Source: Acidimicrobiia bacterium (GTDB taxonomy: Bacteria > Actinomycetota > Acidimicrobiia > Spongiisociales > ZC4RG35). From it: 64,000 nucleotides of DNA. How positions within the stretch are numbered: the first letter of the stretch is position 1; each line of letters opens with the position of its first letter. Below the pieces are notes generated by a model. That model saw only the letters and a program-made list of their open reading frames with translations, ran no database searches and had not been told where the DNA came from. The position numbers and the translations under genes were made by a program. The stretch spans positions 3,786 through 67,785 of the forward strand of contig DATBMA010000023.1 in NCBI GenBank assembly GCA_036555105.1, in the 5' to 3' direction. This document shows positions 1-64,000 of this stretch, piece after piece.

Positions 1-242
1 CGGGACAGGGCGTAGTCTCTGTGAGAGATGTCGACGCCAGGGCCGACAGACCCGACACCGCCCCTGCTGCCAGCGGCCTCAGCTGGAATGCCCACCAGGA
101 CGAAGGTGCTCGTCGCGGTGGTGATAGCTATCGCGGTCTTACCCCTCGCACTCTTCTTCGTGTTCATGGTCTTCTGGGCTGCCATGGACGGCTAGCGCAT
201 TCCCATCGGCGGGGACGGCTCAATGGCGGGAGGAGGTTGGGA

Positions 243-584
243 ATGGAGACAGTCGGCATAGTCCTCAACATCGACCAGAGTCGAGTCGACGAATTCCTCC
301 AAGGGTTTCGGGAACACGAACTCCCGATCTGGCAGGACTATGTGAGTCGGGGAGTGATGCTCCATGCCTCACTCAGCAGGATGGACATCTCGACAGCCCC
401 GGTGTCGGGGGCCATTCAATTCCTGGTCAGCGTCACGTTTGCGGATGGCCAGGGACATCATCTGCATGACAGCGATCCGCGGTTCCAGGCGTGGAACCAG
501 ATAGCAGACGCCTTCCAGGTGGCATCGCCGATCGTGACCGGCGGAGAAGTGGTTCTTAGGGCAGGCGCGGTCTACTCCGAGTAG
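243..584 (+). CDS. hypothetical small protein (113 aa), possibly dimeric alpha/beta-barrel-like
   Basis: Internal ATG at 243 of the 21..584 ORF, preceded by GGAGGT (231-236); the N-terminal 74 codons of the track ORF are Arg/Gly-rich junk, so the shorter ORF is preferred; no recognisable motif. Confidence 0.45.
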   Translation: METVGIVLNIDQSRVDEFLQGFREHELPIWQDYVSRGVMLHASLSRMDISTAPVSGAIQFLVSVTFADGQGHHLHDSDPRFQAWNQIADAFQVASPIVTGGEVVLRAGAVYSE

Positions 585-709
585 GGGCCTGTACCCGTGA
601 AAACACGGTAGGGCTATGTTTGGAGCGGACCCCTGACCCATCGTGTGGCTGGGGGTTAGGCCAAGGGCGGCGTTCGGCATCGCCCTACACGCGACGCGAT
701 GGAGGAGCC

Positions 710-1045
710 ATGGGGGTCGAAGAAATGATCGGACAAGCCAGGGACGCCGTCACCGTGCGCCGGGTGTTCGGGGATCCGTACGAGAAGAACGGGCTCACGT
801 TCGTGCCCGCCGCTCGGGTGATGGGCGGCGGAGGAGGTGGTGAGGGCGAGTCTCCTGGCGGCGAAGGCAAAGCCTTCGGATCTGGCTTCGGGGTGAATGC
901 CAAGCCTGCAGGGGCCTATGTCATCCGCGATGGCGAAGTCACATGGAAGCCGGCAGTCGATGTGAATCGCGCCATCCTCGGAGCTCAGGTCGTGGCGGTG
1001 GTGTTCATCCTGGCCGTGCTGCGCGCGATTCGTAAGTCGAAATAG
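710..1045 (+). CDS. GerW/YtfJ-family (sporulation-protein-like) protein with poly-Gly linker
   Basis: MGVEEMIGQARDAVTVRRVFGDPYEKNGLTFVPAARVMGGGGGGEGE...GFGVNAKPAGAYVIRDGEVTWKPAVD matches the YtfJ/GerW fold family; ATG 710 preceded by GGAGGAG (701-707). Confidence 0.55.
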   Translation: MGVEEMIGQARDAVTVRRVFGDPYEKNGLTFVPAARVMGGGGGGEGESPGGEGKAFGSGFGVNAKPAGAYVIRDGEVTWKPAVDVNRAILGAQVVAVVFILAVLRAIRKSK

Positions 1046-1055
1046 CCTTGACGCG

Positions 1056-2009
1056 GTGACCACGGGGGCCGTCGGGCATCGCCAGCAGTGGCTTGGGCTG
1101 GCGGGGCTCCTCAGCGCATCGACCGTTGTCGTCACCCTCGTCCTCACGGCCTCCGCCGATTCGTTGCCTGATCCCATTGCGACGCACTGGGGAATCGATG
1201 GGCATCCCGACGGGTACATGTCGCTAGTCGGTCTGTTGCTCTTCACCGCCGGGTTGATCCTGGGGGTTGGAGGGCTGACGGGGTTCCTGATGGCCCGGCG
1301 GACACCGTCGCCCGACGGAGCCGTCGTTCGCACGCCCGCGGGCGAGTCGTTCGGTCTGGCCGGGTTCATTGCCGCACTCGGTTTGGCGCTGACTCTTGTG
1401 ACGGTCGGTCTCAATTGGGGGCGAGCGAGCTGGCAGGAGGCGGGTGCGCTCGAGTGGTGGATGCTGATCGGCACCCTGATCATCGCGGTGGCCGGAGGAG
1501 TGTTGGGCTACCGGATCGGCCGTCGGTGGGCGCCGCCGCTTCCGATCCGAGCCGACGGGAACATGTCCGTCCCCATGAGCAGCGCCTCGAGCTGGAGAGG
1601 GACGGCGCAGTCGCCCGGCCAACTGTTCGGTGCGGCGATCGGCGTTGCCGTCCTGTTGCTGGTGCCTGGCTTCCTACGTTGGATCGGGCTCCTCCTGGTG
1701 ATCCTCGGCGTTTTGATGTCGAGGTTGACGGTCATGGTCGACCGAAGCGGCCTTCGGGTTCGGATGGGCGGGTTCCTGCCGGTGAGGAGGTATCAGCTGG
1801 TAACAATCGGCGAAGCCCGGGCGGAGTACGTTGATCCAGCCCGCTGGGGAGGCTGGGGCTATCGCATGATCCCGGACGGGTCGGCCGTGGTCATCCGGGC
1901 CGGGGAGGGGATCGTCCTCGAGCTCAGGAACGGACGCCGGTTCGCGGTGACAGTGGATGACGCCGCAGAAGGCGCCGGCGTGGTCAACGGTCTCCAGGCT
2001 CGCAACTGA
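1056..2009 (+). CDS. DUF1648-domain integral membrane protein
   Basis: N-terminal TM helix followed by the PIATHWGIDGHPDGYMS motif typical of DUF1648, plus several further TM segments; GTG start 10 nt after the upstream stop. Confidence 0.5.
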   Translation: MTTGAVGHRQQWLGLAGLLSASTVVVTLVLTASADSLPDPIATHWGIDGHPDGYMSLVGLLLFTAGLILGVGGLTGFLMARRTPSPDGAVVRTPAGESFGLAGFIAALGLALTLVTVGLNWGRASWQEAGALEWWMLIGTLIIAVAGGVLGYRIGRRWAPPLPIRADGNMSVPMSSASSWRGTAQSPGQLFGAAIGVAVLLLVPGFLRWIGLLLVILGVLMSRLTVMVDRSGLRVRMGGFLPVRRYQLVTIGEARAEYVDPARWGGWGYRMIPDGSAVVIRAGEGIVLELRNGRRFAVTVDDAAEGAGVVNGLQARN

Positions 2010-2066
2010 AGGCGCGTCCCACCCAGCCCGACTCGTATCATCGACAAGCCGGATGTCGCCACTCTG

Positions 2067-2567
2067 ATGTCGGTGAGAGCTCTCCGTTGTCATAAGCGCG
2101 CCATCACCTCCGGGATACTGGGCCTGGCTCTGGCGGCGGCCTCATGCGGATCGTCTTCCACCGACGTACGCGACGGCCGTTATGTCGTTTATGTCCATGG
2201 TGGAGGGGTGGCCCCTTCAGACCTGGCGGCTCAGCTGACAGGGAGCGAGCTGACTCTGGCGGCGGGTGGGGAGTCGGCGGTGTATCAACTGGCGGAGTCG
2301 GAAGCCAGGTTCCAGGTCTGTGCGTCCAACGAGGACGAGCAGGCGGTGCTGCTCCTGGATCCCCCTTCAGTCCTGTTGCCTGGCATGGGTATGGAGCGAG
2401 CCGGCCTGCACGGGCCTTGCGTCGATGGTGATCCCTACCTGATCCATCTGGTGGATCTAGCCGTCACCGACGTCAGCTCCCCGCTGCAATTTCCCAATTC
2501 AGTGGCGTTGTGCGAGGAGGCGAGCACCGGGTGCCCGCTACAACCGGTGGAGACGACCGGCGGCTGA
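2067..2567 (+). CDS. putative lipoprotein
   Basis: Signal peptide ending in lipobox LAAASC-GSSS; no other similarity recognised. Confidence 0.5.
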   Translation: MSVRALRCHKRAITSGILGLALAAASCGSSSTDVRDGRYVVYVHGGGVAPSDLAAQLTGSELTLAAGGESAVYQLAESEARFQVCASNEDEQAVLLLDPPSVLLPGMGMERAGLHGPCVDGDPYLIHLVDLAVTDVSSPLQFPNSVALCEEASTGCPLQPVETTGG

Positions 2568-2614
2568 CGTCGATGTTTGACTGATCGGATGCCAGAGCGG
2601 CAGCAGGTCGGATA

Positions 2615-4291
2615 GTGACCGGCCGGAGACCCGGCGCCGTGGCTCGCTGGTGGGCACGCACCAAGCCGCAACCCGGCACCTTCCGAAGCGAGCTCCTCGC
2701 CGGGCTCCCCGGCGCTCTCGGCAGTGTCCCCGACGGGATGGCGTCGGGTGTCCTGGCCGGCGTGAGCCCAATACATGGCCTCTACGCCAGCATGGCCGGG
2801 CCGATCGGGGGCGGGCTGGCGTCGAGCACGCAGCTGATGGTGATCGCCACCACGAGCGCTGCAGCGCTCGCCTCCGGATCTGCGATCGCCAGGCTCGATC
2901 CCCAAGGGCGCGAATCGGCGATCGTCCTCTTGACCTGGATGGCGGGAGCGTTGATGGTGGTTGCCGGCCTACTCCGGCTGGGAAGGCTCACCCGCTTTGT
3001 TTCCTATTCGGTGATGCTGGGGTTCCTGACCGGCGTCGGGTTCAACATCATCTTCGGCCAGCTCCCCGACCTGGCCGGCGTCGCCGCCCAAGGCAGTACC
3101 TCGGTGGCCAAGGCGATCTTCGTGCTTACGCATCTGGGCGAGGTCCACCTGGCTTCGTTCCTGACCGGACTTGCCACTCTGGCAATCCTGTTCGGGGTCC
3201 ACCGCACCCGGTTTCGCTCCTATGGCGCGCTCTTGGCATTGATTGTCCCGACGGTCATCGCTGCCCTGACCAATGCCGAAGTCGCGATCGTGTCCGATCA
3301 GGGTGAGATCCCGGCTGGACTCCCATTGCCGGCTCTTCCCGACCTCTCGGCCTTCAGCCTCGATCTCCTGGCCGGCGCCGTGGCGGTGGCCGCCATCGTC
3401 CTTGTGCAAGGGGCGGGTGTGGCCGAGGCGGCTCCGAATCTCGACGGCTCACGTTCCAGATCCAACCAGGACTTCATGGCCCAGGGAGTCGGGAATCTCG
3501 CCTCGGCCGCCTTCAAGGGCCAGCCGGTGGGGGGCTCGGTAGGGCAGACCGCCCTCAATCGGGCAGCAGGAGCGACTACCAGGTGGGCGTCGATCCTCTC
3601 CGGCGTTTGGATGTTGTTGATCCTCGTGTTCTTCGCCGGGCTGGCGGGGACGATCGCCATGCCCACGCTGGCTGCAATCCTCATCTACGCCGCGATCGGA
3701 TCGTTCAAGCCCGGGGAGATCGCGACCATCTGGCAGACCGGCCCCAGCTCGCAGATCGCGATCGTGACGACCTTCATCAGTACGCTTTTCGCACCCATTG
3801 CGCTGGCGGTGCTGATCGGTGCCGCCCTGTCGATGCTGCTGCAGGTCAACCGGGACGCGCTCGATCTCACCCTCCGACGAATCGTGCCGGAGGATGGACG
3901 GTTTCGAGAAGAGGTACCGCCGAAGCGGTTGGAGACCAGGACCGTGACGATGCTCGACATCTACGGGAGCCTCTTCTTCGCCGGGGCGAGGACCCTCGAG
4001 GTCAACCTCCCCGACCCGATCGGCAGCGAGAGGCCCGCGGTCGTCGTCCGGCTCAGAGGCCGCACGGCTTTGGGAGCTACGGCTCTGCGGGTGCTGTCGG
4101 TGTATGCCGAGCATCTCGATCGGGTCGGAGGACGGCTTTACCTGTCTGGTGTGGATCCTGAGCTGGTGACCCAGTTCGAGCGCACTGGCATCGCCGACAC
4201 CGACGCCATGGTCCTTTTCGCGGCGGGGGAGTACCTCGGCGAGTCGAGCATGGCCGCCTACGAAGCGGCTGAGCGATTCGTCGCGGGCTGA
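2615..4291 (+). CDS. SulP-family inorganic anion (sulfate) transporter with C-terminal STAS domain
   Basis: 558 aa, ~11 TM segments, conserved SulP N-terminal motif LAGLPGALGSVPDGMASGVLAGVSPIHGLYAS and a C-terminal STAS-like tail; GTG start. Confidence 0.85.
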   Translation: MTGRRPGAVARWWARTKPQPGTFRSELLAGLPGALGSVPDGMASGVLAGVSPIHGLYASMAGPIGGGLASSTQLMVIATTSAAALASGSAIARLDPQGRESAIVLLTWMAGALMVVAGLLRLGRLTRFVSYSVMLGFLTGVGFNIIFGQLPDLAGVAAQGSTSVAKAIFVLTHLGEVHLASFLTGLATLAILFGVHRTRFRSYGALLALIVPTVIAALTNAEVAIVSDQGEIPAGLPLPALPDLSAFSLDLLAGAVAVAAIVLVQGAGVAEAAPNLDGSRSRSNQDFMAQGVGNLASAAFKGQPVGGSVGQTALNRAAGATTRWASILSGVWMLLILVFFAGLAGTIAMPTLAAILIYAAIGSFKPGEIATIWQTGPSSQIAIVTTFISTLFAPIALAVLIGAALSMLLQVNRDALDLTLRRIVPEDGRFREEVPPKRLETRTVTMLDIYGSLFFAGARTLEVNLPDPIGSERPAVVVRLRGRTALGATALRVLSVYAEHLDRVGGRLYLSGVDPELVTQFERTGIADTDAMVLFAAGEYLGESSMAAYEAAERFVAG

Positions 4292-4321
4292 GGCGACGTC
4301 CCAGGTGGCACACTGCAGCCG

Positions 4322-5239
4322 ATGAGGGGCCGGATCGTCCTTTCCTGGATCATGGTTGTGCTTGTCGGGATGACCGTGCCGCTGTCGTTGGCAGCGCTCT
4401 GGGTGCGATCGGAGCTGCTCAACACCGAGCGTTACGTGGCCACCGTGGCCCCGCTGGTCGACGACCCCGCCATCGTCGAGGGTGTGTCCACCAGAGCAGC
4501 GGGCGCCCTCACCGAGGCTCTCGGGGTAGGGACCAGGATCGAAGACGCCCTGCCCGAAGTGGGTGCAGTCGTGGGACCGGCCCTGGCCGACGCCTTCAAC
4601 GGCTGGATGGAGGGGGTGGTCGCCCAGGTGCTGGAGAGCGACCTGTTCGCTCGGGTGTGGATGGGCGCCAACCGAGCCGCCCACCAGGCGTTCGTGCGGG
4701 TGGTCACCGGGCCCCACGAGGGCGGGGCCGCCACGATCAACGAACAGGGAACCCTCGTGCTGGATCTCAACCCGGTGTTTGCCATGGTGAAAGACCGATT
4801 GGCCCAATCCGGGTTCACCGGTCTGGACCGGCTATCGCTCGACAACCTGAGTCTCCAGTACGAGCTGTTCACGCTCGAGGCAATCCCCGGCGCCAGGAAG
4901 GCGGTCGAGACCCTGCAGACCCTGGCCTGGGTGCTTCCCGTCGTCGCGATCCTCGCTGCGGTGGCGGCGACCATGACCGCCGGCAAGCCCCGTATCTGGA
5001 TCCGGCGGGTGTTCGCAGCAGTGGCCATCGGGTCGCTGGTCCTGTGGCTGGTGCTGGCCTGGGTCGGGTCCTCTTACCTGGCCGACACGCCGGCGGCGGC
5101 GGCCGCCTTCGAGACGATCGCTTCCCTGCTGTTGACTGCAGCGAAGGTCGCCACCGCAATCGGGGTGGTCGGTTGGCTGGTGGCGCTCGTGTTCCTGCGG
5201 CCCCGCGCAGCCGAAGTCAGCGGGGTGTCCCCACCCTGA
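4322..5239 (+). CDS. hypothetical integral membrane protein
   Basis: 305 aa with N- and C-terminal TM helices and strong third-position GC bias; 3' end overlaps the convergent patatin gene by 23 nt. Confidence 0.5.
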   Translation: MRGRIVLSWIMVVLVGMTVPLSLAALWVRSELLNTERYVATVAPLVDDPAIVEGVSTRAAGALTEALGVGTRIEDALPEVGAVVGPALADAFNGWMEGVVAQVLESDLFARVWMGANRAAHQAFVRVVTGPHEGGAATINEQGTLVLDLNPVFAMVKDRLAQSGFTGLDRLSLDNLSLQYELFTLEAIPGARKAVETLQTLAWVLPVVAILAAVAATMTAGKPRIWIRRVFAAVAIGSLVLWLVLAWVGSSYLADTPAAAAAFETIASLLLTAAKVATAIGVVGWLVALVFLRPRAAEVSGVSPP

Positions 5240-6176
5240 TGAGATGGCGCTCGATCGGGCGCCAGACCTCGGGGTGAGTCAGAACCCGCTTCATCCCCCT
5301 CAACGCCCGGATGAAGGTGGGGACGGCAGAGTCGGCATCCATTGGATTCGGCCTCATGGCCGCCAGCGTGGCCGCGGTAGGAGTGATCACCACCACGTCG
5401 CAGCTGGGCCAGGCGGAGCGGATCATCGCCACCTCCTCGTCGAGATATCTACGGCCCACCCGGTCGAACATGCGCTCGTGGAACCAGGCGCCACGCCTCT
5501 CCAACTCCGATGCCATGGGGGCGAATATGAGGACGAGGTCGAGAGGGGCGTCGCTGCCGAGCACGAGGTCGGCATTGGTCCCCGAGACGATCCCACCGTC
5601 GACGTATAGGCGGTCATCGATCCGAAACGGGCGGAACAGCACCGGTATCGCAGAGGAGGCGGCGACGGCGTCGGCCAACCCGACATCGGGGGCGTCGATC
5701 GTCCCGAATGGGACACGCCGCTTGGCTGCCACGTCATAAGCCACTACCACGGTCGGGCTGTGGGGCCAGCTCTCGGCCTCGGCACCCACCTGCTCCCTTA
5801 CCCAATCGGCGATGCCATTGGCGTCGAACCTTGCTGGGGAACCAAGCAGCAATGTGAGGCCCGGGTTGCGAATCCCGGCGAGCAGCCCATGACGCACCCA
5901 TGTGGTCGGGTGTACACCAGGCCGCGCCCGATACACCTTCTCTCTGATCCGCTCGGCCACCGCTTCCCGCTCGTCGGTCGGCAGGACGAGTGCATCGAGG
6001 TCGAGGCGCCCATGACGGGCGAGCGAGGCAACGAAGGAGCCGGATGAAGTTCCAACGATCACATCGGCCTCATGAGGAGTCCAGCCGGTCGCCAATTCGA
6101 GCGCCATCAATGAAGCGATCTCGAAGGCGGCACCGGTGATGCCCCCTCCACCGAGCACGAGCCCTACCGCACTCAT
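5217..6176 (-). CDS. patatin-like phospholipase
   Basis: GGGITGAAF oxyanion motif, GTSSG nucleophile elbow and a downstream DGG motif; start moved to the MSAVG Met (complement 6174-6176) because residues upstream of it are not conserved. Confidence 0.8.
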   Translation of the reverse strand: MSAVGLVLGGGGITGAAFEIASLMALELATGWTPHEADVIVGTSSGSFVASLARHGRLDLDALVLPTDEREAVAERIREKVYRARPGVHPTTWVRHGLLAGIRNPGLTLLLGSPARFDANGIADWVREQVGAEAESWPHSPTVVVAYDVAAKRRVPFGTIDAPDVGLADAVAASSAIPVLFRPFRIDDRLYVDGGIVSGTNADLVLGSDAPLDLVLIFAPMASELERRGAWFHERMFDRVGRRYLDEEVAMIRSAWPSCDVVVITPTAATLAAMRPNPMDADSAVPTFIRALRGMKRVLTHPEVWRPIERHLIRVGTPR

Positions 6177-6202
6177 ACCTCGAGCCAGCCTAGGTATCGG
6201 AG

Positions 6203-7117
6203 ATGCACAAGCTGCGACCATGTGCACTCGTTACCTTCTGTCCGGTGGAGCTGCGCCCGGCCACGAATGAGGATCGCGCCGCCCTGACCGCCCTGGCCCA
6301 TCGAGTCGCTTCGGCAGACGGCCTGCCGGCAGTGGGGGAGCACCTGATCCCCGATCTCGACGAAGCCGACCTGGGCGGCGGCATCTTGGCTTGGGAAGGT
6401 GCAGACCTGGTGGGTGCGGCAGTGCTGGTGGATTTGATCGACCCGGGTTGGTGGGGCCTCGAAGTGATGCTCGACCCCGACCACCGTGGTGAGAACCTGG
6501 TGGCGGCGCTGGTCGACCGGGTGCTGGAGGGGGATTCTCTAGAGAGTGGAAAGGGGGTCAGGGCATGGGCGCACCTGGATCTGGTCGCATCTGCCCTGAC
6601 CACCCGGGGATTCAGGCAGAGACGTGCAGTCCAACAGTTGGGTCGGTCCCTGCCGGCAAATCCACCTGAGGCGGTAGCCGATGTGTCGTGGGATCCCTAT
6701 CGGGAGGGCGATCTCAGTGATCTTCTGGGCCTGCACAACCGGGCTTTTGCCGGAGGGGGTGGAGCGGAGGGCTGGACCGAGGTCGAGCTGAGGCGTCGAA
6801 TGGGCCTCCGATGGTTCCGGGCTGAGGGCCTCATCATCTGCAAGCAGGAAGGGACGCCGATCGGTTATTGCTGGACCAAGCGGCACAGTTCGGCGGTCGG
6901 GGAGATCTATGTGATCGCGATCGATCCTGGTGCCGCCGGCCGGGGCTTGGGAAGGCAGCTGTTGCGACGAGGCCTCGAGCACCTGACGGGCGAGGGCTGC
7001 GAAAGAGCGATCGTCTACGTCGACGACCAAAACCGGCGAGCGATCACCCTATACGAGTCGGAAGGGTTCACCCTCAATCGGACCGAGCGTGTCTTCGAGA
7101 GGGCGACGAGCGCCTAG
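6203..7117 (+). CDS. mshD: mycothiol synthase (mycothiol acetyltransferase) with tandem GNAT domains
   Basis: Two GNAT domains aligning to mycobacterial MshD (HNRAFAGGGGAEGWTEVELRRR; CWTKRHSSAVGEIYVIAIDPGAAGRGLGRQLL); alternative GTG start at 6245 would leave a 69-nt divergent spacer from patatin. Confidence 0.75.
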   Translation: MHKLRPCALVTFCPVELRPATNEDRAALTALAHRVASADGLPAVGEHLIPDLDEADLGGGILAWEGADLVGAAVLVDLIDPGWWGLEVMLDPDHRGENLVAALVDRVLEGDSLESGKGVRAWAHLDLVASALTTRGFRQRRAVQQLGRSLPANPPEAVADVSWDPYREGDLSDLLGLHNRAFAGGGGAEGWTEVELRRRMGLRWFRAEGLIICKQEGTPIGYCWTKRHSSAVGEIYVIAIDPGAAGRGLGRQLLRRGLEHLTGEGCERAIVYVDDQNRRAITLYESEGFTLNRTERVFERATSA

Positions 7118-7311
7118 CCGAACCTCCGAAGGCAGCCGGGGCAGCGGGAGTCTTCCGCTCTGGTGGACGTGAAGCACCATGGGCATGGAAGATCGTCGTC
7201 GCCCGGGTCCACCGTCAACTGCAAGATCGGTCCGGGTGAGTCACGCCTGCGGCCGCGCGCCAACGCGACCAAACCACCGGTGGCGGTGACCGCCAGCAAC
7301 GCTTCGAGCAC
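7114..7311 (-). CDS. candidate 65-aa membrane-anchored zinc-ribbon mini-protein
   Basis: Minus-strand ORF with GTG start (complement 7309-7311) preceded by a GAGGAGGAGG SD run; hydrophobic N-terminus LEALLAVTATGGLVALA; C-terminal CPWC-x10-CPGC zinc ribbon; third-position GC ~80%; lies downstream on the same strand as the APH-like gene; stop overlaps the mshD stop in a CTAG palindrome. Confidence 0.3.
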   Translation of the reverse strand: MLEALLAVTATGGLVALARGRRRDSPGPILQLTVDPGDDDLPCPWCFTSTRAEDSRCPGCLRRFG

Positions 7312-7418
7312 GCCTCCTCCTCGTCCTCGCCTGCTGTCGAGCGTAAGGCTGGGCAGGCGCGGATTGGTGGATTTCGCGTTCTAGCCAGGATTCGCGTGAA
7401 CCCCGAGGGCGAAGGAGA

Positions 7419-8261
7419 TCAGGCGGCGCCGACTGCGTCGGCCAGCGCGGCTCCGAGGGGGGCGAGGTCGTGAAGCCTCCCGTCACGGTTCTCGGCCGCA
7501 TCGAGCATCAACATGGCGGCGTGGTAGGCGATCCAGGGCTGCAGCCTGTCGGTCGAACCGCTGTAGCCGTAGCCGCTGCGGAAGTCTTCCGCCGCCTCGT
7601 CTCCGAGCTTGCTCTGGAGGCGCCAAGAGGCCAGCGACAGGTCCCATTCGGGCGGGGCAAGCGTCGCCCACTCCCAGGCGATGAGGGTCACCTTCCCGTC
7701 CTCGTTGATGAGGAAGCGCTCAGGGGTTGGACGGGTGTGGGCGGGACGTGCCGGGCTCGGCTGCGGTGGCGGGGCCTCGGCCGCGGCATCGAGCACGCTC
7801 TGGTCGAGCCCCAGACGGCGCCGAAAACGCCCAAGCCGCTCGATGGTCGACAGGTAGTGGTTCTCCACTCCCGAGCCGATCCCCTCCTCGAGGTTGGTGA
7901 TCTTGGCCTCGGTGTCGTGGACCCCGCGCAGGACCTGGCCGGCCCGCTTGAGGATCTCGGCGTTGTAGGGAAGGCTGGCAAGGCTCCACGTCCCGGCATC
8001 GGTCATCAAGAGCCAAGAGGTGCCGTCGACGTTGCCGCGGTGGAGGATCGCAGGCACTCCGGAGGTGCCGGCCAAAGCTTCGAGAGCGTGGCGCTCACGC
8101 CGCTCGCGCGAGACCATCGGGTAGATCTTGAGGATGGTGCTGACGCCGGTCTCTTCGAGAAGGCGGTACACCGAATTGTCGGTTGTGCTGCCCTCGGTTC
8201 CGCTCAACCGGCGGTAGGTGGCGGTTCCCGAGATCGATCTGATGAGTGCTTCGATGTCCAT
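7419..8261 (-). CDS. phosphotransferase-enzyme-family (APH-like) kinase
   Basis: 280 aa with the APH/choline-kinase-like architecture: nucleotide-binding N-lobe (ILKIYP), Brenner-like segment (LINEDGKVTLIAWEWATL) and a C-terminal DLSL motif. Confidence 0.65.
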   Translation of the reverse strand: MDIEALIRSISGTATYRRLSGTEGSTTDNSVYRLLEETGVSTILKIYPMVSRERRERHALEALAGTSGVPAILHRGNVDGTSWLLMTDAGTWSLASLPYNAEILKRAGQVLRGVHDTEAKITNLEEGIGSGVENHYLSTIERLGRFRRRLGLDQSVLDAAAEAPPPQPSPARPAHTRPTPERFLINEDGKVTLIAWEWATLAPPEWDLSLASWRLQSKLGDEAAEDFRSGYGYSGSTDRLQPWIAYHAAMLMLDAAENRDGRLHDLAPLGAALADAVGAA

Positions 8262-8339
8262 GTTTGGCTCTCGGTATTGGGTGCGGGCAGGTGGCAGGCG
8301 CGGAGTACCCTGCCGGCTTCAGGCTAGCGAGTAGGACCC

Positions 8340-10274
8340 GTGGCACTAGACCTTGTGTATCCCGACGGGGCCACGGCCGCCTTTCCGGACGGAACTACCG
8401 GGCGATCCGTGGCCGCATCGATCGGGCGACGGCTCGCCCAAGCCGCGGTCGCAGTGAGGCTCGATGGCGAGCTGTTCGACCTCGACCGACCGCTCCCGGG
8501 CAGTGGGAAGTTCGAGGTGGTGACCGACACCTCCGACGACGGCCGTTCGGTCCTCCGCCACTCCGCAGCGCACATCCTGGCGCAGGCAGTACTGGGGCTG
8601 TTCCCGGGAGCCACTTTCGCAATCGGTCCCGCCATTGCGGACGGCTTCTATTACGACTTCGACATAGGGCGCCCCTTCACCCCCGACGACCTGGCGGCTA
8701 TCGAGGCGCGGATGTCTGAGATCGTGGCGGGGGATCAGCCATTCGTCCGGGAGTCGGTGGGTCGCCAGGAGGCATTGGAGATCTTCTCCGACCACCCGTT
8801 CAAGCGAGAGATCATCGAAGGGGTCGAGCCGGGCGAGGTCGACGACGGCTCCGAAGTCACGCTTTACCGAAACCTCGACTTCGTCGACCTCTGCAGAGGT
8901 CCTCACCTGCCTTCGACCGGGAGGCTGGCTGCCTTCAAGCTCCTGCGCACGGCCGGTGCGTACTGGAGGGGGGACGAGAGTCGCCAGCAACTCCAGCGCA
9001 TTTATGGGACGGCCTGGGAGAGCGAGAAGGCACTCGGCGACTATCTGCTGAGGCTGGAGGAAGCCGAGAAGCGCGATCACCGCCGTCTGGGGCCGGAGCT
9101 CGACCTCTACAGCTTCCCCCGTGCGCTCGGTCCCGGGTTGCTCGTCTGGCATCCGCGCGGAGGCATGGTGCGCAAGCTCATGGAGGACCACTCGCGCCGC
9201 CTTCATGAGCGGTTCGGCTTCGAGTTCGTGAGCACTCCGCACGTGGCCCGCGAGGAGCTCTGGGAGATCTCTGGCCATCTCGGCTACTACGCCGAGAACA
9301 TGTACCCGGCCATGGAGGCCGACGACGGCGAGCGTTATCGGATCAAGCCGATGAACTGCCCAGGGCATATCCTCATCTATCAGAGCAAGAGCCGAAGTTA
9401 TCGGGACCTCCCGATGCGCCTCTCCGAGCTCGGCGCGGTCTACCGGTACGAACGGTCGGGGGTGGTGCACGGAGCATTGCGGGCTCGGGGATTCACCCAG
9501 GACGACTCCCATACTTTCTGCACCCGCGATCAGCTGCCGTCTGAGCTGGGGCGCCACCTCAAATTCGTCATGACCTGGCTGCGGGATTTCGGCTTCGAGG
9601 AGTTCGAGGCCGAGCTCTCGACCAAGCCCGACAATTCGGTGGGTGAGGCCGAGCTGTGGGAGGTTGCCGAGCGCGAGTTGGAGGCCGCCCTCAAGGATGC
9701 CGGCCTCGACTACCGGGTGGCCGCGGGCGAGGGGGCTTTCTACGGGCCCAAGATCGATGTGCACGTGAAGGATGCGATCGGGCGTAAATGGCAGATGTCG
9801 ACGGTGCAGCTCGACTTCGGTCTGCCGGAGCGATTCCAACTCGAGTACACGGCACCCGACAATCATCCGGCCCGGCCGGTGATGATCCATTGCGCCAAGG
9901 CCGGATCGATCGAACGGTTCATGGGGGTCCTGGTCGAGCACTACGCGGGCGCCTTCCCGATGTGGCTGGCCCCGGTGCAAGTCACGGTGGTGCCGGTGGC
10001 GGATCGCCATTGCCAGTACGCCACTCAAGTGGCTACCCAGCTCCGCGAGGCCGGGCTCAGGGTGGAGGTGGACGGCGGTGACGACACGGTTGGCGAGAAG
10101 ATCCGGCGGGCACTGACCCATAAGACCCCGGCCGTGCTGGTGACCGGGGACAAGGACGAGTCGGCTGGGACTGTCGGGATGCGCAGGTACGGTGAGGAGG
10201 AAGAGCGGCGCGGCGTGAGGTTGGATCAGGCGATTCAGGAATTGACCGACTCTGCCCGATCGCCCGGGGACTGA
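8340..10274 (+). CDS. thrS: threonine--tRNA ligase
   Basis: 644 aa; TGS/editing N-domain with HSAAHILAQAV, class II core motifs and a C-terminal anticodon-binding domain; GTG start. Confidence 0.95.
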   Translation: MALDLVYPDGATAAFPDGTTGRSVAASIGRRLAQAAVAVRLDGELFDLDRPLPGSGKFEVVTDTSDDGRSVLRHSAAHILAQAVLGLFPGATFAIGPAIADGFYYDFDIGRPFTPDDLAAIEARMSEIVAGDQPFVRESVGRQEALEIFSDHPFKREIIEGVEPGEVDDGSEVTLYRNLDFVDLCRGPHLPSTGRLAAFKLLRTAGAYWRGDESRQQLQRIYGTAWESEKALGDYLLRLEEAEKRDHRRLGPELDLYSFPRALGPGLLVWHPRGGMVRKLMEDHSRRLHERFGFEFVSTPHVAREELWEISGHLGYYAENMYPAMEADDGERYRIKPMNCPGHILIYQSKSRSYRDLPMRLSELGAVYRYERSGVVHGALRARGFTQDDSHTFCTRDQLPSELGRHLKFVMTWLRDFGFEEFEAELSTKPDNSVGEAELWEVAERELEAALKDAGLDYRVAAGEGAFYGPKIDVHVKDAIGRKWQMSTVQLDFGLPERFQLEYTAPDNHPARPVMIHCAKAGSIERFMGVLVEHYAGAFPMWLAPVQVTVVPVADRHCQYATQVATQLREAGLRVEVDGGDDTVGEKIRRALTHKTPAVLVTGDKDESAGTVGMRRYGEEEERRGVRLDQAIQELTDSARSPGD

Positions 10275-10753
10275 TGGACGGCATCGAGATACCCCGCGAG
10301 GTTGCGGACTCGGTCGACCTGCCGGGCGACCTCGACTCCAGCCAGGGTGGTCCCTATCGGTTTCCCGATCCACGCCGCCGTCGCATCTCGGCGGCGGTAT
10401 TCGTAGTAGCGGCTGCGGTCATGTGGTTCGTGATCCCGGCCGGGGTCGGCCGAATGGTGGCGATCGTCATCGCCCTCGGGTTGGCAGCCTGGAATGCGGC
10501 CGGAGCCTGGGAAGTGAAGGTCGATCAGGGGCGGGCGCTCTCACTGGCTGCCCCCGCCGCCCCCTTTGCGATCGGCCAGATCTCGGCGGCGCTGACCTTT
10601 CATGGCCTGCGGGCCCGACCCCGGTGGCACGTTCTCATATATGAGGCCTCGGATCCGCCCCGTCACCGGGCGCTGGTGGTCATCGACGCCATCACCGCCG
10701 CTCGGCTGGGCGAGCCGTTGGTGGAGACGCTTGGTGGGGCCGTTCGGGCCTGA
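10274..10753 (+). CDS. hypothetical small membrane protein
   Basis: 159 aa with two or three TM helices; ATG overlaps the thrS stop (TGATG); strong codon bias. Confidence 0.5.
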   Translation: MDGIEIPREVADSVDLPGDLDSSQGGPYRFPDPRRRRISAAVFVVAAAVMWFVIPAGVGRMVAIVIALGLAAWNAAGAWEVKVDQGRALSLAAPAAPFAIGQISAALTFHGLRARPRWHVLIYEASDPPRHRALVVIDAITAARLGEPLVETLGGAVRA

Positions 10754-10771
10754 GACCTGAACACACCAAGG

Positions 10772-10820
10772 TTCTGGCGCGGGATTGTGAAGCCATAGCG
10801 GCATATCCCTGCGCCAGAAC
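10772..10820. terminator. bidirectional hairpin between convergent genes
   Basis: ttctggcgcggga (10772-10784) pairs with tccctgcgccagaa (10807-10820) around a ~22-nt loop, in the 78-nt spacer between the membrane protein (+) and citrate synthase (-). Confidence 0.35.
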
Positions 10821-10831
10821 GAGGATCTAGG

Positions 10832-12121
10832 TCAGGACTTGCGCTGCTCGATCGGGAGGTAGTCCCGGACCGGGGCTCCCGAGTAAAGCTGTTGGGGCCG
10901 GTAGATGCGGGTGGCCGGGTCCATCGCCATCTCTCGATACTGAGCCAGCCAGCCGGGGAGGCGCCCGAGGGCGAAGAGCACTGGGAACATGTCGGTGGGG
11001 AAGCCCATGGCTCGGTAGATGATCCCCGAGTAGAAGTCGACGTTCGGATACAGCTTGCGCTGGATGAAGTAGTCGTCTGAGAGCGCCAGGTCTTCCAGCT
11101 CTTTCGCAGCGCGAAGGAGAGGGTCGTCGACCCCGAGCTTGGCAAGCACCTCCTCTGCGGCCTTCCTGATGATCCTGGCCCGCGGATCGAAGTTCTTGTA
11201 GATGCGGTGCCCGAAACCCATCAGCCGGAATGGGTCCTCCCGGTCCTTGGCCCGCTCGACGTAGTACGCGATGTCTTTGCCACCCACCACGATCTGCTCC
11301 AGCATCTCGAGCACGGCCTGGTTGGCCCCGCCATGCAGAGGGCCGGACAAGGCGTGGATGCCGGCCGAGATCCCGGAGAAGACATTGGCTTCTCCCGAGC
11401 CGACCAGACGTACCGCGGTCGCCGAGCAGTTCTGTCCATGGTCGGCATGGAGGATCAACAGCACGTTCAGCGCGGCCGCCACCACCGGATCAGGGGTGTA
11501 CGGCTCCGATGGGATCGAGAACATCATGTGAAGGAAGTTGCCCGCGTAGTCGAGCTCGTTGCGCGGATAGGTATACGGCTGGTGGGCCCGGTACTTGTAA
11601 CTCCAGGCGATCATCGTCGGCACCTTGGCGATGAGGCGACGGGATGAGATGTCGAGCGACGCTTCGCTGCGCGGGTCGAGGGCATCGGGGTAGTAGGTGG
11701 CCAGTGCCGACGTCGCCGATGCCAGGATCTGCATCGGGTGGGCCGAGTGGGGGAAGGCCTCGAAGAGGTGCTTCATGTCCTCTCTGAGCAAGGAATGCCG
11801 GGTTATCGAGGTCTCGAACTCGTCGAGCTCGCGCCGGCTGGGGAGCTCGCCATACAGGAGCAGATAGGCGACCTCCAGAAACGATGCCTGCTCTGCCAGC
11901 TGCTCGATCGGGTAGCCGCGGTAGCGGAGGATGCCGGCATCGCCATCGATGTGGCTCACCGAACTCGAGCTCTCGGCGGTGTTGCCGAAGCCCCGATCGA
12001 CGGTGATCAGCCCGCTTTGAGAGCGGAGCCCGGAGATGTCGAGGGCCAGCTCGCCCTCGGTCCCTTCCTCCACCGGGAGGGCGTATTCCTGGTCCCTGTA
12101 TCTCAGAACGGCGTCTGACAT
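10832..12121 (-). CDS. gltA: citrate synthase
   Basis: ~430 aa citrate synthase with conserved His/Asp active-site regions (GFGHRIYKNFDPRA); ATG at complement 12119-12121 has a GGAAGG SD and is preferred to the track GTG at 12127. Confidence 0.9.
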   Translation of the reverse strand: MSDAVLRYRDQEYALPVEEGTEGELALDISGLRSQSGLITVDRGFGNTAESSSSVSHIDGDAGILRYRGYPIEQLAEQASFLEVAYLLLYGELPSRRELDEFETSITRHSLLREDMKHLFEAFPHSAHPMQILASATSALATYYPDALDPRSEASLDISSRRLIAKVPTMIAWSYKYRAHQPYTYPRNELDYAGNFLHMMFSIPSEPYTPDPVVAAALNVLLILHADHGQNCSATAVRLVGSGEANVFSGISAGIHALSGPLHGGANQAVLEMLEQIVVGGKDIAYYVERAKDREDPFRLMGFGHRIYKNFDPRARIIRKAAEEVLAKLGVDDPLLRAAKELEDLALSDDYFIQRKLYPNVDFYSGIIYRAMGFPTDMFPVLFALGRLPGWLAQYREMAMDPATRIYRPQQLYSGAPVRDYLPIEQRKS

Positions 12122-12160
12122 GGCCACCTTCCGTCGCAGGACTATGGGCGTCCCGGCCCC

Positions 12161-14215
12161 TTACTCCTTGTCCTTGGCCGCTGCCGCCGCGGCGATGACT
12201 TTCTGTGCCTCAGGATGAGGCATCTCCGCATAGTGGTCGAATTCGACCTCAAAGGTACCCCGTCCGCTCGTCATAGATCGCAGGTCGGCTGCATAACGCT
12301 GGACCTCTGACATCGGGACCTCGGCTTCGATTACACGGGCCGAGCCATCGGTGTCCATCCCCAGCACACGTCCCCGGCGACCATTGATGTCACCCATCAC
12401 ATCGCCGGTGTGATCCTCCGGCACCCGGATGCTCAGCCGCATGATCGGCTCGAGCAGCACAGGTCGCAGCAACGGGGCCGCCGACTTGACAGCTTGGATG
12501 CCGGCCATCCGAAAGGAGAGCTCATCCGAGTCGACGGCATGGAACTTCCCGTCGAACACTTGGGCAGAGACATCGATTACCGGGTAACCGGCCAGGATCC
12601 CGCGTTCCAATGCCTCGTGAATGCCCTTGTCCACCGCCGGGATGAACTGACGGGGGATCGCGCCGCCCTTGATGGCGTCGACGAACTCGTAGCCTGCGCC
12701 CCGCGGGCGGGGGCTGAACCGGACGCTGCAGACGCCGTACTGCCCGCGACCCCCGGTCTGCTTCTTGTGCTTGCCTTCGGCTTCGCCCGCCGCGGTGATG
12801 GTCTCCCGAAACGGGATCGTGGGAAGGGCGGTGTCGACTTCAACCCCGAACTTGCGCCGGATTCGGGCCAAAGTCACATCGAGGTGGGTGTCGCCCAGCC
12901 CGGCCAGGACGGTCTCACCGGTGGCAGCCCGGCGGTCGACTCGCAGGGTCGGGTCCTCCTCGGTCATCTTCTGCAAGGCCGTGGACAGCTTCTCCTCATC
13001 ATGCTGGCTGTGAGGTTCCACCGCCAGCTCGGTCACCGGCCGGGGGTAGACCACCGGGGCGAACTCGAGCGGGGTTCCCGATCGCAGGGTGTCGCCCGCC
13101 CGTACGTTCTCCGCTTTCGCCAGGGCGGCGATCTCTCCTGCCACCAACTCCTTGGCGTCGTGGTGATCCTTGCCAAGCTGATAGAAGAGGTTGTGCATCC
13201 GCACCTTGCCCCCGCGGGCGAGGTCGAGCTCCATGTCAGGATTGATGCGCCCCGAGTAGAGCCGGAAGAGCGAGATGCGCCCGACGAACGGGTCGCTGAT
13301 CGTCTTGAACACGTAGGCCACCACCGGGCCGTCTTCCTTCACTTCGACGGAGTCGCCCTTGGCGATCGGGGGGAGAGCGCGCTCGAGAGGAGAGGGGGCG
13401 AAATCGACCAGGAATTCGAGCAGGGTGTCGGCGCCGATGCGGCGTGCTCCCGAGCCCACAAGGACGGGCTGGATCTCACCCGCAAGCATCCCTTTGTGGA
13501 CTGTGGAGACGATCACCTCGGACGACGGCTCTTCGCCCTCGAAGTACTTCTCCATCAGGGTGTCGTCGGTCTCGACCACGCTTTCGACCAGGGCGGTATG
13601 GGTGTCTGCCACCAGCCCGGCCGTGTCGGCGGGGACCTCCGACGGGGTGCCGGTCTTGTCGTCCGGCCCGTAGACGAACGCGTTGCCTGAGACCACCCTC
13701 ACCAAGCCCCGCAGGTCATGCTCGGCCCCAATCGGGACCTGGACCGGAGCAACCCGCTTTCCAAAGGCCTCCCGGAGCTGGTCGAGGACTCGCGGGAATG
13801 ACGAGCGCTCGCGATCGAGCTTGGAAATGAAGATTGCCCGCGGGATCCCCTCGTCGGCTGCCGCCTTCCAGAGGAGCTCGGTCTGGACTTCTACTCCGTC
13901 CACTCCGGAGACGACGAACAGGGCCAGGTCGGCTGCCCGCAGAGCGGCGCGGGCATCACCCCCGAAGTCGGCATAGCCAGGGGTGTCGATGAGATTGATC
14001 CGATGGCCCTTCCAATCGAGGGTGGCGATGGCAAGGCCGAGGGAGATCTTGCGTTCTTGTTCCTCGGGCTCGAAGTCGAGGAGTGCGGTTCCCTGGTCGA
14101 CCGATCCCTGCCGGGTCGAAACGCCGGCCACGTAGAGCAATGCCTCTGCCAGTGTCGTCTTTCCACTTCCGCCGTGGCCGAGCAATGCGACATTGCGGAT
14201 CTTGTCGGGGACCAC
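12161..14215 (-). CDS. elongation factor G family GTPase (EF-G paralog, fusA2-like)
   Basis: 684 aa; G1 motif AHGGSGKTT, DTPGYADF, and the five-domain EF-G architecture; no rpsL/rpsG neighbours, so a paralog rather than the canonical fusA. Confidence 0.85.
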   Translation of the reverse strand: MVPDKIRNVALLGHGGSGKTTLAEALLYVAGVSTRQGSVDQGTALLDFEPEEQERKISLGLAIATLDWKGHRINLIDTPGYADFGGDARAALRAADLALFVVSGVDGVEVQTELLWKAAADEGIPRAIFISKLDRERSSFPRVLDQLREAFGKRVAPVQVPIGAEHDLRGLVRVVSGNAFVYGPDDKTGTPSEVPADTAGLVADTHTALVESVVETDDTLMEKYFEGEEPSSEVIVSTVHKGMLAGEIQPVLVGSGARRIGADTLLEFLVDFAPSPLERALPPIAKGDSVEVKEDGPVVAYVFKTISDPFVGRISLFRLYSGRINPDMELDLARGGKVRMHNLFYQLGKDHHDAKELVAGEIAALAKAENVRAGDTLRSGTPLEFAPVVYPRPVTELAVEPHSQHDEEKLSTALQKMTEEDPTLRVDRRAATGETVLAGLGDTHLDVTLARIRRKFGVEVDTALPTIPFRETITAAGEAEGKHKKQTGGRGQYGVCSVRFSPRPRGAGYEFVDAIKGGAIPRQFIPAVDKGIHEALERGILAGYPVIDVSAQVFDGKFHAVDSDELSFRMAGIQAVKSAAPLLRPVLLEPIMRLSIRVPEDHTGDVMGDINGRRGRVLGMDTDGSARVIEAEVPMSEVQRYAADLRSMTSGRGTFEVEFDHYAEMPHPEAQKVIAAAAAAKDKE

Positions 14216-14275
14216 TCGACCTCCTCGGGGGACGGGGCTGCGGATGATAGTGAAGGTGCCTCAGCCCAACTCGGC

Positions 14276-14866
14276 GTGCTACTTTGCCCGCCGGTGATCG
14301 ACCAGCGGGTGCGTCCGCGTGTCCAATGGCTCCTCGATCCGATCGGTGGGTCGCTGGCACACATGGGGGTCACCCCCCAATTCATGACCCTGTTCGGGCT
14401 GACCATCACGGTCGGCGGTGCCGTGCTGATCGGACTCGGCTATCTCCGCATAGGCGCCGCTGTGGCCTTGCTGGGGGCCCTGCTCGACGGGCTGGATGGC
14501 TCGGTGGCGCGGGCCGGGGGGTCGGTGACCCCACGGGGGGCGTTTCTCGACGCCGCCAGCGACCGCATCGGGGAGATCGCGGTGTTCGCAGGACTGGCGG
14601 TGGCTCGGGCCGGGAACCGGCGGGAGCTGCTGCTGATCGTGCTCGCCATAGGGGGCGCCACGCTGGTGCCATACCTGCGGGCCAAGGCCGAGGCCGTGGG
14701 GCTCAACGGCAAGGCAGGGTTCATGGGGCGGGCCGAGCGGGTAATCCTCTTCTCGGTCGGCCTCATCTTGGGATTCATCGAGCCAATGCTCTGGGTGATG
14801 GTGGCCGCCACCTGGTTCACAGCCGGTCAGCGCTTCTTCGACACGTATCACGCCATCGAGCCGTGA
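14276..14866 (+). CDS. pgsA: CDP-diacylglycerol--inositol-3-phosphate phosphatidyltransferase (PI-phosphate synthase)
   Basis: CDP-alcohol phosphatidyltransferase motif DGLDGSVAR...DAASDRIGE; aligns to mycobacterial PgsA1; sits first in a pgsA-patA-pimA operon; start uncertain (GTG 14276 or GTG 14294). Confidence 0.8.
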   Translation: MLLCPPVIDQRVRPRVQWLLDPIGGSLAHMGVTPQFMTLFGLTITVGGAVLIGLGYLRIGAAVALLGALLDGLDGSVARAGGSVTPRGAFLDAASDRIGEIAVFAGLAVARAGNRRELLLIVLAIGGATLVPYLRAKAEAVGLNGKAGFMGRAERVILFSVGLILGFIEPMLWVMVAATWFTAGQRFFDTYHAIEP

Positions 14867-15741
14867 GGCACCGCCTCTTCTACCTGCTGCTGCAGGTGGC
14901 GAGCGCAGTGGTGGGAGTCCTACCGCTGTCCTGGGCACGGCGGGTGTGCTCGGCCATCGGCGCCCTCTCGTATCCGTTCGCCGGGGAGCGACGCCTGATG
15001 TCCAAGCGGCACATGGAGCGCATCGCCCCTGATCGCAAGGACCACGACGCCCTCGCCCGTCGAGTGTTCGCGAACTACGGAAGGCGATGGGCCGAGTCGC
15101 TGTGGCTGCGCCCCAGCCGGGTCCCCGGATTGGTGGCGGCCGCCCAGACCGAAGGATTCCAGAACCTGATCGACGCCAAGGCGAAGGGACGGGGGGTGAT
15201 ACTCGCCCTTCCACATCAGGGCTACTTCGAGCTGTCGGCTCCGGTAACGGCCACCCTCGGGCTCAAGGTGGTGGCGGTGGCCGAGAACCTCGAGAATCGC
15301 TACGTGCGCGACTGGTTCACGCGTATGCGCGAGGCCTTCGACATCCAGGTGAGATACGCCGATGACCCGGCCGTGATGCGGTCCCTCGTCTCCGACCTGG
15401 CCGCCGGCAAAGCGATCGCGCTCGTCTCAGACCGCGATCTCTCCGGGCGCGGCGTCGAGGTGGAGTTCTTCGGGGAGCGGACCACCCTTCCATCTGGACC
15501 TGCTGGGTTGTCGATCCGCACAGGGGCTCCGATCGTCCCGGTCGGCACATATTTCACTCCAGGTGCCAACCTGTTGATCGTCACACCCAGCATCGACATC
15601 CCGACCGAGGGAACGGTGGCAGAACGGACGGTTGCGATGACCCAGCAGCTCGCCAATCGTTTGGAAGACCTCATCAAACGCGATCCCAGCCAATGGCTGG
15701 TACTGCAACCCAACTGGCCATCCGACAGCCAACCGGCGTGA
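14863..15741 (+). CDS. patA: phosphatidylinositol mannoside acyltransferase (LPLAT/HtrB family, PatA-like)
   Basis: LPLAT domain with an H-x4-acidic motif (HQGYFE), ~290 aa; GTG start overlaps the pgsA stop (GTGA); position matches mycobacterial Rv2611c. Confidence 0.8.
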   Translation: MRHRLFYLLLQVASAVVGVLPLSWARRVCSAIGALSYPFAGERRLMSKRHMERIAPDRKDHDALARRVFANYGRRWAESLWLRPSRVPGLVAAAQTEGFQNLIDAKAKGRGVILALPHQGYFELSAPVTATLGLKVVAVAENLENRYVRDWFTRMREAFDIQVRYADDPAVMRSLVSDLAAGKAIALVSDRDLSGRGVEVEFFGERTTLPSGPAGLSIRTGAPIVPVGTYFTPGANLLIVTPSIDIPTEGTVAERTVAMTQQLANRLEDLIKRDPSQWLVLQPNWPSDSQPA

Positions 15742-16775
15742 AGGTCGCCGTTGTTTGCCCCTACGACCTCGGATTCCCCGGAGGAGTCCAGCACCAAGTC
15801 GCCCAACTGGTGGTCCACCTCAGGGCCTCAGGTGAGGATGCGTGGGCCGTGGGGCCCCGTTGCCCGGCCGACCTCGGAGTCGACATCGGAAACTCGGTGG
15901 AGGTTCCGGCCAATGGCTCCAAGGCCCCGGTGGCTCTGAACCCGGGGGTGGCAGGGAGGGTGCGCAAGGCGGTACGCGACGCACAGGTGATCCACATCCA
16001 CGAGCCGTTGATGCCGTTGACTTCGTTCGCGGCATTGACTGTGCCCAATCCCAAGGTGACGACGTTCCATGCCCGCCCTCCCACCTGGGTGCGCAGCCTC
16101 TACCGGGTGGCGAGCAGCCCGATGCGGCGCTCGATCGGGAGCGGCATCGTCACAGCCGTGAGCGCCGAGGCGGCAGCTGCGCTCCCATTCGATGACGTCC
16201 GCATGATCCCCAATGGCATCGATCTCGAGACGATCGACGTGGCCAAGACCAGGCAACAGGTTGTCTTCGTGGGGCGTGATGAGCCGCGCAAAGGCCTGGA
16301 CACCCTCCTCAAAGCGTGGCCCAATGTGATGGAAGTGCACCCGGGGGCCCGCTTGACCGTGGTGGGGTCGATGCGCCAGTCACCCCCCGTCGGCGTCGTC
16401 TTTCTGGGCCGGGTTCCCGAGGACGAGAAGAACGACTTGCTCGCCACAGCCGAGGTGCTGGTGGCTCCCAACCTCGGCGGTGAGAGCTTCGGCATCGTCC
16501 TGCTGGAGGGAATGGCCGCCGGCTGCGCGGTGGTGGCGAGCGATCTCCCTGCCTTTCATGAGTTGCTGGCCGGAGTCGGGGTCGAGTTTCCGGCCGGCGA
16601 CTCCGGGTCCCTGGCCGAGCATCTGGTCCGCCTGCTCGCATCTCGCGAGGAACTCGACCGGCTGGGATCAGCCGGTCGTACACGAGCCGCAGAGTTCGCA
16701 TGGCCACGCGTGCTCGGGCTGTATCTAACGGCGTATGAAGACGCCACCGCCAAGGCTGCGACCCGCTCCAGGTAG
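15738..16775 (+). CDS. pimA: phosphatidyl-myo-inositol alpha-mannosyltransferase PimA (GT4)
   Basis: VKVAVVCPYDLGFPGGVQHQV, HIHEP, GRDEPRKG and NLGGESFGIVLLEGMAAGCAVVASD align closely to mycobacterial PimA; GTG start overlaps the patA stop (GTGA). Confidence 0.9.
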   Translation: MKVAVVCPYDLGFPGGVQHQVAQLVVHLRASGEDAWAVGPRCPADLGVDIGNSVEVPANGSKAPVALNPGVAGRVRKAVRDAQVIHIHEPLMPLTSFAALTVPNPKVTTFHARPPTWVRSLYRVASSPMRRSIGSGIVTAVSAEAAAALPFDDVRMIPNGIDLETIDVAKTRQQVVFVGRDEPRKGLDTLLKAWPNVMEVHPGARLTVVGSMRQSPPVGVVFLGRVPEDEKNDLLATAEVLVAPNLGGESFGIVLLEGMAAGCAVVASDLPAFHELLAGVGVEFPAGDSGSLAEHLVRLLASREELDRLGSAGRTRAAEFAWPRVLGLYLTAYEDATAKAATRSR

Positions 16776-16809
16776 CATCTGACCCCTCAGACAACCTGGC
16801 AAGGAAGAC

Positions 16810-17691
16810 GTGGAACGCGGAACTGATCTGGTCAAGCGGGGACTGGCGGAGATGCTCAAGGGCGGCGTGATCATGGATGTGGTCACCGCCGACCAGGCGC
16901 GGATCGCCGAGGAGGCCGGAGCAGTGGCGGTGATGGCTCTCGAGCGGGTGCCGGCCGACATCAGGAAGCAGGGTGGGGTGGCCCGCATGGCCGACCCGAC
17001 CAAGATCCAGGAGATCCAGCAGTCGGTGACCATCCCGGTCATGGCGAAGTGCCGGATCGGCCACGCGGTCGAAGCGCAGGTGCTGCAGGCCCTCGGGGTC
17101 GACTACATCGACGAGTCCGAGGTGCTGACTCCCGCCGACGCCGAGCACCACGTGGACAAGTGGGCTTTCACCACGCCCTTCGTTTGTGGCGCCCGCAACC
17201 TTGGCGAGGCTCTTCGCCGGATCGGGGAGGGTGCCGCCATGATCCGTACCAAGGGCGAGGCCGGCACCGGAAACGTGGTCGAGGCGGTCACCCACATGCG
17301 GGCGGTCAAAGAAGGGATCGGCAGGCTGGTGCAGGCCGGCACCGACCAGCTGATGGCCGAAGCCCGGGATCTTGCTGCCCCGTTCGAGCTCGTGCGGGAA
17401 GTACACGAAACCGGCCGGCTGCCGGTTGTGAACTTCGCTGCAGGTGGCATCGCCACTCCGGCGGACGCGGCGCTGATGATGGCGCTCGGATGTGATGGGG
17501 TGTTCGTCGGCAGCGGGATCTTCAAGTCCTCCGACCCCAAGGGCTACGCGGCCGCCATCGTCGAGGCGACGACCTTCTGGAACGAGCCCGAGGTGATCGC
17601 CAAGGTTTCCCGCGGGCTCGGCGAGGCCATGCCGGGGATCGAGCTGGAACGGCTCGACCCAAGCGAGCGGTTGGCCCAGCGCGGTTGGTGA
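16810..17691 (+). CDS. pdxS: pyridoxal 5'-phosphate synthase lyase subunit PdxS
   Basis: [18 protein letters not shown] and the conserved (beta/alpha)8 PdxS/SnzP sequence throughout. Confidence 0.95.
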
Positions 17692-17695
17692 CCAG

Positions 17696-18277
17696 ATGGG
17701 GCCCAAGCGGGGTCCATCGGTCGGTGTGCTCGGTCTCCAGGGAGACGTCCGCGAGCACCTGATCGCAATCGAGCGGGCCGGGGCCGCCCCCCTGGTGGTG
17801 AAACATCCTTCCGACCTCGTCTCGATCGACGCGATGATCATTCCCGGCGGTGAGTCGACGACGATCGGCCGGCTGGCGACCCGGTTCGGCCTGATGGAGC
17901 CACTGCGCGAGGAGATCGACTCCGGGATGCCGGTCTATGGCACCTGCGCGGGGATGATCTTGCTGGCGGCCGGCCTCACCGAAGGCGACCAGCCGCTGGT
18001 CGGGGCGCTCGACATCGTTGTCCGCAGGAACGCCTTTGGTCGCCAGAACGAGTCCTTCGAAGCGGAACTGGAAATCGACGGCTTCGCCGAGCCCTTTCCG
18101 GCCGTGTTCATCAGGGCACCGTGGGTGGCCAAGGTGGGAGCAGGAGTCGAGGTGCTCGCTACCATCGACGAGCATCCGGTGATGGTCCGCCAGGAGCGGA
18201 TCCTCGCCACGTCATTCCATCCCGAGCTGGCCGGCGACGACCGGATCCATCGCATGCTCATCGAAATGATGGAGTAG
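17696..18277 (+). CDS. pdxT: pyridoxal 5'-phosphate synthase glutaminase subunit PdxT
   Basis: VGVLGLQGDVREH, GTCAGMILLA (catalytic Cys) and class I glutamine amidotransferase His/Glu; 4 nt after the pdxS stop. Confidence 0.9.
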   Translation: MGPKRGPSVGVLGLQGDVREHLIAIERAGAAPLVVKHPSDLVSIDAMIIPGGESTTIGRLATRFGLMEPLREEIDSGMPVYGTCAGMILLAAGLTEGDQPLVGALDIVVRRNAFGRQNESFEAELEIDGFAEPFPAVFIRAPWVAKVGAGVEVLATIDEHPVMVRQERILATSFHPELAGDDRIHRMLIEMME

Positions 18278-18279
18278 CC

Positions 18280-19026
18280 ATGTCCGGACATTCGAAGTGG
18301 GCGACGATCAAGAGGAAGAAAGCGGCCAACGACGCCCGCCGCGGGCAGCTCTTCGGCAAGCTCATCAAGGCCGTCGAGGTGGCGGCTCGAGCGGGCGGGG
18401 GCGACCCGGGCGGCAACGCCACGTTGGCTGCGGCCATCGCCAAGGCCAGGTCCAACGCGGTGCCGGCCGACAACATCGAACGGGCCATAAAGCGGGCGAC
18501 CGGTGCCGGCGACGGCGCAACGTACGAGGAGATCTGGTACGAGGGCTACGCCCCGGGAGGGGTTGCCCTCTATGTTCAGGTCGTCACCGACAATCGGAAT
18601 CGAGCGGCCTCGGACGTTCGGGCCACTTTCACCCGCAACCACGGGAACCTCGGGGAGCCCGGCTCGGTCGGCTACCTGTTCGAGCAGAAGGGCTACCTGG
18701 AGGTGGCGGGAGAGGAGGACGCAGTGCTGATGGCTGCGCTCGAAGCCGGGGCCGAGGATGTCAAGCCAGGCGACGAAGAGGGATTCCAGGTCTACACCGC
18801 CCCCGCCGACCTGTTTCCGGTCCAGCGTGGGATCGAACAGGCCGGCTTGGCTGTTGCCTCGGCCGACCTCGTCCAGGTCCCCAAGACCTCGGTGCAACTC
18901 GACGCAGCCGGCGCCGCCAAGGTTCTGCGGCTGGTCGACGCCCTCGAGGACCTCGACGACGTCCAGGCGGTGTATGGCAATTACGAGATGGACGACGAGG
19001 TGATGGCCGCCCTCGCAGGCGACTGA
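18280..19026 (+). CDS. yebC: YebC/PmpR-family probable transcriptional regulator
   Basis: MSGHSKWATIKRKKAANDARRGQLFGKLIKAV N-terminus is diagnostic for YebC; GGAG RBS; start 3 nt after the pdxT stop. Confidence 0.9.
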   Translation: MSGHSKWATIKRKKAANDARRGQLFGKLIKAVEVAARAGGGDPGGNATLAAAIAKARSNAVPADNIERAIKRATGAGDGATYEEIWYEGYAPGGVALYVQVVTDNRNRAASDVRATFTRNHGNLGEPGSVGYLFEQKGYLEVAGEEDAVLMAALEAGAEDVKPGDEEGFQVYTAPADLFPVQRGIEQAGLAVASADLVQVPKTSVQLDAAGAAKVLRLVDALEDLDDVQAVYGNYEMDDEVMAALAGD

Positions 19027-19073
19027 GGCCAGGTTCCACTTCGACCAATACGGCCATCCCTAGGCTCTCCCGG

Positions 19074-19556
19074 ATGCTGGTCATGGGCATCGACCCCGGC
19101 CTCACAACCACCGGCTACGGGCTGGTGCGTGGGGGCGGCTCACCGCAAGCGGTGGTGGCGGGGGTCATCAGGACCGGTACCACCGATCCGACCTCCGAGC
19201 GCCTGCGGATTCTCCACGAGCAACTCCTGGCCTTGTTGCGGGAGACCGGGCCGGATGCTGTCGCCATCGAGCAGGTCTTCACCAACGCCAATCGACAGAC
19301 TGCGGTGGCGGTCGGAAGGGCTTCGGGGGTGGCCCTCCTGGCGGCGGCCCAGGCGGGCCTGCCTGTCTTCGAGTACACGCCGACCGGGGTCAAGGCGGCG
19401 GTGGCCGGAGATGGCGCCGCCGACAAGCGAGCGGTGGCGAGCATGGTGGCGCGTCGCCTGCGCCTGTCCGAGCCCCCCAGTCCGGCCGACGCCGCCGACG
19501 CTCTGGCGGTGGCCCTGTGCCATCTGCAAACTGCATTTGTGGAAGTGGCCTCATGA
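19074..19556 (+). CDS. ruvC: crossover junction endodeoxyribonuclease RuvC
   Basis: MLVMGIDPGLTTTGYGLV with catalytic Asp/Glu positions conserved; ~160 aa. Confidence 0.9.
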   Translation: MLVMGIDPGLTTTGYGLVRGGGSPQAVVAGVIRTGTTDPTSERLRILHEQLLALLRETGPDAVAIEQVFTNANRQTAVAVGRASGVALLAAAQAGLPVFEYTPTGVKAAVAGDGAADKRAVASMVARRLRLSEPPSPADAADALAVALCHLQTAFVEVAS

Positions 19557-20119
19557 TCGGCCGGCTGCGCGGGGTCCTGGTCGGGATCCGGCCGCAACAG
19601 GCGATAGTCGACGTCGCCGGGGTTGGCTACGAGGTGGCTGCCAGCCCCCGCACCCTGGCCGACCTACCCGGGGTGGGGGAGGAGGTCGTCATCCACACTC
19701 ATCTCGTGATGCGAGACGATGGGATGTCGCTGTACGGATTCAGCTCCGAGGGTGAGCGTGACCTGTTCAGGATGCTTCTTACCGTCTCCGGAATCGGGCC
19801 CAAGGTTGGGCTGTCGGTGCTCGGATCGATGAGCCCGACCGAGTTGCGCCGGGCCATCGCCGCCGAAGACGCCGACGCCATCGCCATCGCCCCTGGGCTG
19901 GGACGCAGAGGAGCGCAGAAGGTGATCCTCGAGCTCAAGCCCAAGCTCAATGACGGCGAGGCCGAGGTCGTCAGCGCCGGGGCCGGCGATCTGCGGCGGG
20001 CATTGGAAGGGTTGGGTTACACGGCCGCAGAGATCCGACCGGTGATGGCTTCGGTCGACCCAGGCCTGTCACTTCCCGAGCAGGTCCGGGCCGCCCTCAA
20101 GGAGCTAGGTCGGCCATGA
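19553..20119 (+). CDS. ruvA: Holliday junction DNA helicase RuvA
   Basis: MIGRLRGVL... with an OB-fold domain and helix-hairpin-helix pair; ATGA overlap with ruvC. Confidence 0.9.
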
Positions 20120-21132
20120 GAGAGGACTCGCTGCTCAGCCCGGTCGCCGCGGACGACGACCTCACCTTGAGGCCGCGCCGCCTCGACGAGTTCGTTGGTC
20201 AGGAGGCGGTAAAGGAGCGGCTTCGCATATCGATCGAAGCCGCCCGCTCCCAGGGCCGCCACCTCGACCACGTCCTGCTCTCCGGTCCACCCGGACTGGG
20301 CAAGACGACCTTGGCCGGCATCATCGCCGCCGAGCTCGACACCATCATGCGGATCACCTCCGGCCCAGCACTCGAGCGGGCGGGAGATGTCGCCGCCATC
20401 ATCTCCAACCTCGACCATGGCGGGGTCTTCTTCATCGATGAGATCCACCGGCTCCCACGAGCGGTGGAGGAAGTGCTCTACCCGGCGATGGAGGACTTCC
20501 AGCTCGACATCGTCTTGGGGAAGGGCCCTTCTGCTCAATCGATCCGGCTCGACCTGCCGAAGTTCACGCTGGTGGGAGCGACCACCAGGAAAGGGAAGGT
20601 GTCGGCGCCACTGCGCGACCGGTTCGGGATCGAGGACCGGCTCGACTACTACGGGGTGGACGACCTCTCCACCATCATCAGCCGCTCCGCTCGCATCCTC
20701 GAGGTCGACATCGATGTCGAGGCCGCACATCTCATTGCGAGCCGCAGCCGAGGCACGCCCCGCATCGCCAACCGGCTCCTGGCAAGGGTGCGCGACTACG
20801 CGGTGGCCCGGGCCGAGGGGGTGATCGACCTGACCGCCGCCGAGGATGGCCTGGTGATGTTCGAAGTCGACGGGCTGGGCCTGGACAAGGTCGATCGGGC
20901 GATCCTCGAGGCGATCATCGGCAAGTTCCAGGGCGGCCCGGTGGGGCTGGGGACCCTGGCCATCGCCGTGGGTGAGGAGCCGGAGACCGTTGAGGACGCC
21001 TACGAGCCGTTCCTCCTGCAGAGCGGGCTCATTCAACGGACATCGCGGGGTCGCCTCGCCACCACCCTGGCCTACCGCCACCTCGGTGTGGAGGCTCCGA
21101 AGGGCCCCGAGCAGGGCAAACTCCTCGACTGA
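20116..21132 (+). CDS. ruvB: Holliday junction branch migration ATPase RuvB
   Basis: [13 protein letters not shown], Walker [12 protein letters not shown], and AAA+ plus winged-helix domains; ATGA overlap with ruvA. Confidence 0.95.
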
Positions 21133-21174
21133 AGAGTCTCATGTCTCAAGACCCGAGACTCAAGCTGTGAGTCG

Positions 21175-22182
21175 TTGAAGACTTCCGAGTTTCGTTACGA
21201 GCTGCCGGAGGCGTCGATTGCCCAGGAGCCGGTGGAGCCCCGACATGCGGCCCGCCTGCTCGACACCCGCGACCTCAGTGATCACCGCTTCCTCGACCTG
21301 GCCGACCTGCTCGAGCCTGGGGACCTGGTGGTCGTCAACCGCACCAGGGTCCGGGCGGCGCGAATGCGGGGCCATAGGTCCGGAGGAGGGCAAGCCGAAG
21401 CCCTCTTGTTGAAGCCCCTCGGGGCCGATCGGTGGGAGGCGCTTCTGCGACCCGCCCGCAAGCTCGGGCCCGGGACCAGATTGACATTGGGCGAGATCGA
21501 AGCAGAGGTGGTCGAGCAACTCGGCGAGGGACTGGCGGTGGTGGAGCTCCGCGGACCGGAGGACATCGAGGATGCCATTGCTCGGTCGGGAGAAGTGCCG
21601 CTCCCCCCATACTTCAAGGGCAAGCTGGCGGACCCCGAGCGATATCAAACGATGTTCGCTCGCAATCCCGATTCGGCGGCGGCTCCCACCGCCGGTCTCC
21701 ACTTCACGCCGCAGGTGGTCTCGCGGCTGGAAGCTCGCGACATCCGCCTCAGCGCGGTCGACCTCGAGGTCGGCCTCGACACCTTCCGCCCGATCACCTC
21801 TGCCAGGATCGAAGATCACCGGATCCACCGCGAGCGCTACCGACTGGATGATGTCTGTGCAGGCGAAGTCGCGGCAGCCCGTTCTCGGCAAGGTCGGGTG
21901 GTGGCGATCGGGACAACCGTGGTGCGGGTGCTCGAGACCACCGGGATGGGAGACGGATCGGTGGAGGTCGGCGAGGGCGAGACCAACCTCTACATCACCC
22001 CAGGATACGAGTTCAAAGTGGTCGATCTGATGGTCACGAACTTCCACCTCCCAGGCACCACCCTGATCGTGCTCGTGGCTGCCTTCATGGGAGCTGGATG
22101 GCGCCGGGCCTATGAGGCTGCCTTGGCCCGGGGTTATCGATTTCTCTCCTTCGGAGATGCCATGCTCACCGCCCGCGCATGA
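21175..22182 (+). CDS. queA: S-adenosylmethionine:tRNA ribosyltransferase-isomerase QueA
   Basis: (M)KTSEFRYELPEASIAQEP ... VAIGTTVVRVLE; TTG start codon. Confidence 0.9.
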   Translation: MKTSEFRYELPEASIAQEPVEPRHAARLLDTRDLSDHRFLDLADLLEPGDLVVVNRTRVRAARMRGHRSGGGQAEALLLKPLGADRWEALLRPARKLGPGTRLTLGEIEAEVVEQLGEGLAVVELRGPEDIEDAIARSGEVPLPPYFKGKLADPERYQTMFARNPDSAAAPTAGLHFTPQVVSRLEARDIRLSAVDLEVGLDTFRPITSARIEDHRIHRERYRLDDVCAGEVAAARSRQGRVVAIGTTVVRVLETTGMGDGSVEVGEGETNLYITPGYEFKVVDLMVTNFHLPGTTLIVLVAAFMGAGWRRAYEAALARGYRFLSFGDAMLTARA

Positions 22183-23294
22183 CCTTTCGTTGGGACAAGC
22201 AGACCGAGTCCGGACGCGCAAGGAATGGTCTTATGACCACTCCCCATGGTGAGGTGTTGACCCCGGCCTTCATGGCGGTGGGAACTCGGGCTGCGGTGCG
22301 GGCGGTCGACGTGGACGATCTGGCGGCTGTAGGAGCAGAGATCGTTCTGGCCAACACTTATCACCTGATGCTGCGGCCGGGGGCAGAGGTGGTCAGATCG
22401 GCCGGTGGGCTGCATCCCTTCTGGGGATGGGACAGGCCGATTCTCACCGATTCCGGCGGCTACCAGCTCTTCTCTTTGCAGCCGACCATCAGCGAAGATG
22501 GCGCTGGATTCCGCTCGACCTACGACGGCTCCTCGGTCACCTTGACCCCGGAGCAGGCGGTGGCGATACAAGAGGCGCTGGGAGCCGACATCGCGATGGC
22601 ACTCGATGTCTGCATCGGCCTTCCGAGCTCGGCCGATCTCGTGAAAGCGGCGATGGACCGCACCTTGCGGTGGGCCGAGCGGGCGCTAGCTGTCCGCAGC
22701 CGTAACGATCAGGCACTATTCGGGATCGTGCAAGGCGGGTCCGACCCCGTTCTCCGGGCAACCAGCGCGAGGCTCACCGCAGAGCTCGGGTTCCCCGGTT
22801 TCGGGATCGGGGGCCTGGCGGTCGGGGAGGGACCAGAGGAGCGAGCCAGCTCCATCGATGCGGTCGTGTCCAAGCTCCCAGACGACAAGCCGAGGTACCT
22901 GATGGGTCTCGGGGACCCAGAGGGCGTGCTCGAGGCAATAGCTCGTGGTATCGACCTCTTCGACTGCGTCTGGCCCACCCGGCTGGCCCGCCACGGTCGA
23001 GTACTAACCGACGACGGAGACTTCAACCTGCGCAGGGCCGAGTTCGCCGAAGACCTGCGACCCCTGGGGGCGAGTTGCGACTGCGGTACCTGCCGGCGCC
23101 ATCACCGGAGCTACCTCAGACACCTGCTGATGACCGGGGAGATGAGCGCGTTCCGTCTGATCTCGATCCACAATCTGCATTTCACGCTGGGGCTGATGGG
23201 GCGGGCAAGAGCGGCGATCGCCGACGGCTCGTTCGACGACCTCCGGCGCGACCACATGGCGCGCCGACTCCGCTCAAGCCGGCTGGACCGCTAA
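22179..23294 (+). CDS. tgt: tRNA-guanine transglycosylase (queuine tRNA-ribosyltransferase)
   Basis: HGEVLTPAFMAVGT, LANTYHL, DSGGYQ and a C-terminal zinc site CDCGTCRRH; ATGA overlap with queA. Confidence 0.95.
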   Translation: MTFRWDKQTESGRARNGLMTTPHGEVLTPAFMAVGTRAAVRAVDVDDLAAVGAEIVLANTYHLMLRPGAEVVRSAGGLHPFWGWDRPILTDSGGYQLFSLQPTISEDGAGFRSTYDGSSVTLTPEQAVAIQEALGADIAMALDVCIGLPSSADLVKAAMDRTLRWAERALAVRSRNDQALFGIVQGGSDPVLRATSARLTAELGFPGFGIGGLAVGEGPEERASSIDAVVSKLPDDKPRYLMGLGDPEGVLEAIARGIDLFDCVWPTRLARHGRVLTDDGDFNLRRAEFAEDLRPLGASCDCGTCRRHHRSYLRHLLMTGEMSAFRLISIHNLHFTLGLMGRARAAIADGSFDDLRRDHMARRLRSSRLDR

Positions 23295-23329
23295 CCTCGG
23301 TGCCTCCACACAACGGATCTCTCCTGAAC

Positions 23330-23626
23330 TTGCCCGTTTTCTTCGCCCAGGCCGCAACCACCGGAAGCCCCCTCGTCTCCTATCTCTTCCTCGGGGGCAT
23401 GGTCGCCCTCATGTACTTCTTCATGATCAGGCCCCAGCGCAATCGGGCCAAGGCTCAACAGGAGCTGACCGCATCCCTTGAGCTCGGCGACAAGGTCACC
23501 ACGATCGGTGGGATGCACGGGGTAGTGCGGGCGCTTGACGAGACATCAGTGGTCATCGAGCTGGAGCAGGGCAGAGTGCGGGTGGAGCGGCGGGCGATTG
23601 CCAGCCGACGCAATTCGACGAGCTGA
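23330..23626 (+). CDS. yajC: preprotein translocase subunit YajC
   Basis: TM helix then MYFFMIRPQRNRAKAQQEL and VTTIGGMHGVV; start uncertain (TTG 23330 or GTG 23300). Confidence 0.7.
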   Translation: MPVFFAQAATTGSPLVSYLFLGGMVALMYFFMIRPQRNRAKAQQELTASLELGDKVTTIGGMHGVVRALDETSVVIELEQGRVRVERRAIASRRNSTS

Positions 23627-23629
23627 AGC

Positions 23630-25180
23630 ATGCGCCGCCGCCTGATCGGTCTGATTGTCGTCCTCATCGTCGCCTGGGGGGGCGTGGCCCTCGCCTACTA
23701 CTACGGCCTCACCCCGCGGCTGGGCCTGGATCTACAGGGGGGAACCTCGGTCGTGCTCACCGCACCGGCCGGTACCCCGACAGACGTCGTCGACGTGGCC
23801 ATCGGCATCATGAACGACCGTATCGAGGCGGCCGGAGTGCAAGAACCCGAGATCACCAAACAGGGCAACAGCACCGTTTTGGTCCAGTTGCCAGGGGTTG
23901 AGGACGAGGAGCGGGCGCTACGAGCATTGGGGCAGACCGGCTTCCTGTCCTTCCGGCCGGTGATCGGCATCACTGCCGGATCGGTAGGTCCCTCGGCTAC
24001 CACGACCACAACCGCCAGCCCTTCTTCCACCACCTCCGGGACCGGCTCGACCAGCACGTCGGCAGCGCCGACCAGTTCGATCACCACTGCCGCTTCCTCC
24101 ACAACCGTCACCACTACTCCGGGATCGACCACTACCACGACCCTCCCCCCCAACACCGATCCCGAGACCGGGCTGACCAATCCCGACGACCCGACGAATG
24201 AGGCCTACCTGCTGTACGAGCCTGCCGAGGGTACGCCCGAGGTATTGCACGTTGGGCCAGCCGATCTCGTCGGCTCGGACGTGGCAGATGCAATACCGGT
24301 GTTCGACACCACCCAGGGTCAATGGGTGGTCCGCCTCGAGCTCACATCAGAGGGCACGGACAAGTTCGCAGCGATGACGGCCGAGGCGGCGTCGTACCCG
24401 ATTGGCGATCCCCGCCGGAACATTGCCATCGTCCTCGATGGTGACGTGATCACCGCCCCGTCCGTGGCCACCGACGTAGATCCCTCGACCGGCATCACCG
24501 GGGGCACCGCCATCATCACCTTCGGGTCGAGCGCCGATGCCGAGCAGGAGGCACAGGACACCGCGGTCATCCTGCGATACGGTTCCTTGCCAGTTTCCTT
24601 CGAGGTATCGGCCGTGCAAAAGGTGTCGGCCAGCCTCGGTTCGGACTCCCTTCGTCTGGGGATCATCTCCGGGCTGGTAGGCCTCTTACTGGTGGCAACC
24701 CTGCTGATGGTGGTCTACCGGTCGCTCGGGGCGCTGGCGGTGGTGGGCCTGTCGGTGTTCGGCGCCCTGTTGTTGTTGGTTTTCGGATTGCTCGGCGCCA
24801 CCCAGGGTCTGACCTTGACCCTCGCCGGGGTCACCGGCGTGATCATCTCGGTCGGCATCACTGCCGACTCATACATCGTCTATTTCGAGCGTATCAAAGA
24901 GGAGATGGGTGAGGGCCTCACCATGCGGGCGGCAGTGGACGACGGGTACAGAGCTGCGTTCAGGACGATCATCACGGCCGACATCGTCAGCTTGTTGGCG
25001 GCCATCCTTCTGTACTGGCTCGCGGTCGGGCCGGTCAAGGGCTTTGCCCTTTCGCTCGGGATAGCCACCGTGCTCGACCTCGTGATCTTCCGTGTCTACA
25101 CAAGGCGGGCGGCCTGGCTGCTGGCCCGGACGGGTGTCGGTGAGCACGGCCCCGTATCGATCGAGGCGCTGAGAGGATGA
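23630..25180 (+). CDS. secD: protein translocase subunit SecD (with Thr/Ser-rich periplasmic insert)
   Basis: GLDLQGGTSVVL motif and SecD periplasmic/TM organisation; ~60-aa T/S/P-rich low-complexity insert (residues ~120-185). Confidence 0.95.
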   Translation: MRRRLIGLIVVLIVAWGGVALAYYYGLTPRLGLDLQGGTSVVLTAPAGTPTDVVDVAIGIMNDRIEAAGVQEPEITKQGNSTVLVQLPGVEDEERALRALGQTGFLSFRPVIGITAGSVGPSATTTTTASPSSTTSGTGSTSTSAAPTSSITTAASSTTVTTTPGSTTTTTLPPNTDPETGLTNPDDPTNEAYLLYEPAEGTPEVLHVGPADLVGSDVADAIPVFDTTQGQWVVRLELTSEGTDKFAAMTAEAASYPIGDPRRNIAIVLDGDVITAPSVATDVDPSTGITGGTAIITFGSSADAEQEAQDTAVILRYGSLPVSFEVSAVQKVSASLGSDSLRLGIISGLVGLLLVATLLMVVYRSLGALAVVGLSVFGALLLLVFGLLGATQGLTLTLAGVTGVIISVGITADSYIVYFERIKEEMGEGLTMRAAVDDGYRAAFRTIITADIVSLLAAILLYWLAVGPVKGFALSLGIATVLDLVIFRVYTRRAAWLLARTGVGEHGPVSIEALRG

Positions 25181-26286
25181 GTCACTGGAACAACGTCGTG
25201 CACGGGCGAACCCACATCGACTTCGTGGGTAAGCGCCGCATCTGGTTCGCGGTAGCGGCCGGGTTGATGGTCGTCTCCATCCTCAGCCTGATCACCCGTG
25301 GCCTCGATCTCAGTCTCGACTTCACAGGTGGACTTTCGGCATCGGGCCCCAACCCGGCCGCGGCGAGCGTCGCCGACTTCCGATCGGCCCTGGCGCCTCT
25401 GGGTGTCGCCGATGCCCAGATCCAATTGCTTGGTGACGGGGAGGCCTTCCTGGTCGAGACGGGGGTACTGCCCCTGGAGACCCAGTCCGACATGCTCGAC
25501 ACGCTGGCCGCCACAGCCGGCACGGATCGAGCCTCGATCTCTGTGGAGTCGGTAGGCCCGTCGTTCGGGAGTCTGGTCGCCAACAAGGCTCTCATCGCTC
25601 TCGCCTCCTTCCTGGCGGTAGCTGCCATCTGGATCACCATCAGGTTGGGGGAGTGGAAGATGGCAGGCGCCGCCCTCCTGGCCTTGCTCCACGATGTGGT
25701 GCTGACTGCCGGCATCTATTCGATCACCGGTTTCCAAGTGAGCCCCGCCACCGTGGTGGCATTCCTCACCATCCTCGGCTACTCGATGTATGACACGGTG
25801 GTGGTGTTCGACAAGGTGGGTGAGATTGCCGAGGAGCGCGCCAACCGTGACACCTACTCGAACATCGTGAACACCGCCGCCAATCGGGTGCTGTTCAGAT
25901 CAATGATGACCTCACTGACCTCATTGCTGCCCGTTGGGGCGATCCTCTTCATCGGTGCGTTCATATTCGGGGCTGCCTCGCTGCAGGACTTTGCACTTGC
26001 CCTGTTCGTGGGGATAGGAGCCGGGACCTATTCATCCCTTTTCGTGGCCGCCCCCATCCTGGCGGTGTGGAAGGAGTCAGAGGAGGAGTGGGCAGGGCGC
26101 CGCCGCAAACTGGAGAGCAAGTCGGCCGCCGCCAAGGTCTCTGCCACGGCCCCAGTGGCACCTGCGCCCGAACCTCTACCGCCGCCCGCCCAGCTCGTCG
26201 GGGAGGGGCCCGAGCAGCCAGCTCGTCCGGCCCGGGCGCCCGGAAGTGGGGCAAAGCCGCGGCCTCCCAAGAAGAAGCGGCGCTGA
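25177..26286 (+). CDS. secF: protein translocase subunit SecF (with Ala/Pro/Lys-rich C-terminal tail)
   Basis: LDFTGG motif and 6 TM segments; ATGA overlap with secD; ~70-aa low-complexity tail ending PRPPKKKRR. Confidence 0.95.
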   Translation: MSHWNNVVHGRTHIDFVGKRRIWFAVAAGLMVVSILSLITRGLDLSLDFTGGLSASGPNPAAASVADFRSALAPLGVADAQIQLLGDGEAFLVETGVLPLETQSDMLDTLAATAGTDRASISVESVGPSFGSLVANKALIALASFLAVAAIWITIRLGEWKMAGAALLALLHDVVLTAGIYSITGFQVSPATVVAFLTILGYSMYDTVVVFDKVGEIAEERANRDTYSNIVNTAANRVLFRSMMTSLTSLLPVGAILFIGAFIFGAASLQDFALALFVGIGAGTYSSLFVAAPILAVWKESEEEWAGRRRKLESKSAAAKVSATAPVAPAPEPLPPPAQLVGEGPEQPARPARAPGSGAKPRPPKKKRR

Positions 26287-26330
26287 ATAGGGGGCCGGGT
26301 GTCGGTACCGGCTGCCCTTAGACTCCCCGC

Positions 26331-26846
26331 GTGGACCTGATCGCACTCATCCGAGACATTCCCGACTTCCCAGAGCCCGGAATCGTCTTCAAGGACATAA
26401 CCCCGGTGCTGGCTGACCCGTCGGCCTTCGGGCAGCTGATCGACCTGATCGCCGACCCCCACAGGGACGCCCGAGTGACCAAGGTTGCCGGCATCGAAGC
26501 GCGGGGGTTCACGCTCGCCGCTCCGGTCGCGGAGAAGCTCGAAGCAGGATTCATCCCGCTGCGTAAGCCAGGCAAGCTGCCCTACCGAACCATTCGTGAG
26601 GAGTACAGCCTCGAGTACGGGGCCGACGCACTCGAGATGCATGTCGATGCGGTCGACCAAGGCGAGCGAGTGTTGGTGGTCGACGACGTCATCGCCACCG
26701 GTGGCACGGCCGCTGCAGCCATCAGGCTGCTCCGTGGGGCCGGGGCGGAGGTCGTTGGTTGCAGCGTCTTCATTGAGCTCGGCTTCCTGAACGGACGCGC
26801 CATGATCGGCGACGTCCCCTTCCATGCAATCCACCGGGTCGACTGA
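26331..26846 (+). CDS. apt: adenine phosphoribosyltransferase
   Basis: 171 aa with the PRPP-binding motif VLVVDDVIATGGTAAA; GTG start. Confidence 0.9.
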   Translation: MDLIALIRDIPDFPEPGIVFKDITPVLADPSAFGQLIDLIADPHRDARVTKVAGIEARGFTLAAPVAEKLEAGFIPLRKPGKLPYRTIREEYSLEYGADALEMHVDAVDQGERVLVVDDVIATGGTAAAAIRLLRGAGAEVVGCSVFIELGFLNGRAMIGDVPFHAIHRVD

Positions 26847-28995
26847 AGCCCTCGACGGCATTCTTACAGCGTTCGCCCAACACCATCCGGAGGGCGATCG
26901 GGATCTAGTCCTGCGGGCGCATGCCCTGGCCACCCACGCCCATTCTGGACAACTTCGCAAGTCGGGTGACCCCTTCATCACCCACCCGGAGATGGTCACC
27001 AAGCTCCTTGCGGAGTACGGGCTGGACGCCCCCGCCCTGGCCGCGGCATTGCTCCACGACACGGTCGAGGACACCAATCTCTCGCTGACCGAAATCGAGT
27101 CCGAGTTCGGCTCAGAGGTGGCCGGCCTCATCGACGGTGTCACCAAGCTCGACCGAATCTCTTACTCGAGCCCCCAGCAGGCGCAGGCGGCAACGATCAG
27201 GAAGATGGCCGTGGCCATGGCCCAGGACTTGAGAGTGCTGCTCATCAAGCTGGCCGACCGTCTCCACAACATCCGCACCATCTCCGCTCTGCGGCTCGAG
27301 AAGCAGGAGCGGGTGGCCAGGGAGACTCTGGACGTCTATGCGCCGCTGGCCCATCGGCTCGGGGTGCAGGAGATCAAGCACGAGCTGGAGGATCGCTGCT
27401 TCGCCATCCTCGAGCCGGCAATGTTCGTGGAGATCGAGGCGATGTTGGCCGAGCGCGCTCCGGAGCGTGAGCTCTATCTGGAAAAGGTCATCGCCGAGGT
27501 CGGAGGCGCCCTGGCCGATGCGGGCGTCGAAGCAGAAGTAACAGGTCGCCCGAAGCACCTCTACTCGGTGTATCGCAAGATGGTGGAAACCGGGCGGCCG
27601 TTCTCCGAGATTCACGACCTAATCGGAATCAGGGTGATCGTCCCCGACACCCGCGCTTGCTACGCGGCACTTGGCCTCGTTCATTCGATGTGGGTCCCGA
27701 TTTCCGGGCGATTCAAGGACTACATCGCCATGCCCAAGTTCAACCTCTATCAGAGCCTGCACACCACGGTGGTGGGACCCGAGGGGAGGCCGCTCGAGGT
27801 TCAGATCCGCACGCCGGAGATGCATCGACTGGCTGAGTCGGGAGTGGCGGCCCACTGGCGTTACAAGGAAGGGCCGGGAGCGGAGGCGCTCGAATGGGTC
27901 GGGGACGTCCGCTCCTTGCTGGAGGCAGCGGATCCGGAGGAGTTCCTCGACCAGCTGAAGCTCGATCTCTACCAAGACGAGGTTTTCGTCCTCACCCCGG
28001 CGGGAGACGTCAAGACATTGCCGCGGGGAGCCACCACGGTCGACTTCGCATACGCGGTGCACTCAGAGGTGGGGAGCCGATGCGTGGGGGCCAGGGTCAA
28101 CGGACGGCTGGTGCCCCTTTCCACCCGGCTGGAGTCGGGTGACATCGTGGAGGTCATCACCTCCAAGGCGATCGACTCAGGGCCCAGTCGCGACTGGCTC
28201 AATTTCGTTCGCACCTCCCGTGCCAAGACGAAGATCAAGGCCCACTTCCTGAAGGAGCGACGCGAGCAGGCACTAGCCGAGGGCAGAGACCAGGTGTTAG
28301 CTGCTCTTCGCAAAGAAGGCCTGGGTCTGGGAGCTGCCGAGCGGGAGCGGTTGCTTGCAGATGTCGCCACCGACCTGGGGCGACCCGATCTCGATTCCCT
28401 GTACGTATCGGTGGGAGAAGGGTCCGTCGCCGCCTCGACCGTGGCGGGCCGCTTGGTGCGAGTCGTGCGCCCGGAGGAAGAAGAGGCCGAGGACTTGCTG
28501 GCCCCACCGAGGGCCCGTACCCCCTCACAGCCGGGGGCCGGGATCATTGTCGAAGGCATGGACGACATGCTCGTGCGGGTTGCTCGCTGCTGCGCACCCG
28601 TGCCAGGGGATCAGATCGTTGGCTTCGTGACAGTCGGCCGGGGTGTCTCGGTGCACCGCTCGGACTGCACGAACGTCTCCTCTCTGTCGGAACAGAGAGA
28701 ACGGATGGTGGAGGTGTCATGGCCGCCCGAGAGGGTCGGGAGGTTCGCGGTTTGGGTGCAGGTGGAAGCTCTCGACCGGACCAAGCTGCTCCGGGATGTC
28801 ACCGCCGCCATCTCCGACCTGGGCGGGAACATCGCGGCTTCGTCGTCTGTGACCGGCCGCGACCGCGTCGCCATCCTCCGATACGAGGTGGAGCTTTCGG
28901 ATTCCGAGCAGCTCCAGCGCCTCCTGGCTGATCTCCGGGGCGTGGACGGAGTGTTTGCCGCCTACCGCCTCGTCACCGAGGCACCCTCGGCTTGA
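26824..28995 (+). CDS. relA: bifunctional (p)ppGpp synthetase/hydrolase Rel
   Basis: 723 aa; HD hydrolase domain (HD...ED), synthetase domain (RVKHLYSVYRKM), and TGS, zinc-finger and ACT C-terminal domains; start overlaps apt by 23 nt. Confidence 0.95.
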   Translation: MQSTGSTEALDGILTAFAQHHPEGDRDLVLRAHALATHAHSGQLRKSGDPFITHPEMVTKLLAEYGLDAPALAAALLHDTVEDTNLSLTEIESEFGSEVAGLIDGVTKLDRISYSSPQQAQAATIRKMAVAMAQDLRVLLIKLADRLHNIRTISALRLEKQERVARETLDVYAPLAHRLGVQEIKHELEDRCFAILEPAMFVEIEAMLAERAPERELYLEKVIAEVGGALADAGVEAEVTGRPKHLYSVYRKMVETGRPFSEIHDLIGIRVIVPDTRACYAALGLVHSMWVPISGRFKDYIAMPKFNLYQSLHTTVVGPEGRPLEVQIRTPEMHRLAESGVAAHWRYKEGPGAEALEWVGDVRSLLEAADPEEFLDQLKLDLYQDEVFVLTPAGDVKTLPRGATTVDFAYAVHSEVGSRCVGARVNGRLVPLSTRLESGDIVEVITSKAIDSGPSRDWLNFVRTSRAKTKIKAHFLKERREQALAEGRDQVLAALRKEGLGLGAAERERLLADVATDLGRPDLDSLYVSVGEGSVAASTVAGRLVRVVRPEEEEAEDLLAPPRARTPSQPGAGIIVEGMDDMLVRVARCCAPVPGDQIVGFVTVGRGVSVHRSDCTNVSSLSEQRERMVEVSWPPERVGRFAVWVQVEALDRTKLLRDVTAAISDLGGNIAASSSVTGRDRVAILRYEVELSDSEQLQRLLADLRGVDGVFAAYRLVTEAPSA

Positions 28996-29001
28996 CCGAA
29001 C

Positions 29002-29661
29002 GTGCTGATCGTCTCCTCGCCACTGTGGCTGGCTTCGACCAACTGCTACGCCATCGCCGCCGAAGCAGGAAGCCAGGCGGTGATCGTCGATGCACCGCCC
29101 GATCCCGAGGGAGTCATCGAGCTCCTGGCCAGACATCGACTCATTCCGGTGGCGCTGGTGGTCACGCACGGCCACGTCGATCATTGCGGAGGTGCCGGTT
29201 CAGTGGTGGGTGCCACCGGTATCACGGCCTACGTCCACCCGGATGACGACTTCCTCACCCTGGATCCCGGCCGGCAGATGCAGATGATGCTCGGCCAAGC
29301 CATCCCCAATGACTTCGCTCCACCCGACTACCTGGCGTTGTCCGGTGGGGAGACGCTGACGCTGGCGGGGTTCGACTTCGAAGTCCGGCACACACCCGGT
29401 CACACGCCCGGGCACTGCTGTTTCTTCGAGGCAGGCGAAGGGCTGCTGTTCAGCGGCGACCAGCTCTTCGCCGGCTCGATCGGAAGGACCGACCTGCCTG
29501 GCGGGGACACTGGTGCGTTGTTTCGTTCCATGCGGGACCACGTGATGACTCTCGATGACGGAGTCAGGGTGCTCCCTGGCCACGGACCCGAGACGACTAT
29601 CGGGCGGGAGCGGCGCACCAACCCATTCAGAGATGAATGGGAGACCCTGGCCCAGTCATAG
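29002..29661 (+). CDS. MBL-fold metallo-hydrolase (glyoxalase II-like)
   Basis: THGHVDHCGG metal-binding motif with downstream His/Asp ligands; ~219 aa. Confidence 0.8.
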   Translation: MLIVSSPLWLASTNCYAIAAEAGSQAVIVDAPPDPEGVIELLARHRLIPVALVVTHGHVDHCGGAGSVVGATGITAYVHPDDDFLTLDPGRQMQMMLGQAIPNDFAPPDYLALSGGETLTLAGFDFEVRHTPGHTPGHCCFFEAGEGLLFSGDQLFAGSIGRTDLPGGDTGALFRSMRDHVMTLDDGVRVLPGHGPETTIGRERRTNPFRDEWETLAQS

Positions 29662-29901
29662 AACGGGTGTATTCGCGTACTTCGAGGTGCTCTGTCGGCG
29701 GTGTCATGTACTCACCTAGGGCTGCAGCCAGCCACATAGCGGCAGATGCACCCATAGGCAGCAACCGGGGATTGCGCCCTCGATATCGACGGGCCGCCCC
29801 ACGGTAACGAGTGTTGTCGACGAGTTGGACGCGTCAATCGTGGGACAGAGCTTGAGGACTACCCTCGCCGCCGAGCTGCGGTTCAACCCGTTCCTGCACC
29901 A

Positions 29902-31107
29902 ATGAGCTTCCGCGCCCCCAAGGGCACCGACGATGTCTTGCCGCCTGCCTCCCTCGTGTGGCGGGAGCTTCTCGCTGCCTGGGAGGACCACGCTTCCCGC
30001 TTCGGCTATCCGCCTGCCTTCACCCCGATCTTCGAAGCGACAGACCTGTTCGAGCGAGGCACCGGGGACGCCACCGATGTCGTCCAGAAGCAGATGTACA
30101 CCTTCCAGGACCGAGGCAACCGCTCGCTGACCCTCCGCCCGGAGGGGACCCCGGGGGTGATGCGCGCCTACTTGGCCAGCGGAGGGCGGGGCATCACCAA
30201 GGTCTCCTACTCGGGCCCGATGTTCCGATATGAGCAGCCCCAGGCCGGGCGGCGCCGCCAGTTCTGGCAGCTCGGGGTCGAATACCTCGGCACCCCCTCA
30301 CCCGTAGCCGACGTCGAGGTGATCGAGCTCGGATTCGCCTATCTGGTGGCAGTCGGCCCCACTCCCGAGGTCAGGATCAACTCGCTGGGAGATCAGGTGT
30401 GCCGACCCGCCTACCTGGATATGTTGCGTGCCTTTCTCAACGAGCGGCGCGAGCGGCTCTGCGAGGACAGCCTGGCCCGGATCGAGACCAACCCGCTCCG
30501 GGTACTCGATTGCAAGGTCTGTGGCCCGGAACTGCTGGACGCGCCGGCGATGGTCGACCACCTGTGCGATGAGTGCGGCGCCCACCATCGAGCGGTCCTC
30601 CACGGCCTCGAAGCACTTGGCATCGCCTTTGTGAGCGATCACCGCCTCGTGCGGGGGCTCGACTACTACACCCGGACCGCCTTCGAATACATTGCCACCG
30701 GCCTCGATGCCGCCCAAAACGCGGTGGGAGGCGGCGGCCGCTACGACGGCTTGGCAGAGGCCCTGGGAGGCCCACCGGTGGCCGGAGTCGGGTTTGCCCT
30801 TGGGCTCGATCGGATCATCCTCGCCTCGGGCCGGACCCCCGGAGCCACGGTCGGGATCTTCTTGGTTGGCGACGGAGTGAGAGTCGGTGAACTGATGGGA
30901 CTGGCCTCGGAGCTGAGAGGGGCGGGGGCGACGGTCGATTTCGATCCGGACGAGCGGTCGATCAAAGCCCAATTCCGGGCAGCGGGGCGATCTGGGGCAT
31001 CGATGATCCTGGTGTTGCGCCCGGAAGGGATCGAAGTGAGGCGTGCGGGGACATCGACCAACCTGAGCCGCGAGGAGGTCGTGTCCATGGTCAAGGAGGG
31101 TCGGTGA
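29902..31107 (+). CDS. hisS: histidine--tRNA ligase
   Basis: Class II motifs (FQDRGNRSLTLRPEGT..., GGGRYDGL) and an anticodon-binding domain. Confidence 0.95.
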   Translation: MSFRAPKGTDDVLPPASLVWRELLAAWEDHASRFGYPPAFTPIFEATDLFERGTGDATDVVQKQMYTFQDRGNRSLTLRPEGTPGVMRAYLASGGRGITKVSYSGPMFRYEQPQAGRRRQFWQLGVEYLGTPSPVADVEVIELGFAYLVAVGPTPEVRINSLGDQVCRPAYLDMLRAFLNERRERLCEDSLARIETNPLRVLDCKVCGPELLDAPAMVDHLCDECGAHHRAVLHGLEALGIAFVSDHRLVRGLDYYTRTAFEYIATGLDAAQNAVGGGGRYDGLAEALGGPPVAGVGFALGLDRIILASGRTPGATVGIFLVGDGVRVGELMGLASELRGAGATVDFDPDERSIKAQFRAAGRSGASMILVLRPEGIEVRRAGTSTNLSREEVVSMVKEGR

Positions 31108-32837
31108 GAAGCATCGGGGCGGGCGCATTGGGGCTCGACCAAGTCGGGAACGGCGTGACGCTGGCGGGCTGGGTGGATCGACGCCGCGACCACGGCGGGG
31201 TGACCTTCATCGATCTGCGCGACCACAGTGGGATCGTCCAGGTCGTGTTCGATCCTGAGTCGATCCCCGATGTGACCGAGCTCCGCATGGAGTACTGCAT
31301 CTCCGTCTCCGGATCTGTTCGCCCGCGCCCACCTGGCACCGAGAACCCCGATCTGGCGACCGGGGCCGTAGAGGTGGCAGCCGGGTCCCTCGAGATCCTC
31401 AGCACGTCCGAAGCGTTGCCCTTCATGATCGATGATCGGACGGAAGTCGAGGAGCTGACCCGGCTCGAGTACCGATACCTCGACCTGAGGAGGCCGCGTA
31501 TGGCCGCCAACCTCAAGGCCCGCAGCCGGGTGGTTGCGGCGATCCGCCAGACCTTCGACCGGGCCGGATTCCTAGAGGTGGAGACTCCCGCCTTGGTGAG
31601 GTCGACCCCGGAGGGGGCTCGGGACATGCTGGTGCCGAGCAGGCTGCAGATCGGGAGCTTCTACGCCCTTCCCCAGTCGCCCCAGCTCTTCAAGCAGCTG
31701 CTGATGGTCTCGGGTGTCGACCGCTACTTCCAGATCGCCCGCTGCTACCGGGACGAGGACTTTCGCTCCGACCGCCAGCTCGAGTTCACTCAGCTCGACA
31801 TGGAGGGGGCCTTTTGGGCCGAGGACGACGTGCAGGGGGCGATCGAGGAGTGCCTGGTGGCGGCGGTGGCCGCGGTCCGCGGAGTCGAGCCCCCGCGGCC
31901 ATTCCGACGGATGACATGGCATCAGGCGATGGATCGCTACGGCTCGGACAAACCCGATCTCCGCTTCGGAATGGAGATCATGGACCTGTCCGAGGTCTTC
32001 AGCGGCACGGGGTTCCGTGCCTTTGCCAACGCGCTGGAGGCCGGAGGGCACGTGCGCGGGATCAACGCCGGTCCCGGAGACTTGAGCCGGGCCAAAGCCG
32101 ACACGTTGACCGAGATCGCCAAGCGGGCAGGGGGCCGCGGGTTGGTCTGGCTGGTGACGGAGCAAGACGGGTCGATTCGATCTCCGATCTCGAAGTTCCT
32201 CACCGAGGACGAAGCTGCCGCTCTCATCTCCGCTATGGCGGCAGTCCCCGGCGACCGCCTCCTGCTCGTCGCCGATTCGTGGAAGGTGGCGGTGGAGGCG
32301 CTTGGCGCATTGAGGCTCGAGCTAGGGCGCCCCCAAGGCCATCAAGACCTCGAGTTCCTGTGGGTGACTGACTTCCCGATGTTCGAGCCTTCGGCCGGCG
32401 GGATCACCTTCCTCCACCATCCCTTCACCGCCCCCCAGGATGTGATGGTCATGGAGGAGCGTCCACTGGAGGCTCTGGCCCGGGCATACGACGTCGTGGT
32501 CAACGGGGTGGAGCTCGGCTCCGGGAGCATCAGGATCCACGACCCCAACATCCAGGAGCGGGTCTTCGAGATCCTCGGAATCTCCAAGGCGGAGGCTGAG
32601 TCCCGCTTCGGATGGTTCTTGCGCGCCCTTCGGTTCGGTCCGCCCCCGCACGGGGGATTCGCGTTCGGAATCGATCGCCTGGTCATGGTTCTGCAGGAGG
32701 AGAATTCGATCCGTGAGGTGATCGCGTTCCCCAAGACCCAATCGGGCAGCGATCCGATGACCGAGAGCCCCTCCGTCGTGGACCCGGCCCAGCTGGCGGA
32801 GCTCGGGATCAAACTGAGCACTCCTCGCCAGGAGTGA
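31104..32837 (+). CDS. aspS: aspartate--tRNA ligase
   Basis: OB-fold N-domain, class IIb core (FQIARCYRDEDFRSDRQLEFTQLDME), GAD insert; GTGA overlap with hisS and an AAGGAGGG RBS. Confidence 0.95.
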   Translation: MRSIGAGALGLDQVGNGVTLAGWVDRRRDHGGVTFIDLRDHSGIVQVVFDPESIPDVTELRMEYCISVSGSVRPRPPGTENPDLATGAVEVAAGSLEILSTSEALPFMIDDRTEVEELTRLEYRYLDLRRPRMAANLKARSRVVAAIRQTFDRAGFLEVETPALVRSTPEGARDMLVPSRLQIGSFYALPQSPQLFKQLLMVSGVDRYFQIARCYRDEDFRSDRQLEFTQLDMEGAFWAEDDVQGAIEECLVAAVAAVRGVEPPRPFRRMTWHQAMDRYGSDKPDLRFGMEIMDLSEVFSGTGFRAFANALEAGGHVRGINAGPGDLSRAKADTLTEIAKRAGGRGLVWLVTEQDGSIRSPISKFLTEDEAAALISAMAAVPGDRLLLVADSWKVAVEALGALRLELGRPQGHQDLEFLWVTDFPMFEPSAGGITFLHHPFTAPQDVMVMEERPLEALARAYDVVVNGVELGSGSIRIHDPNIQERVFEILGISKAEAESRFGWFLRALRFGPPPHGGFAFGIDRLVMVLQEENSIREVIAFPKTQSGSDPMTESPSVVDPAQLAELGIKLSTPRQE

Positions 32838-34156
32838 CTGTGGACCTGTTCGAAGCCAGGGGAGCAGCCCAACTTGGCAGGGTGGCGCCGTTGGCAACCC
32901 GCATGAGGCCAGCCACCCTGGACGAGGTGGTCGGCCAGCCCAACCTGCTCGGCCCGAGAGCATCGTTTCGCCGGCTGGTCGAAGCGGGGCGCCCGATCTC
33001 GATGGTGGTATGGGGTCCTCCCGGCACCGGCAAGACCACCCTGGCGAGGCTGGTGGCCATCAATGCCGACGCGGTGTTCGTCCAACTCTCGGCCACCTCG
33101 GCCGGTGTCAAGGAGGTGAGGGAGGTACTGGCGGCCGCTCGCCAGCGCTTGGAGATGGAAGAGAAGCGGACGGTCCTCTTCCTCGACGAGATCCACCGCT
33201 TCACCAAGAGCCAGCAGGACTCGCTGCTTCCCGGCGTCGAGGAAGGCACCGTGATCTTGGTGGGAGCCACCACCGAGAATCCCTACTTCGAGGTGAACTC
33301 GCCTCTCATCAGCCGCTCGTCGGTCTTCCACCTGAAGCCCCTTTCCCCAGGAGACCTGGGTGTCCTCGTCGAGCGGGCTCTGCAGGACGAGGAACGCGGC
33401 CTCGGTGAGATGGGTCTCTCCCTCAGCCCGGACGCGCAGGAATTGCTCTACAACGGAGTCGGGGGCGACGCCAGGAGAGCGCTCAACTCGCTCGAGGTCG
33501 CTGCCCACCTTGCCCAAGGGGCCGGCCGGACCGAGATTGGCGAAGCCGACATCACCGAGGCCCTCCAAGGCCGCATTATCCGCTACGACAAGGCCGGCGA
33601 CCAGCACTACGACGTCATCTCCGCCTTCATAAAGAGCATGCGAGGCTCCGACCCCGACGCCGCCGTGTTCTGGCTCCACCTGATGCTGGAGGGGGGCGAG
33701 GACCCTGAGTTCATCGCCAGGCGAATGGTGGTGTTTGCCTCAGAAGATGTCGGTCTGGCCGATCCGACCGCCTTGCCGGTGGCGGTGGCGGCTGCCCAGG
33801 CCCTCGCATTGGTGGGCTTGCCCGAGGCTTCGTACAACCTGACCCAGGCGTGCCTACATCTCTCGACCGCCCCCAAGTCGAACTCGGTGGCGACCACGAT
33901 GGCGGCCGCCTCGGCAGCGGTTGCCGAAGTCGATTCACCGATGGTCCCTGCCAACCTGCGGTCGAGCGGGGCCAGGGGCTACGTCTACCCGCACGACCAA
34001 CCAGGACACGTGGTGGGCCAGCGCTACTGGCCGGAGGGCTCCGAGCCACGCACGTTGTACGTCCCTTCGAGCCAGGCGGCGGAGCAGGAGGTGGGCGCTC
34101 GGCTGGAAGAGATCGACGACAAGATGGGGAAGCCGGCGCGTCCGCGCCGCGATTGA
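32834..34156 (+). CDS. rarA: replication-associated recombination protein A (AAA+ ATPase RarA/MgsA)
   Basis: Walker A GPPGTGKTTLA, FLDEIHRF, and a MgsA C-terminal domain; GTGA overlap with aspS. Confidence 0.9.
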   Translation: MTVDLFEARGAAQLGRVAPLATRMRPATLDEVVGQPNLLGPRASFRRLVEAGRPISMVVWGPPGTGKTTLARLVAINADAVFVQLSATSAGVKEVREVLAAARQRLEMEEKRTVLFLDEIHRFTKSQQDSLLPGVEEGTVILVGATTENPYFEVNSPLISRSSVFHLKPLSPGDLGVLVERALQDEERGLGEMGLSLSPDAQELLYNGVGGDARRALNSLEVAAHLAQGAGRTEIGEADITEALQGRIIRYDKAGDQHYDVISAFIKSMRGSDPDAAVFWLHLMLEGGEDPEFIARRMVVFASEDVGLADPTALPVAVAAAQALALVGLPEASYNLTQACLHLSTAPKSNSVATTMAAASAAVAEVDSPMVPANLRSSGARGYVYPHDQPGHVVGQRYWPEGSEPRTLYVPSSQAAEQEVGARLEEIDDKMGKPARPRRD

Positions 34157-34171
34157 GGGCAGAATCGGACC

Positions 34172-34345
34172 GTGCTGAAGAGGCTCTGGTGGTTCGCAGT
34201 CGGGCTGTTGGCCGGTGGCTGGGTAACCGCCCGCGCTCTGCGCAGGCGCCCGGCACCAGATGAGTTGAAGCGGGCTGCCGCCACGAGCGGGGCCGACCTC
34301 CTCAAGTGGACGGCCAAGGCGGTGCGACCGCCCACCCGGGCCTGA
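34172..34345 (+). CDS. candidate 57-aa single-TM mini-protein (absent from the ORF track)
   Basis: GTG 34172 opens an ORF VLKRLWWFAVGLLAGGWVTARALRRRPAPDELKRAAATSGADLLKWTAKAVRPPTRA; third-position GC ~82%; it fills the 217-nt gap between rarA and alaS. Confidence 0.35.
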   Translation: MLKRLWWFAVGLLAGGWVTARALRRRPAPDELKRAAATSGADLLKWTAKAVRPPTRA

Positions 34346-34373
34346 AACAGGCGGCCGGTATCCTCCTGCTCTG

Positions 34374-37001
<2,628 letters not shown>

Positions 37002-37011
37002 GCGGGGTCTT

Positions 37012-37416
37012 ATGAGTCGCATCCTCGGAGTCGATCTGGGAGAGACTCGGGTTGGATTGGCGGTCTCCGATCCGGACGGAGTGATTGCCCTGCCGTTGGA
37101 AGTGGTCGAGAGAGGTGGGGCCGTCGGCCGGATCCTCGAGCTGGCGGCGGACCTGGACCTGAGCGAGGTGGTGATCGGACTCCCGGTGTCCCTCTCCGGC
37201 GAAGAGGGAAGGAGCGCGATCCGCAGTCGTGAGTTCGGGGCGGAGGTGGCAGCCGCCAGCGGCCTCCCGGTCCATCTCGTGGACGAGCGGTTCACAACCC
37301 GGATCGCCGATTCGGCACTAAAGGAACAGGGGAAGTCGGCGCGGGCGAGGCGTGGCTCCATCGATAGGGCGGCGGCCACCGTTATCCTCCAATCGTTCCT
37401 CGACCGCGCTCGATGA
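37012..37416 (+). CDS. ruvX: Holliday-junction-resolvase-like putative pre-16S rRNA nuclease YqgF/RuvX
   Basis: MSRILGVDLGETRVGLAVSD N-terminus and RNase H-like fold; ~134 aa. Confidence 0.9.
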   Translation: MSRILGVDLGETRVGLAVSDPDGVIALPLEVVERGGAVGRILELAADLDLSEVVIGLPVSLSGEEGRSAIRSREFGAEVAAASGLPVHLVDERFTTRIADSALKEQGKSARARRGSIDRAAATVILQSFLDRAR

Positions 37417-38495
37417 CACTCACCCCTTCCACTACCCGTGTTCCGCGCTGGCTGCGCGTTCTGGCGGCGGTCGCAGTGACCGCCATCGTCGTCGTGGTCG
37501 GAGCCACCACCCTGGGCAGGATGGTGGCCGACCGGGTGGGCAGCGGTGGCGGTGGCACCAACGTGACGGTGCTGCCCGGACAAGAAGTCGACGTGAGCAT
37601 CCCGCCAGGCTCCAGCGCCCAGGAGATCGCGGCGATCCTCGCCGCGCAGGGGGTGGTTTCGTCTTCGACGGAGTTCGAGCTCGCAGTCCGAGCCTCAGGC
37701 ACCGCCTCTCAGCTGAAGGCCGGCACCTACACACTGCTCACCGGCATGCAACCCGGCGAAGTGGTGACCCTGCTGGTCAGGGGTCCCGTCGCCGAGACGT
37801 ATCGCATCACTGTCCGCGAGGGGCTCCGAGTGTCGGAGATGCTCGATGTCCTCTCCGAGGCTTCGGGCATCCCGGTCGCTGAACTCGAGGACGCACTCAC
37901 CAATGGCACCGTCACGACGTCACTCCGCCAGATGCCGGCCACACCGGCGGTGGCCGATTGGGAAGGGCTCCTCTTCCCAGACACCTACGAGTTCCTGCGC
38001 ACGGCCACCGCCACCCAGATCTTGCAGAGGCTGGCCGAGACCATGGAGTCGAGAGTCGCCGCCATCGACTGGGCCCGCTTCCAGCAGGCCGGCTTCAACA
38101 AGTATCAGGGCATAGTCATCGCCTCGATGATCGAGTCGGAGGTGAGGGTGCCATCGGAGCGCCCCCTGGTCTCGAGCGTCATCCGAAACCGCCTTGACCA
38201 GGAGATGCCGCTCCAAATCGACGCCACCGTCCTCTATGCACTGGGGACACGGGACATCGCGGAGTTCGACAGCGACTTCGACTCGCCCTTCAACACCTAC
38301 AAAGTCGCCGGCTTGCCACCGGCGCCTATCTCCGCCCCCGGCCGGGCCTCCCTCGAAGCCGCGGCATCGCCGGCGGCGAGCGATTACCTCTTCTACGTCC
38401 TGTCGGCCGCCGATGGGAGCCACACCTTCACCACCAACTACGCCGACCATCAGCAGGCCGTCGCCCAAGCCAAGGCCGACGGAATCATCCCCTGA
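37413..38495 (+). CDS. mltG: endolytic murein transglycosylase MltG (YceG-like)
   Basis: N-terminal TM, LysM-like region and a YceG domain (LLFPDTYEF, ...SMIESE); ATGA overlap with ruvX. Confidence 0.9.
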   Translation: MTLTPSTTRVPRWLRVLAAVAVTAIVVVVGATTLGRMVADRVGSGGGGTNVTVLPGQEVDVSIPPGSSAQEIAAILAAQGVVSSSTEFELAVRASGTASQLKAGTYTLLTGMQPGEVVTLLVRGPVAETYRITVREGLRVSEMLDVLSEASGIPVAELEDALTNGTVTTSLRQMPATPAVADWEGLLFPDTYEFLRTATATQILQRLAETMESRVAAIDWARFQQAGFNKYQGIVIASMIESEVRVPSERPLVSSVIRNRLDQEMPLQIDATVLYALGTRDIAEFDSDFDSPFNTYKVAGLPPAPISAPGRASLEAAASPAASDYLFYVLSAADGSHTFTTNYADHQQAVAQAKADGIIP

Positions 38496-39277
38496 CCATC
38501 CGGCTGCTCCTGGTCGGCGATCCGGTAGATCACTCCCTCTCGCCGATCATCCATCGGGCTGCGATGGAGCTCACCGGGCTGGATGGGGAGTACACCAAGC
38601 AGCGGGCCGACGCCGAAGTGCTGGGGCAGGCAATCAGCCGGCTGCGGGCGGGAGAGCTCGATGGCATCAACGTGACGATGCCGCTCAAGCGGGCCGCCGC
38701 CGGGTTGTGTGACCGGCTCGACCCCCAAGCTCAGCGCACCGGCTCGGTCAACACCATCGTGCGAGTAGGAGATCGGGCGATCGGGCACGACACCGACGTG
38801 ATCGCACTCAAGCTGGCGCTGGAGGAGATGCCCGAGACCGCTCCGCTGCTGATCCTCGGAGCGGGCGGTGCTGCATCGAGCGCGGCCGTGGCCGCTGGTA
38901 GTCGCCCCACCTACGTGGCCGGACGCCGCCCTGGCGCCCTGCAGGCACTGGCTGAGGCCGCCAATCAAGCGGCGGCCGAGGTGCCTTGGGGGGTGCCGGT
39001 GGTAGGGGCGGTTGTGGTCAACGCCACCCCATTGGGAATGGCGGGGGAGGCGCTTCCACCGGGGTTGTTGGCCGTGGCCGGCGGGCTGGTCGACCTCGTC
39101 TATGGGCCGAAGGTGACCCCGGCAGTGGAAATGGCCGCTGACCTGGGAATTCCCGCGGTGGACGGCCTGAGTCACCTGGTCAGGCAGGCGGCCGCCGGAT
39201 TTCAGCTGTGGACCTCCCGGGCCGGGGTCGAGCAAGCCATGATGGAGGCCGCGAAAAGAACTCAAGAGGTTGGTTGA
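38492..39277 (+). CDS. aroE: shikimate dehydrogenase (start codon unresolved; CTG proposed)
   Basis: Essential substrate-binding motif LLLVGDPVDHSLSPIIHRAAMELTGL lies upstream of the first in-frame ATG (38564); no ATG/GTG/TTG between it and the upstream stop; CTG 38492 overlaps the mltG TGA (CTGA). Confidence 0.75.
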   Translation: MTIRLLLVGDPVDHSLSPIIHRAAMELTGLDGEYTKQRADAEVLGQAISRLRAGELDGINVTMPLKRAAAGLCDRLDPQAQRTGSVNTIVRVGDRAIGHDTDVIALKLALEEMPETAPLLILGAGGAASSAAVAAGSRPTYVAGRRPGALQALAEAANQAAAEVPWGVPVVGAVVVNATPLGMAGEALPPGLLAVAGGLVDLVYGPKVTPAVEMAADLGIPAVDGLSHLVRQAAAGFQLWTSRAGVEQAMMEAAKRTQEVG

Positions 39278-39320
39278 AAGGGCCGAAGCTCATTTCGAAC
39301 CTGGCACAAGGAGCTTGCCC

Positions 39321-40412
39321 ATGTCCCTGACCGGGCATCTTGATGTTTTTGCTCTCGAGGAGGTGCTTCGCCTCCTGGCGCGTTCGTACAAGACCGGCTG
39401 CCTGCGGGTGGACGCCGGCGAGGTGCACGGACGCGTCTACCTGTCCTCCGGGACGATCTCGTTCATCACAGCTGGAACAGACGACGATCTGAGGCGCCAA
39501 CTGCTTCGCGCGGGCGTGGCGGACGACGAGAGCCTCCGGGCAATGGAGCGGGGCTCGAGCTGGAGTGATCCCAGCACGACCCGCAGCCAGGGGCTCAGCA
39601 ACTTCGTCAGGGAAGAAGTCGTCGAGAGCCTCTACCGGATCCGCCGCCCCGGACGCGGCCAATTCGTCTTCAATGCCGACGTCGCGCCCCGCTACCCGAT
39701 AGGGCAGAGCTTCGACGTGGAGATGACGATCGCGGACGCCGACCGTCGGGCTGCCGACTGGGCAGACATCGAGGCAATCCTGCCTTCGGTGGAGCTTCCG
39801 ATTCGCATCGTGACTGATGTCGAGGGCGACATCACCGTCTCCCCCTTCGCCTGGAAGCTGATCTCCGCCATGGGCGGCATCGCCACCCCGGCCGGGCTCG
39901 CCGACGGCATGGGCCTCAGCCGATTCGTAGTGGCACGCGAGGTTGCCGATCTGATGCACCGCTCGCTGCTCGAACCTGCCGTGCAGACGGCCGAGCATGA
40001 GCATGAACCTGAGCGGGAGCCCGAGGCCGAGGCCGAGCCTTACTCTTACGAGACCTTCGCCCCGGCAGCCACCGCGGACACGGCCTTGCAGGAGACCTAC
40101 GGCGACGAGCCGATCGCGGACACCGCACCGGCCTTCGAGGAGTCAAACCAGGCCGAGGAGACCCAGGCCCCGGCGGCAGGTGTCGACGGTGGTTGGTGGG
40201 TCGAGCCGGACCGCCCAAGTGGTCAGGCGGCCGACGAGAGCGCACCCGAAGGCCAGGGCGAGGGCACCCCGCTGGCCGATGGCTTCCTCGAGAGGGTCTT
40301 CGCCCAGCTCGAGGAGACCGACGCCGAAGGCACCGCCGAGCAGCCCAGCATCGGACACGGGTTCCTCAAGCGGCGCCGGATGAGCTCGCTCACTCCAGAA
40401 GACCTCACCTGA
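39321..40412 (+). CDS. DUF4388-domain protein with long acidic low-complexity C-terminal tail
   Basis: N-terminal LTGHLDVFALEEVLRLLARSYKTGCLRVDAGEVHGRVYLSSGTISF matches DUF4388/PATAN-like; C-terminal half is highly acidic (HEHEPEREPEAEAEP...); AAGGAGC RBS before ATG 39321. Confidence 0.6.
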   Translation: MSLTGHLDVFALEEVLRLLARSYKTGCLRVDAGEVHGRVYLSSGTISFITAGTDDDLRRQLLRAGVADDESLRAMERGSSWSDPSTTRSQGLSNFVREEVVESLYRIRRPGRGQFVFNADVAPRYPIGQSFDVEMTIADADRRAADWADIEAILPSVELPIRIVTDVEGDITVSPFAWKLISAMGGIATPAGLADGMGLSRFVVAREVADLMHRSLLEPAVQTAEHEHEPEREPEAEAEPYSYETFAPAATADTALQETYGDEPIADTAPAFEESNQAEETQAPAAGVDGGWWVEPDRPSGQAADESAPEGQGEGTPLADGFLERVFAQLEETDAEGTAEQPSIGHGFLKRRRMSSLTPEDLT

Positions 40413-40489
40413 CGCCCGCCGGGCCGGGCTCTCGATCCTTCAGCGAGGTCATTGGCCGCCGATAGGCGGACCGATAAGGTCGACGGCAG

Positions 40490-41215
40490 TTGCAGACGGC
40501 GCTTCTCACCATCGCCGGGCTCCTGCTCGGGCCCTGGTTGCACACGCTTGCAATCCAGGCCGGAGCCGACCTCCCATTTCGCCTCAACGCTGCCCATTGC
40601 CGGGTCTGCGACCAGCCGGTGTCGACCTTCGACCTCCGCTGCTCCAGTTGCGGGCGCACCCGCTGGCGGGAGTGGCTGACCGGGCTGGTGGCGGCGGCAG
40701 GATTCGCCGCCATGAGCTGGCGGTTCGGCACCGATCCGGTGTTACCCGCCTATGTCTGGCTGGTTGGCACCGGGGTGGTGCTGATCCTCACGGACTTCGA
40801 TCACTTTCGCATCCCCAACCGCATCCTCTATCCGGCCACCTTGGTGTCGGTCGTGCTGCTTGCCACCAGCGCCTTGCCCACCGGCCGTGCCCCTGACCTG
40901 CTGCGGGGAATGCTGGCCGGGCTCGCCTACGGCTTGTTCTATTTCCTCGTATTCCTCCTGGCGCGGGGGCGGGGGTTGGGCTTCGGGGACGTGAAGCTGG
41001 CCGTGATGCTGGGGCTTTACGCCGGATTCCAGTCGTGGCCGACGTTGGTCCTCGCCCTCTTCGCCACCGCCATCATCGGGGGGGCGGCAGCCATCATCCT
41101 GCTCGGACTGGGCCGGGGCCGAAAGGCCGAGCTGCCCTATGGACCGCCGCTCATCATGGGAACTTGGCTTGCGATCGTGCTGGGCCCGACGTTCCTCTCT
41201 TGGTACCTGGGCTGA
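40490..41215 (+). CDS. prepilin (type IV leader) peptidase, A24 family
   Basis: N-terminal Cys-rich zinc region (CRVCDQP...CSSCG), polytopic TM, and a GFGDVKL-containing aspartyl protease core; TTG start. Confidence 0.8.
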   Translation: MQTALLTIAGLLLGPWLHTLAIQAGADLPFRLNAAHCRVCDQPVSTFDLRCSSCGRTRWREWLTGLVAAAGFAAMSWRFGTDPVLPAYVWLVGTGVVLILTDFDHFRIPNRILYPATLVSVVLLATSALPTGRAPDLLRGMLAGLAYGLFYFLVFLLARGRGLGFGDVKLAVMLGLYAGFQSWPTLVLALFATAIIGGAAAIILLGLGRGRKAELPYGPPLIMGTWLAIVLGPTFLSWYLG

Positions 41216-41233
41216 GGCTTACCATCGCAGGCG

Positions 41234-42376
41234 GTGATGCGGTTCCTGACCGCGGGCGAGTCGCACGGTCCCGCCCTGGTCACAATCGTCGAGGGTCTGC
41301 CGGCCGGCCTCTCGTTCAGCAGCGAGGCGCTGGCCGGCGAGCTGGCGCGCCGCCGCCTGGGGTTCGGCCGAGGAGCCCGGATGCGGATCGAGCAGGACGA
41401 GCTAGAGGTCCTCGGAGGTATCAGGCACGGTCGCACCCTGGGCAGCCCCGTATCGGTGCTGATTCGCAACACCGAGTGGGCTCGCTGGTCGCAGGAGATG
41501 GCGGCCGAAGGCGAGCCTGCCGGAATTGCGCTCACCAAGCCCCGACCGGGCCACGCCGATTTGGCGGGGATGCAGAAGTACGACACCACCGACGCCCGCA
41601 ACATCCTCGAACGCGCCTCGGCCAGAGAGACCGCCGCCAGAACCGTGGCCGGGTACCTGGCGAAGTGCCTACTGGACTCGATCGGAATCTCGATCGTCTC
41701 CCACGTGGTGTCGATCGGGAGTGCCCGGGTCGATGACGAGGCAGATCCTCCTGGCCCGGGTGACCTGGACCGGGTGGACGCGTCTTCTGTGCGTTGTTTC
41801 CACCCGGAGGCAGAGCGGGCGATGGTGGAGGCAATCGAGGAGGCCAACAGAGCCGGGGACACCCTCGGCGGCGTGGTGGAGGTCCTCGCCTATTCGGTCC
41901 CGCCGGGGCTCGGCAGCCACGTCCATTGGGACCGGCGGCTCGACAGCCTGTTGGCGGCTGCTCTGATGTCGATTCCCGCCATCAAGGCGGTTGAGGTGGG
42001 GGACGGCTTGGCCTCCGCCTCCCGGCTCGGATCGGCGGCCCACGACGAGATCCTGACCGACCTGACTCGCGCTACCAATCGCGCGGGTGGGATCGAGGGT
42101 GGGATGTCGATCGGTGGGACGGTGCGCCTGCGTGCCGCGATGAAGCCGCTTTCAACGCTGCGCAAGGGCCTTGGCACGGTCGATGTCGCCACCGGGGAGC
42201 CTGCTCAGGCGTTCTTCGAACGCTCGGACGTTTGCGCTGTGCCGGCAGCCGGAGTCGTAGCGGAGCAGATGACGGCGCTGGTGCTGGCTTCCGAGGCCCA
42301 GCGAATGTTCGGAGGCGACACCGTCGACGACTTCATGGCCGCCCACGCGGCCTATCTGCGTCGCCTGGAGCGATGA
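41234..42376 (+). CDS. aroC: chorismate synthase
   Basis: (M)MRFLTAGESHGPALV and GRGARMRIEQD...RPGHAD motifs. Confidence 0.95.
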   Translation: MMRFLTAGESHGPALVTIVEGLPAGLSFSSEALAGELARRRLGFGRGARMRIEQDELEVLGGIRHGRTLGSPVSVLIRNTEWARWSQEMAAEGEPAGIALTKPRPGHADLAGMQKYDTTDARNILERASARETAARTVAGYLAKCLLDSIGISIVSHVVSIGSARVDDEADPPGPGDLDRVDASSVRCFHPEAERAMVEAIEEANRAGDTLGGVVEVLAYSVPPGLGSHVHWDRRLDSLLAAALMSIPAIKAVEVGDGLASASRLGSAAHDEILTDLTRATNRAGGIEGGMSIGGTVRLRAAMKPLSTLRKGLGTVDVATGEPAQAFFERSDVCAVPAAGVVAEQMTALVLASEAQRMFGGDTVDDFMAAHAAYLRRLER

Positions 42377-42876
42377 TGCCGCTCTGGCTGATCGGGATGC
42401 TGGGAGTGGGGAAGTCCGCAGTTGCCCCACGGCTGGCTGAGGCATTGGGAGTCGAGTCCCACGACACCGATGAGTGGGTGGAACGCCACAGCGGTCGCTC
42501 GATTGCGAGGATCTTTGCCGAGGAAGGCGAGGCCGGCTTTCGGCGTCTCGAGTCCGAGGCCGTCGCCGAGCTGGCATCGGCGGCCGGCGTGGTTGCCACC
42601 GGCGGGGGAGCGGTGACCAGCCCCGACAACGTCACCCGGATGAAGGGCAGCGGCGTGGTGATCTGGCTGCGCGCTTCGCCCGCAACCCTTGCCGCGCGGT
42701 TGGGCGTAGCCGACCGACCTCTCCTCGACGGAGCCAAGGACCGGGTGGCAACCCTGCACGGCCTGCTCGAGGCACGGGAGGACTCGTATGCGGGCGCCGC
42801 CGACCTGCGGGTGGAGACCGACGGCCTCTCACCTGCCCAGGTCGTGGCCGAAGTCCAGAGGAAGCTGCCGTCGTGA
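42373..42876 (+). CDS. aroK: shikimate kinase
   Basis: Walker A IGMLGVGKSAV with LID and SB regions; ATGA overlap with aroC. Confidence 0.9.
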   Translation: MMPLWLIGMLGVGKSAVAPRLAEALGVESHDTDEWVERHSGRSIARIFAEEGEAGFRRLESEAVAELASAAGVVATGGGAVTSPDNVTRMKGSGVVIWLRASPATLAARLGVADRPLLDGAKDRVATLHGLLEAREDSYAGAADLRVETDGLSPAQVVAEVQRKLPS

Positions 42877-43886
42877 GGTCGCCGGCCGAGATATGGATCG
42901 GATCCGGGCTGCCGGATCCATTGCTGCCGGAGCGCACCGGAAGGAGAAGGGTGGCTCTGATCCTGCAGCCGGGAGCGGCTCACCTGGCGGGCTCTGTCTT
43001 GACACGATTGGGTGCATACGAGGTGGTCACGGTGGACATTCCGGACGGCGAGGAGGCCAAGCACCTCCAGGTCGTGTCGGATGTCTATGACGTCCTCGAA
43101 CGGTCCCTCATCGGCCGGCTCGACACCATCGTTGGCCTCGGAGGGGGAGCGGCCACCGACCTGGCCGGGTTCGTCGCCTCCACCTGGATGCGGGGCATCG
43201 AGGTGGTGCAGATCCCGACCACGTTGCTTGCCGCGGTCGACGCCGCCATCGGGGGAAAGACCGGGATCGATCGAGCCGGCAAGAACCTGGTGGGAACCTT
43301 TTGGGATCCGTCCCGGGTGCTCGTCAACCTGGAGATCATGCGGGCCCTTCCCCCAGATCGGCTTCGGGACGGGCTGGCCGAGATCATCAAGATCGGCCTC
43401 GTAGCCGACCCTGCCCTCTTCGGCGAGCTCGAAGGGCCCGACTCATCGCTTGATCTGGAGGCTCTGGTGAGGGCAGCGATCTCCACCAAGCTGGCCGTGA
43501 TCGTCGACGACCCCTACGACCTGGATGGGCGCCGGGCGATCCTCAACTTCGGACACACCATCGGCCATGCCGTGGAGAGAGCAGGGTCCCTGACCCACGG
43601 CGAGGCCGTTGCGGTCGGGATGGTGGCAGCCGGCCACCTGTCGGCTGAGCGACTGGGCTTCGAGGCTCTGGCGAGGATCGAGGCGTGCCTGCGCCTCCAC
43701 GGGCTCCCGTTGGCGGTCCCCGGGATCCGAGCCGGCGCCGTCATCGACCTGCTCGCGTTGGACAAGAAGAAGGACGAATCGGGGCTGCGGATGGTGCTGC
43801 TGGCCGATCTCGGCCGGCCGATGCTGGTTCCGGTCGACTTCGCCGAGATCGAACCGGCTCTGTCCGCCATCGGAATTGACAGCTGA
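42873..43886 (+). CDS. aroB: 3-dehydroquinate synthase
   Basis: GLGGGAATDLAGF NAD-binding motif, GGKTGI, and metal-binding His residues (NFGHTIGHAVE); GTGA overlap with aroK. Confidence 0.9.
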   Translation: MRSPAEIWIGSGLPDPLLPERTGRRRVALILQPGAAHLAGSVLTRLGAYEVVTVDIPDGEEAKHLQVVSDVYDVLERSLIGRLDTIVGLGGGAATDLAGFVASTWMRGIEVVQIPTTLLAAVDAAIGGKTGIDRAGKNLVGTFWDPSRVLVNLEIMRALPPDRLRDGLAEIIKIGLVADPALFGELEGPDSSLDLEALVRAAISTKLAVIVDDPYDLDGRRAILNFGHTIGHAVERAGSLTHGEAVAVGMVAAGHLSAERLGFEALARIEACLRLHGLPLAVPGIRAGAVIDLLALDKKKDESGLRMVLLADLGRPMLVPVDFAEIEPALSAIGIDS

Positions 43887-43928
43887 CCGCACACCTTCCT
43901 ACAGGTAGGGCCACCAGGAGCAAGACAC

Positions 43929-44486
43929 ATGGTTTCCACCAACGACTGTCGGCCGGGGATGGCCCTCGACCTCGGGGACGGCATCTTCACCATCATCGAG
44001 TACCAGCATGTCAAGCCGGGGAAGGGGAGGGCGTTCGTCCGCATGCGGCTGCGCAACATCGAGACCGGGCAAGTGCTCGACCGCACCTTCCGGGCCGGCG
44101 AGGACGTCTCTCAGGCCATCATCGAGCGCCGGGAGCATCAGTTCCTCTACAAGGACGACCTGGGCCTGCACTTCATGAGCTTGGAGGACTTCTCGCAGAT
44201 GGCGATGAGCCCAGCCGAGGTCGGGGAGGCGGTCAGCTTCCTGACCGACGGCTCCACTGTCACTCTTGCGCTGTACAAGGGCAAACCGATATCGGTGGAG
44301 TTGCCGGCCTCGGTCGAGATGGAAGTGACCTACACCGAGCCCGGGGTGCGAGGCGACCGGGTCTCCGGGGCATACAAACCGGCGACAGTGGAGACCGGGC
44401 TGGTCGTGCAGGTCCCGTTGTTCGTCAACCAAGGCGACCGCGTGAAAGTCGATACTCGCTCAGGCGAGTACATCACCAGGGTGTGA
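43929..44486 (+). CDS. efp: elongation factor P
   Basis: 185 aa with a KOW-like N-domain (KPGKGRAFVRMRLRNIETG) and two OB domains; AGGAG RBS. Confidence 0.95.
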   Translation: MVSTNDCRPGMALDLGDGIFTIIEYQHVKPGKGRAFVRMRLRNIETGQVLDRTFRAGEDVSQAIIERREHQFLYKDDLGLHFMSLEDFSQMAMSPAEVGEAVSFLTDGSTVTLALYKGKPISVELPASVEMEVTYTEPGVRGDRVSGAYKPATVETGLVVQVPLFVNQGDRVKVDTRSGEYITRV

Positions 44487-44869
44487 GCACCGACGCACGC
44501 GACCTGGCAGTGGCCGCCTTGTATGAGTTGGACCTGAGGGGGAGCACGGAACCCCCCACAGACCTCCCTCCCAAAGCGGCCGCGCTCGTGGCCGGGGTGA
44601 TCGAGCATCGGAACGAGCTGGATGAAGCCATCGACACGGTCTCCGAGCACTGGAGACTGGAGCGCATGCCGGTGGTGGACAGGGCCATTCTCAGGCTCGG
44701 CGTCTTCGAGCTGCGCCACCGGCCTCGAACTCCGGCGGCAGTGGTCGTCTCCGAAGCCGTTCGGTTGGCGAAGGAGTACTCCACCGAGCGGAGCGGGGCA
44801 TTCGTCAACGGAGTGCTTGCCACGCTGGCCGAACAAACGGGTGCCTCTACCCCGCCCGAGTCTGGCTGA
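44483..44869 (+). CDS. nusB: transcription antitermination factor NusB
   Basis: ARDLAVAALYE ... DRAILRLGVFEL; GTGA overlap with efp. Confidence 0.9.
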   Translation: MSTDARDLAVAALYELDLRGSTEPPTDLPPKAAALVAGVIEHRNELDEAIDTVSEHWRLERMPVVDRAILRLGVFELRHRPRTPAAVVVSEAVRLAKEYSTERSGAFVNGVLATLAEQTGASTPPESG

Positions 44870-44905
44870 CCGAGTCGGAGGGGACGGCTGCTAGCCTCGC
44901 CCCCG

Positions 44906-44939
44906 CCTTTAAGTCCGGTCCAGAGAGGCCGGGAAGGAG
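44906..44939 (+). promoter_or_regulatory. PyrR-binding RNA hairpin (pyr leader) positioned to occlude the pyrR Shine-Dalgarno
   Basis: ccgg-UCCAGAGAGG-ccgg stem-loop (44915-44932) carrying the conserved PyrR binding-loop motif; flanking ccuu (44906-09) can pair with the aagg of the SD GAAGGAG (44933-39) just upstream of GTG 44944. Confidence 0.6.
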
Positions 44940-44943
44940 CGAA

Positions 44944-45468
44944 GTGCCACAGGTCATGGATGAGGCCGATGTCGGCCGGGCGATCAAGCGGATCGCCCAC
45001 GAGATGCTCGAGCGCCATCGGGGCGCCGACGGTCTGATTCTTCTCGGCGTTCACACCCGGGGCGTCCCTCTTGCCTCTGCCCTGGCCGCAGCCGTCTCCG
45101 AGCTCGGCGAGCCGGTTCCGGTGGGTGAGATCGACATCGGGCCTTATCGGGACGACCTGGGCCGCCGCCCCACCACCCGGCTCGGCCGGACATCCCTGCC
45201 GGTCGATCCCAACGACCGAACGGTCGTGCTGGTGGACGACGTCCTGTTCACCGGGAGGACGATCCGGGCTGCACTCGACGCCGTATCCGATCTCGGCAGG
45301 CCCGCCTCGATCGAGTTGGCGGTGCTGGTGGACCGGGGCCACCGCCAGCTGCCGATCCGCCCTGACTACATCGGCAAGAACCTGCCGACATCGCTCGACG
45401 AGCGAGTCACAGTAAAGGTGGGCGCCGTCGACGGCGACACCGGAGTCTGGGTGGAACGAGCTCTATGA
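44944..45468 (+). CDS. pyrR: bifunctional pyrimidine operon regulator / uracil phosphoribosyltransferase PyrR
   Basis: RAIKRIAHEMLER..., PRPP motif VVLVDDVLFTGRTIRAA. Confidence 0.9.
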   Translation: MPQVMDEADVGRAIKRIAHEMLERHRGADGLILLGVHTRGVPLASALAAAVSELGEPVPVGEIDIGPYRDDLGRRPTTRLGRTSLPVDPNDRTVVLVDDVLFTGRTIRAALDAVSDLGRPASIELAVLVDRGHRQLPIRPDYIGKNLPTSLDERVTVKVGAVDGDTGVWVERAL

Positions 45469-46376
45469 GTCACCTGCTGACCGTCGAGGGCCTGCCCCGC
45501 GAGGAGATCGAGGAGATTCTCGACACAGCCGAGAGCTTCATGGAGGTCTTGGAGAGGGACATCCCCAAGGTGCCGGCGCTGCGCGGCTCCACCGTCGCCA
45601 CGATGTTCTTCGAGGCATCGACCAGGACCCGGCTCTCGTTTGAGCGGGCAGCCAAAGCTCTGTCGGCGGATGTGATGACCTTCAACCCTGGGACCTCCTC
45701 TGTCTCGAAAGGCGAGAGCCTCAAGGACACAGCCCTGACCCTGCAAGCGATGGGATGCAACTTGATGGTTGTGCGTCACCAGGCGGTGGGAGCGGCACAC
45801 CGCATCGCCGAATGGGTCGACTGCCCGGTGGTGAATGCCGGCGACGGTGCCCACCAGCATCCGACCCAGGCGCTGATCGACTGCCTGGCGCTGCGGCGCC
45901 GGTTCGGCAAGCTCGACGGGTTGCGAGTGTCGGTGGTTGGTGACATCCGCCACTCGCGGGTGGCCCGCTCGGATGCCTTCGCCTTCACCGCCATGGGCGC
46001 CAGCGTCACATGGGTGGCGCCCGCCACGCTGCTTCCTCCTTCGCTCGAGATGTTCCCGGTCACCGCCACTGCCGACCTCGAGCCCCAGCTGCCTGACAGC
46101 GACGTCATCTATCTGCTGAGGGTCCAGTCCGAGCGCGGGGCTACGAGTGGCCTGCCTTCGTCATCGGAGTTCGCCGCTCGTTATGGAATGGACCTGGATC
46201 GCCTAGCCCGACTGCCGAGTGAAGCCGTGGTCATGCATCCCGGGCCCATCAACCGCGGTGTCGAGCTGGCGGGGGCGGTCGCCGACGATCCCCGTTCGCT
46301 CATCGTCGAGCAGGTCGGCGTGGGAGTGGCGGTCCGGATGGCAGTGCTCTTCCGGCTATCGGGGGGGCAGCTGTGA
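45465..46376 (+). CDS. pyrB: aspartate carbamoyltransferase catalytic subunit
   Basis: STRTR, HPTQ and HP.P motifs; ATGA overlap with pyrR. Confidence 0.95.
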   Translation: MSHLLTVEGLPREEIEEILDTAESFMEVLERDIPKVPALRGSTVATMFFEASTRTRLSFERAAKALSADVMTFNPGTSSVSKGESLKDTALTLQAMGCNLMVVRHQAVGAAHRIAEWVDCPVVNAGDGAHQHPTQALIDCLALRRRFGKLDGLRVSVVGDIRHSRVARSDAFAFTAMGASVTWVAPATLLPPSLEMFPVTATADLEPQLPDSDVIYLLRVQSERGATSGLPSSSEFAARYGMDLDRLARLPSEAVVMHPGPINRGVELAGAVADDPRSLIVEQVGVGVAVRMAVLFRLSGGQL

Positions 46377-47638
46377 GCTTGCTGATTCGCGGCGGGTTGG
46401 TGCTCACCGGGTCGGGCATGGTGAATGCGGACGTGCTGGTCGAGGGAGATGGGGTGACGGCGATCGGGCTCGATCTGCAGGCCGACTCCGAGATTGATGC
46501 CAGCGGCTGCTGGGTGGGTCCCGGCCTCGTGGACCTCCACACCCATCTGCGGCAGCCTGGGTTTGAATGGAAAGAGGACATTGCCAGCGGGAGCAGGGCA
46601 GCCGCCGCCGGTGGCTACACGGCGGTGCTGGCGATGCCCAATACCGAGCCTGCCGTCGACTCGGGAGCGGTGGCCAGGTTCGTTGCGTCCGAGGGCCGAT
46701 CCGCCGGTCTGTGTGAGGTCGCCGTCGCCGGGGCCATCAGCGCCGGACGCAACGGCGAATACCTCGCCCATCTCGACGAGCTCTGGGAGGCCGGAGCCCG
46801 CATCTTCACCGACGATGGCAACTGCCTTGCCAACTCCGGGCTGCTGCGGGCGGCGATGGAGTACCTGGCGGGGAGAGGCGGGGTCATCGCCCAGCACTGC
46901 GAGGACACGGGACTCTCGGATGGCGGACACATGCACGAAGGGGCGGTGTCCTCACTGCTTGGTATCGGCGGCATCCCGGCTCTGGCCGAGGAGTCGATCC
47001 TGGCTCGGGATCTCGCCCTGGTGCGGCTCACGGGCGTCGCCTATCACGCGATGCACCTCTCCACCGCCGGCAGCGTCGATCTGATCGCCCGCGCCAAGGC
47101 GGAGGGTCTGCCGGTGACAGCGGAGGCCACTCCGCATCATCTGACCTTCGACGACGCCACCGTGCGAAGCCTGGATCCCACCTACAAGATGTATCCACCA
47201 CTGCGCGGCATCGCCGACCTCGAGGCTCTGCGCAGTGGGGTGGCTGGCGGAGTGATCGACGCGGTGGCCACCGATCACGCCCCCCATGCCCCTCACGAGT
47301 GCGAGGTCCCGTTCGAAGAAGCCCCTCGCGGGGTGATCGGCCTCGAGACCGCGGCCGCCGCCGTCAATACTGCTCTCAGTCCGACTCCCGAAGTCTTCTT
47401 CGACCGAATGTCCACGGCTCCCGCCCGCATCGCCCGCCTGCAACGGCATGGGCTCCCGGTAGAGCCGGGAGGGCCTGCCAACCTCGTCGTGTTCGCTCCA
47501 GGACAGGACTGGATCCCGGTTTCCTTCATCTCCAAGTCCGCAAACTCGCCGTTCCTCGGAGCCGAATTACGGGGCCGTGTGATGCACACCATTTGGGAGG
47601 GCAAGGTCACCCACAGCACGGTCGAGGCGAGAGCATGA
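46373..47638 (+). CDS. pyrC: dihydroorotase
   Basis: DLHTHLRQPG metal motif and an amidohydrolase fold; GTGA overlap with pyrB. Confidence 0.9.
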   Translation: MSLLIRGGLVLTGSGMVNADVLVEGDGVTAIGLDLQADSEIDASGCWVGPGLVDLHTHLRQPGFEWKEDIASGSRAAAAGGYTAVLAMPNTEPAVDSGAVARFVASEGRSAGLCEVAVAGAISAGRNGEYLAHLDELWEAGARIFTDDGNCLANSGLLRAAMEYLAGRGGVIAQHCEDTGLSDGGHMHEGAVSSLLGIGGIPALAEESILARDLALVRLTGVAYHAMHLSTAGSVDLIARAKAEGLPVTAEATPHHLTFDDATVRSLDPTYKMYPPLRGIADLEALRSGVAGGVIDAVATDHAPHAPHECEVPFEEAPRGVIGLETAAAAVNTALSPTPEVFFDRMSTAPARIARLQRHGLPVEPGGPANLVVFAPGQDWIPVSFISKSANSPFLGAELRGRVMHTIWEGKVTHSTVEARA

Positions 47639-48789
47639 AGGCCGGCGGGCTGCTGGTGACCGCCGAAGGCGATGCCTTCGCCGGAGTCTCCGTAGGCGCC
47701 GAGGGGATGGCCGTCGGTGAGGTCGTCTTCAACACGACCATGACCGGATACCAAGAGGTGATCTCGGACCCTTCCTATGCCGGTCAGTTGGTGGTCATGA
47801 CGATGCCTCACATCGGCAACTACGGCGTTGCCGAGGCCGACATGCAGTCGCCTGCGCCGGCCGCGGCCGGGCTGCTGGTCCGATCGCTCACCAACTCACC
47901 CACCGGCTGGAGGAGCGAGGGGAGTTACGGAGAGTTCCTGGCGGCGCACGGGCTCGTGACCCTGGCCGAGATCGACACCCGCAGGCTCACCCGTTACATC
48001 AGGTCGAAGGGAGCCATGCCTGCCGCCATGGGCAGCGATTTGAGTGAGTCGGATCTGCGAGAGGCTGCTGCTGCCGCACCGCCGATGACGGGACTCGATC
48101 TCGCCTCGGTGGTCAGCACCAAGGAGCCATACCGGGTCGAGGCGGTGGGGGAGCGACGGGGGCTGGTGGCGGCCATCGACCTCGGTATCAAGCGCGACAT
48201 CCTTGCCCACCTGACCCGATTGGGCCTGGAGGTAGTGGTGCTGCCGTCATCGGCCTCGTCAGAGCAGATCCTCTCGCTCGAACCGGACGGGCTGTTCCTG
48301 TCCAACGGGCCAGGGGATCCCGAGCCGCTGCACGAAGCCTCCAACGCGCTCCGAGGGGTCCTGGGCAAGGTGCCGGTTTTCGGCATCTGCCTCGGCCATC
48401 AAGTGCTTGGACTGGCACTGGGTGCGAGGACGTTCAAGCTCCCCTTTGGCCACCATGGTGGGAACCACCCGGTCCGCCGCCTCGGTGACGGACGGGTCGA
48501 GATCACCAGCCAGAACCATGGCTTTGCTGTCGATCTCTGGAGCCTCGCCTCCTCCAACCGCCCAGCCAGCAGCGGCAGCTTGGCCTCGGCCGACATGCTT
48601 CCCGAACGAGTCGAGACCGACTTCGGGCCCGTCGAGCCCACCCACCAGAACCTGAACGATGGCAGCCTCGAAGGCCTCAGGTGCCTGGAGGTCCCCGCAT
48701 ACTCGGTCCAGTACCACCCGGAGGCGGCGCCAGGCCCTCACGAGGCCTCTGCTCTGTTCGACCGGTTCCTCGAATTGATGGAGGTCTGA
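47635..48789 (+). CDS. carA: carbamoyl-phosphate synthase small (glutaminase) subunit
   Basis: GICLGHQ catalytic Cys motif and N-terminal CPSase small-chain domain; ATGA overlap with pyrC. Confidence 0.95.
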   Translation: MKAGGLLVTAEGDAFAGVSVGAEGMAVGEVVFNTTMTGYQEVISDPSYAGQLVVMTMPHIGNYGVAEADMQSPAPAAAGLLVRSLTNSPTGWRSEGSYGEFLAAHGLVTLAEIDTRRLTRYIRSKGAMPAAMGSDLSESDLREAAAAAPPMTGLDLASVVSTKEPYRVEAVGERRGLVAAIDLGIKRDILAHLTRLGLEVVVLPSSASSEQILSLEPDGLFLSNGPGDPEPLHEASNALRGVLGKVPVFGICLGHQVLGLALGARTFKLPFGHHGGNHPVRRLGDGRVEITSQNHGFAVDLWSLASSNRPASSGSLASADMLPERVETDFGPVEPTHQNLNDGSLEGLRCLEVPAYSVQYHPEAAPGPHEASALFDRFLELMEV

Positions 48790-52010
<3,221 letters not shown>

Positions 52011-52029
<19 letters not shown>

Positions 52030-52934
52030 CCACCAGCCTGGGCCCGCTGACATTGCGGACCCCGCTGGTGGCGGCCGCGGGCACCTTCGGGGCGGTCCAT
52101 GAGTTTGCCGGCTTTGGAACTCTCGGCTTTTACGGGGCGGCGGTTGCCAAGTCGGTCAGCCGGGACCCATGGCCGGGCCGGCCTGCACCTCGTCTGGCGG
52201 CGGTCGGCGACGGGATGTTGAACGGGATCGGGATCCAGAACCCAGGGATCGATGCATGGGTAGATGAGGTCGCCCCGCTAATGCCCCGGCTGGACGTCCC
52301 GGTTTGGGGCTCAGCGGTCGGTCGCACACCCGACGAATTCGCGCACGTTGCCGTGCGTCTGGCCGAGGCGGGCGTGGCCGCGGTCGAGATCAACCTCTCT
52401 TGTCCCAACCTCGAGGATGAGCGGATGTTCGCCCTCGACCCAGGGCTGTCTTCGGCGGTGATGGGCACCGTACGATCCGCGCTTGGAGCCGGCGTGCCGG
52501 TGGGAGCCAAGCTGGCGCCGAACACTCAGGACATCTCGGCGGTAGCGGGGGCGTGCCGAGACTCCGGTGCAGACTGGGTGGTGATCTCCAACACCCAGTT
52601 GGGCGCTGCGATCGACCCATCGACCCGCAGGCCGCGTCTGTCGATCGGGGTCGGCGGGCTGAGCGGCCCCCCCTTGAAGCCGGTCGCCATCCGATGCGTA
52701 ATGGAGGTGAGGCAGTCGCATCCCGACCTCCCGATCCTCGGTTGTGGAGGTGTTACCACCGGAGCGGACGTAGTCGAGTATCTGCTGGCGGGCGCCTCAG
52801 CGGTGGGGCTTGGCACCGTTCACTTCGCCGAGCCCAGAGCGGCGAAACGGATCACCGGCGAGTTGACGCGCTTCTGCCTGGCACAGGGGGTGGCTCGCAT
52901 CGCCGACCTCGTGGGGGCGGTGCGGCCGTGGTGA
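52011..52934 (+). CDS. pyrD: dihydroorotate dehydrogenase, class 1 (Cys active-site base)
   Basis: NLSCPN catalytic loop with Cys, GIQNPG and GGV(T)TG FMN-binding motifs; start overlaps carB by 19 nt. Confidence 0.85.
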
Positions 52935-53638
52935 CCGGCCTCATAGTGGCGTTGGACGTGGCTCAGGCGGCTGAAGCTCTCACCCTGGCCAACAAGCTTC
53001 GACCGATAGTCGACGGCTTCAAAGTGGGACTGGAGCTGCTGGCCGGACCCGGGCCAGCCGTCATCGGAGCAGTGCGCGAGCTGGGCCTGCCAGTGTTTGT
53101 CGACGCAAAGCTGCACGACATCCCCAACACCGTCGAAGCCGCCGCCAGCCGACTTGGCGCCTATGGAGCCCGCTGGCTGACCGTTCATGCCTCTGGGGGC
53201 GGGCCGATGATCGAAGCGGCCACGCGAGGGCTCGCAAGGGGCGCCGACGGGCACGAAGCCGGGATCCTGGCAGTGACCGTGCTCACCAGCCTCGATGCCG
53301 CCGACCTCGCTCAGACCGGCGTATCGGGGAGCCCGGGCAGCCAGGTGGCGCGGCTGGCACGCCTCGCCGCCTCCGCCGGGGCTGAGGGAGTGGTGTGCGC
53401 GGTGCGTGAGCTGGGTGATGTTGCCCAGGTCGCGCCAGGGCTCACCAGGTTCACACCAGGAGTGAGGCCTGCCGGCGCCGACGCGGGGGACCAGGCCAGG
53501 GTGGCCACCCCGGAGGAAGCGGCCCGCCGCGGCGCCGACTACGTCGTGGTCGGACGCCCGATCATCGCAAGTCCAGATCCGGAAGAGGCCGCGCGGAGCA
53601 TCCGCCGCCAGCTCGAAGGGGCGGCGACTGGTGGATGA
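52931..53638 (+). CDS. pyrF: orotidine 5'-phosphate decarboxylase
   Basis: LIVALDV ... FVDAKLHDIPNTV (DxKxxD) ... VVVGRPI; GTGA overlap with pyrD. Confidence 0.85.
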   Translation: MTGLIVALDVAQAAEALTLANKLRPIVDGFKVGLELLAGPGPAVIGAVRELGLPVFVDAKLHDIPNTVEAAASRLGAYGARWLTVHASGGGPMIEAATRGLARGADGHEAGILAVTVLTSLDAADLAQTGVSGSPGSQVARLARLAASAGAEGVVCAVRELGDVAQVAPGLTRFTPGVRPAGADAGDQARVATPEEAARRGADYVVVGRPIIASPDPEEAARSIRRQLEGAATGG

Positions 53639-54878
53639 GTTACAGCGGACCAGGTTGACAACCGACGAGGTCCAGAACAGGACGGTTCACACTCTGATGG
53701 CCTCCAATGCGGTTGGCAGCGGAGCCGTGGCCTCAGCGGTGGCAGCCATCGGCCTTGTGGCGGCCGAGATCCTGGGAGGCGACTCCTTGGCTGGGCTGCC
53801 GGTCGCAACCATTTCGATCGGCTCAGCCTTGGCCGCCCCGCTTCTTGCCGCCATCATGAGCCAGCGAGGCCGCCGTCCAGGAATGGTCGCCGGTTACTCG
53901 GTCGGTATCGTCGGCGCCCTCGGGGTGGTCGCCAGCGCTCAAGCCGGGACCTTCGTGTTACTGCTCCTCTCGCTGGTCGCCTTCGGCGCCGGCCAGGCCG
54001 CCAATTATCAGGGCAGGTTCGCGGCGGCCGACCTGGCCCAGCCGGATCACCGAGGCCGCGATATCGCCAGTGTCGTCTGGCTGGGAGCCTTGGGAGGGAT
54101 CCTGGCGCCACTGCTGGGACCCTGGGAGCAAAGGCTGGGGGAGTCATACGGGTTGGGAACCTATGTGGGACCAATGGTGATGGCAGTTGTCTTCTTCTCG
54201 GTCGCGGGCCTGATCGTCCTGATCCGGCTGCGGCCCGACCCGCTTGCCGTCCTCGGGTTCCCCGGCCGGGGAGCATCTGCTCCCGACCGCCGGCCGTTGG
54301 CGGGCCTGGCCGCCGCGATCCGAATACCAGCCGCGCGTTTGGCGCTGGTGGCGCTGGCCGTGTCTCAGGTGGTGATGGTTGCGGTCATGGCGATGACGCC
54401 GGCTCACATGCGTGATCACGGCCAGGCGGACCTCTCCTACTTCGTGATCGCCGCCCACATCGCCGGGATGTTCGGGCTCGCCCCATTGGTCGGGCGCTGG
54501 AGCGATGCATGGGGGAGGGTCAGGACAATCGGCTACGGGGGAGCCATCATCACGATCGGGACCGTCGCCTCGGTAGCAGCGGGATATGTCCCTGCTCTTC
54601 TCTTCGCCGGCTTGTTCTTGCTTGGGTTGGGCTGGAACTTCTGCCTGATCTCGTCCAGTGCGCTGCTGGTCGATTCGGTGTCCGAGTCCATGAGAGTGAA
54701 CGTCCAGGGCGGCTCCGATCTGCTGCTTGGCCTGGCGGCAGCAGTCGCCGGTCTCGTCTCGGGCATCATCAAGCAGGCAGCGGGCTTCCACTGGCTCGCC
54801 AACCTCGCTGCAGCAAGCGCCCTGGGGCTGGTGGTATACGCAATCGCTTTCACAAGAAGGCCGAATCCGGCGATCTGA
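53631..54878 (+). CDS. MFS transporter
   Basis: 415 aa with 12 predicted TM helices in the MFS topology; GTG start overlaps the pyrF end. Confidence 0.75.
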   Translation: MDELQRTRLTTDEVQNRTVHTLMASNAVGSGAVASAVAAIGLVAAEILGGDSLAGLPVATISIGSALAAPLLAAIMSQRGRRPGMVAGYSVGIVGALGVVASAQAGTFVLLLLSLVAFGAGQAANYQGRFAAADLAQPDHRGRDIASVVWLGALGGILAPLLGPWEQRLGESYGLGTYVGPMVMAVVFFSVAGLIVLIRLRPDPLAVLGFPGRGASAPDRRPLAGLAAAIRIPAARLALVALAVSQVVMVAVMAMTPAHMRDHGQADLSYFVIAAHIAGMFGLAPLVGRWSDAWGRVRTIGYGGAIITIGTVASVAAGYVPALLFAGLFLLGLGWNFCLISSSALLVDSVSESMRVNVQGGSDLLLGLAAAVAGLVSGIIKQAAGFHWLANLAAASALGLVVYAIAFTRRPNPAI

Positions 54879-54908
54879 CGCGATACGATCTCCCCAAGGA
54901 GGGAGACG

Positions 54909-55223
54909 ATGCCTCAACCACCCCCGATCACCCCGGAACAGCGACAGGCTGCTTTGGCCAAGGCGGCCGAAGCTCGCCGAGTGCGCGCCGAGGTCAAGGA
55001 ACTGCTCAAGACCGGATCGGTCGACTTCGCCGAACTGCTGAATCGTGCCGACAGCAACGACACCATCGCAGGCCTCAAGGTCGAAGCCGCTCTGGCTGCC
55101 CTGCCTGGCATGGGCAAGATCAAGGCCAAGCGGCTGATGGAAGCCAACGGCATCGCCGACAACCGCCGGTTGCGCGGGCTGGGCGAAAGGCAGCGTGCCG
55201 CGCTCCTCAGCGAACTCGGCTGA
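54909..55223 (+). CDS. mihF: integration host factor, actinobacterial type (mIHF)
   Basis: 104 aa aligning to mycobacterial MihF (GSVDFAELLN...LPGMGKIKAKRL); AAGGAGGGAG RBS; conserved position before gmk. Confidence 0.85.
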   Translation: MPQPPPITPEQRQAALAKAAEARRVRAEVKELLKTGSVDFAELLNRADSNDTIAGLKVEAALAALPGMGKIKAKRLMEANGIADNRRLRGLGERQRAALLSELG

Positions 55224-55803
55224 GGAAAGCGGCCGGCTCTTCGTCGTCTCCGGCCCTTCTGGAGTCGGCAAGTCGACGATCGTGGACGGGCTGGCTCGTC
55301 TGCGGTCTTTCCATTTCTCGGTATCCGCCACCACCCGGTCGCCCCGGCCCGGCGAAACCGAAGGTGTCGACTACCTCTTCGTGGATCGGGCCGGCTTCGA
55401 GCGGATGATTGCCGAAGGCGAGCTACTCGAATGGGCTACCTACGGAGACGATTACTACGGCACCCCGCGCCGCCCGGTGGAGGATGCCCTGACCGCCGGG
55501 AGCGACGTTGTGCTTGAGATCGAGGTGCAAGGGGCCCGGCAGGTCCGGAGCGCCTTCCCTGAGGCGGTTCTGGTGTTCATCGCGCCTCCTACCCCAGATG
55601 TGCTCGAGACCCGGCTGCGAGGCCGGGGTGACACCTCACCGGAGGCTATTGCCCGCCGCCTGGCGATAGCCAGGGAGGAGCTGGCCGCAGTCGACGAATT
55701 CGACCATGTCGTGGTGAACCATGACCTCGGTCAGGCGATCGCGGAGCTGGATCGAGTCATGGCCAGGTATCCTGGGGGCCAATCCAGCCAGGAAACACCA
55801 TGA
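55195..55803 (+). CDS. gmk: guanylate kinase
   Basis: P-loop VVSGPSGVGKST and SATTR motif; start (GTG 55195) uncertain and overlaps mihF. Confidence 0.85.
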   Translation: MPRSSANSAEESGRLFVVSGPSGVGKSTIVDGLARLRSFHFSVSATTRSPRPGETEGVDYLFVDRAGFERMIAEGELLEWATYGDDYYGTPRRPVEDALTAGSDVVLEIEVQGARQVRSAFPEAVLVFIAPPTPDVLETRLRGRGDTSPEAIARRLAIAREELAAVDEFDHVVVNHDLGQAIAELDRVMARYPGGQSSQETP

Positions 55804-56021
55804 AGATCGAAGAAGTAATCGACAACATCGGCAACCGTTTCGCGACGGTGGTGGTTTCTGCCCGACGCGCCCGCCAGATCAATTCCTACTTCAGCCAGCT
55901 CGGAGTCGGAATCGGCGAGTACGTGCCGCCGCAGGTCCACTCCCTCTCTCGCAAGCCACTGACCATTGCGATGGAGGAGATCGCCGAGGGGCGGGTCTCG
56001 GTCGAGCGCACCGAGGTCTGA
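55800..56021 (+). CDS. rpoZ: DNA-directed RNA polymerase subunit omega
   Basis: 73 aa; NRFATVVVSARRARQI; ATGA overlap with gmk. Confidence 0.9.
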   Translation: MKIEEVIDNIGNRFATVVVSARRARQINSYFSQLGVGIGEYVPPQVHSLSRKPLTIAMEEIAEGRVSVERTEV

Positions 56022-57199
56022 TGCTTCGCGGCCGGCGCATCCTGCTGGGGGTGTCCGGCGGGGTCGCCGCCTACAAGTCGGTCTATCTCTGCCGCCTCCT
56101 GATCGAGGCCGGGGCCGAGGTCGAAGTTGTGCTCTCCCAGGAGGCGCAGAACTTCGTGGGCGCCCAGACCTTCGCTGCCGTCACCGGGCGCAAAGTCGTG
56201 ACGTCTCTTTTCGGACAGGACCTGGTGAGCCCCCACACCGACCTTGGCAGGTGGGCCGACCTGGTGGTCGTCGCTCCTGCCACCGCCGCCACCCTCTCGC
56301 GGCTGGCAGGCGGTGCATCCACCGAAGTCCTCTCTGCCGTCCTGCTGGCCACGCGGGCGCCGGTGGTCCTGGCTCCTGCCATGCACACCGAGATGTGGGA
56401 GCACCCCGCCACCCGCAGGAACCTGGACGTGCTGAGGGGTGATGGCCACATCATCGTGGGCCCAGTCAGCGGCGACCTGGCGGGAGGGGACGAGGGCATC
56501 GGCCGGATGGCGGAGCCAGATGAGATCCTAGGCGTGGTGGAGGAGATGCTTGCCGGTGACTTCCAGGGGGTACGGGTACTGGTGACGGCCGGCGGGACCA
56601 GGGAAGCCATCGATGCGGTGCGGTTCATCGGCAACCGGTCGTCCGGAAAGATGGGCCATGCCGTCGCCTCCGAGGCAGCCACCCGAGGAGCCGACGTCAC
56701 GCTGGTCACCACCTCGGATCTCGCTGCCCATCCTTCGGTGAAGCTGGTGAGGGTCGAGTCGGCGGAGGAGATGGCTGCGGCAGTGGCCGGCATCGAGGCA
56801 GACGTGGCCGTGATGGCTGCCGCGGTGGCCGACTTCCGCCCGGCCCGGCCATCTGACGGGAAACTGGCCCGGGCCGACGGCCCTCCCGATCTCGCTCTCG
56901 AACCGACGCCCGATGTGCTTGCCGAGGTGGCACGGAGGTCGCCGCCTCCCTTCCTGGTTGGTTTCGCTGCAGAGGCAGGCGGGCTCGAGCGGATCGCCGG
57001 CAAGGCCGCCGCCAAGGGAGTGGACCTGCTCGTGGCCAACGACGTCACCGCGCCGGATGCCGGATTTGCGGTCGACACCAATCGGGTCACGATCGTGTTC
57101 AAGGGAGGGGAGATGGAGGAGTGGCCATTGGCCTCCAAGGTCGAGATCGCCAGGCGATTGCTCGATCTGGTGGGTGGGCAGATGGGCCGGCGGCGGTAA
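56021..57199 (+). CDS. coaBC: bifunctional phosphopantothenoylcysteine decarboxylase / phosphopantothenate--cysteine ligase CoaBC
   Basis: N-terminal flavoprotein domain (ILLGVSGGVAAYK) and C-terminal CoaB domain (GNRSSGKMG); TGATG junction with rpoZ. Confidence 0.9.
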   Translation: MLRGRRILLGVSGGVAAYKSVYLCRLLIEAGAEVEVVLSQEAQNFVGAQTFAAVTGRKVVTSLFGQDLVSPHTDLGRWADLVVVAPATAATLSRLAGGASTEVLSAVLLATRAPVVLAPAMHTEMWEHPATRRNLDVLRGDGHIIVGPVSGDLAGGDEGIGRMAEPDEILGVVEEMLAGDFQGVRVLVTAGGTREAIDAVRFIGNRSSGKMGHAVASEAATRGADVTLVTTSDLAAHPSVKLVRVESAEEMAAAVAGIEADVAVMAAAVADFRPARPSDGKLARADGPPDLALEPTPDVLAEVARRSPPPFLVGFAAEAGGLERIAGKAAAKGVDLLVANDVTAPDAGFAVDTNRVTIVFKGGEMEEWPLASKVEIARRLLDLVGGQMGRRR

Positions 57200-57210
57200 C
57201 CTCTCAATCC

Positions 57211-58389
57211 ATGCGGCGCTGGTACTTCGCTTCTGAATCGGTCACGGAGGGTCATCCCGACAAGGTGGCAGACGCCATCTCCGACTCGGTTCTCGATGCC
57301 GTCCTGGCTCAGGATCCGATGGGCCGGGTCGCCTGTGAATCAATGGTCACGACCGGTGTCGCCGTCGTCGCCGGAGAGATCTCTTCGCAGGCGGTGATAG
57401 ACATCGAAGCTCTCACCAGGTCGACAGTTGCCGACCTTGGCTATGACTTCGACCCAGAGTTCTCGGCCGACACGATACGTGTCCAGTCGCTCGTCCACAG
57501 CCAGAGCCCGGACATCGCCGCCAGCGTGACACGATCCCTCGAAGATCGGTCTGGCTCCCAGGATCCCCTTGATGCGCTGGGGGCCGGTGACCAAGGGATC
57601 ATGTTCGGATTCGCGGTAGACGAGACGAGCGAACTGATGCCACTTCCCATTCAACTCGCCCATCGCCTGGCCGAGAGGCTCGCCGCGGTGCGGCGTGAGG
57701 GGTTGCTCGGCTATTTGCGCCCCGATGGCAAGACCCAGGTGACGGTCGAGTACGAAGGAGACCGGCCGCTTCGAGTCACCTCGGCTCTGATTTCCGCCCA
57801 CCACGCCCCCGGGGTCGACTCGAAGGCGATGGCCGCTGATCTCCGGGCCGAGGTGGTCGAACGGGTCATACCTGACGACCTGCTGGCAGGAGATGTCGCC
57901 GTTCTCATCAACCCCTCCGGCAACTTCGAGGTCGGCGGGCCTCCGGCCGACACCGGCCTCACTGGCCGCAAGATCATCGTCGACACCTATGGGGGATATG
58001 CCCGTCACGGTGGGGGTGCCTTCTCGGGGAAGGACCCCACCAAGGTGGATCGATCGGGGGCCTATGCCGCCCGCCACGCCGCCAAGAACGTCGTGGCCGC
58101 GGGTCTGGCAAGGCGATGCGAGGTTCAGCTGGCATATGCCATCGGCCAGGCCGCCCCCTTCTCCATCCATGTCGACACCTTTGGCACCGCCAACATCGCC
58201 CCCGAGCGCCTCGACAAGTTGGTGGGCGAATACTTCGACTTCCGGCCGGCCGCCATCCTCCAGCGCCTGGGACTGCGCGCGCCGGTCTACCGACCAACCT
58301 CCGCTTACGGTCACTTCGGTCGCCCGGGCTTCCCATGGGAGTCAACGGAGGAGGCCGAGGCCCTCGCCGCAGCCGCCGAACAGTTCTGA
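57211..58389 (+). CDS. metK: S-adenosylmethionine synthase
   Basis: FASESVTEGHPDKVAD ... GGGAFSGKDPTKVDRSGAYAARH. Confidence 0.95.
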   Translation: MRRWYFASESVTEGHPDKVADAISDSVLDAVLAQDPMGRVACESMVTTGVAVVAGEISSQAVIDIEALTRSTVADLGYDFDPEFSADTIRVQSLVHSQSPDIAASVTRSLEDRSGSQDPLDALGAGDQGIMFGFAVDETSELMPLPIQLAHRLAERLAAVRREGLLGYLRPDGKTQVTVEYEGDRPLRVTSALISAHHAPGVDSKAMAADLRAEVVERVIPDDLLAGDVAVLINPSGNFEVGGPPADTGLTGRKIIVDTYGGYARHGGGAFSGKDPTKVDRSGAYAARHAAKNVVAAGLARRCEVQLAYAIGQAAPFSIHVDTFGTANIAPERLDKLVGEYFDFRPAAILQRLGLRAPVYRPTSAYGHFGRPGFPWESTEEAEALAAAAEQF

Positions 58390-60182
58390 GCCAGCCAGAG
58401 CCCATCAGAGCCGCCCGGGTCGTTCCCGCCGTTCCGACCTTCGCGGTCGATGCCGGGTTCTGGTATTCGATCCCCGACCACATGACGGTGGGATTGGGAA
58501 CGGCGGTCAGGGTCCCGCTGGGTGGACGGCGGACTGGTGGCCACGTGGTCGAGATCGGGGAGCGATCGCCCGAGCGACTGCGCCCGATCGCGTCCGTGTC
58601 CAGCCCGATCCCGATCTTCGACGCCCCGCTCTTGGAGGTCTTGATGTGGGCGGCCCATCACTATGTGGCACCGGTCTCGGTTCTGCTCGAGAAGGCGGCG
58701 CCACCCAATCGTCCCCGCCGGCCCGACCCGGGTTTGTTGCCTGCTCGCCTAGATGGGGCTGGCGCGGGCGGGCTGGACGCTCTCGGTCGGAGGAGCGCGG
58801 CCGGAGGAACCGGGGTCAGATTGGCCTATGTGAGCCGGGCGGCCGATCTCGGCTGGATCGCCGGACTGGCCGGCCCGGTGATGGCGGCGGGCGGGGGCTG
58901 CCTGATCGTGATGCCGACGGGGGCCGAAGTGTCGATGGCGGAGACGGCTGCGCGGCCCTTGCTGGGGGACCACTTGTTGACAGTCGACAATGATCGATCC
59001 GACGCCGAGGTCACCAGGGCTTGGGAGATGGCCGCCACCGTCGCCGGGGTGGCGCTGGTCGGGACCCCGCGGGTGGCGTCATGGCCGGTTCGCGATCTCC
59101 GTGTCGCCGCTGCCACCGAGGAGGGGCGCCGGGCTATGAAGGAGCGGCAGACACCGACCGTTGCTGTGAGGGAGCTCCTTTCCAGGCGGGCTGTCGCCAC
59201 TCCCCACAACCTGGCCTTTGTTGGGCCGACGCCGAGCATCGAGTGCCTCGGATCCGGGCTCGAGGAGGTCACCGCTCCCGGCAGGAGTTGGGGACTGGTC
59301 GAGCTCGTGGATCGGACCCGTGATGAGCAGAGCCGGGATCTGATCTCTCCGACCCTGGCCGCCGCGTTGCGCCGGGTGTTGGCCAATGGGGAGTCTGCAT
59401 TCGTATTTGCCCACCGGCGTGGATACGCCCCGGCATTCGTCTGCATCCAGTGCCGCAACGTGCGCCGGTGCCAGGTCTGCGGCGCCCGTCCCGAGCCAGG
59501 ACTCAGCTGCGTTCGTTGCGGGGCCGTGCTGGGGCCATGTGCCCATTGCGGCTCCGAGCGCTTTCGCCCACTGGGGGCCGGCGTGCAGCGGGTCGTGGAG
59601 ACCCTGACCCGAGTGTTTGGAGCCCAATCGGTCGGGGCCGCACCGGCGGCCACCGAGATACAGGTGGGGAGCGAAGCCGACCTGGCCGCCCTCCCCATCC
59701 AGGACCTGATGGGGGTGGTCGATGCCGACGGGCTGCTGCTCGGCACGCACTTCCGCGCGGCCGAAGAAGCCATCCGCATCCTTGGGCGGGTCGCAGGCAA
59801 AGTCGGACGAGGCGGAACCCGGCGGGCGATAGTGCAGACCGCGCTGCCCGGCCATCCAGCCATGGTCGCCCTCAAGAGCGGGAAGGCGCTTCCGTTCCTG
59901 CATTCAGAGCTGGCCATCCGGCGCCAACTCGGCTATCCGCCCGCTGGCGAGCTGATGATCGTGGAGCTGCGGGGTCAGGTGCCGGCCGATCCGCGGCGGG
60001 CCTTGGTCCAGCTCGACGACGGCATCGACCTGTTGGGGCCGGCCGAGACGCGCCATGGGATTCGATTCCTCGCCCAAGGCAACAGCCTCGACATGCTCCG
60101 CACCGGCCTTCGACCCGTCGTGCAGCGCTGGCGCGACTCGGGCACGATCGTGCGCATCGACGCCGACCCGCTGGAGTTGTGA
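58386..60182 (+). CDS. priA: primosomal protein N' (PriA), helicase-motif-degenerate actinobacterial type; start codon unresolved (CTG proposed)
   Basis: Conserved N-terminus LSQPEPIRAARVVP aligns to mycobacterial PriA residues 1-13; C4-C4 zinc region CIQCRNVRRCQVCG...CVRCG...CAHCG; no GxGKT Walker A or DExH motif; no ATG/GTG/TTG between the metK stop and the conserved N-terminus. Confidence 0.8.
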   Translation: MSQPEPIRAARVVPAVPTFAVDAGFWYSIPDHMTVGLGTAVRVPLGGRRTGGHVVEIGERSPERLRPIASVSSPIPIFDAPLLEVLMWAAHHYVAPVSVLLEKAAPPNRPRRPDPGLLPARLDGAGAGGLDALGRRSAAGGTGVRLAYVSRAADLGWIAGLAGPVMAAGGGCLIVMPTGAEVSMAETAARPLLGDHLLTVDNDRSDAEVTRAWEMAATVAGVALVGTPRVASWPVRDLRVAAATEEGRRAMKERQTPTVAVRELLSRRAVATPHNLAFVGPTPSIECLGSGLEEVTAPGRSWGLVELVDRTRDEQSRDLISPTLAAALRRVLANGESAFVFAHRRGYAPAFVCIQCRNVRRCQVCGARPEPGLSCVRCGAVLGPCAHCGSERFRPLGAGVQRVVETLTRVFGAQSVGAAPAATEIQVGSEADLAALPIQDLMGVVDADGLLLGTHFRAAEEAIRILGRVAGKVGRGGTRRAIVQTALPGHPAMVALKSGKALPFLHSELAIRRQLGYPPAGELMIVELRGQVPADPRRALVQLDDGIDLLGPAETRHGIRFLAQGNSLDMLRTGLRPVVQRWRDSGTIVRIDADPLEL

Positions 60183-60201
60183 CGTCGGGTACTGTCCGGT
60201 C

Positions 60202-60711
60202 GTGGCTCTCTACCCGATCCGCGTCTTCGGGGACCCGGTATTGCGTATGCGAGCGGGTGCGGTCACGACCTTCGACGAGCGGCTGGAGAAGCTCGTGAAC
60301 GACATGATCGAGACGATGTATGCCGCCCCCGGAGTCGGCTTGGCGGCCCCTCAAATCGGGGTCTCGCGCAGGGTGGCGGTGTTCGACGCGCAGGACGGCG
60401 AAGGAGCACGCGTACTCATCAACCCCGAGCTCCTCGAGACCAGGGAAGTCGAGGAATGGGACGAGGGGTGTCTGTCGGTGCCCGGCCACTATTGGGAGAT
60501 CACCCGTCCCGGCTTCGCCACGGTGCGCGGCGTCGACGTCACGGGCCAGCCGGTGGAGTACTCCGGTGACGGTCTCATGGGGCGAGTCCTCCAACACGAA
60601 CTGGATCATCTCGATGGCAAGCTCCTGTTGGAGCATCTCCCCTCCAAGGTCCGCAAGCAGGCGCTCCGGGTCCTCAGAGAAGAGGCGCTCGGATTGCCCG
60701 CCTTCGAGTGA
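60202..60711 (+). CDS. def: peptide deformylase
   Basis: GVGLAAPQIG, EGCLSVPG and QHELDHLDG metal-binding motifs. Confidence 0.9.
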   Translation: MALYPIRVFGDPVLRMRAGAVTTFDERLEKLVNDMIETMYAAPGVGLAAPQIGVSRRVAVFDAQDGEGARVLINPELLETREVEEWDEGCLSVPGHYWEITRPGFATVRGVDVTGQPVEYSGDGLMGRVLQHELDHLDGKLLLEHLPSKVRKQALRVLREEALGLPAFE

Positions 60712-61628
60712 CGCGCGCCGTCTTCCTCGGCACGCCGGACGAGGCCGTTCCCGCCCTATCGGTCCTGCGCAATATCGCCGACGTGAACCTGGTCATCACC
60801 AGACCGGACCGCCCGCGGGGGCGCTCCGCCCGTCCACAGCCATCAGCGGTCAAGGAAGCTGCACTGGCGGCCGGTCTGCCCGTCGCCCAGCCGGACGGGG
60901 CAGCGGCCCTGACCGAAGCGCTTCGCAGCCTTCCCGAGCAGCCCGAGGTCGGCCTGGTGGTGGCATTCGGCATGCTGCTGAGGCCGGAGGCATTGCAGGT
61001 CCCCCGACGGGGGCACCTCAACCTCCACTTCTCCCTGCTGCCGAGGTGGCGGGGGGCCTCACCGGTCACCGCCGCCCTTCTTGGCGGTGACAAGGAAACC
61101 GGGGTCAGCCTCATGCAAATGGACGAAGGGCTCGACCGCGGGCCTGTGCTGGCTTCGACCCGTATGCCGATACCTGAGTCCGCCGACCGCGGATCGCTGA
61201 GTGCCGAACTGGCCGACCGGGCTGCGGCGCTCCTCAGCCAAAGCTGGGAGCCGTTTCTCGCCGGCGACCTGATCCCCGTGGCTCAGGACGAGTCAAACGC
61301 CACCTACGCCCCCAAGCTGGGCGACTCCGATCGGCGGCTACGCCTGGACGATCCACCCGAGGCCTTCGTTCGCAGAGTGCGCGCCTTCGGCCCTCGCCCC
61401 GGGGCCTATCTGTTCATCGACGGCGCCCGTCACAAGGTCTTGGCTGCCAGGGTGGCTGAGGGTCAATCGCCACCGGGAAGCCTGGAGGTGGCTGCCGGCG
61501 GTGCGCTCCTCTGCGGCACGGGCGGAGGCGTGGTCGAGCTACTGCGCATCCAGCTGGAAGGACGGAGGCCGATGAACGCGGCCGATTGGCTGCGGGGGAG
61601 GCGCCCGAGGCCGGGGTCTGCCTCGTAG
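60708..61628 (+). CDS. fmt: methionyl-tRNA formyltransferase
   Basis: Formyltransferase N-domain (HFSLLPRWRGASP) plus C-terminal domain; GTGA overlap with def. Confidence 0.9.
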   Translation: MTRAVFLGTPDEAVPALSVLRNIADVNLVITRPDRPRGRSARPQPSAVKEAALAAGLPVAQPDGAAALTEALRSLPEQPEVGLVVAFGMLLRPEALQVPRRGHLNLHFSLLPRWRGASPVTAALLGGDKETGVSLMQMDEGLDRGPVLASTRMPIPESADRGSLSAELADRAAALLSQSWEPFLAGDLIPVAQDESNATYAPKLGDSDRRLRLDDPPEAFVRRVRAFGPRPGAYLFIDGARHKVLAARVAEGQSPPGSLEVAAGGALLCGTGGGVVELLRIQLEGRRPMNAADWLRGRRPRPGSAS

Positions 61629-61669
61629 CCGCGACGAGTCCGCAGATGGCCGCTCGGTAGACTCGATCT

Positions 61670-62329
61670 GTGCGACGAGTTCAGATCGCCCCGTCGCTCC
61701 TCGCCGCAGACTTCTCCCGGCTCGGGGCCGAACTTGCCCTCATCGAACCCTTCGCCGACCTCCTCCACCTGGATGTCATGGACGGACATTTCGTCCCCAA
61801 CCTCAGCTTCGGGATGCCGGTGATCTCATCCCTGCGATCGCACATCTCGCTGCCATTCGACTGCCACCTCATGACCAACAACCCGCTCGCCCTGATGGAG
61901 CCCCTGCGCGAGTCAGGCGCCGACCTCATCACCGTCCACATCGAGGCCGTCCCCAATCCTGTGGACGCCGCCGGTCTGGCGGGCGAGCTCGGCTTGCGCT
62001 TCGGGCTGGTGGTGTCACCTGCCACCCCTGTCGAATCGGTCGAGCCCTTCCTCGAGTTGTGCGACCTGCTGCTGGTCATGTCGGTCGTGCCCGGATTCGG
62101 CGGGCAGGCCTTCATGCCGGAGGCCCTTCCGAAGCTGGAGAAGGTCGCGACATGGGTTGATTCGAGGGGGTTGGCGGTCGATATAGAGGTTGATGGTGGT
62201 ATCAACCCGCAGACGGCGGCACTGGCACGCGCCGCTGGAGCGAACGTCTTCGTCGCCGGGACGACCGTTTTCGGGGCACCTGACCCGGTCGTTGCCATCA
62301 AGGAGTTGCGAGCGGCGGTCGAGCCATGA
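61670..62329 (+). CDS. rpe: ribulose-phosphate 3-epimerase
   Basis: IAPSLLAADF, LHLDVMDGHFVPN and VDGGIN motifs. Confidence 0.9.
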   Translation: MRRVQIAPSLLAADFSRLGAELALIEPFADLLHLDVMDGHFVPNLSFGMPVISSLRSHISLPFDCHLMTNNPLALMEPLRESGADLITVHIEAVPNPVDAAGLAGELGLRFGLVVSPATPVESVEPFLELCDLLLVMSVVPGFGGQAFMPEALPKLEKVATWVDSRGLAVDIEVDGGINPQTAALARAAGANVFVAGTTVFGAPDPVVAIKELRAAVEP

Positions 62330-63255
62330 GTGAGCGAATCCTCGTCGTCGACGACGACCCCGACATCCTCCAGGTGGTCAAGATCAACCTCGAGCTCGAG
62401 GGCTATGAGGTGGAGACGGCGACCGACGGGGTGGAAGCGGTTGACAAGGCCACCGCCGACCCGCCCCAGCTGATCCTGCTCGACATCATGATGCCGCGGA
62501 TGGACGGGCTCACGGCCCTCCGCCGGATCAGGGCTCATGGGGCCACCGGCAACACCTCGATCATCCTGCTGACTGCCCGTGGCCTGCCCGAGGACCGTGT
62601 GCGCGGGCTCGAACTCGGCGCAGACGACTACATCACCAAGCCGTTCGACGTCGCCGAGCTCGTGGCCAGGGTCATGGCCGTGCTTCGACGCACTCAGGCT
62701 GCGCGCGATCTCTCTCCCCTGACCGGCTTGCCAGGCAACTTCCGGATCGGGCAGGAGATCGAGAAGACGATCGCGTCCGGCCAGCAGTTCGCTCTCGTGC
62801 ATTGCGATCTCGACAACTTCAAGGCTTTCAACGACCACTACGGGTTCATGCGCGGAGACGAGGTCATCCGCTTCTTCGGACGTTGCCTGCGGAGGGCATC
62901 CGAAGAGGTCGGCGAGCCCGACTCGTTCGTCGGGCACATCGGGGGTGACGACTTCGTGACTTTGCTCGAGGCCGAACATGCAGAGGAGTTCTGCAAGCAC
63001 GTCATCGAGCATTTCGATGATGGAATCCTCGACTTCTATGACACCGCCGACGCCCTGCGGGGCTATATCGAGGTAATCGACCGGCGAGGTGAGCGTTATG
63101 CGTTCCCGGTCGTCTCCATCTCGCTAGGTGTCGTCACCAACCTCAACCGGGCGATCGAGAGCCAGTGGGAGGCCTCGGCGGTAGCCGTCGAGATGAAGGA
63201 GTTCGCCAAGAAGAAGTCCGGCTCCTCCTACGAGATCGATCGTCGTACCACCTGA
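62326..63255 (+). CDS. response regulator: REC domain fused to a GGDEF-family domain (motif variant GGDDF, no RxxD I-site)
   Basis: N-terminal receiver (VVDDDPDI...D55-like LLDIMMP...K-like ITKPF) plus a GGDEF fold (HCDLDNFKAFND ... HIGGDDF); ATGA overlap with rpe. Confidence 0.8.
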   Translation: MSERILVVDDDPDILQVVKINLELEGYEVETATDGVEAVDKATADPPQLILLDIMMPRMDGLTALRRIRAHGATGNTSIILLTARGLPEDRVRGLELGADDYITKPFDVAELVARVMAVLRRTQAARDLSPLTGLPGNFRIGQEIEKTIASGQQFALVHCDLDNFKAFNDHYGFMRGDEVIRFFGRCLRRASEEVGEPDSFVGHIGGDDFVTLLEAEHAEEFCKHVIEHFDDGILDFYDTADALRGYIEVIDRRGERYAFPVVSISLGVVTNLNRAIESQWEASAVAVEMKEFAKKKSGSSYEIDRRTT

Positions 63256-63256
63256 C

Positions 63257-64000
63257 GTGGGGGCCGAACAGGCCGCAATGGAACGCGCCGGTCAACTGGC
63301 CGGCTCCCATCACACTCATCCCAACCCTCGCGTGGGCGCCGTGATCCTGGATGCAGCCGGGTCGATTGTGGGGGAGGGGAGTCATCGGGGCCCGGGATCC
63401 CGACATGCCGAGATAGAGGCCTTGGCTGCCGCCGGGCCGGCCTCCGAGGGGGCGACGATGGTCGTGACCCTCGAGCCATGTGTGCACTACGGGCTCACTC
63501 CTCCATGCACGGATGCCATCGTCGCGGCCGGGATCGCCAGAGTGGTGGTTGGAGCCGTTGATCCGGATGAACGGGTGGGTGGAGGCGGCATCGCGGCTCT
63601 GCGCCGAGCGGGCATCGCAGTGGAGGTGGACCCAGATGCAAACCGGTGGGAAGCGATAGACCCCGACTATTTCCATCATCGCCGGACCGGGAGGAGCCGC
63701 TTCATGCTCAAACAGGCAGCGACGCTCGACGGACAGACTGCGGCGTTGATGGGAAGCTCGCGCTGGATCACAGGCGAGCGGGCGCGGGCCGATGCGCACC
63801 GGCTGAGGTCGGAAGCAGACGCGGTGCTGATCGGGGCAGGCACGCTGCTGTCCGACGACCCCGGCCTCGACGTCCGCCTTCCCAATTGGAACGGCCCCCA
63901 GCCGCGGCCAGTGGTGGTGGCCGGCCGGCGACCTCTGCCGATCGAGGCCAAGATCTGGGATCGAAGCGCCCTGGTGGTGGCGACCTCCGAGCCGCCCATA
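63257..64000 (+). CDS. ribD: riboflavin biosynthesis protein RibD (deaminase/reductase), 5' partial running off the window
   Basis: CMP/dCMP-type deaminase zinc motif HAEIEAL ... TLEPCVHYGLTPPC followed by the reductase domain start; no stop before the window end. Confidence 0.85.
   Translation, partial: MGAEQAAMERAGQLAGSHHTHPNPRVGAVILDAAGSIVGEGSHRGPGSRHAEIEALAAAGPASEGATMVVTLEPCVHYGLTPPCTDAIVAAGIARVVVGAVDPDERVGGGGIAALRRAGIAVEVDPDANRWEAIDPDYFHHRRTGRSRFMLKQAATLDGQTAALMGSSRWITGERARADAHRLRSEADAVLIGAGTLLSDDPGLDVRLPNWNGPQPRPVVVAGRRPLPIEAKIWDRSALVVATSEPPI

Follow-up and report, generated by a model that had tools for sequence, protein, structure and literature searches.

In our reading, the gene between rpe and ribD in this stretch of DNA encodes an orphan response regulator whose output is probably a GGDDF-type diguanylate cyclase, activated by phosphorylation. 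We give this reading, in which the enzymatic activity is a prediction from sequence, a probability of about one half. In its favour are an intact receiver pocket, the full GGDEF fold and the conserved metal, guanine and phosphate residues; further, its homologues pair with REC-EAL genes, are fused to EAL or HD domains and have adjacent kinases, and the protein GSU1937 shows that a GGDDF domain can be active. Against it are an Asp instead of a Glu at position 4 of the motif, His204, Ser300, a partial Pfam alignment, and the lack of a cyclase phenotype in the only studied relative, PA3258, although that test is confounded by the EAL domain of PA3258.

The REC-GGDDF response regulator gene (RG) occupies positions 62326..63255 of the forward strand of the window, i.e. 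of the whole 64,000-nucleotide stretch analysed here. It starts with ATG, codes for 309 amino acids and ends with TGA at 63253-63255. Its GC3 is 0.82 versus a GC2 of 0.41, and it has more than 8000 homologues, the best at 97% identity (E 4e-196); RG is therefore a real gene, and it is conserved class-wide in Acidimicrobiia. An antisense open reading frame at 61681-63012 runs against two genes that have strong homologues and was for this reason taken as spurious.

The neighbours, all on the forward strand, were assigned with Pfam. Upstream lie fmt, methionyl-tRNA formyltransferase (60708..61628; Formyl_trans_N and Formyl_trans_C, syntenic in the relatives), and rpe, ribulose-phosphate 3-epimerase (61670..62329; Ribul_P_3_epim, E 2.2e-64). 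Downstream lies ribD, riboflavin deaminase/reductase (63257..64000; dCMP_cyt_deam_1 and RibD_C), which is cut off by the window end. Read directly, the junction of rpe and RG is ...GAGCCATGAGTGAG..., where the two genes share an ATGA overlap at 62326..62329 (forward strand): the RG ATG is at 62326-62328 and the rpe TGA at 62327-62329, indicating that the two genes would be translationally coupled. The ribD frame has a GTG at 63257 after a spacer of a single nucleotide, and in the start analysis the next possible start is an ATG at 63278. The first-pass annotation had described a protein with a single receiver and a GGDEF-type domain between rpe and ribD, overlapping the one and abutting the other, and it was right on all three counts. 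A scan of positions 56000-64000 for consensus promoters and terminators gave no promoter-like site, and terminator-like sites only at chance level, none of them between fmt and ribD.

This gene order is not peculiar to the window. The same annotation had regarded it as non-standard, and had suggested a profile of the gene position in related genomes; that profile shows the order metK-priA-def-fmt-(rsmB)-rpe-RG-ribD in about 56 genome loci, so that it is standard for the class Acidimicrobiia. The orthologues at these loci have the same C-terminal domain and are not plain CheY-like regulators with unrelated C-termini. The distance from the rpe stop to the RG start is between -8 and +10 nucleotides in 53 of 55 loci, with a 4-nucleotide overlap of ATGA type in 24 of the 55 relatives. 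Judged from this synteny, the coupling of rpe and RG is ancient.

The contact with ribD has another history. Among the more distant orthologues, 28 loci have an FMN riboswitch between RG and ribD, which makes the rib operon there an independent, riboswitch-controlled unit. No Rfam match and no nhmmer FMN match was found anywhere in the window, and its ribD has no FMN riboswitch upstream; among the relatives the Rfam scan covered 11 loci and the nhmmer FMN search was also used. Because the riboswitch separates the genes in these 28 loci, the co-transcription with ribD appears secondary to its loss, i.e. a derived and recent side effect in the clade of the window. Of the earlier claim that a signalling protein sits at a node of pentose-phosphate and riboflavin metabolism, the part on rpe stands and the part on ribD does not, and co-transcription with ribD gives no evidence for a functional tie to riboflavin. 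The locus is in itself a clean example of the loss of an FMN riboswitch, in which the rib operon has become joined to the housekeeping operon before it.

These observations bear on the idea that RG is dedicated to riboflavin or pentose-phosphate metabolism, which we consider very improbable. The tight coupling to rpe would fit it, as would the abutting ribD in the clade of the window and one representative (P0212) that is a REC-GGDDF-RibD fusion protein. However, the riboswitch in the relatives makes a dedicated riboflavin regulator unlikely, and the lone fusion may result from read-through or from an error of assembly. One locus (L001), too, speaks against the idea, as it reads fmt-RG-ribD with no rpe in between. 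Further, homologues at 49% identity are found in unrelated contexts, beside REC-EAL and cystathionine beta-synthase genes.

The receiver (REC) domain covers residues 5-116 (62338..62673, forward strand) and matches Pfam Response_reg, PF00072, with an E-value of 4.5e-32 and a score of 110.9 bits against a cut-off of 30.2. It resembles the OmpR/PhoB type, with 45-51% identity to the receivers of PrrA, YycF, MicA and RpaA (PDB sequence and Foldseek searches). In the AF2 model the (beta-alpha)5 fold is present, with the elements E4-8, H12-24, E28-32, H35-44, E49-53, H61-70, E78-84, H88-96, E101-105 and H109-127, and with an RMSD of about 1.0-2.2 A to receiver structures. The phospho-acceptor pocket (D9, D10, D53, T83 and K105) is complete; D10, D53, T83 and K105 are invariant in 62 orthologues and D9 is found in 61 of the 62. 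From the orthologue alignment Asp53, with its codon at 62482..62484 on the forward strand, is the predicted phospho-acceptor.

The second domain, residues 131-309 (62716..63252, forward strand), is of the GGDEF fold, as judged from Pfam, hhalign and AF2. The Pfam GGDEF model (PF00990) matches residues 131-220 (E 4.1e-14, 53.1 bits against a cut-off of 23.8), a match that spans only positions 5-94 of the 161 in the profile. When the family profile is compared with a canonical GGEEF domain by hhalign, 150 columns are aligned with a probability of 98.6%. The AF2 model of the RG protein, with a mean pLDDT of 94.4, contains the full beta1-alpha1-alpha2-beta2-beta3-alpha3-beta4-beta5-beta6-alpha4-beta7 order, and its top structural matches in Foldseek are WspR, PleD and DgcR. 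The alignment to GGDEF that had been proposed as a check thus holds over the whole length, and the residues that bind metal and GTP are kept.

In the hhalign alignment D161 stands opposite the canonical metal residue, N169 and D178 opposite the guanine residues and K295 opposite the phosphate residue. The domain opens with the motif PLTGLPGN (residues 131-138; 62716..62739, forward strand), which in this subfamily corresponds to the entry motif D-x-LTGL-x-NRR of canonical domains; in the family alignment of 67 sequences (A3) L132, T133 and G137 are invariant and the rest of the motif is at least 90% conserved. The DLDNFKAFNDHYGFMRGD segment at 62806..62859 (forward strand), which aligns to DLDRFKAVNDTYGHPAGD of the canonical GGEEF protein, holds the metal-binding D161, the conserved K166 and the guanine-contacting pair N169 and D178, while F174 stands for the canonical His. 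The signature hairpin GHIGGDDF is found at residues 203-210 (62932..62955, forward strand), with GGDDF itself at residues 206-210 (nucleotides 62941-62955). Here H204 takes the place of the canonical Arg before GG, and D208 and D209 that of the [DE]-E pair, so that the active-site signature [GAS]G[DE]E[FY] is not matched: all 62 orthologues have Asp at position 4.

The end of the domain also departs from the canonical form. Between alpha3 and beta4, where the canonical domain has a gap in the hhalign alignment, there is a subfamily insertion of about 14 residues (235-248, with Y238, D242 and G246; 63028..63069, forward strand), directly followed by a conserved DR-x-G (R253 and G255). The C-terminal helix and tail (63196..63246, forward strand) contain K291, K295, G299-S300 and the DRR of residues 305-307. 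K295 is invariant and equivalent to the phosphate-binding Lys of the canonical 'AK..GRN'. G299-S300 is found in place of GR(N), where S300 replaces the Arg by extension of the hhalign alignment; DRR is specific to the subfamily, and K291, S300, D305 and R307 are at least 90% conserved. An RxxD I-site is not present: G-E-P-D stands at its position, in a segment that varies among the orthologues. The GGDDF signature and the missing I-site had both been noted earlier.

The GGDDF motif had been taken for a possible one-off loss of the catalytic Glu, and this view has to be given up. The sequence F[VI]GH[IV]GGDD[FY] is invariant in the 62 orthologues, all of which also keep D178, and there is a distinct GGDEF subfamily of 834 clusters (50% identity) at E<1e-30 whose 150 best representatives have GGDDF in 139 cases. 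Across 132 members that share 30-54% identity, D161, H204, G206, G207, D208, D209 and K295 are invariant, while N169 and D178 are at least 90% conserved. A subfamily consensus drawn from 132, 67 and 36 diverse members gives the signature NPLTGLPGN, D-L-D-N-FK-x-[FY]-ND-x-YG, F-x-GH-x-GGDDF, a Y-D..D..RG insert and A-x-E-x-K..AK, and all of these motifs are found in the window protein. Judged from the alignments, GGDDF is the hallmark of a large, old and strongly constrained branch of GGDEF domains that is biochemically untried, and the conservation pattern is the one expected of a site that would still bind Mg-NTP. No structure has been solved for the subfamily, and neither Pfam nor NCBIfam has a model of its own for it; a studied protein that may belong here is Myxococcus ActA (REC-GGDEF).

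REC-GGDDF is the most common architecture, seen in 39 of 79 long members and in about 50 short ones. Of the 79 long members, 16 carry a fused EAL and 3 a domain of HD or HD-GYP type, and weak matches (3.3e-5) to Cas10-Cmr2_palm2 are given by 3 of the 79.

A non-catalytic role is possible but rather doubtful. The GGDDF domain would then bind GTP, another nucleotide or a partner protein, and RG would be a phosphorylation-dependent adaptor or sensor. The motif is off the active consensus at position 4 and two canonical Arg are replaced. Further, the domains of PA3258, of Bordetella DdpB and of a Streptomyces EAL-GGDDF protein are treated as degenerate in the literature, and PA3258 has no cyclase phenotype; in EAL-CBS-GGDDF proteins the domain could act on EAL as an allosteric GTP sensor, by analogy with what is reported for the GEDEF-EAL protein CC3396. 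On the other hand, GGDDF is the only output in the most common architecture, and the invariant residues are the catalytic metal ligands and the phosphate Lys, which would be needless for pure protein binding. RG also lacks the I-site by which non-catalytic GGDEF receptors take up c-di-GMP, and the pairing with REC-EAL genes better suits a synthase and a hydrolase.

This pairing is seen in the distant Actinomycetota loci (L057, L058, L060 and L061), where in four out of four cases the REC-GGDDF gene is convergent with a REC-EAL gene; in L057 a REC-HisKA-HATPase kinase lies between the two. A histidine kinase directly adjoins the REC-GGDDF gene in seven metagenomic loci (L097, L100, L101, L103, L108, L109 and L110). 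For the window, a phmmer search of 512 six-frame open reading frames of at least 70 amino acids gave no histidine kinase, second receiver, EAL or further GGDEF domain, and Pfam scans of 42 window open reading frames gave only housekeeping, transport or unassigned families, in agreement with the earlier remark that the 64 kb contain no histidine kinase. A six-frame screen for the H, N, G1 and G2 kinase-box motifs gave chance matches only, e.g. inside alaS. The 56 syntenic relatives likewise have no kinase in the flanking DNA retrieved, which reached up to 6 kb on each side.

The same partners matter for the idea that RG is an active nucleotidyl cyclase with another product, such as a linear pppGpG-type dinucleotide, a mixed cyclic dinucleotide or an oligonucleotide. 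Here H204, the insert and DRR would reshape the site; indeed, H204, Y238/D242/G246, R253/G255 and D305-R307 are invariant and without counterpart in canonical cyclases. GGDD is common to the palm cyclases of Cas10, to which the weak matches above point, and GGDEF enzymes of altered specificity (Hypr) are known. We nevertheless consider another product unlikely: the guanine-recognising N169 and D178 are kept, whereas Hypr enzymes have a Ser for the Asp, the partners (EAL, HD or HD-GYP-type domains and REC-EAL) belong to the world of c-di-GMP, and the window protein itself has no Cas10 match.

If RG is the phosphorylation-activated diguanylate cyclase that we favour, it could work as follows. 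As the product of the final gene of the def-fmt-rpe housekeeping operon, with its translation coupled to that of rpe, the protein would be made constitutively, and a histidine kinase encoded elsewhere would phosphorylate Asp53. The OmpR/PhoB-like receiver would then dimerise and bring two GGDDF domains together, each holding one Mg-GTP by D161, D208, D209, N169, D178 and K295. The pair would condense the two GTP to c-di-GMP, presumably free of product feedback inhibition because the RxxD I-site is absent. The contact with ribD would play no part in this mechanism and would only reflect the riboswitch loss in the clade.

Censuses of c-di-GMP proteins routinely dismiss GGDDF domains as degenerate, and here these domains form one constrained subfamily in which the residues for metal and GTP are kept. 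A paper on c-di-GMP enzymes in Actinobacteria does not mention the RG gene. If the domains are active, cyclases are undercounted in many genomes, and PA3258, RapA and other EAL-CBS-GGDDF proteins may have two activities. More speculatively, and with small odds in our view, the GH-x-GGDDF/DRR clade could be a catalytically distinct branch of GGDEF, in which the invariant His204, the 14-residue insert and DRR would form a modified active site; this site would produce either c-di-GMP, by a changed mechanism and free of product inhibition, or another nucleotide signal; the orphan copy on def-fmt-rpe would then be a class-wide core source in Acidimicrobiia. The RG protein of Acidimicrobiia, simple, soluble and only 309 amino acids long, is a representative suited to a direct test.

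Among known systems, WspR (Pseudomonas), PleD (Caulobacter) and DgcR (Leptospira) share with RG the receiver, the helical linker and the GGDEF fold, as well as the phospho-acceptor pocket, the metal Asp, the guanine Asn and Asp and the phosphate Lys; the PDB sequence matches span only the N-terminal half of the GGDDF domain. RG differs from these three in having GGDDF instead of GG[DE]EF, a His for the Arg before GG, no RxxD, no GRN Arg, and the additional 14-residue insert and C-terminal DRR. It is not a PleD equivalog: it scores 143.4 bits against the cut-off of 474 for NCBIfam NF007135, and has a single receiver whereas that family is REC-REC-GGDEF.

A closer relative is the C-terminal domain of PA3258 from P. 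aeruginosa, which belongs to the same subfamily and is 35.9% identical to residues 2-180 of the C-terminal domain in the window (E 7e-25). It has NPLTLLPGN, D-x-D-x-FK-x-FND-x-YG, FVGHIGGDDF and AK-x-x-AK; unlike RG, PA3258 is an EAL-CBS-GGDDF protein without a receiver and without the terminal GS...DRR. Overexpression of PA3258 did not raise c-di-GMP (cited in PMC8835794), a result confounded by its EAL domain. The P. fluorescens homologue RapA is a phosphodiesterase (PMC3032545), and this EAL activity is the sole one known in the PA3258/RapA group. Bordetella DdpB (BB2957) and Streptomyces SAZ_08970 probably resemble the PA3258 domain, a placement based only on their reported GGDDF and EAL domains, and for DdpB also CBS.

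Catalytic activity of a GGDDF motif in a GGDEF-fold domain has been published only for GSU1937 of Geobacter sulfurreducens, a chimera of which makes cGAMP and c-di-GMP while the GADDF mutant is dead (PMC8835794). By its description, GSU1937 is set apart by its location in the membrane and by the Hypr Ser in place of the guanine-binding Asp. It is probably of a different lineage, because the RG subfamily keeps Asp (D178) at this position; by the same criterion (Ser348 of GacA, PMC8835794) RG is not a Hypr GGDEF, or cGAMP synthase, of the GacA/GSU1937 type. Finally, the palm cyclase of Cas10 shares with RG the GGDD metal-binding hairpin and a related palm fold. We rejected a closer relationship, as the window protein gives no Cas10/Cmr2 Pfam match at E<=0.01 and the matches in its relatives are few and weak; unlike Cas10, every member of the RG family matches GGDEF, and the domains that accompany it are the ones of c-di-GMP signalling.

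The gene studied here, RG, encodes a protein of 309 aa at 62326-63255 on the plus strand (stop TGA 63253-63255), with fmt, rpe and ribD as neighbours. It is clearly a real gene: GC3 is 0.82 against a GC2 of 0.41, and its homologues number thousands, the closest at 97% identity. In Pfam, residues 5-116 match Response_reg (E 4.5e-32) and residues 131-220 match GGDEF (E 4.1e-14), the latter over model positions 5-94 of 161 only. The first-pass annotation had described a single receiver joined to a GGDEF-family domain with a GGDDF signature and no RxxD I-site, and this description holds: GGDDF occupies residues 206-210, and the I-site position reads GEPD. The same is true of the junctions. The rpe stop TGA (62327-62329) overlaps the RG ATG at 62326, as read in the sequence (...GAGCC-ATGA-GTGAG...), and after a 1-nt spacer the ribD frame starts with GTG at 63257, the next candidate start being ATG 63278. 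Taken alone, RG has an ordinary architecture, and thousands of genes are annotated like it as "GGDEF domain-containing response regulators".

The motifs F[VI]GH[IV]GGDD[FY] and PLTGLPGN are both invariant in 62 full-length orthologues from genome contigs. A search with the C-terminal domain (residues 125-309) through 1.84 billion cluster representatives gave 834 clusters at E<1e-30, matched over the whole domain with ~37-64% identity; GGDDF is present in 139 of the 150 best representatives and GGDDY in two more. Diverse members were aligned in sets of 132, 67 and 36 sequences, which gave the consensus NPLTGLPGN...DLDNFKA[FY]ND.YGF.RGD...F.GHIGGDDF...FD..I...YD..D..RG.I...DR.G...S.S.GV.TN...AAE.K..AK...GS.Y..DRR, and G137, D161, G177, H204, G206, G207, D208, D209 and K295 are invariant in them. 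Judged from these alignments, GGDDF is a family hallmark and not a lesion, and the idea that it is a private degeneracy of RG can be dropped. A profile search of the PDB returned no solved structure from this branch, only canonical cyclases over the N-terminal half (best match DgcZ, 4e-14). NCBIfam holds no model specific to the subfamily, and the RG protein scores 143 bits with the PleD equivalog, whose cut-off is 474. Relative to the literature searched, what is new is a coherent, strongly constrained and widespread GGDDF subfamily, including the C-terminal domain of Pseudomonas aeruginosa PA3258, that to date has neither a structure nor a curated model.

In the AF2 model of the RG protein (mean pLDDT 94.4) the receiver has the (beta-alpha)5 fold, alpha5 is extended (residues 109-127) and the GGDEF fold is complete; Foldseek places WspR, PleD and DgcR at the top ranks. 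The receiver is OmpR/PhoB-like, 45-51% identical to those of PrrA, YycF, MicA and RpaA, with an intact acceptor pocket. Further, the C-terminal domain does align as a GGDEF domain: with hhalign the family profile matches a canonical REC-GGEEF protein (locus L064) over 150 columns at 98.6% probability. In this alignment D161 corresponds to the beta1 metal-binding Asp, N169 and D178 to the guanine-binding Asn and Asp, F174 to the His of "YGH", H204 to the Arg of "R-x-GGEEF", D208 and D209 to E-E, and K295 to the Lys of "AK..GRN". Residues 235-248 are an insertion and the DRR tail (305-307) also lacks a canonical counterpart; by extension of the alignment S300 replaces the GRN Arg, and in the subfamily the RxxD segment is shortened and variable. 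The residues predicted to hold Mg-GTP are kept and rank as the family's most constrained positions; three canonical basic or acidic residues are swapped in a fixed, family-specific manner.

Our preferred reading, to which we give a probability of about 0.5, is that the RG protein is a diguanylate cyclase switched on by phosphorylation and belonging to a GGDDF type not yet characterised. A kinase encoded at an unlinked site would phosphorylate D53, the receiver would dimerise, and the paired GGDDF domains would condense two GTP molecules, with no feedback through an I-site. Of this picture, the analysis shows the domains, the acceptor pocket, the conservation of NTP and metal residues, the place in the operon and the association of relatives with EAL genes and kinases; dimerisation, catalysis and the nature of the product are inferred.

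The first-pass annotation reported no histidine kinase in the 64 kb, and this is borne out. When HisKA-HATPase, EAL, receiver and GGDDF probes were run with phmmer against all 512 six-frame window ORFs of at least 70 aa, RG itself was the sole match; no kinase, EAL, second receiver or second GGDDF domain was found. Pfam scans of 42 further window ORFs gave housekeeping, transport or unassigned families only (thrS, citrate synthase, fusA, pdxS/T, ruvB, queA, tgt, secDF, rel, hisS, aspS, alaS, aroC, aroB, efp, pyrB/C/D, carA/B, gmk, coaBC). A cognate kinase just outside the window had been considered as well, but the retrieved flanks of the syntenic loci (up to 6 kb on each side) contain kinase, receiver or EAL genes in 0/56 cases. 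Throughout the Acidimicrobiia RG encodes an orphan regulator, and a kinase immediately beyond the window edge is unlikely.

Some other genes of the window should be mentioned. A full-length Rel/SpoT (p)ppGpp synthetase/hydrolase (26806-28992) and a guanylate kinase (55138-55800) both act on guanine nucleotides; we found no evidence tying either to RG. A DUF4388-domain protein (39243-40409) and a type IV prepilin peptidase (Peptidase_A24, 40478-41212) sit between mltG/yceG and aroC, where the surrounding genes are otherwise of housekeeping type. Four ORFs with coding-like GC3, 4292-5236 (+), 38453-39289 (-), 44476-45462 (-) and 52823-53686 (-), match nothing in Pfam (E<=1e-5; 1e-4 for the last); the three on the minus strand may be shadows of plus-strand genes.

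Searching the window's neighbour genes against 63 genome loci with tblastn recovered the order metK-priA-def-fmt-(about 1.2 kb)-rpe-RG-ribD in ~56 MAGs of Acidimicrobiia, with identities as low as 54%, so the arrangement, earlier called non-standard, is in fact the rule here. In many relatives the ~1.2 kb is rsmB (NusB and RsmB-F domains, e.g. L005:4095-5315); the window lacks rsmB here, and just 41 nt separate fmt from rpe (61628-61670). The distance from rpe stop to RG start is -8 to +10 nt in 53/55 loci, and 24 loci overlap by 4 nt; the coupling to rpe is therefore ancient. In one close relative (L001:3530-5534, 86% identity) RG follows fmt after ~190 nt without rpe between, so RG holds its position even where rpe is gone. 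One RG copy locked to rpe throughout the class is also new relative to the literature searched.

The ribD side is different. Of 11 loci scanned with Rfam, 8 have an FMN riboswitch (RF00050, 111-114 bits) between RG and ribD, and an nhmmer profile built from these matches finds it at this place in 28 loci, where RG is 62-71% identical to the window protein and the gap is 175-400 nt (the loci concerned include L019, L025, L026, L028-L037, L039-L045, L048-L052, L059 and L062). L050 adds one match, ~470 nt downstream; its contig yielded no ribD. Neither method finds the riboswitch in the 64-kb window, junction region 63253-63300 included, and none was found in 26 further loci (23 at >=71% identity); in all of these ribD abuts or overlaps the RG stop (about -4 to +18 nt). 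This distribution suggests an ancestral [def-fmt-rsmB-rpe-RG] followed by [FMN riboswitch-ribD...], and it looks as if loss of the riboswitch in the window's clade left ribD and the rib operon fused to the upstream operon. Of the proposed pentose-phosphate/riboflavin node, the coupling to rpe is old and the contact with ribD derived. The position of RG says that it is expressed together with housekeeping genes and says nothing of riboflavin regulation; despite the tight rpe junction, a dedicated riboflavin/pentose-phosphate regulator is very improbable. Separately, one representative protein (P0212, 713 aa) is a single REC-GGDDF-linker-RibD chain, in which DRR reads DGR and ~45 residues lead on into a complete RibD; the protein may be a true fusion, a read-through or an assembly artefact.

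In 79 long subfamily members GGDDF is combined with REC (39), HAMP (19), EAL (16, as EAL-CBS-GGDDF), CBS (14), DUF5667 (10), HD or HD-GYP-type (3) and HATPase_c (3), a typical c-di-GMP signalling repertoire. In 4/4 loci from other Actinomycetota (L057:4530-9732, L058:2733-5424, L060:5734-9035, L061:5890-8240) a REC-EAL gene is convergent with the homologue (49% identity). L057 has two tandem REC-GGDDF genes and a REC-HisKA-HATPase kinase; on the other side L057, L058 and L061 carry a cystathionine beta-synthase-like PALP+CBS gene and L060 a CBS-domain ORF only. These loci look like compact phosphorylation-controlled modules making and breaking c-di-GMP. Further, among 80 metagenomic loci a histidine kinase directly adjoins the REC-GGDDF gene in L097, L100, L101, L103, L108, L109 and L110.

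PA3258 (601 aa, EAL-CBS-GGDEF, adjoining prc) has the motifs NPLTLLPGN, FVGHIGGDDF and AKRQAK. Its identity to residues 2-180 of the window domain is 35.9%, so its "degenerate" domain is a member of the same GGDDF subfamily. In a sequence entered as P. aeruginosa plasmid pPALO11 (L161, CP075839.1, 1-3049), a PA3258-type gene likewise adjoins the gene of a carboxy-terminal processing peptidase. The layout matches that of the chromosomal prc-PA3258 pair in PAO1, and this "plasmid" may be chromosomal DNA or may have captured a large piece of the chromosome.

RapA, the P. fluorescens homologue of PA3258, is a phosphodiesterase (PMC3032545), and the work cited on this point in PMC8835794 gives PA3258 no cyclase phenotype. 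With this on one side and the conserved NTP and metal residues on the other, a GGDDF domain acting as a non-catalytic GTP-binding adaptor is a rather unlikely but serious alternative to the diguanylate cyclase. GGDDF has also been reported in DdpB of Bordetella and in an EAL-GGDDF protein from Streptomyces. That the domain is a cyclase making some other product is more doubtful still, given the c-di-GMP-type partners. The cGAMP synthase GSU1937 of Geobacter sulfurreducens, a Hypr enzyme, is the sole GGDDF protein with demonstrated activity (PMC8835794). GSU1937, however, has Ser at the position where the window's subfamily keeps Asp.
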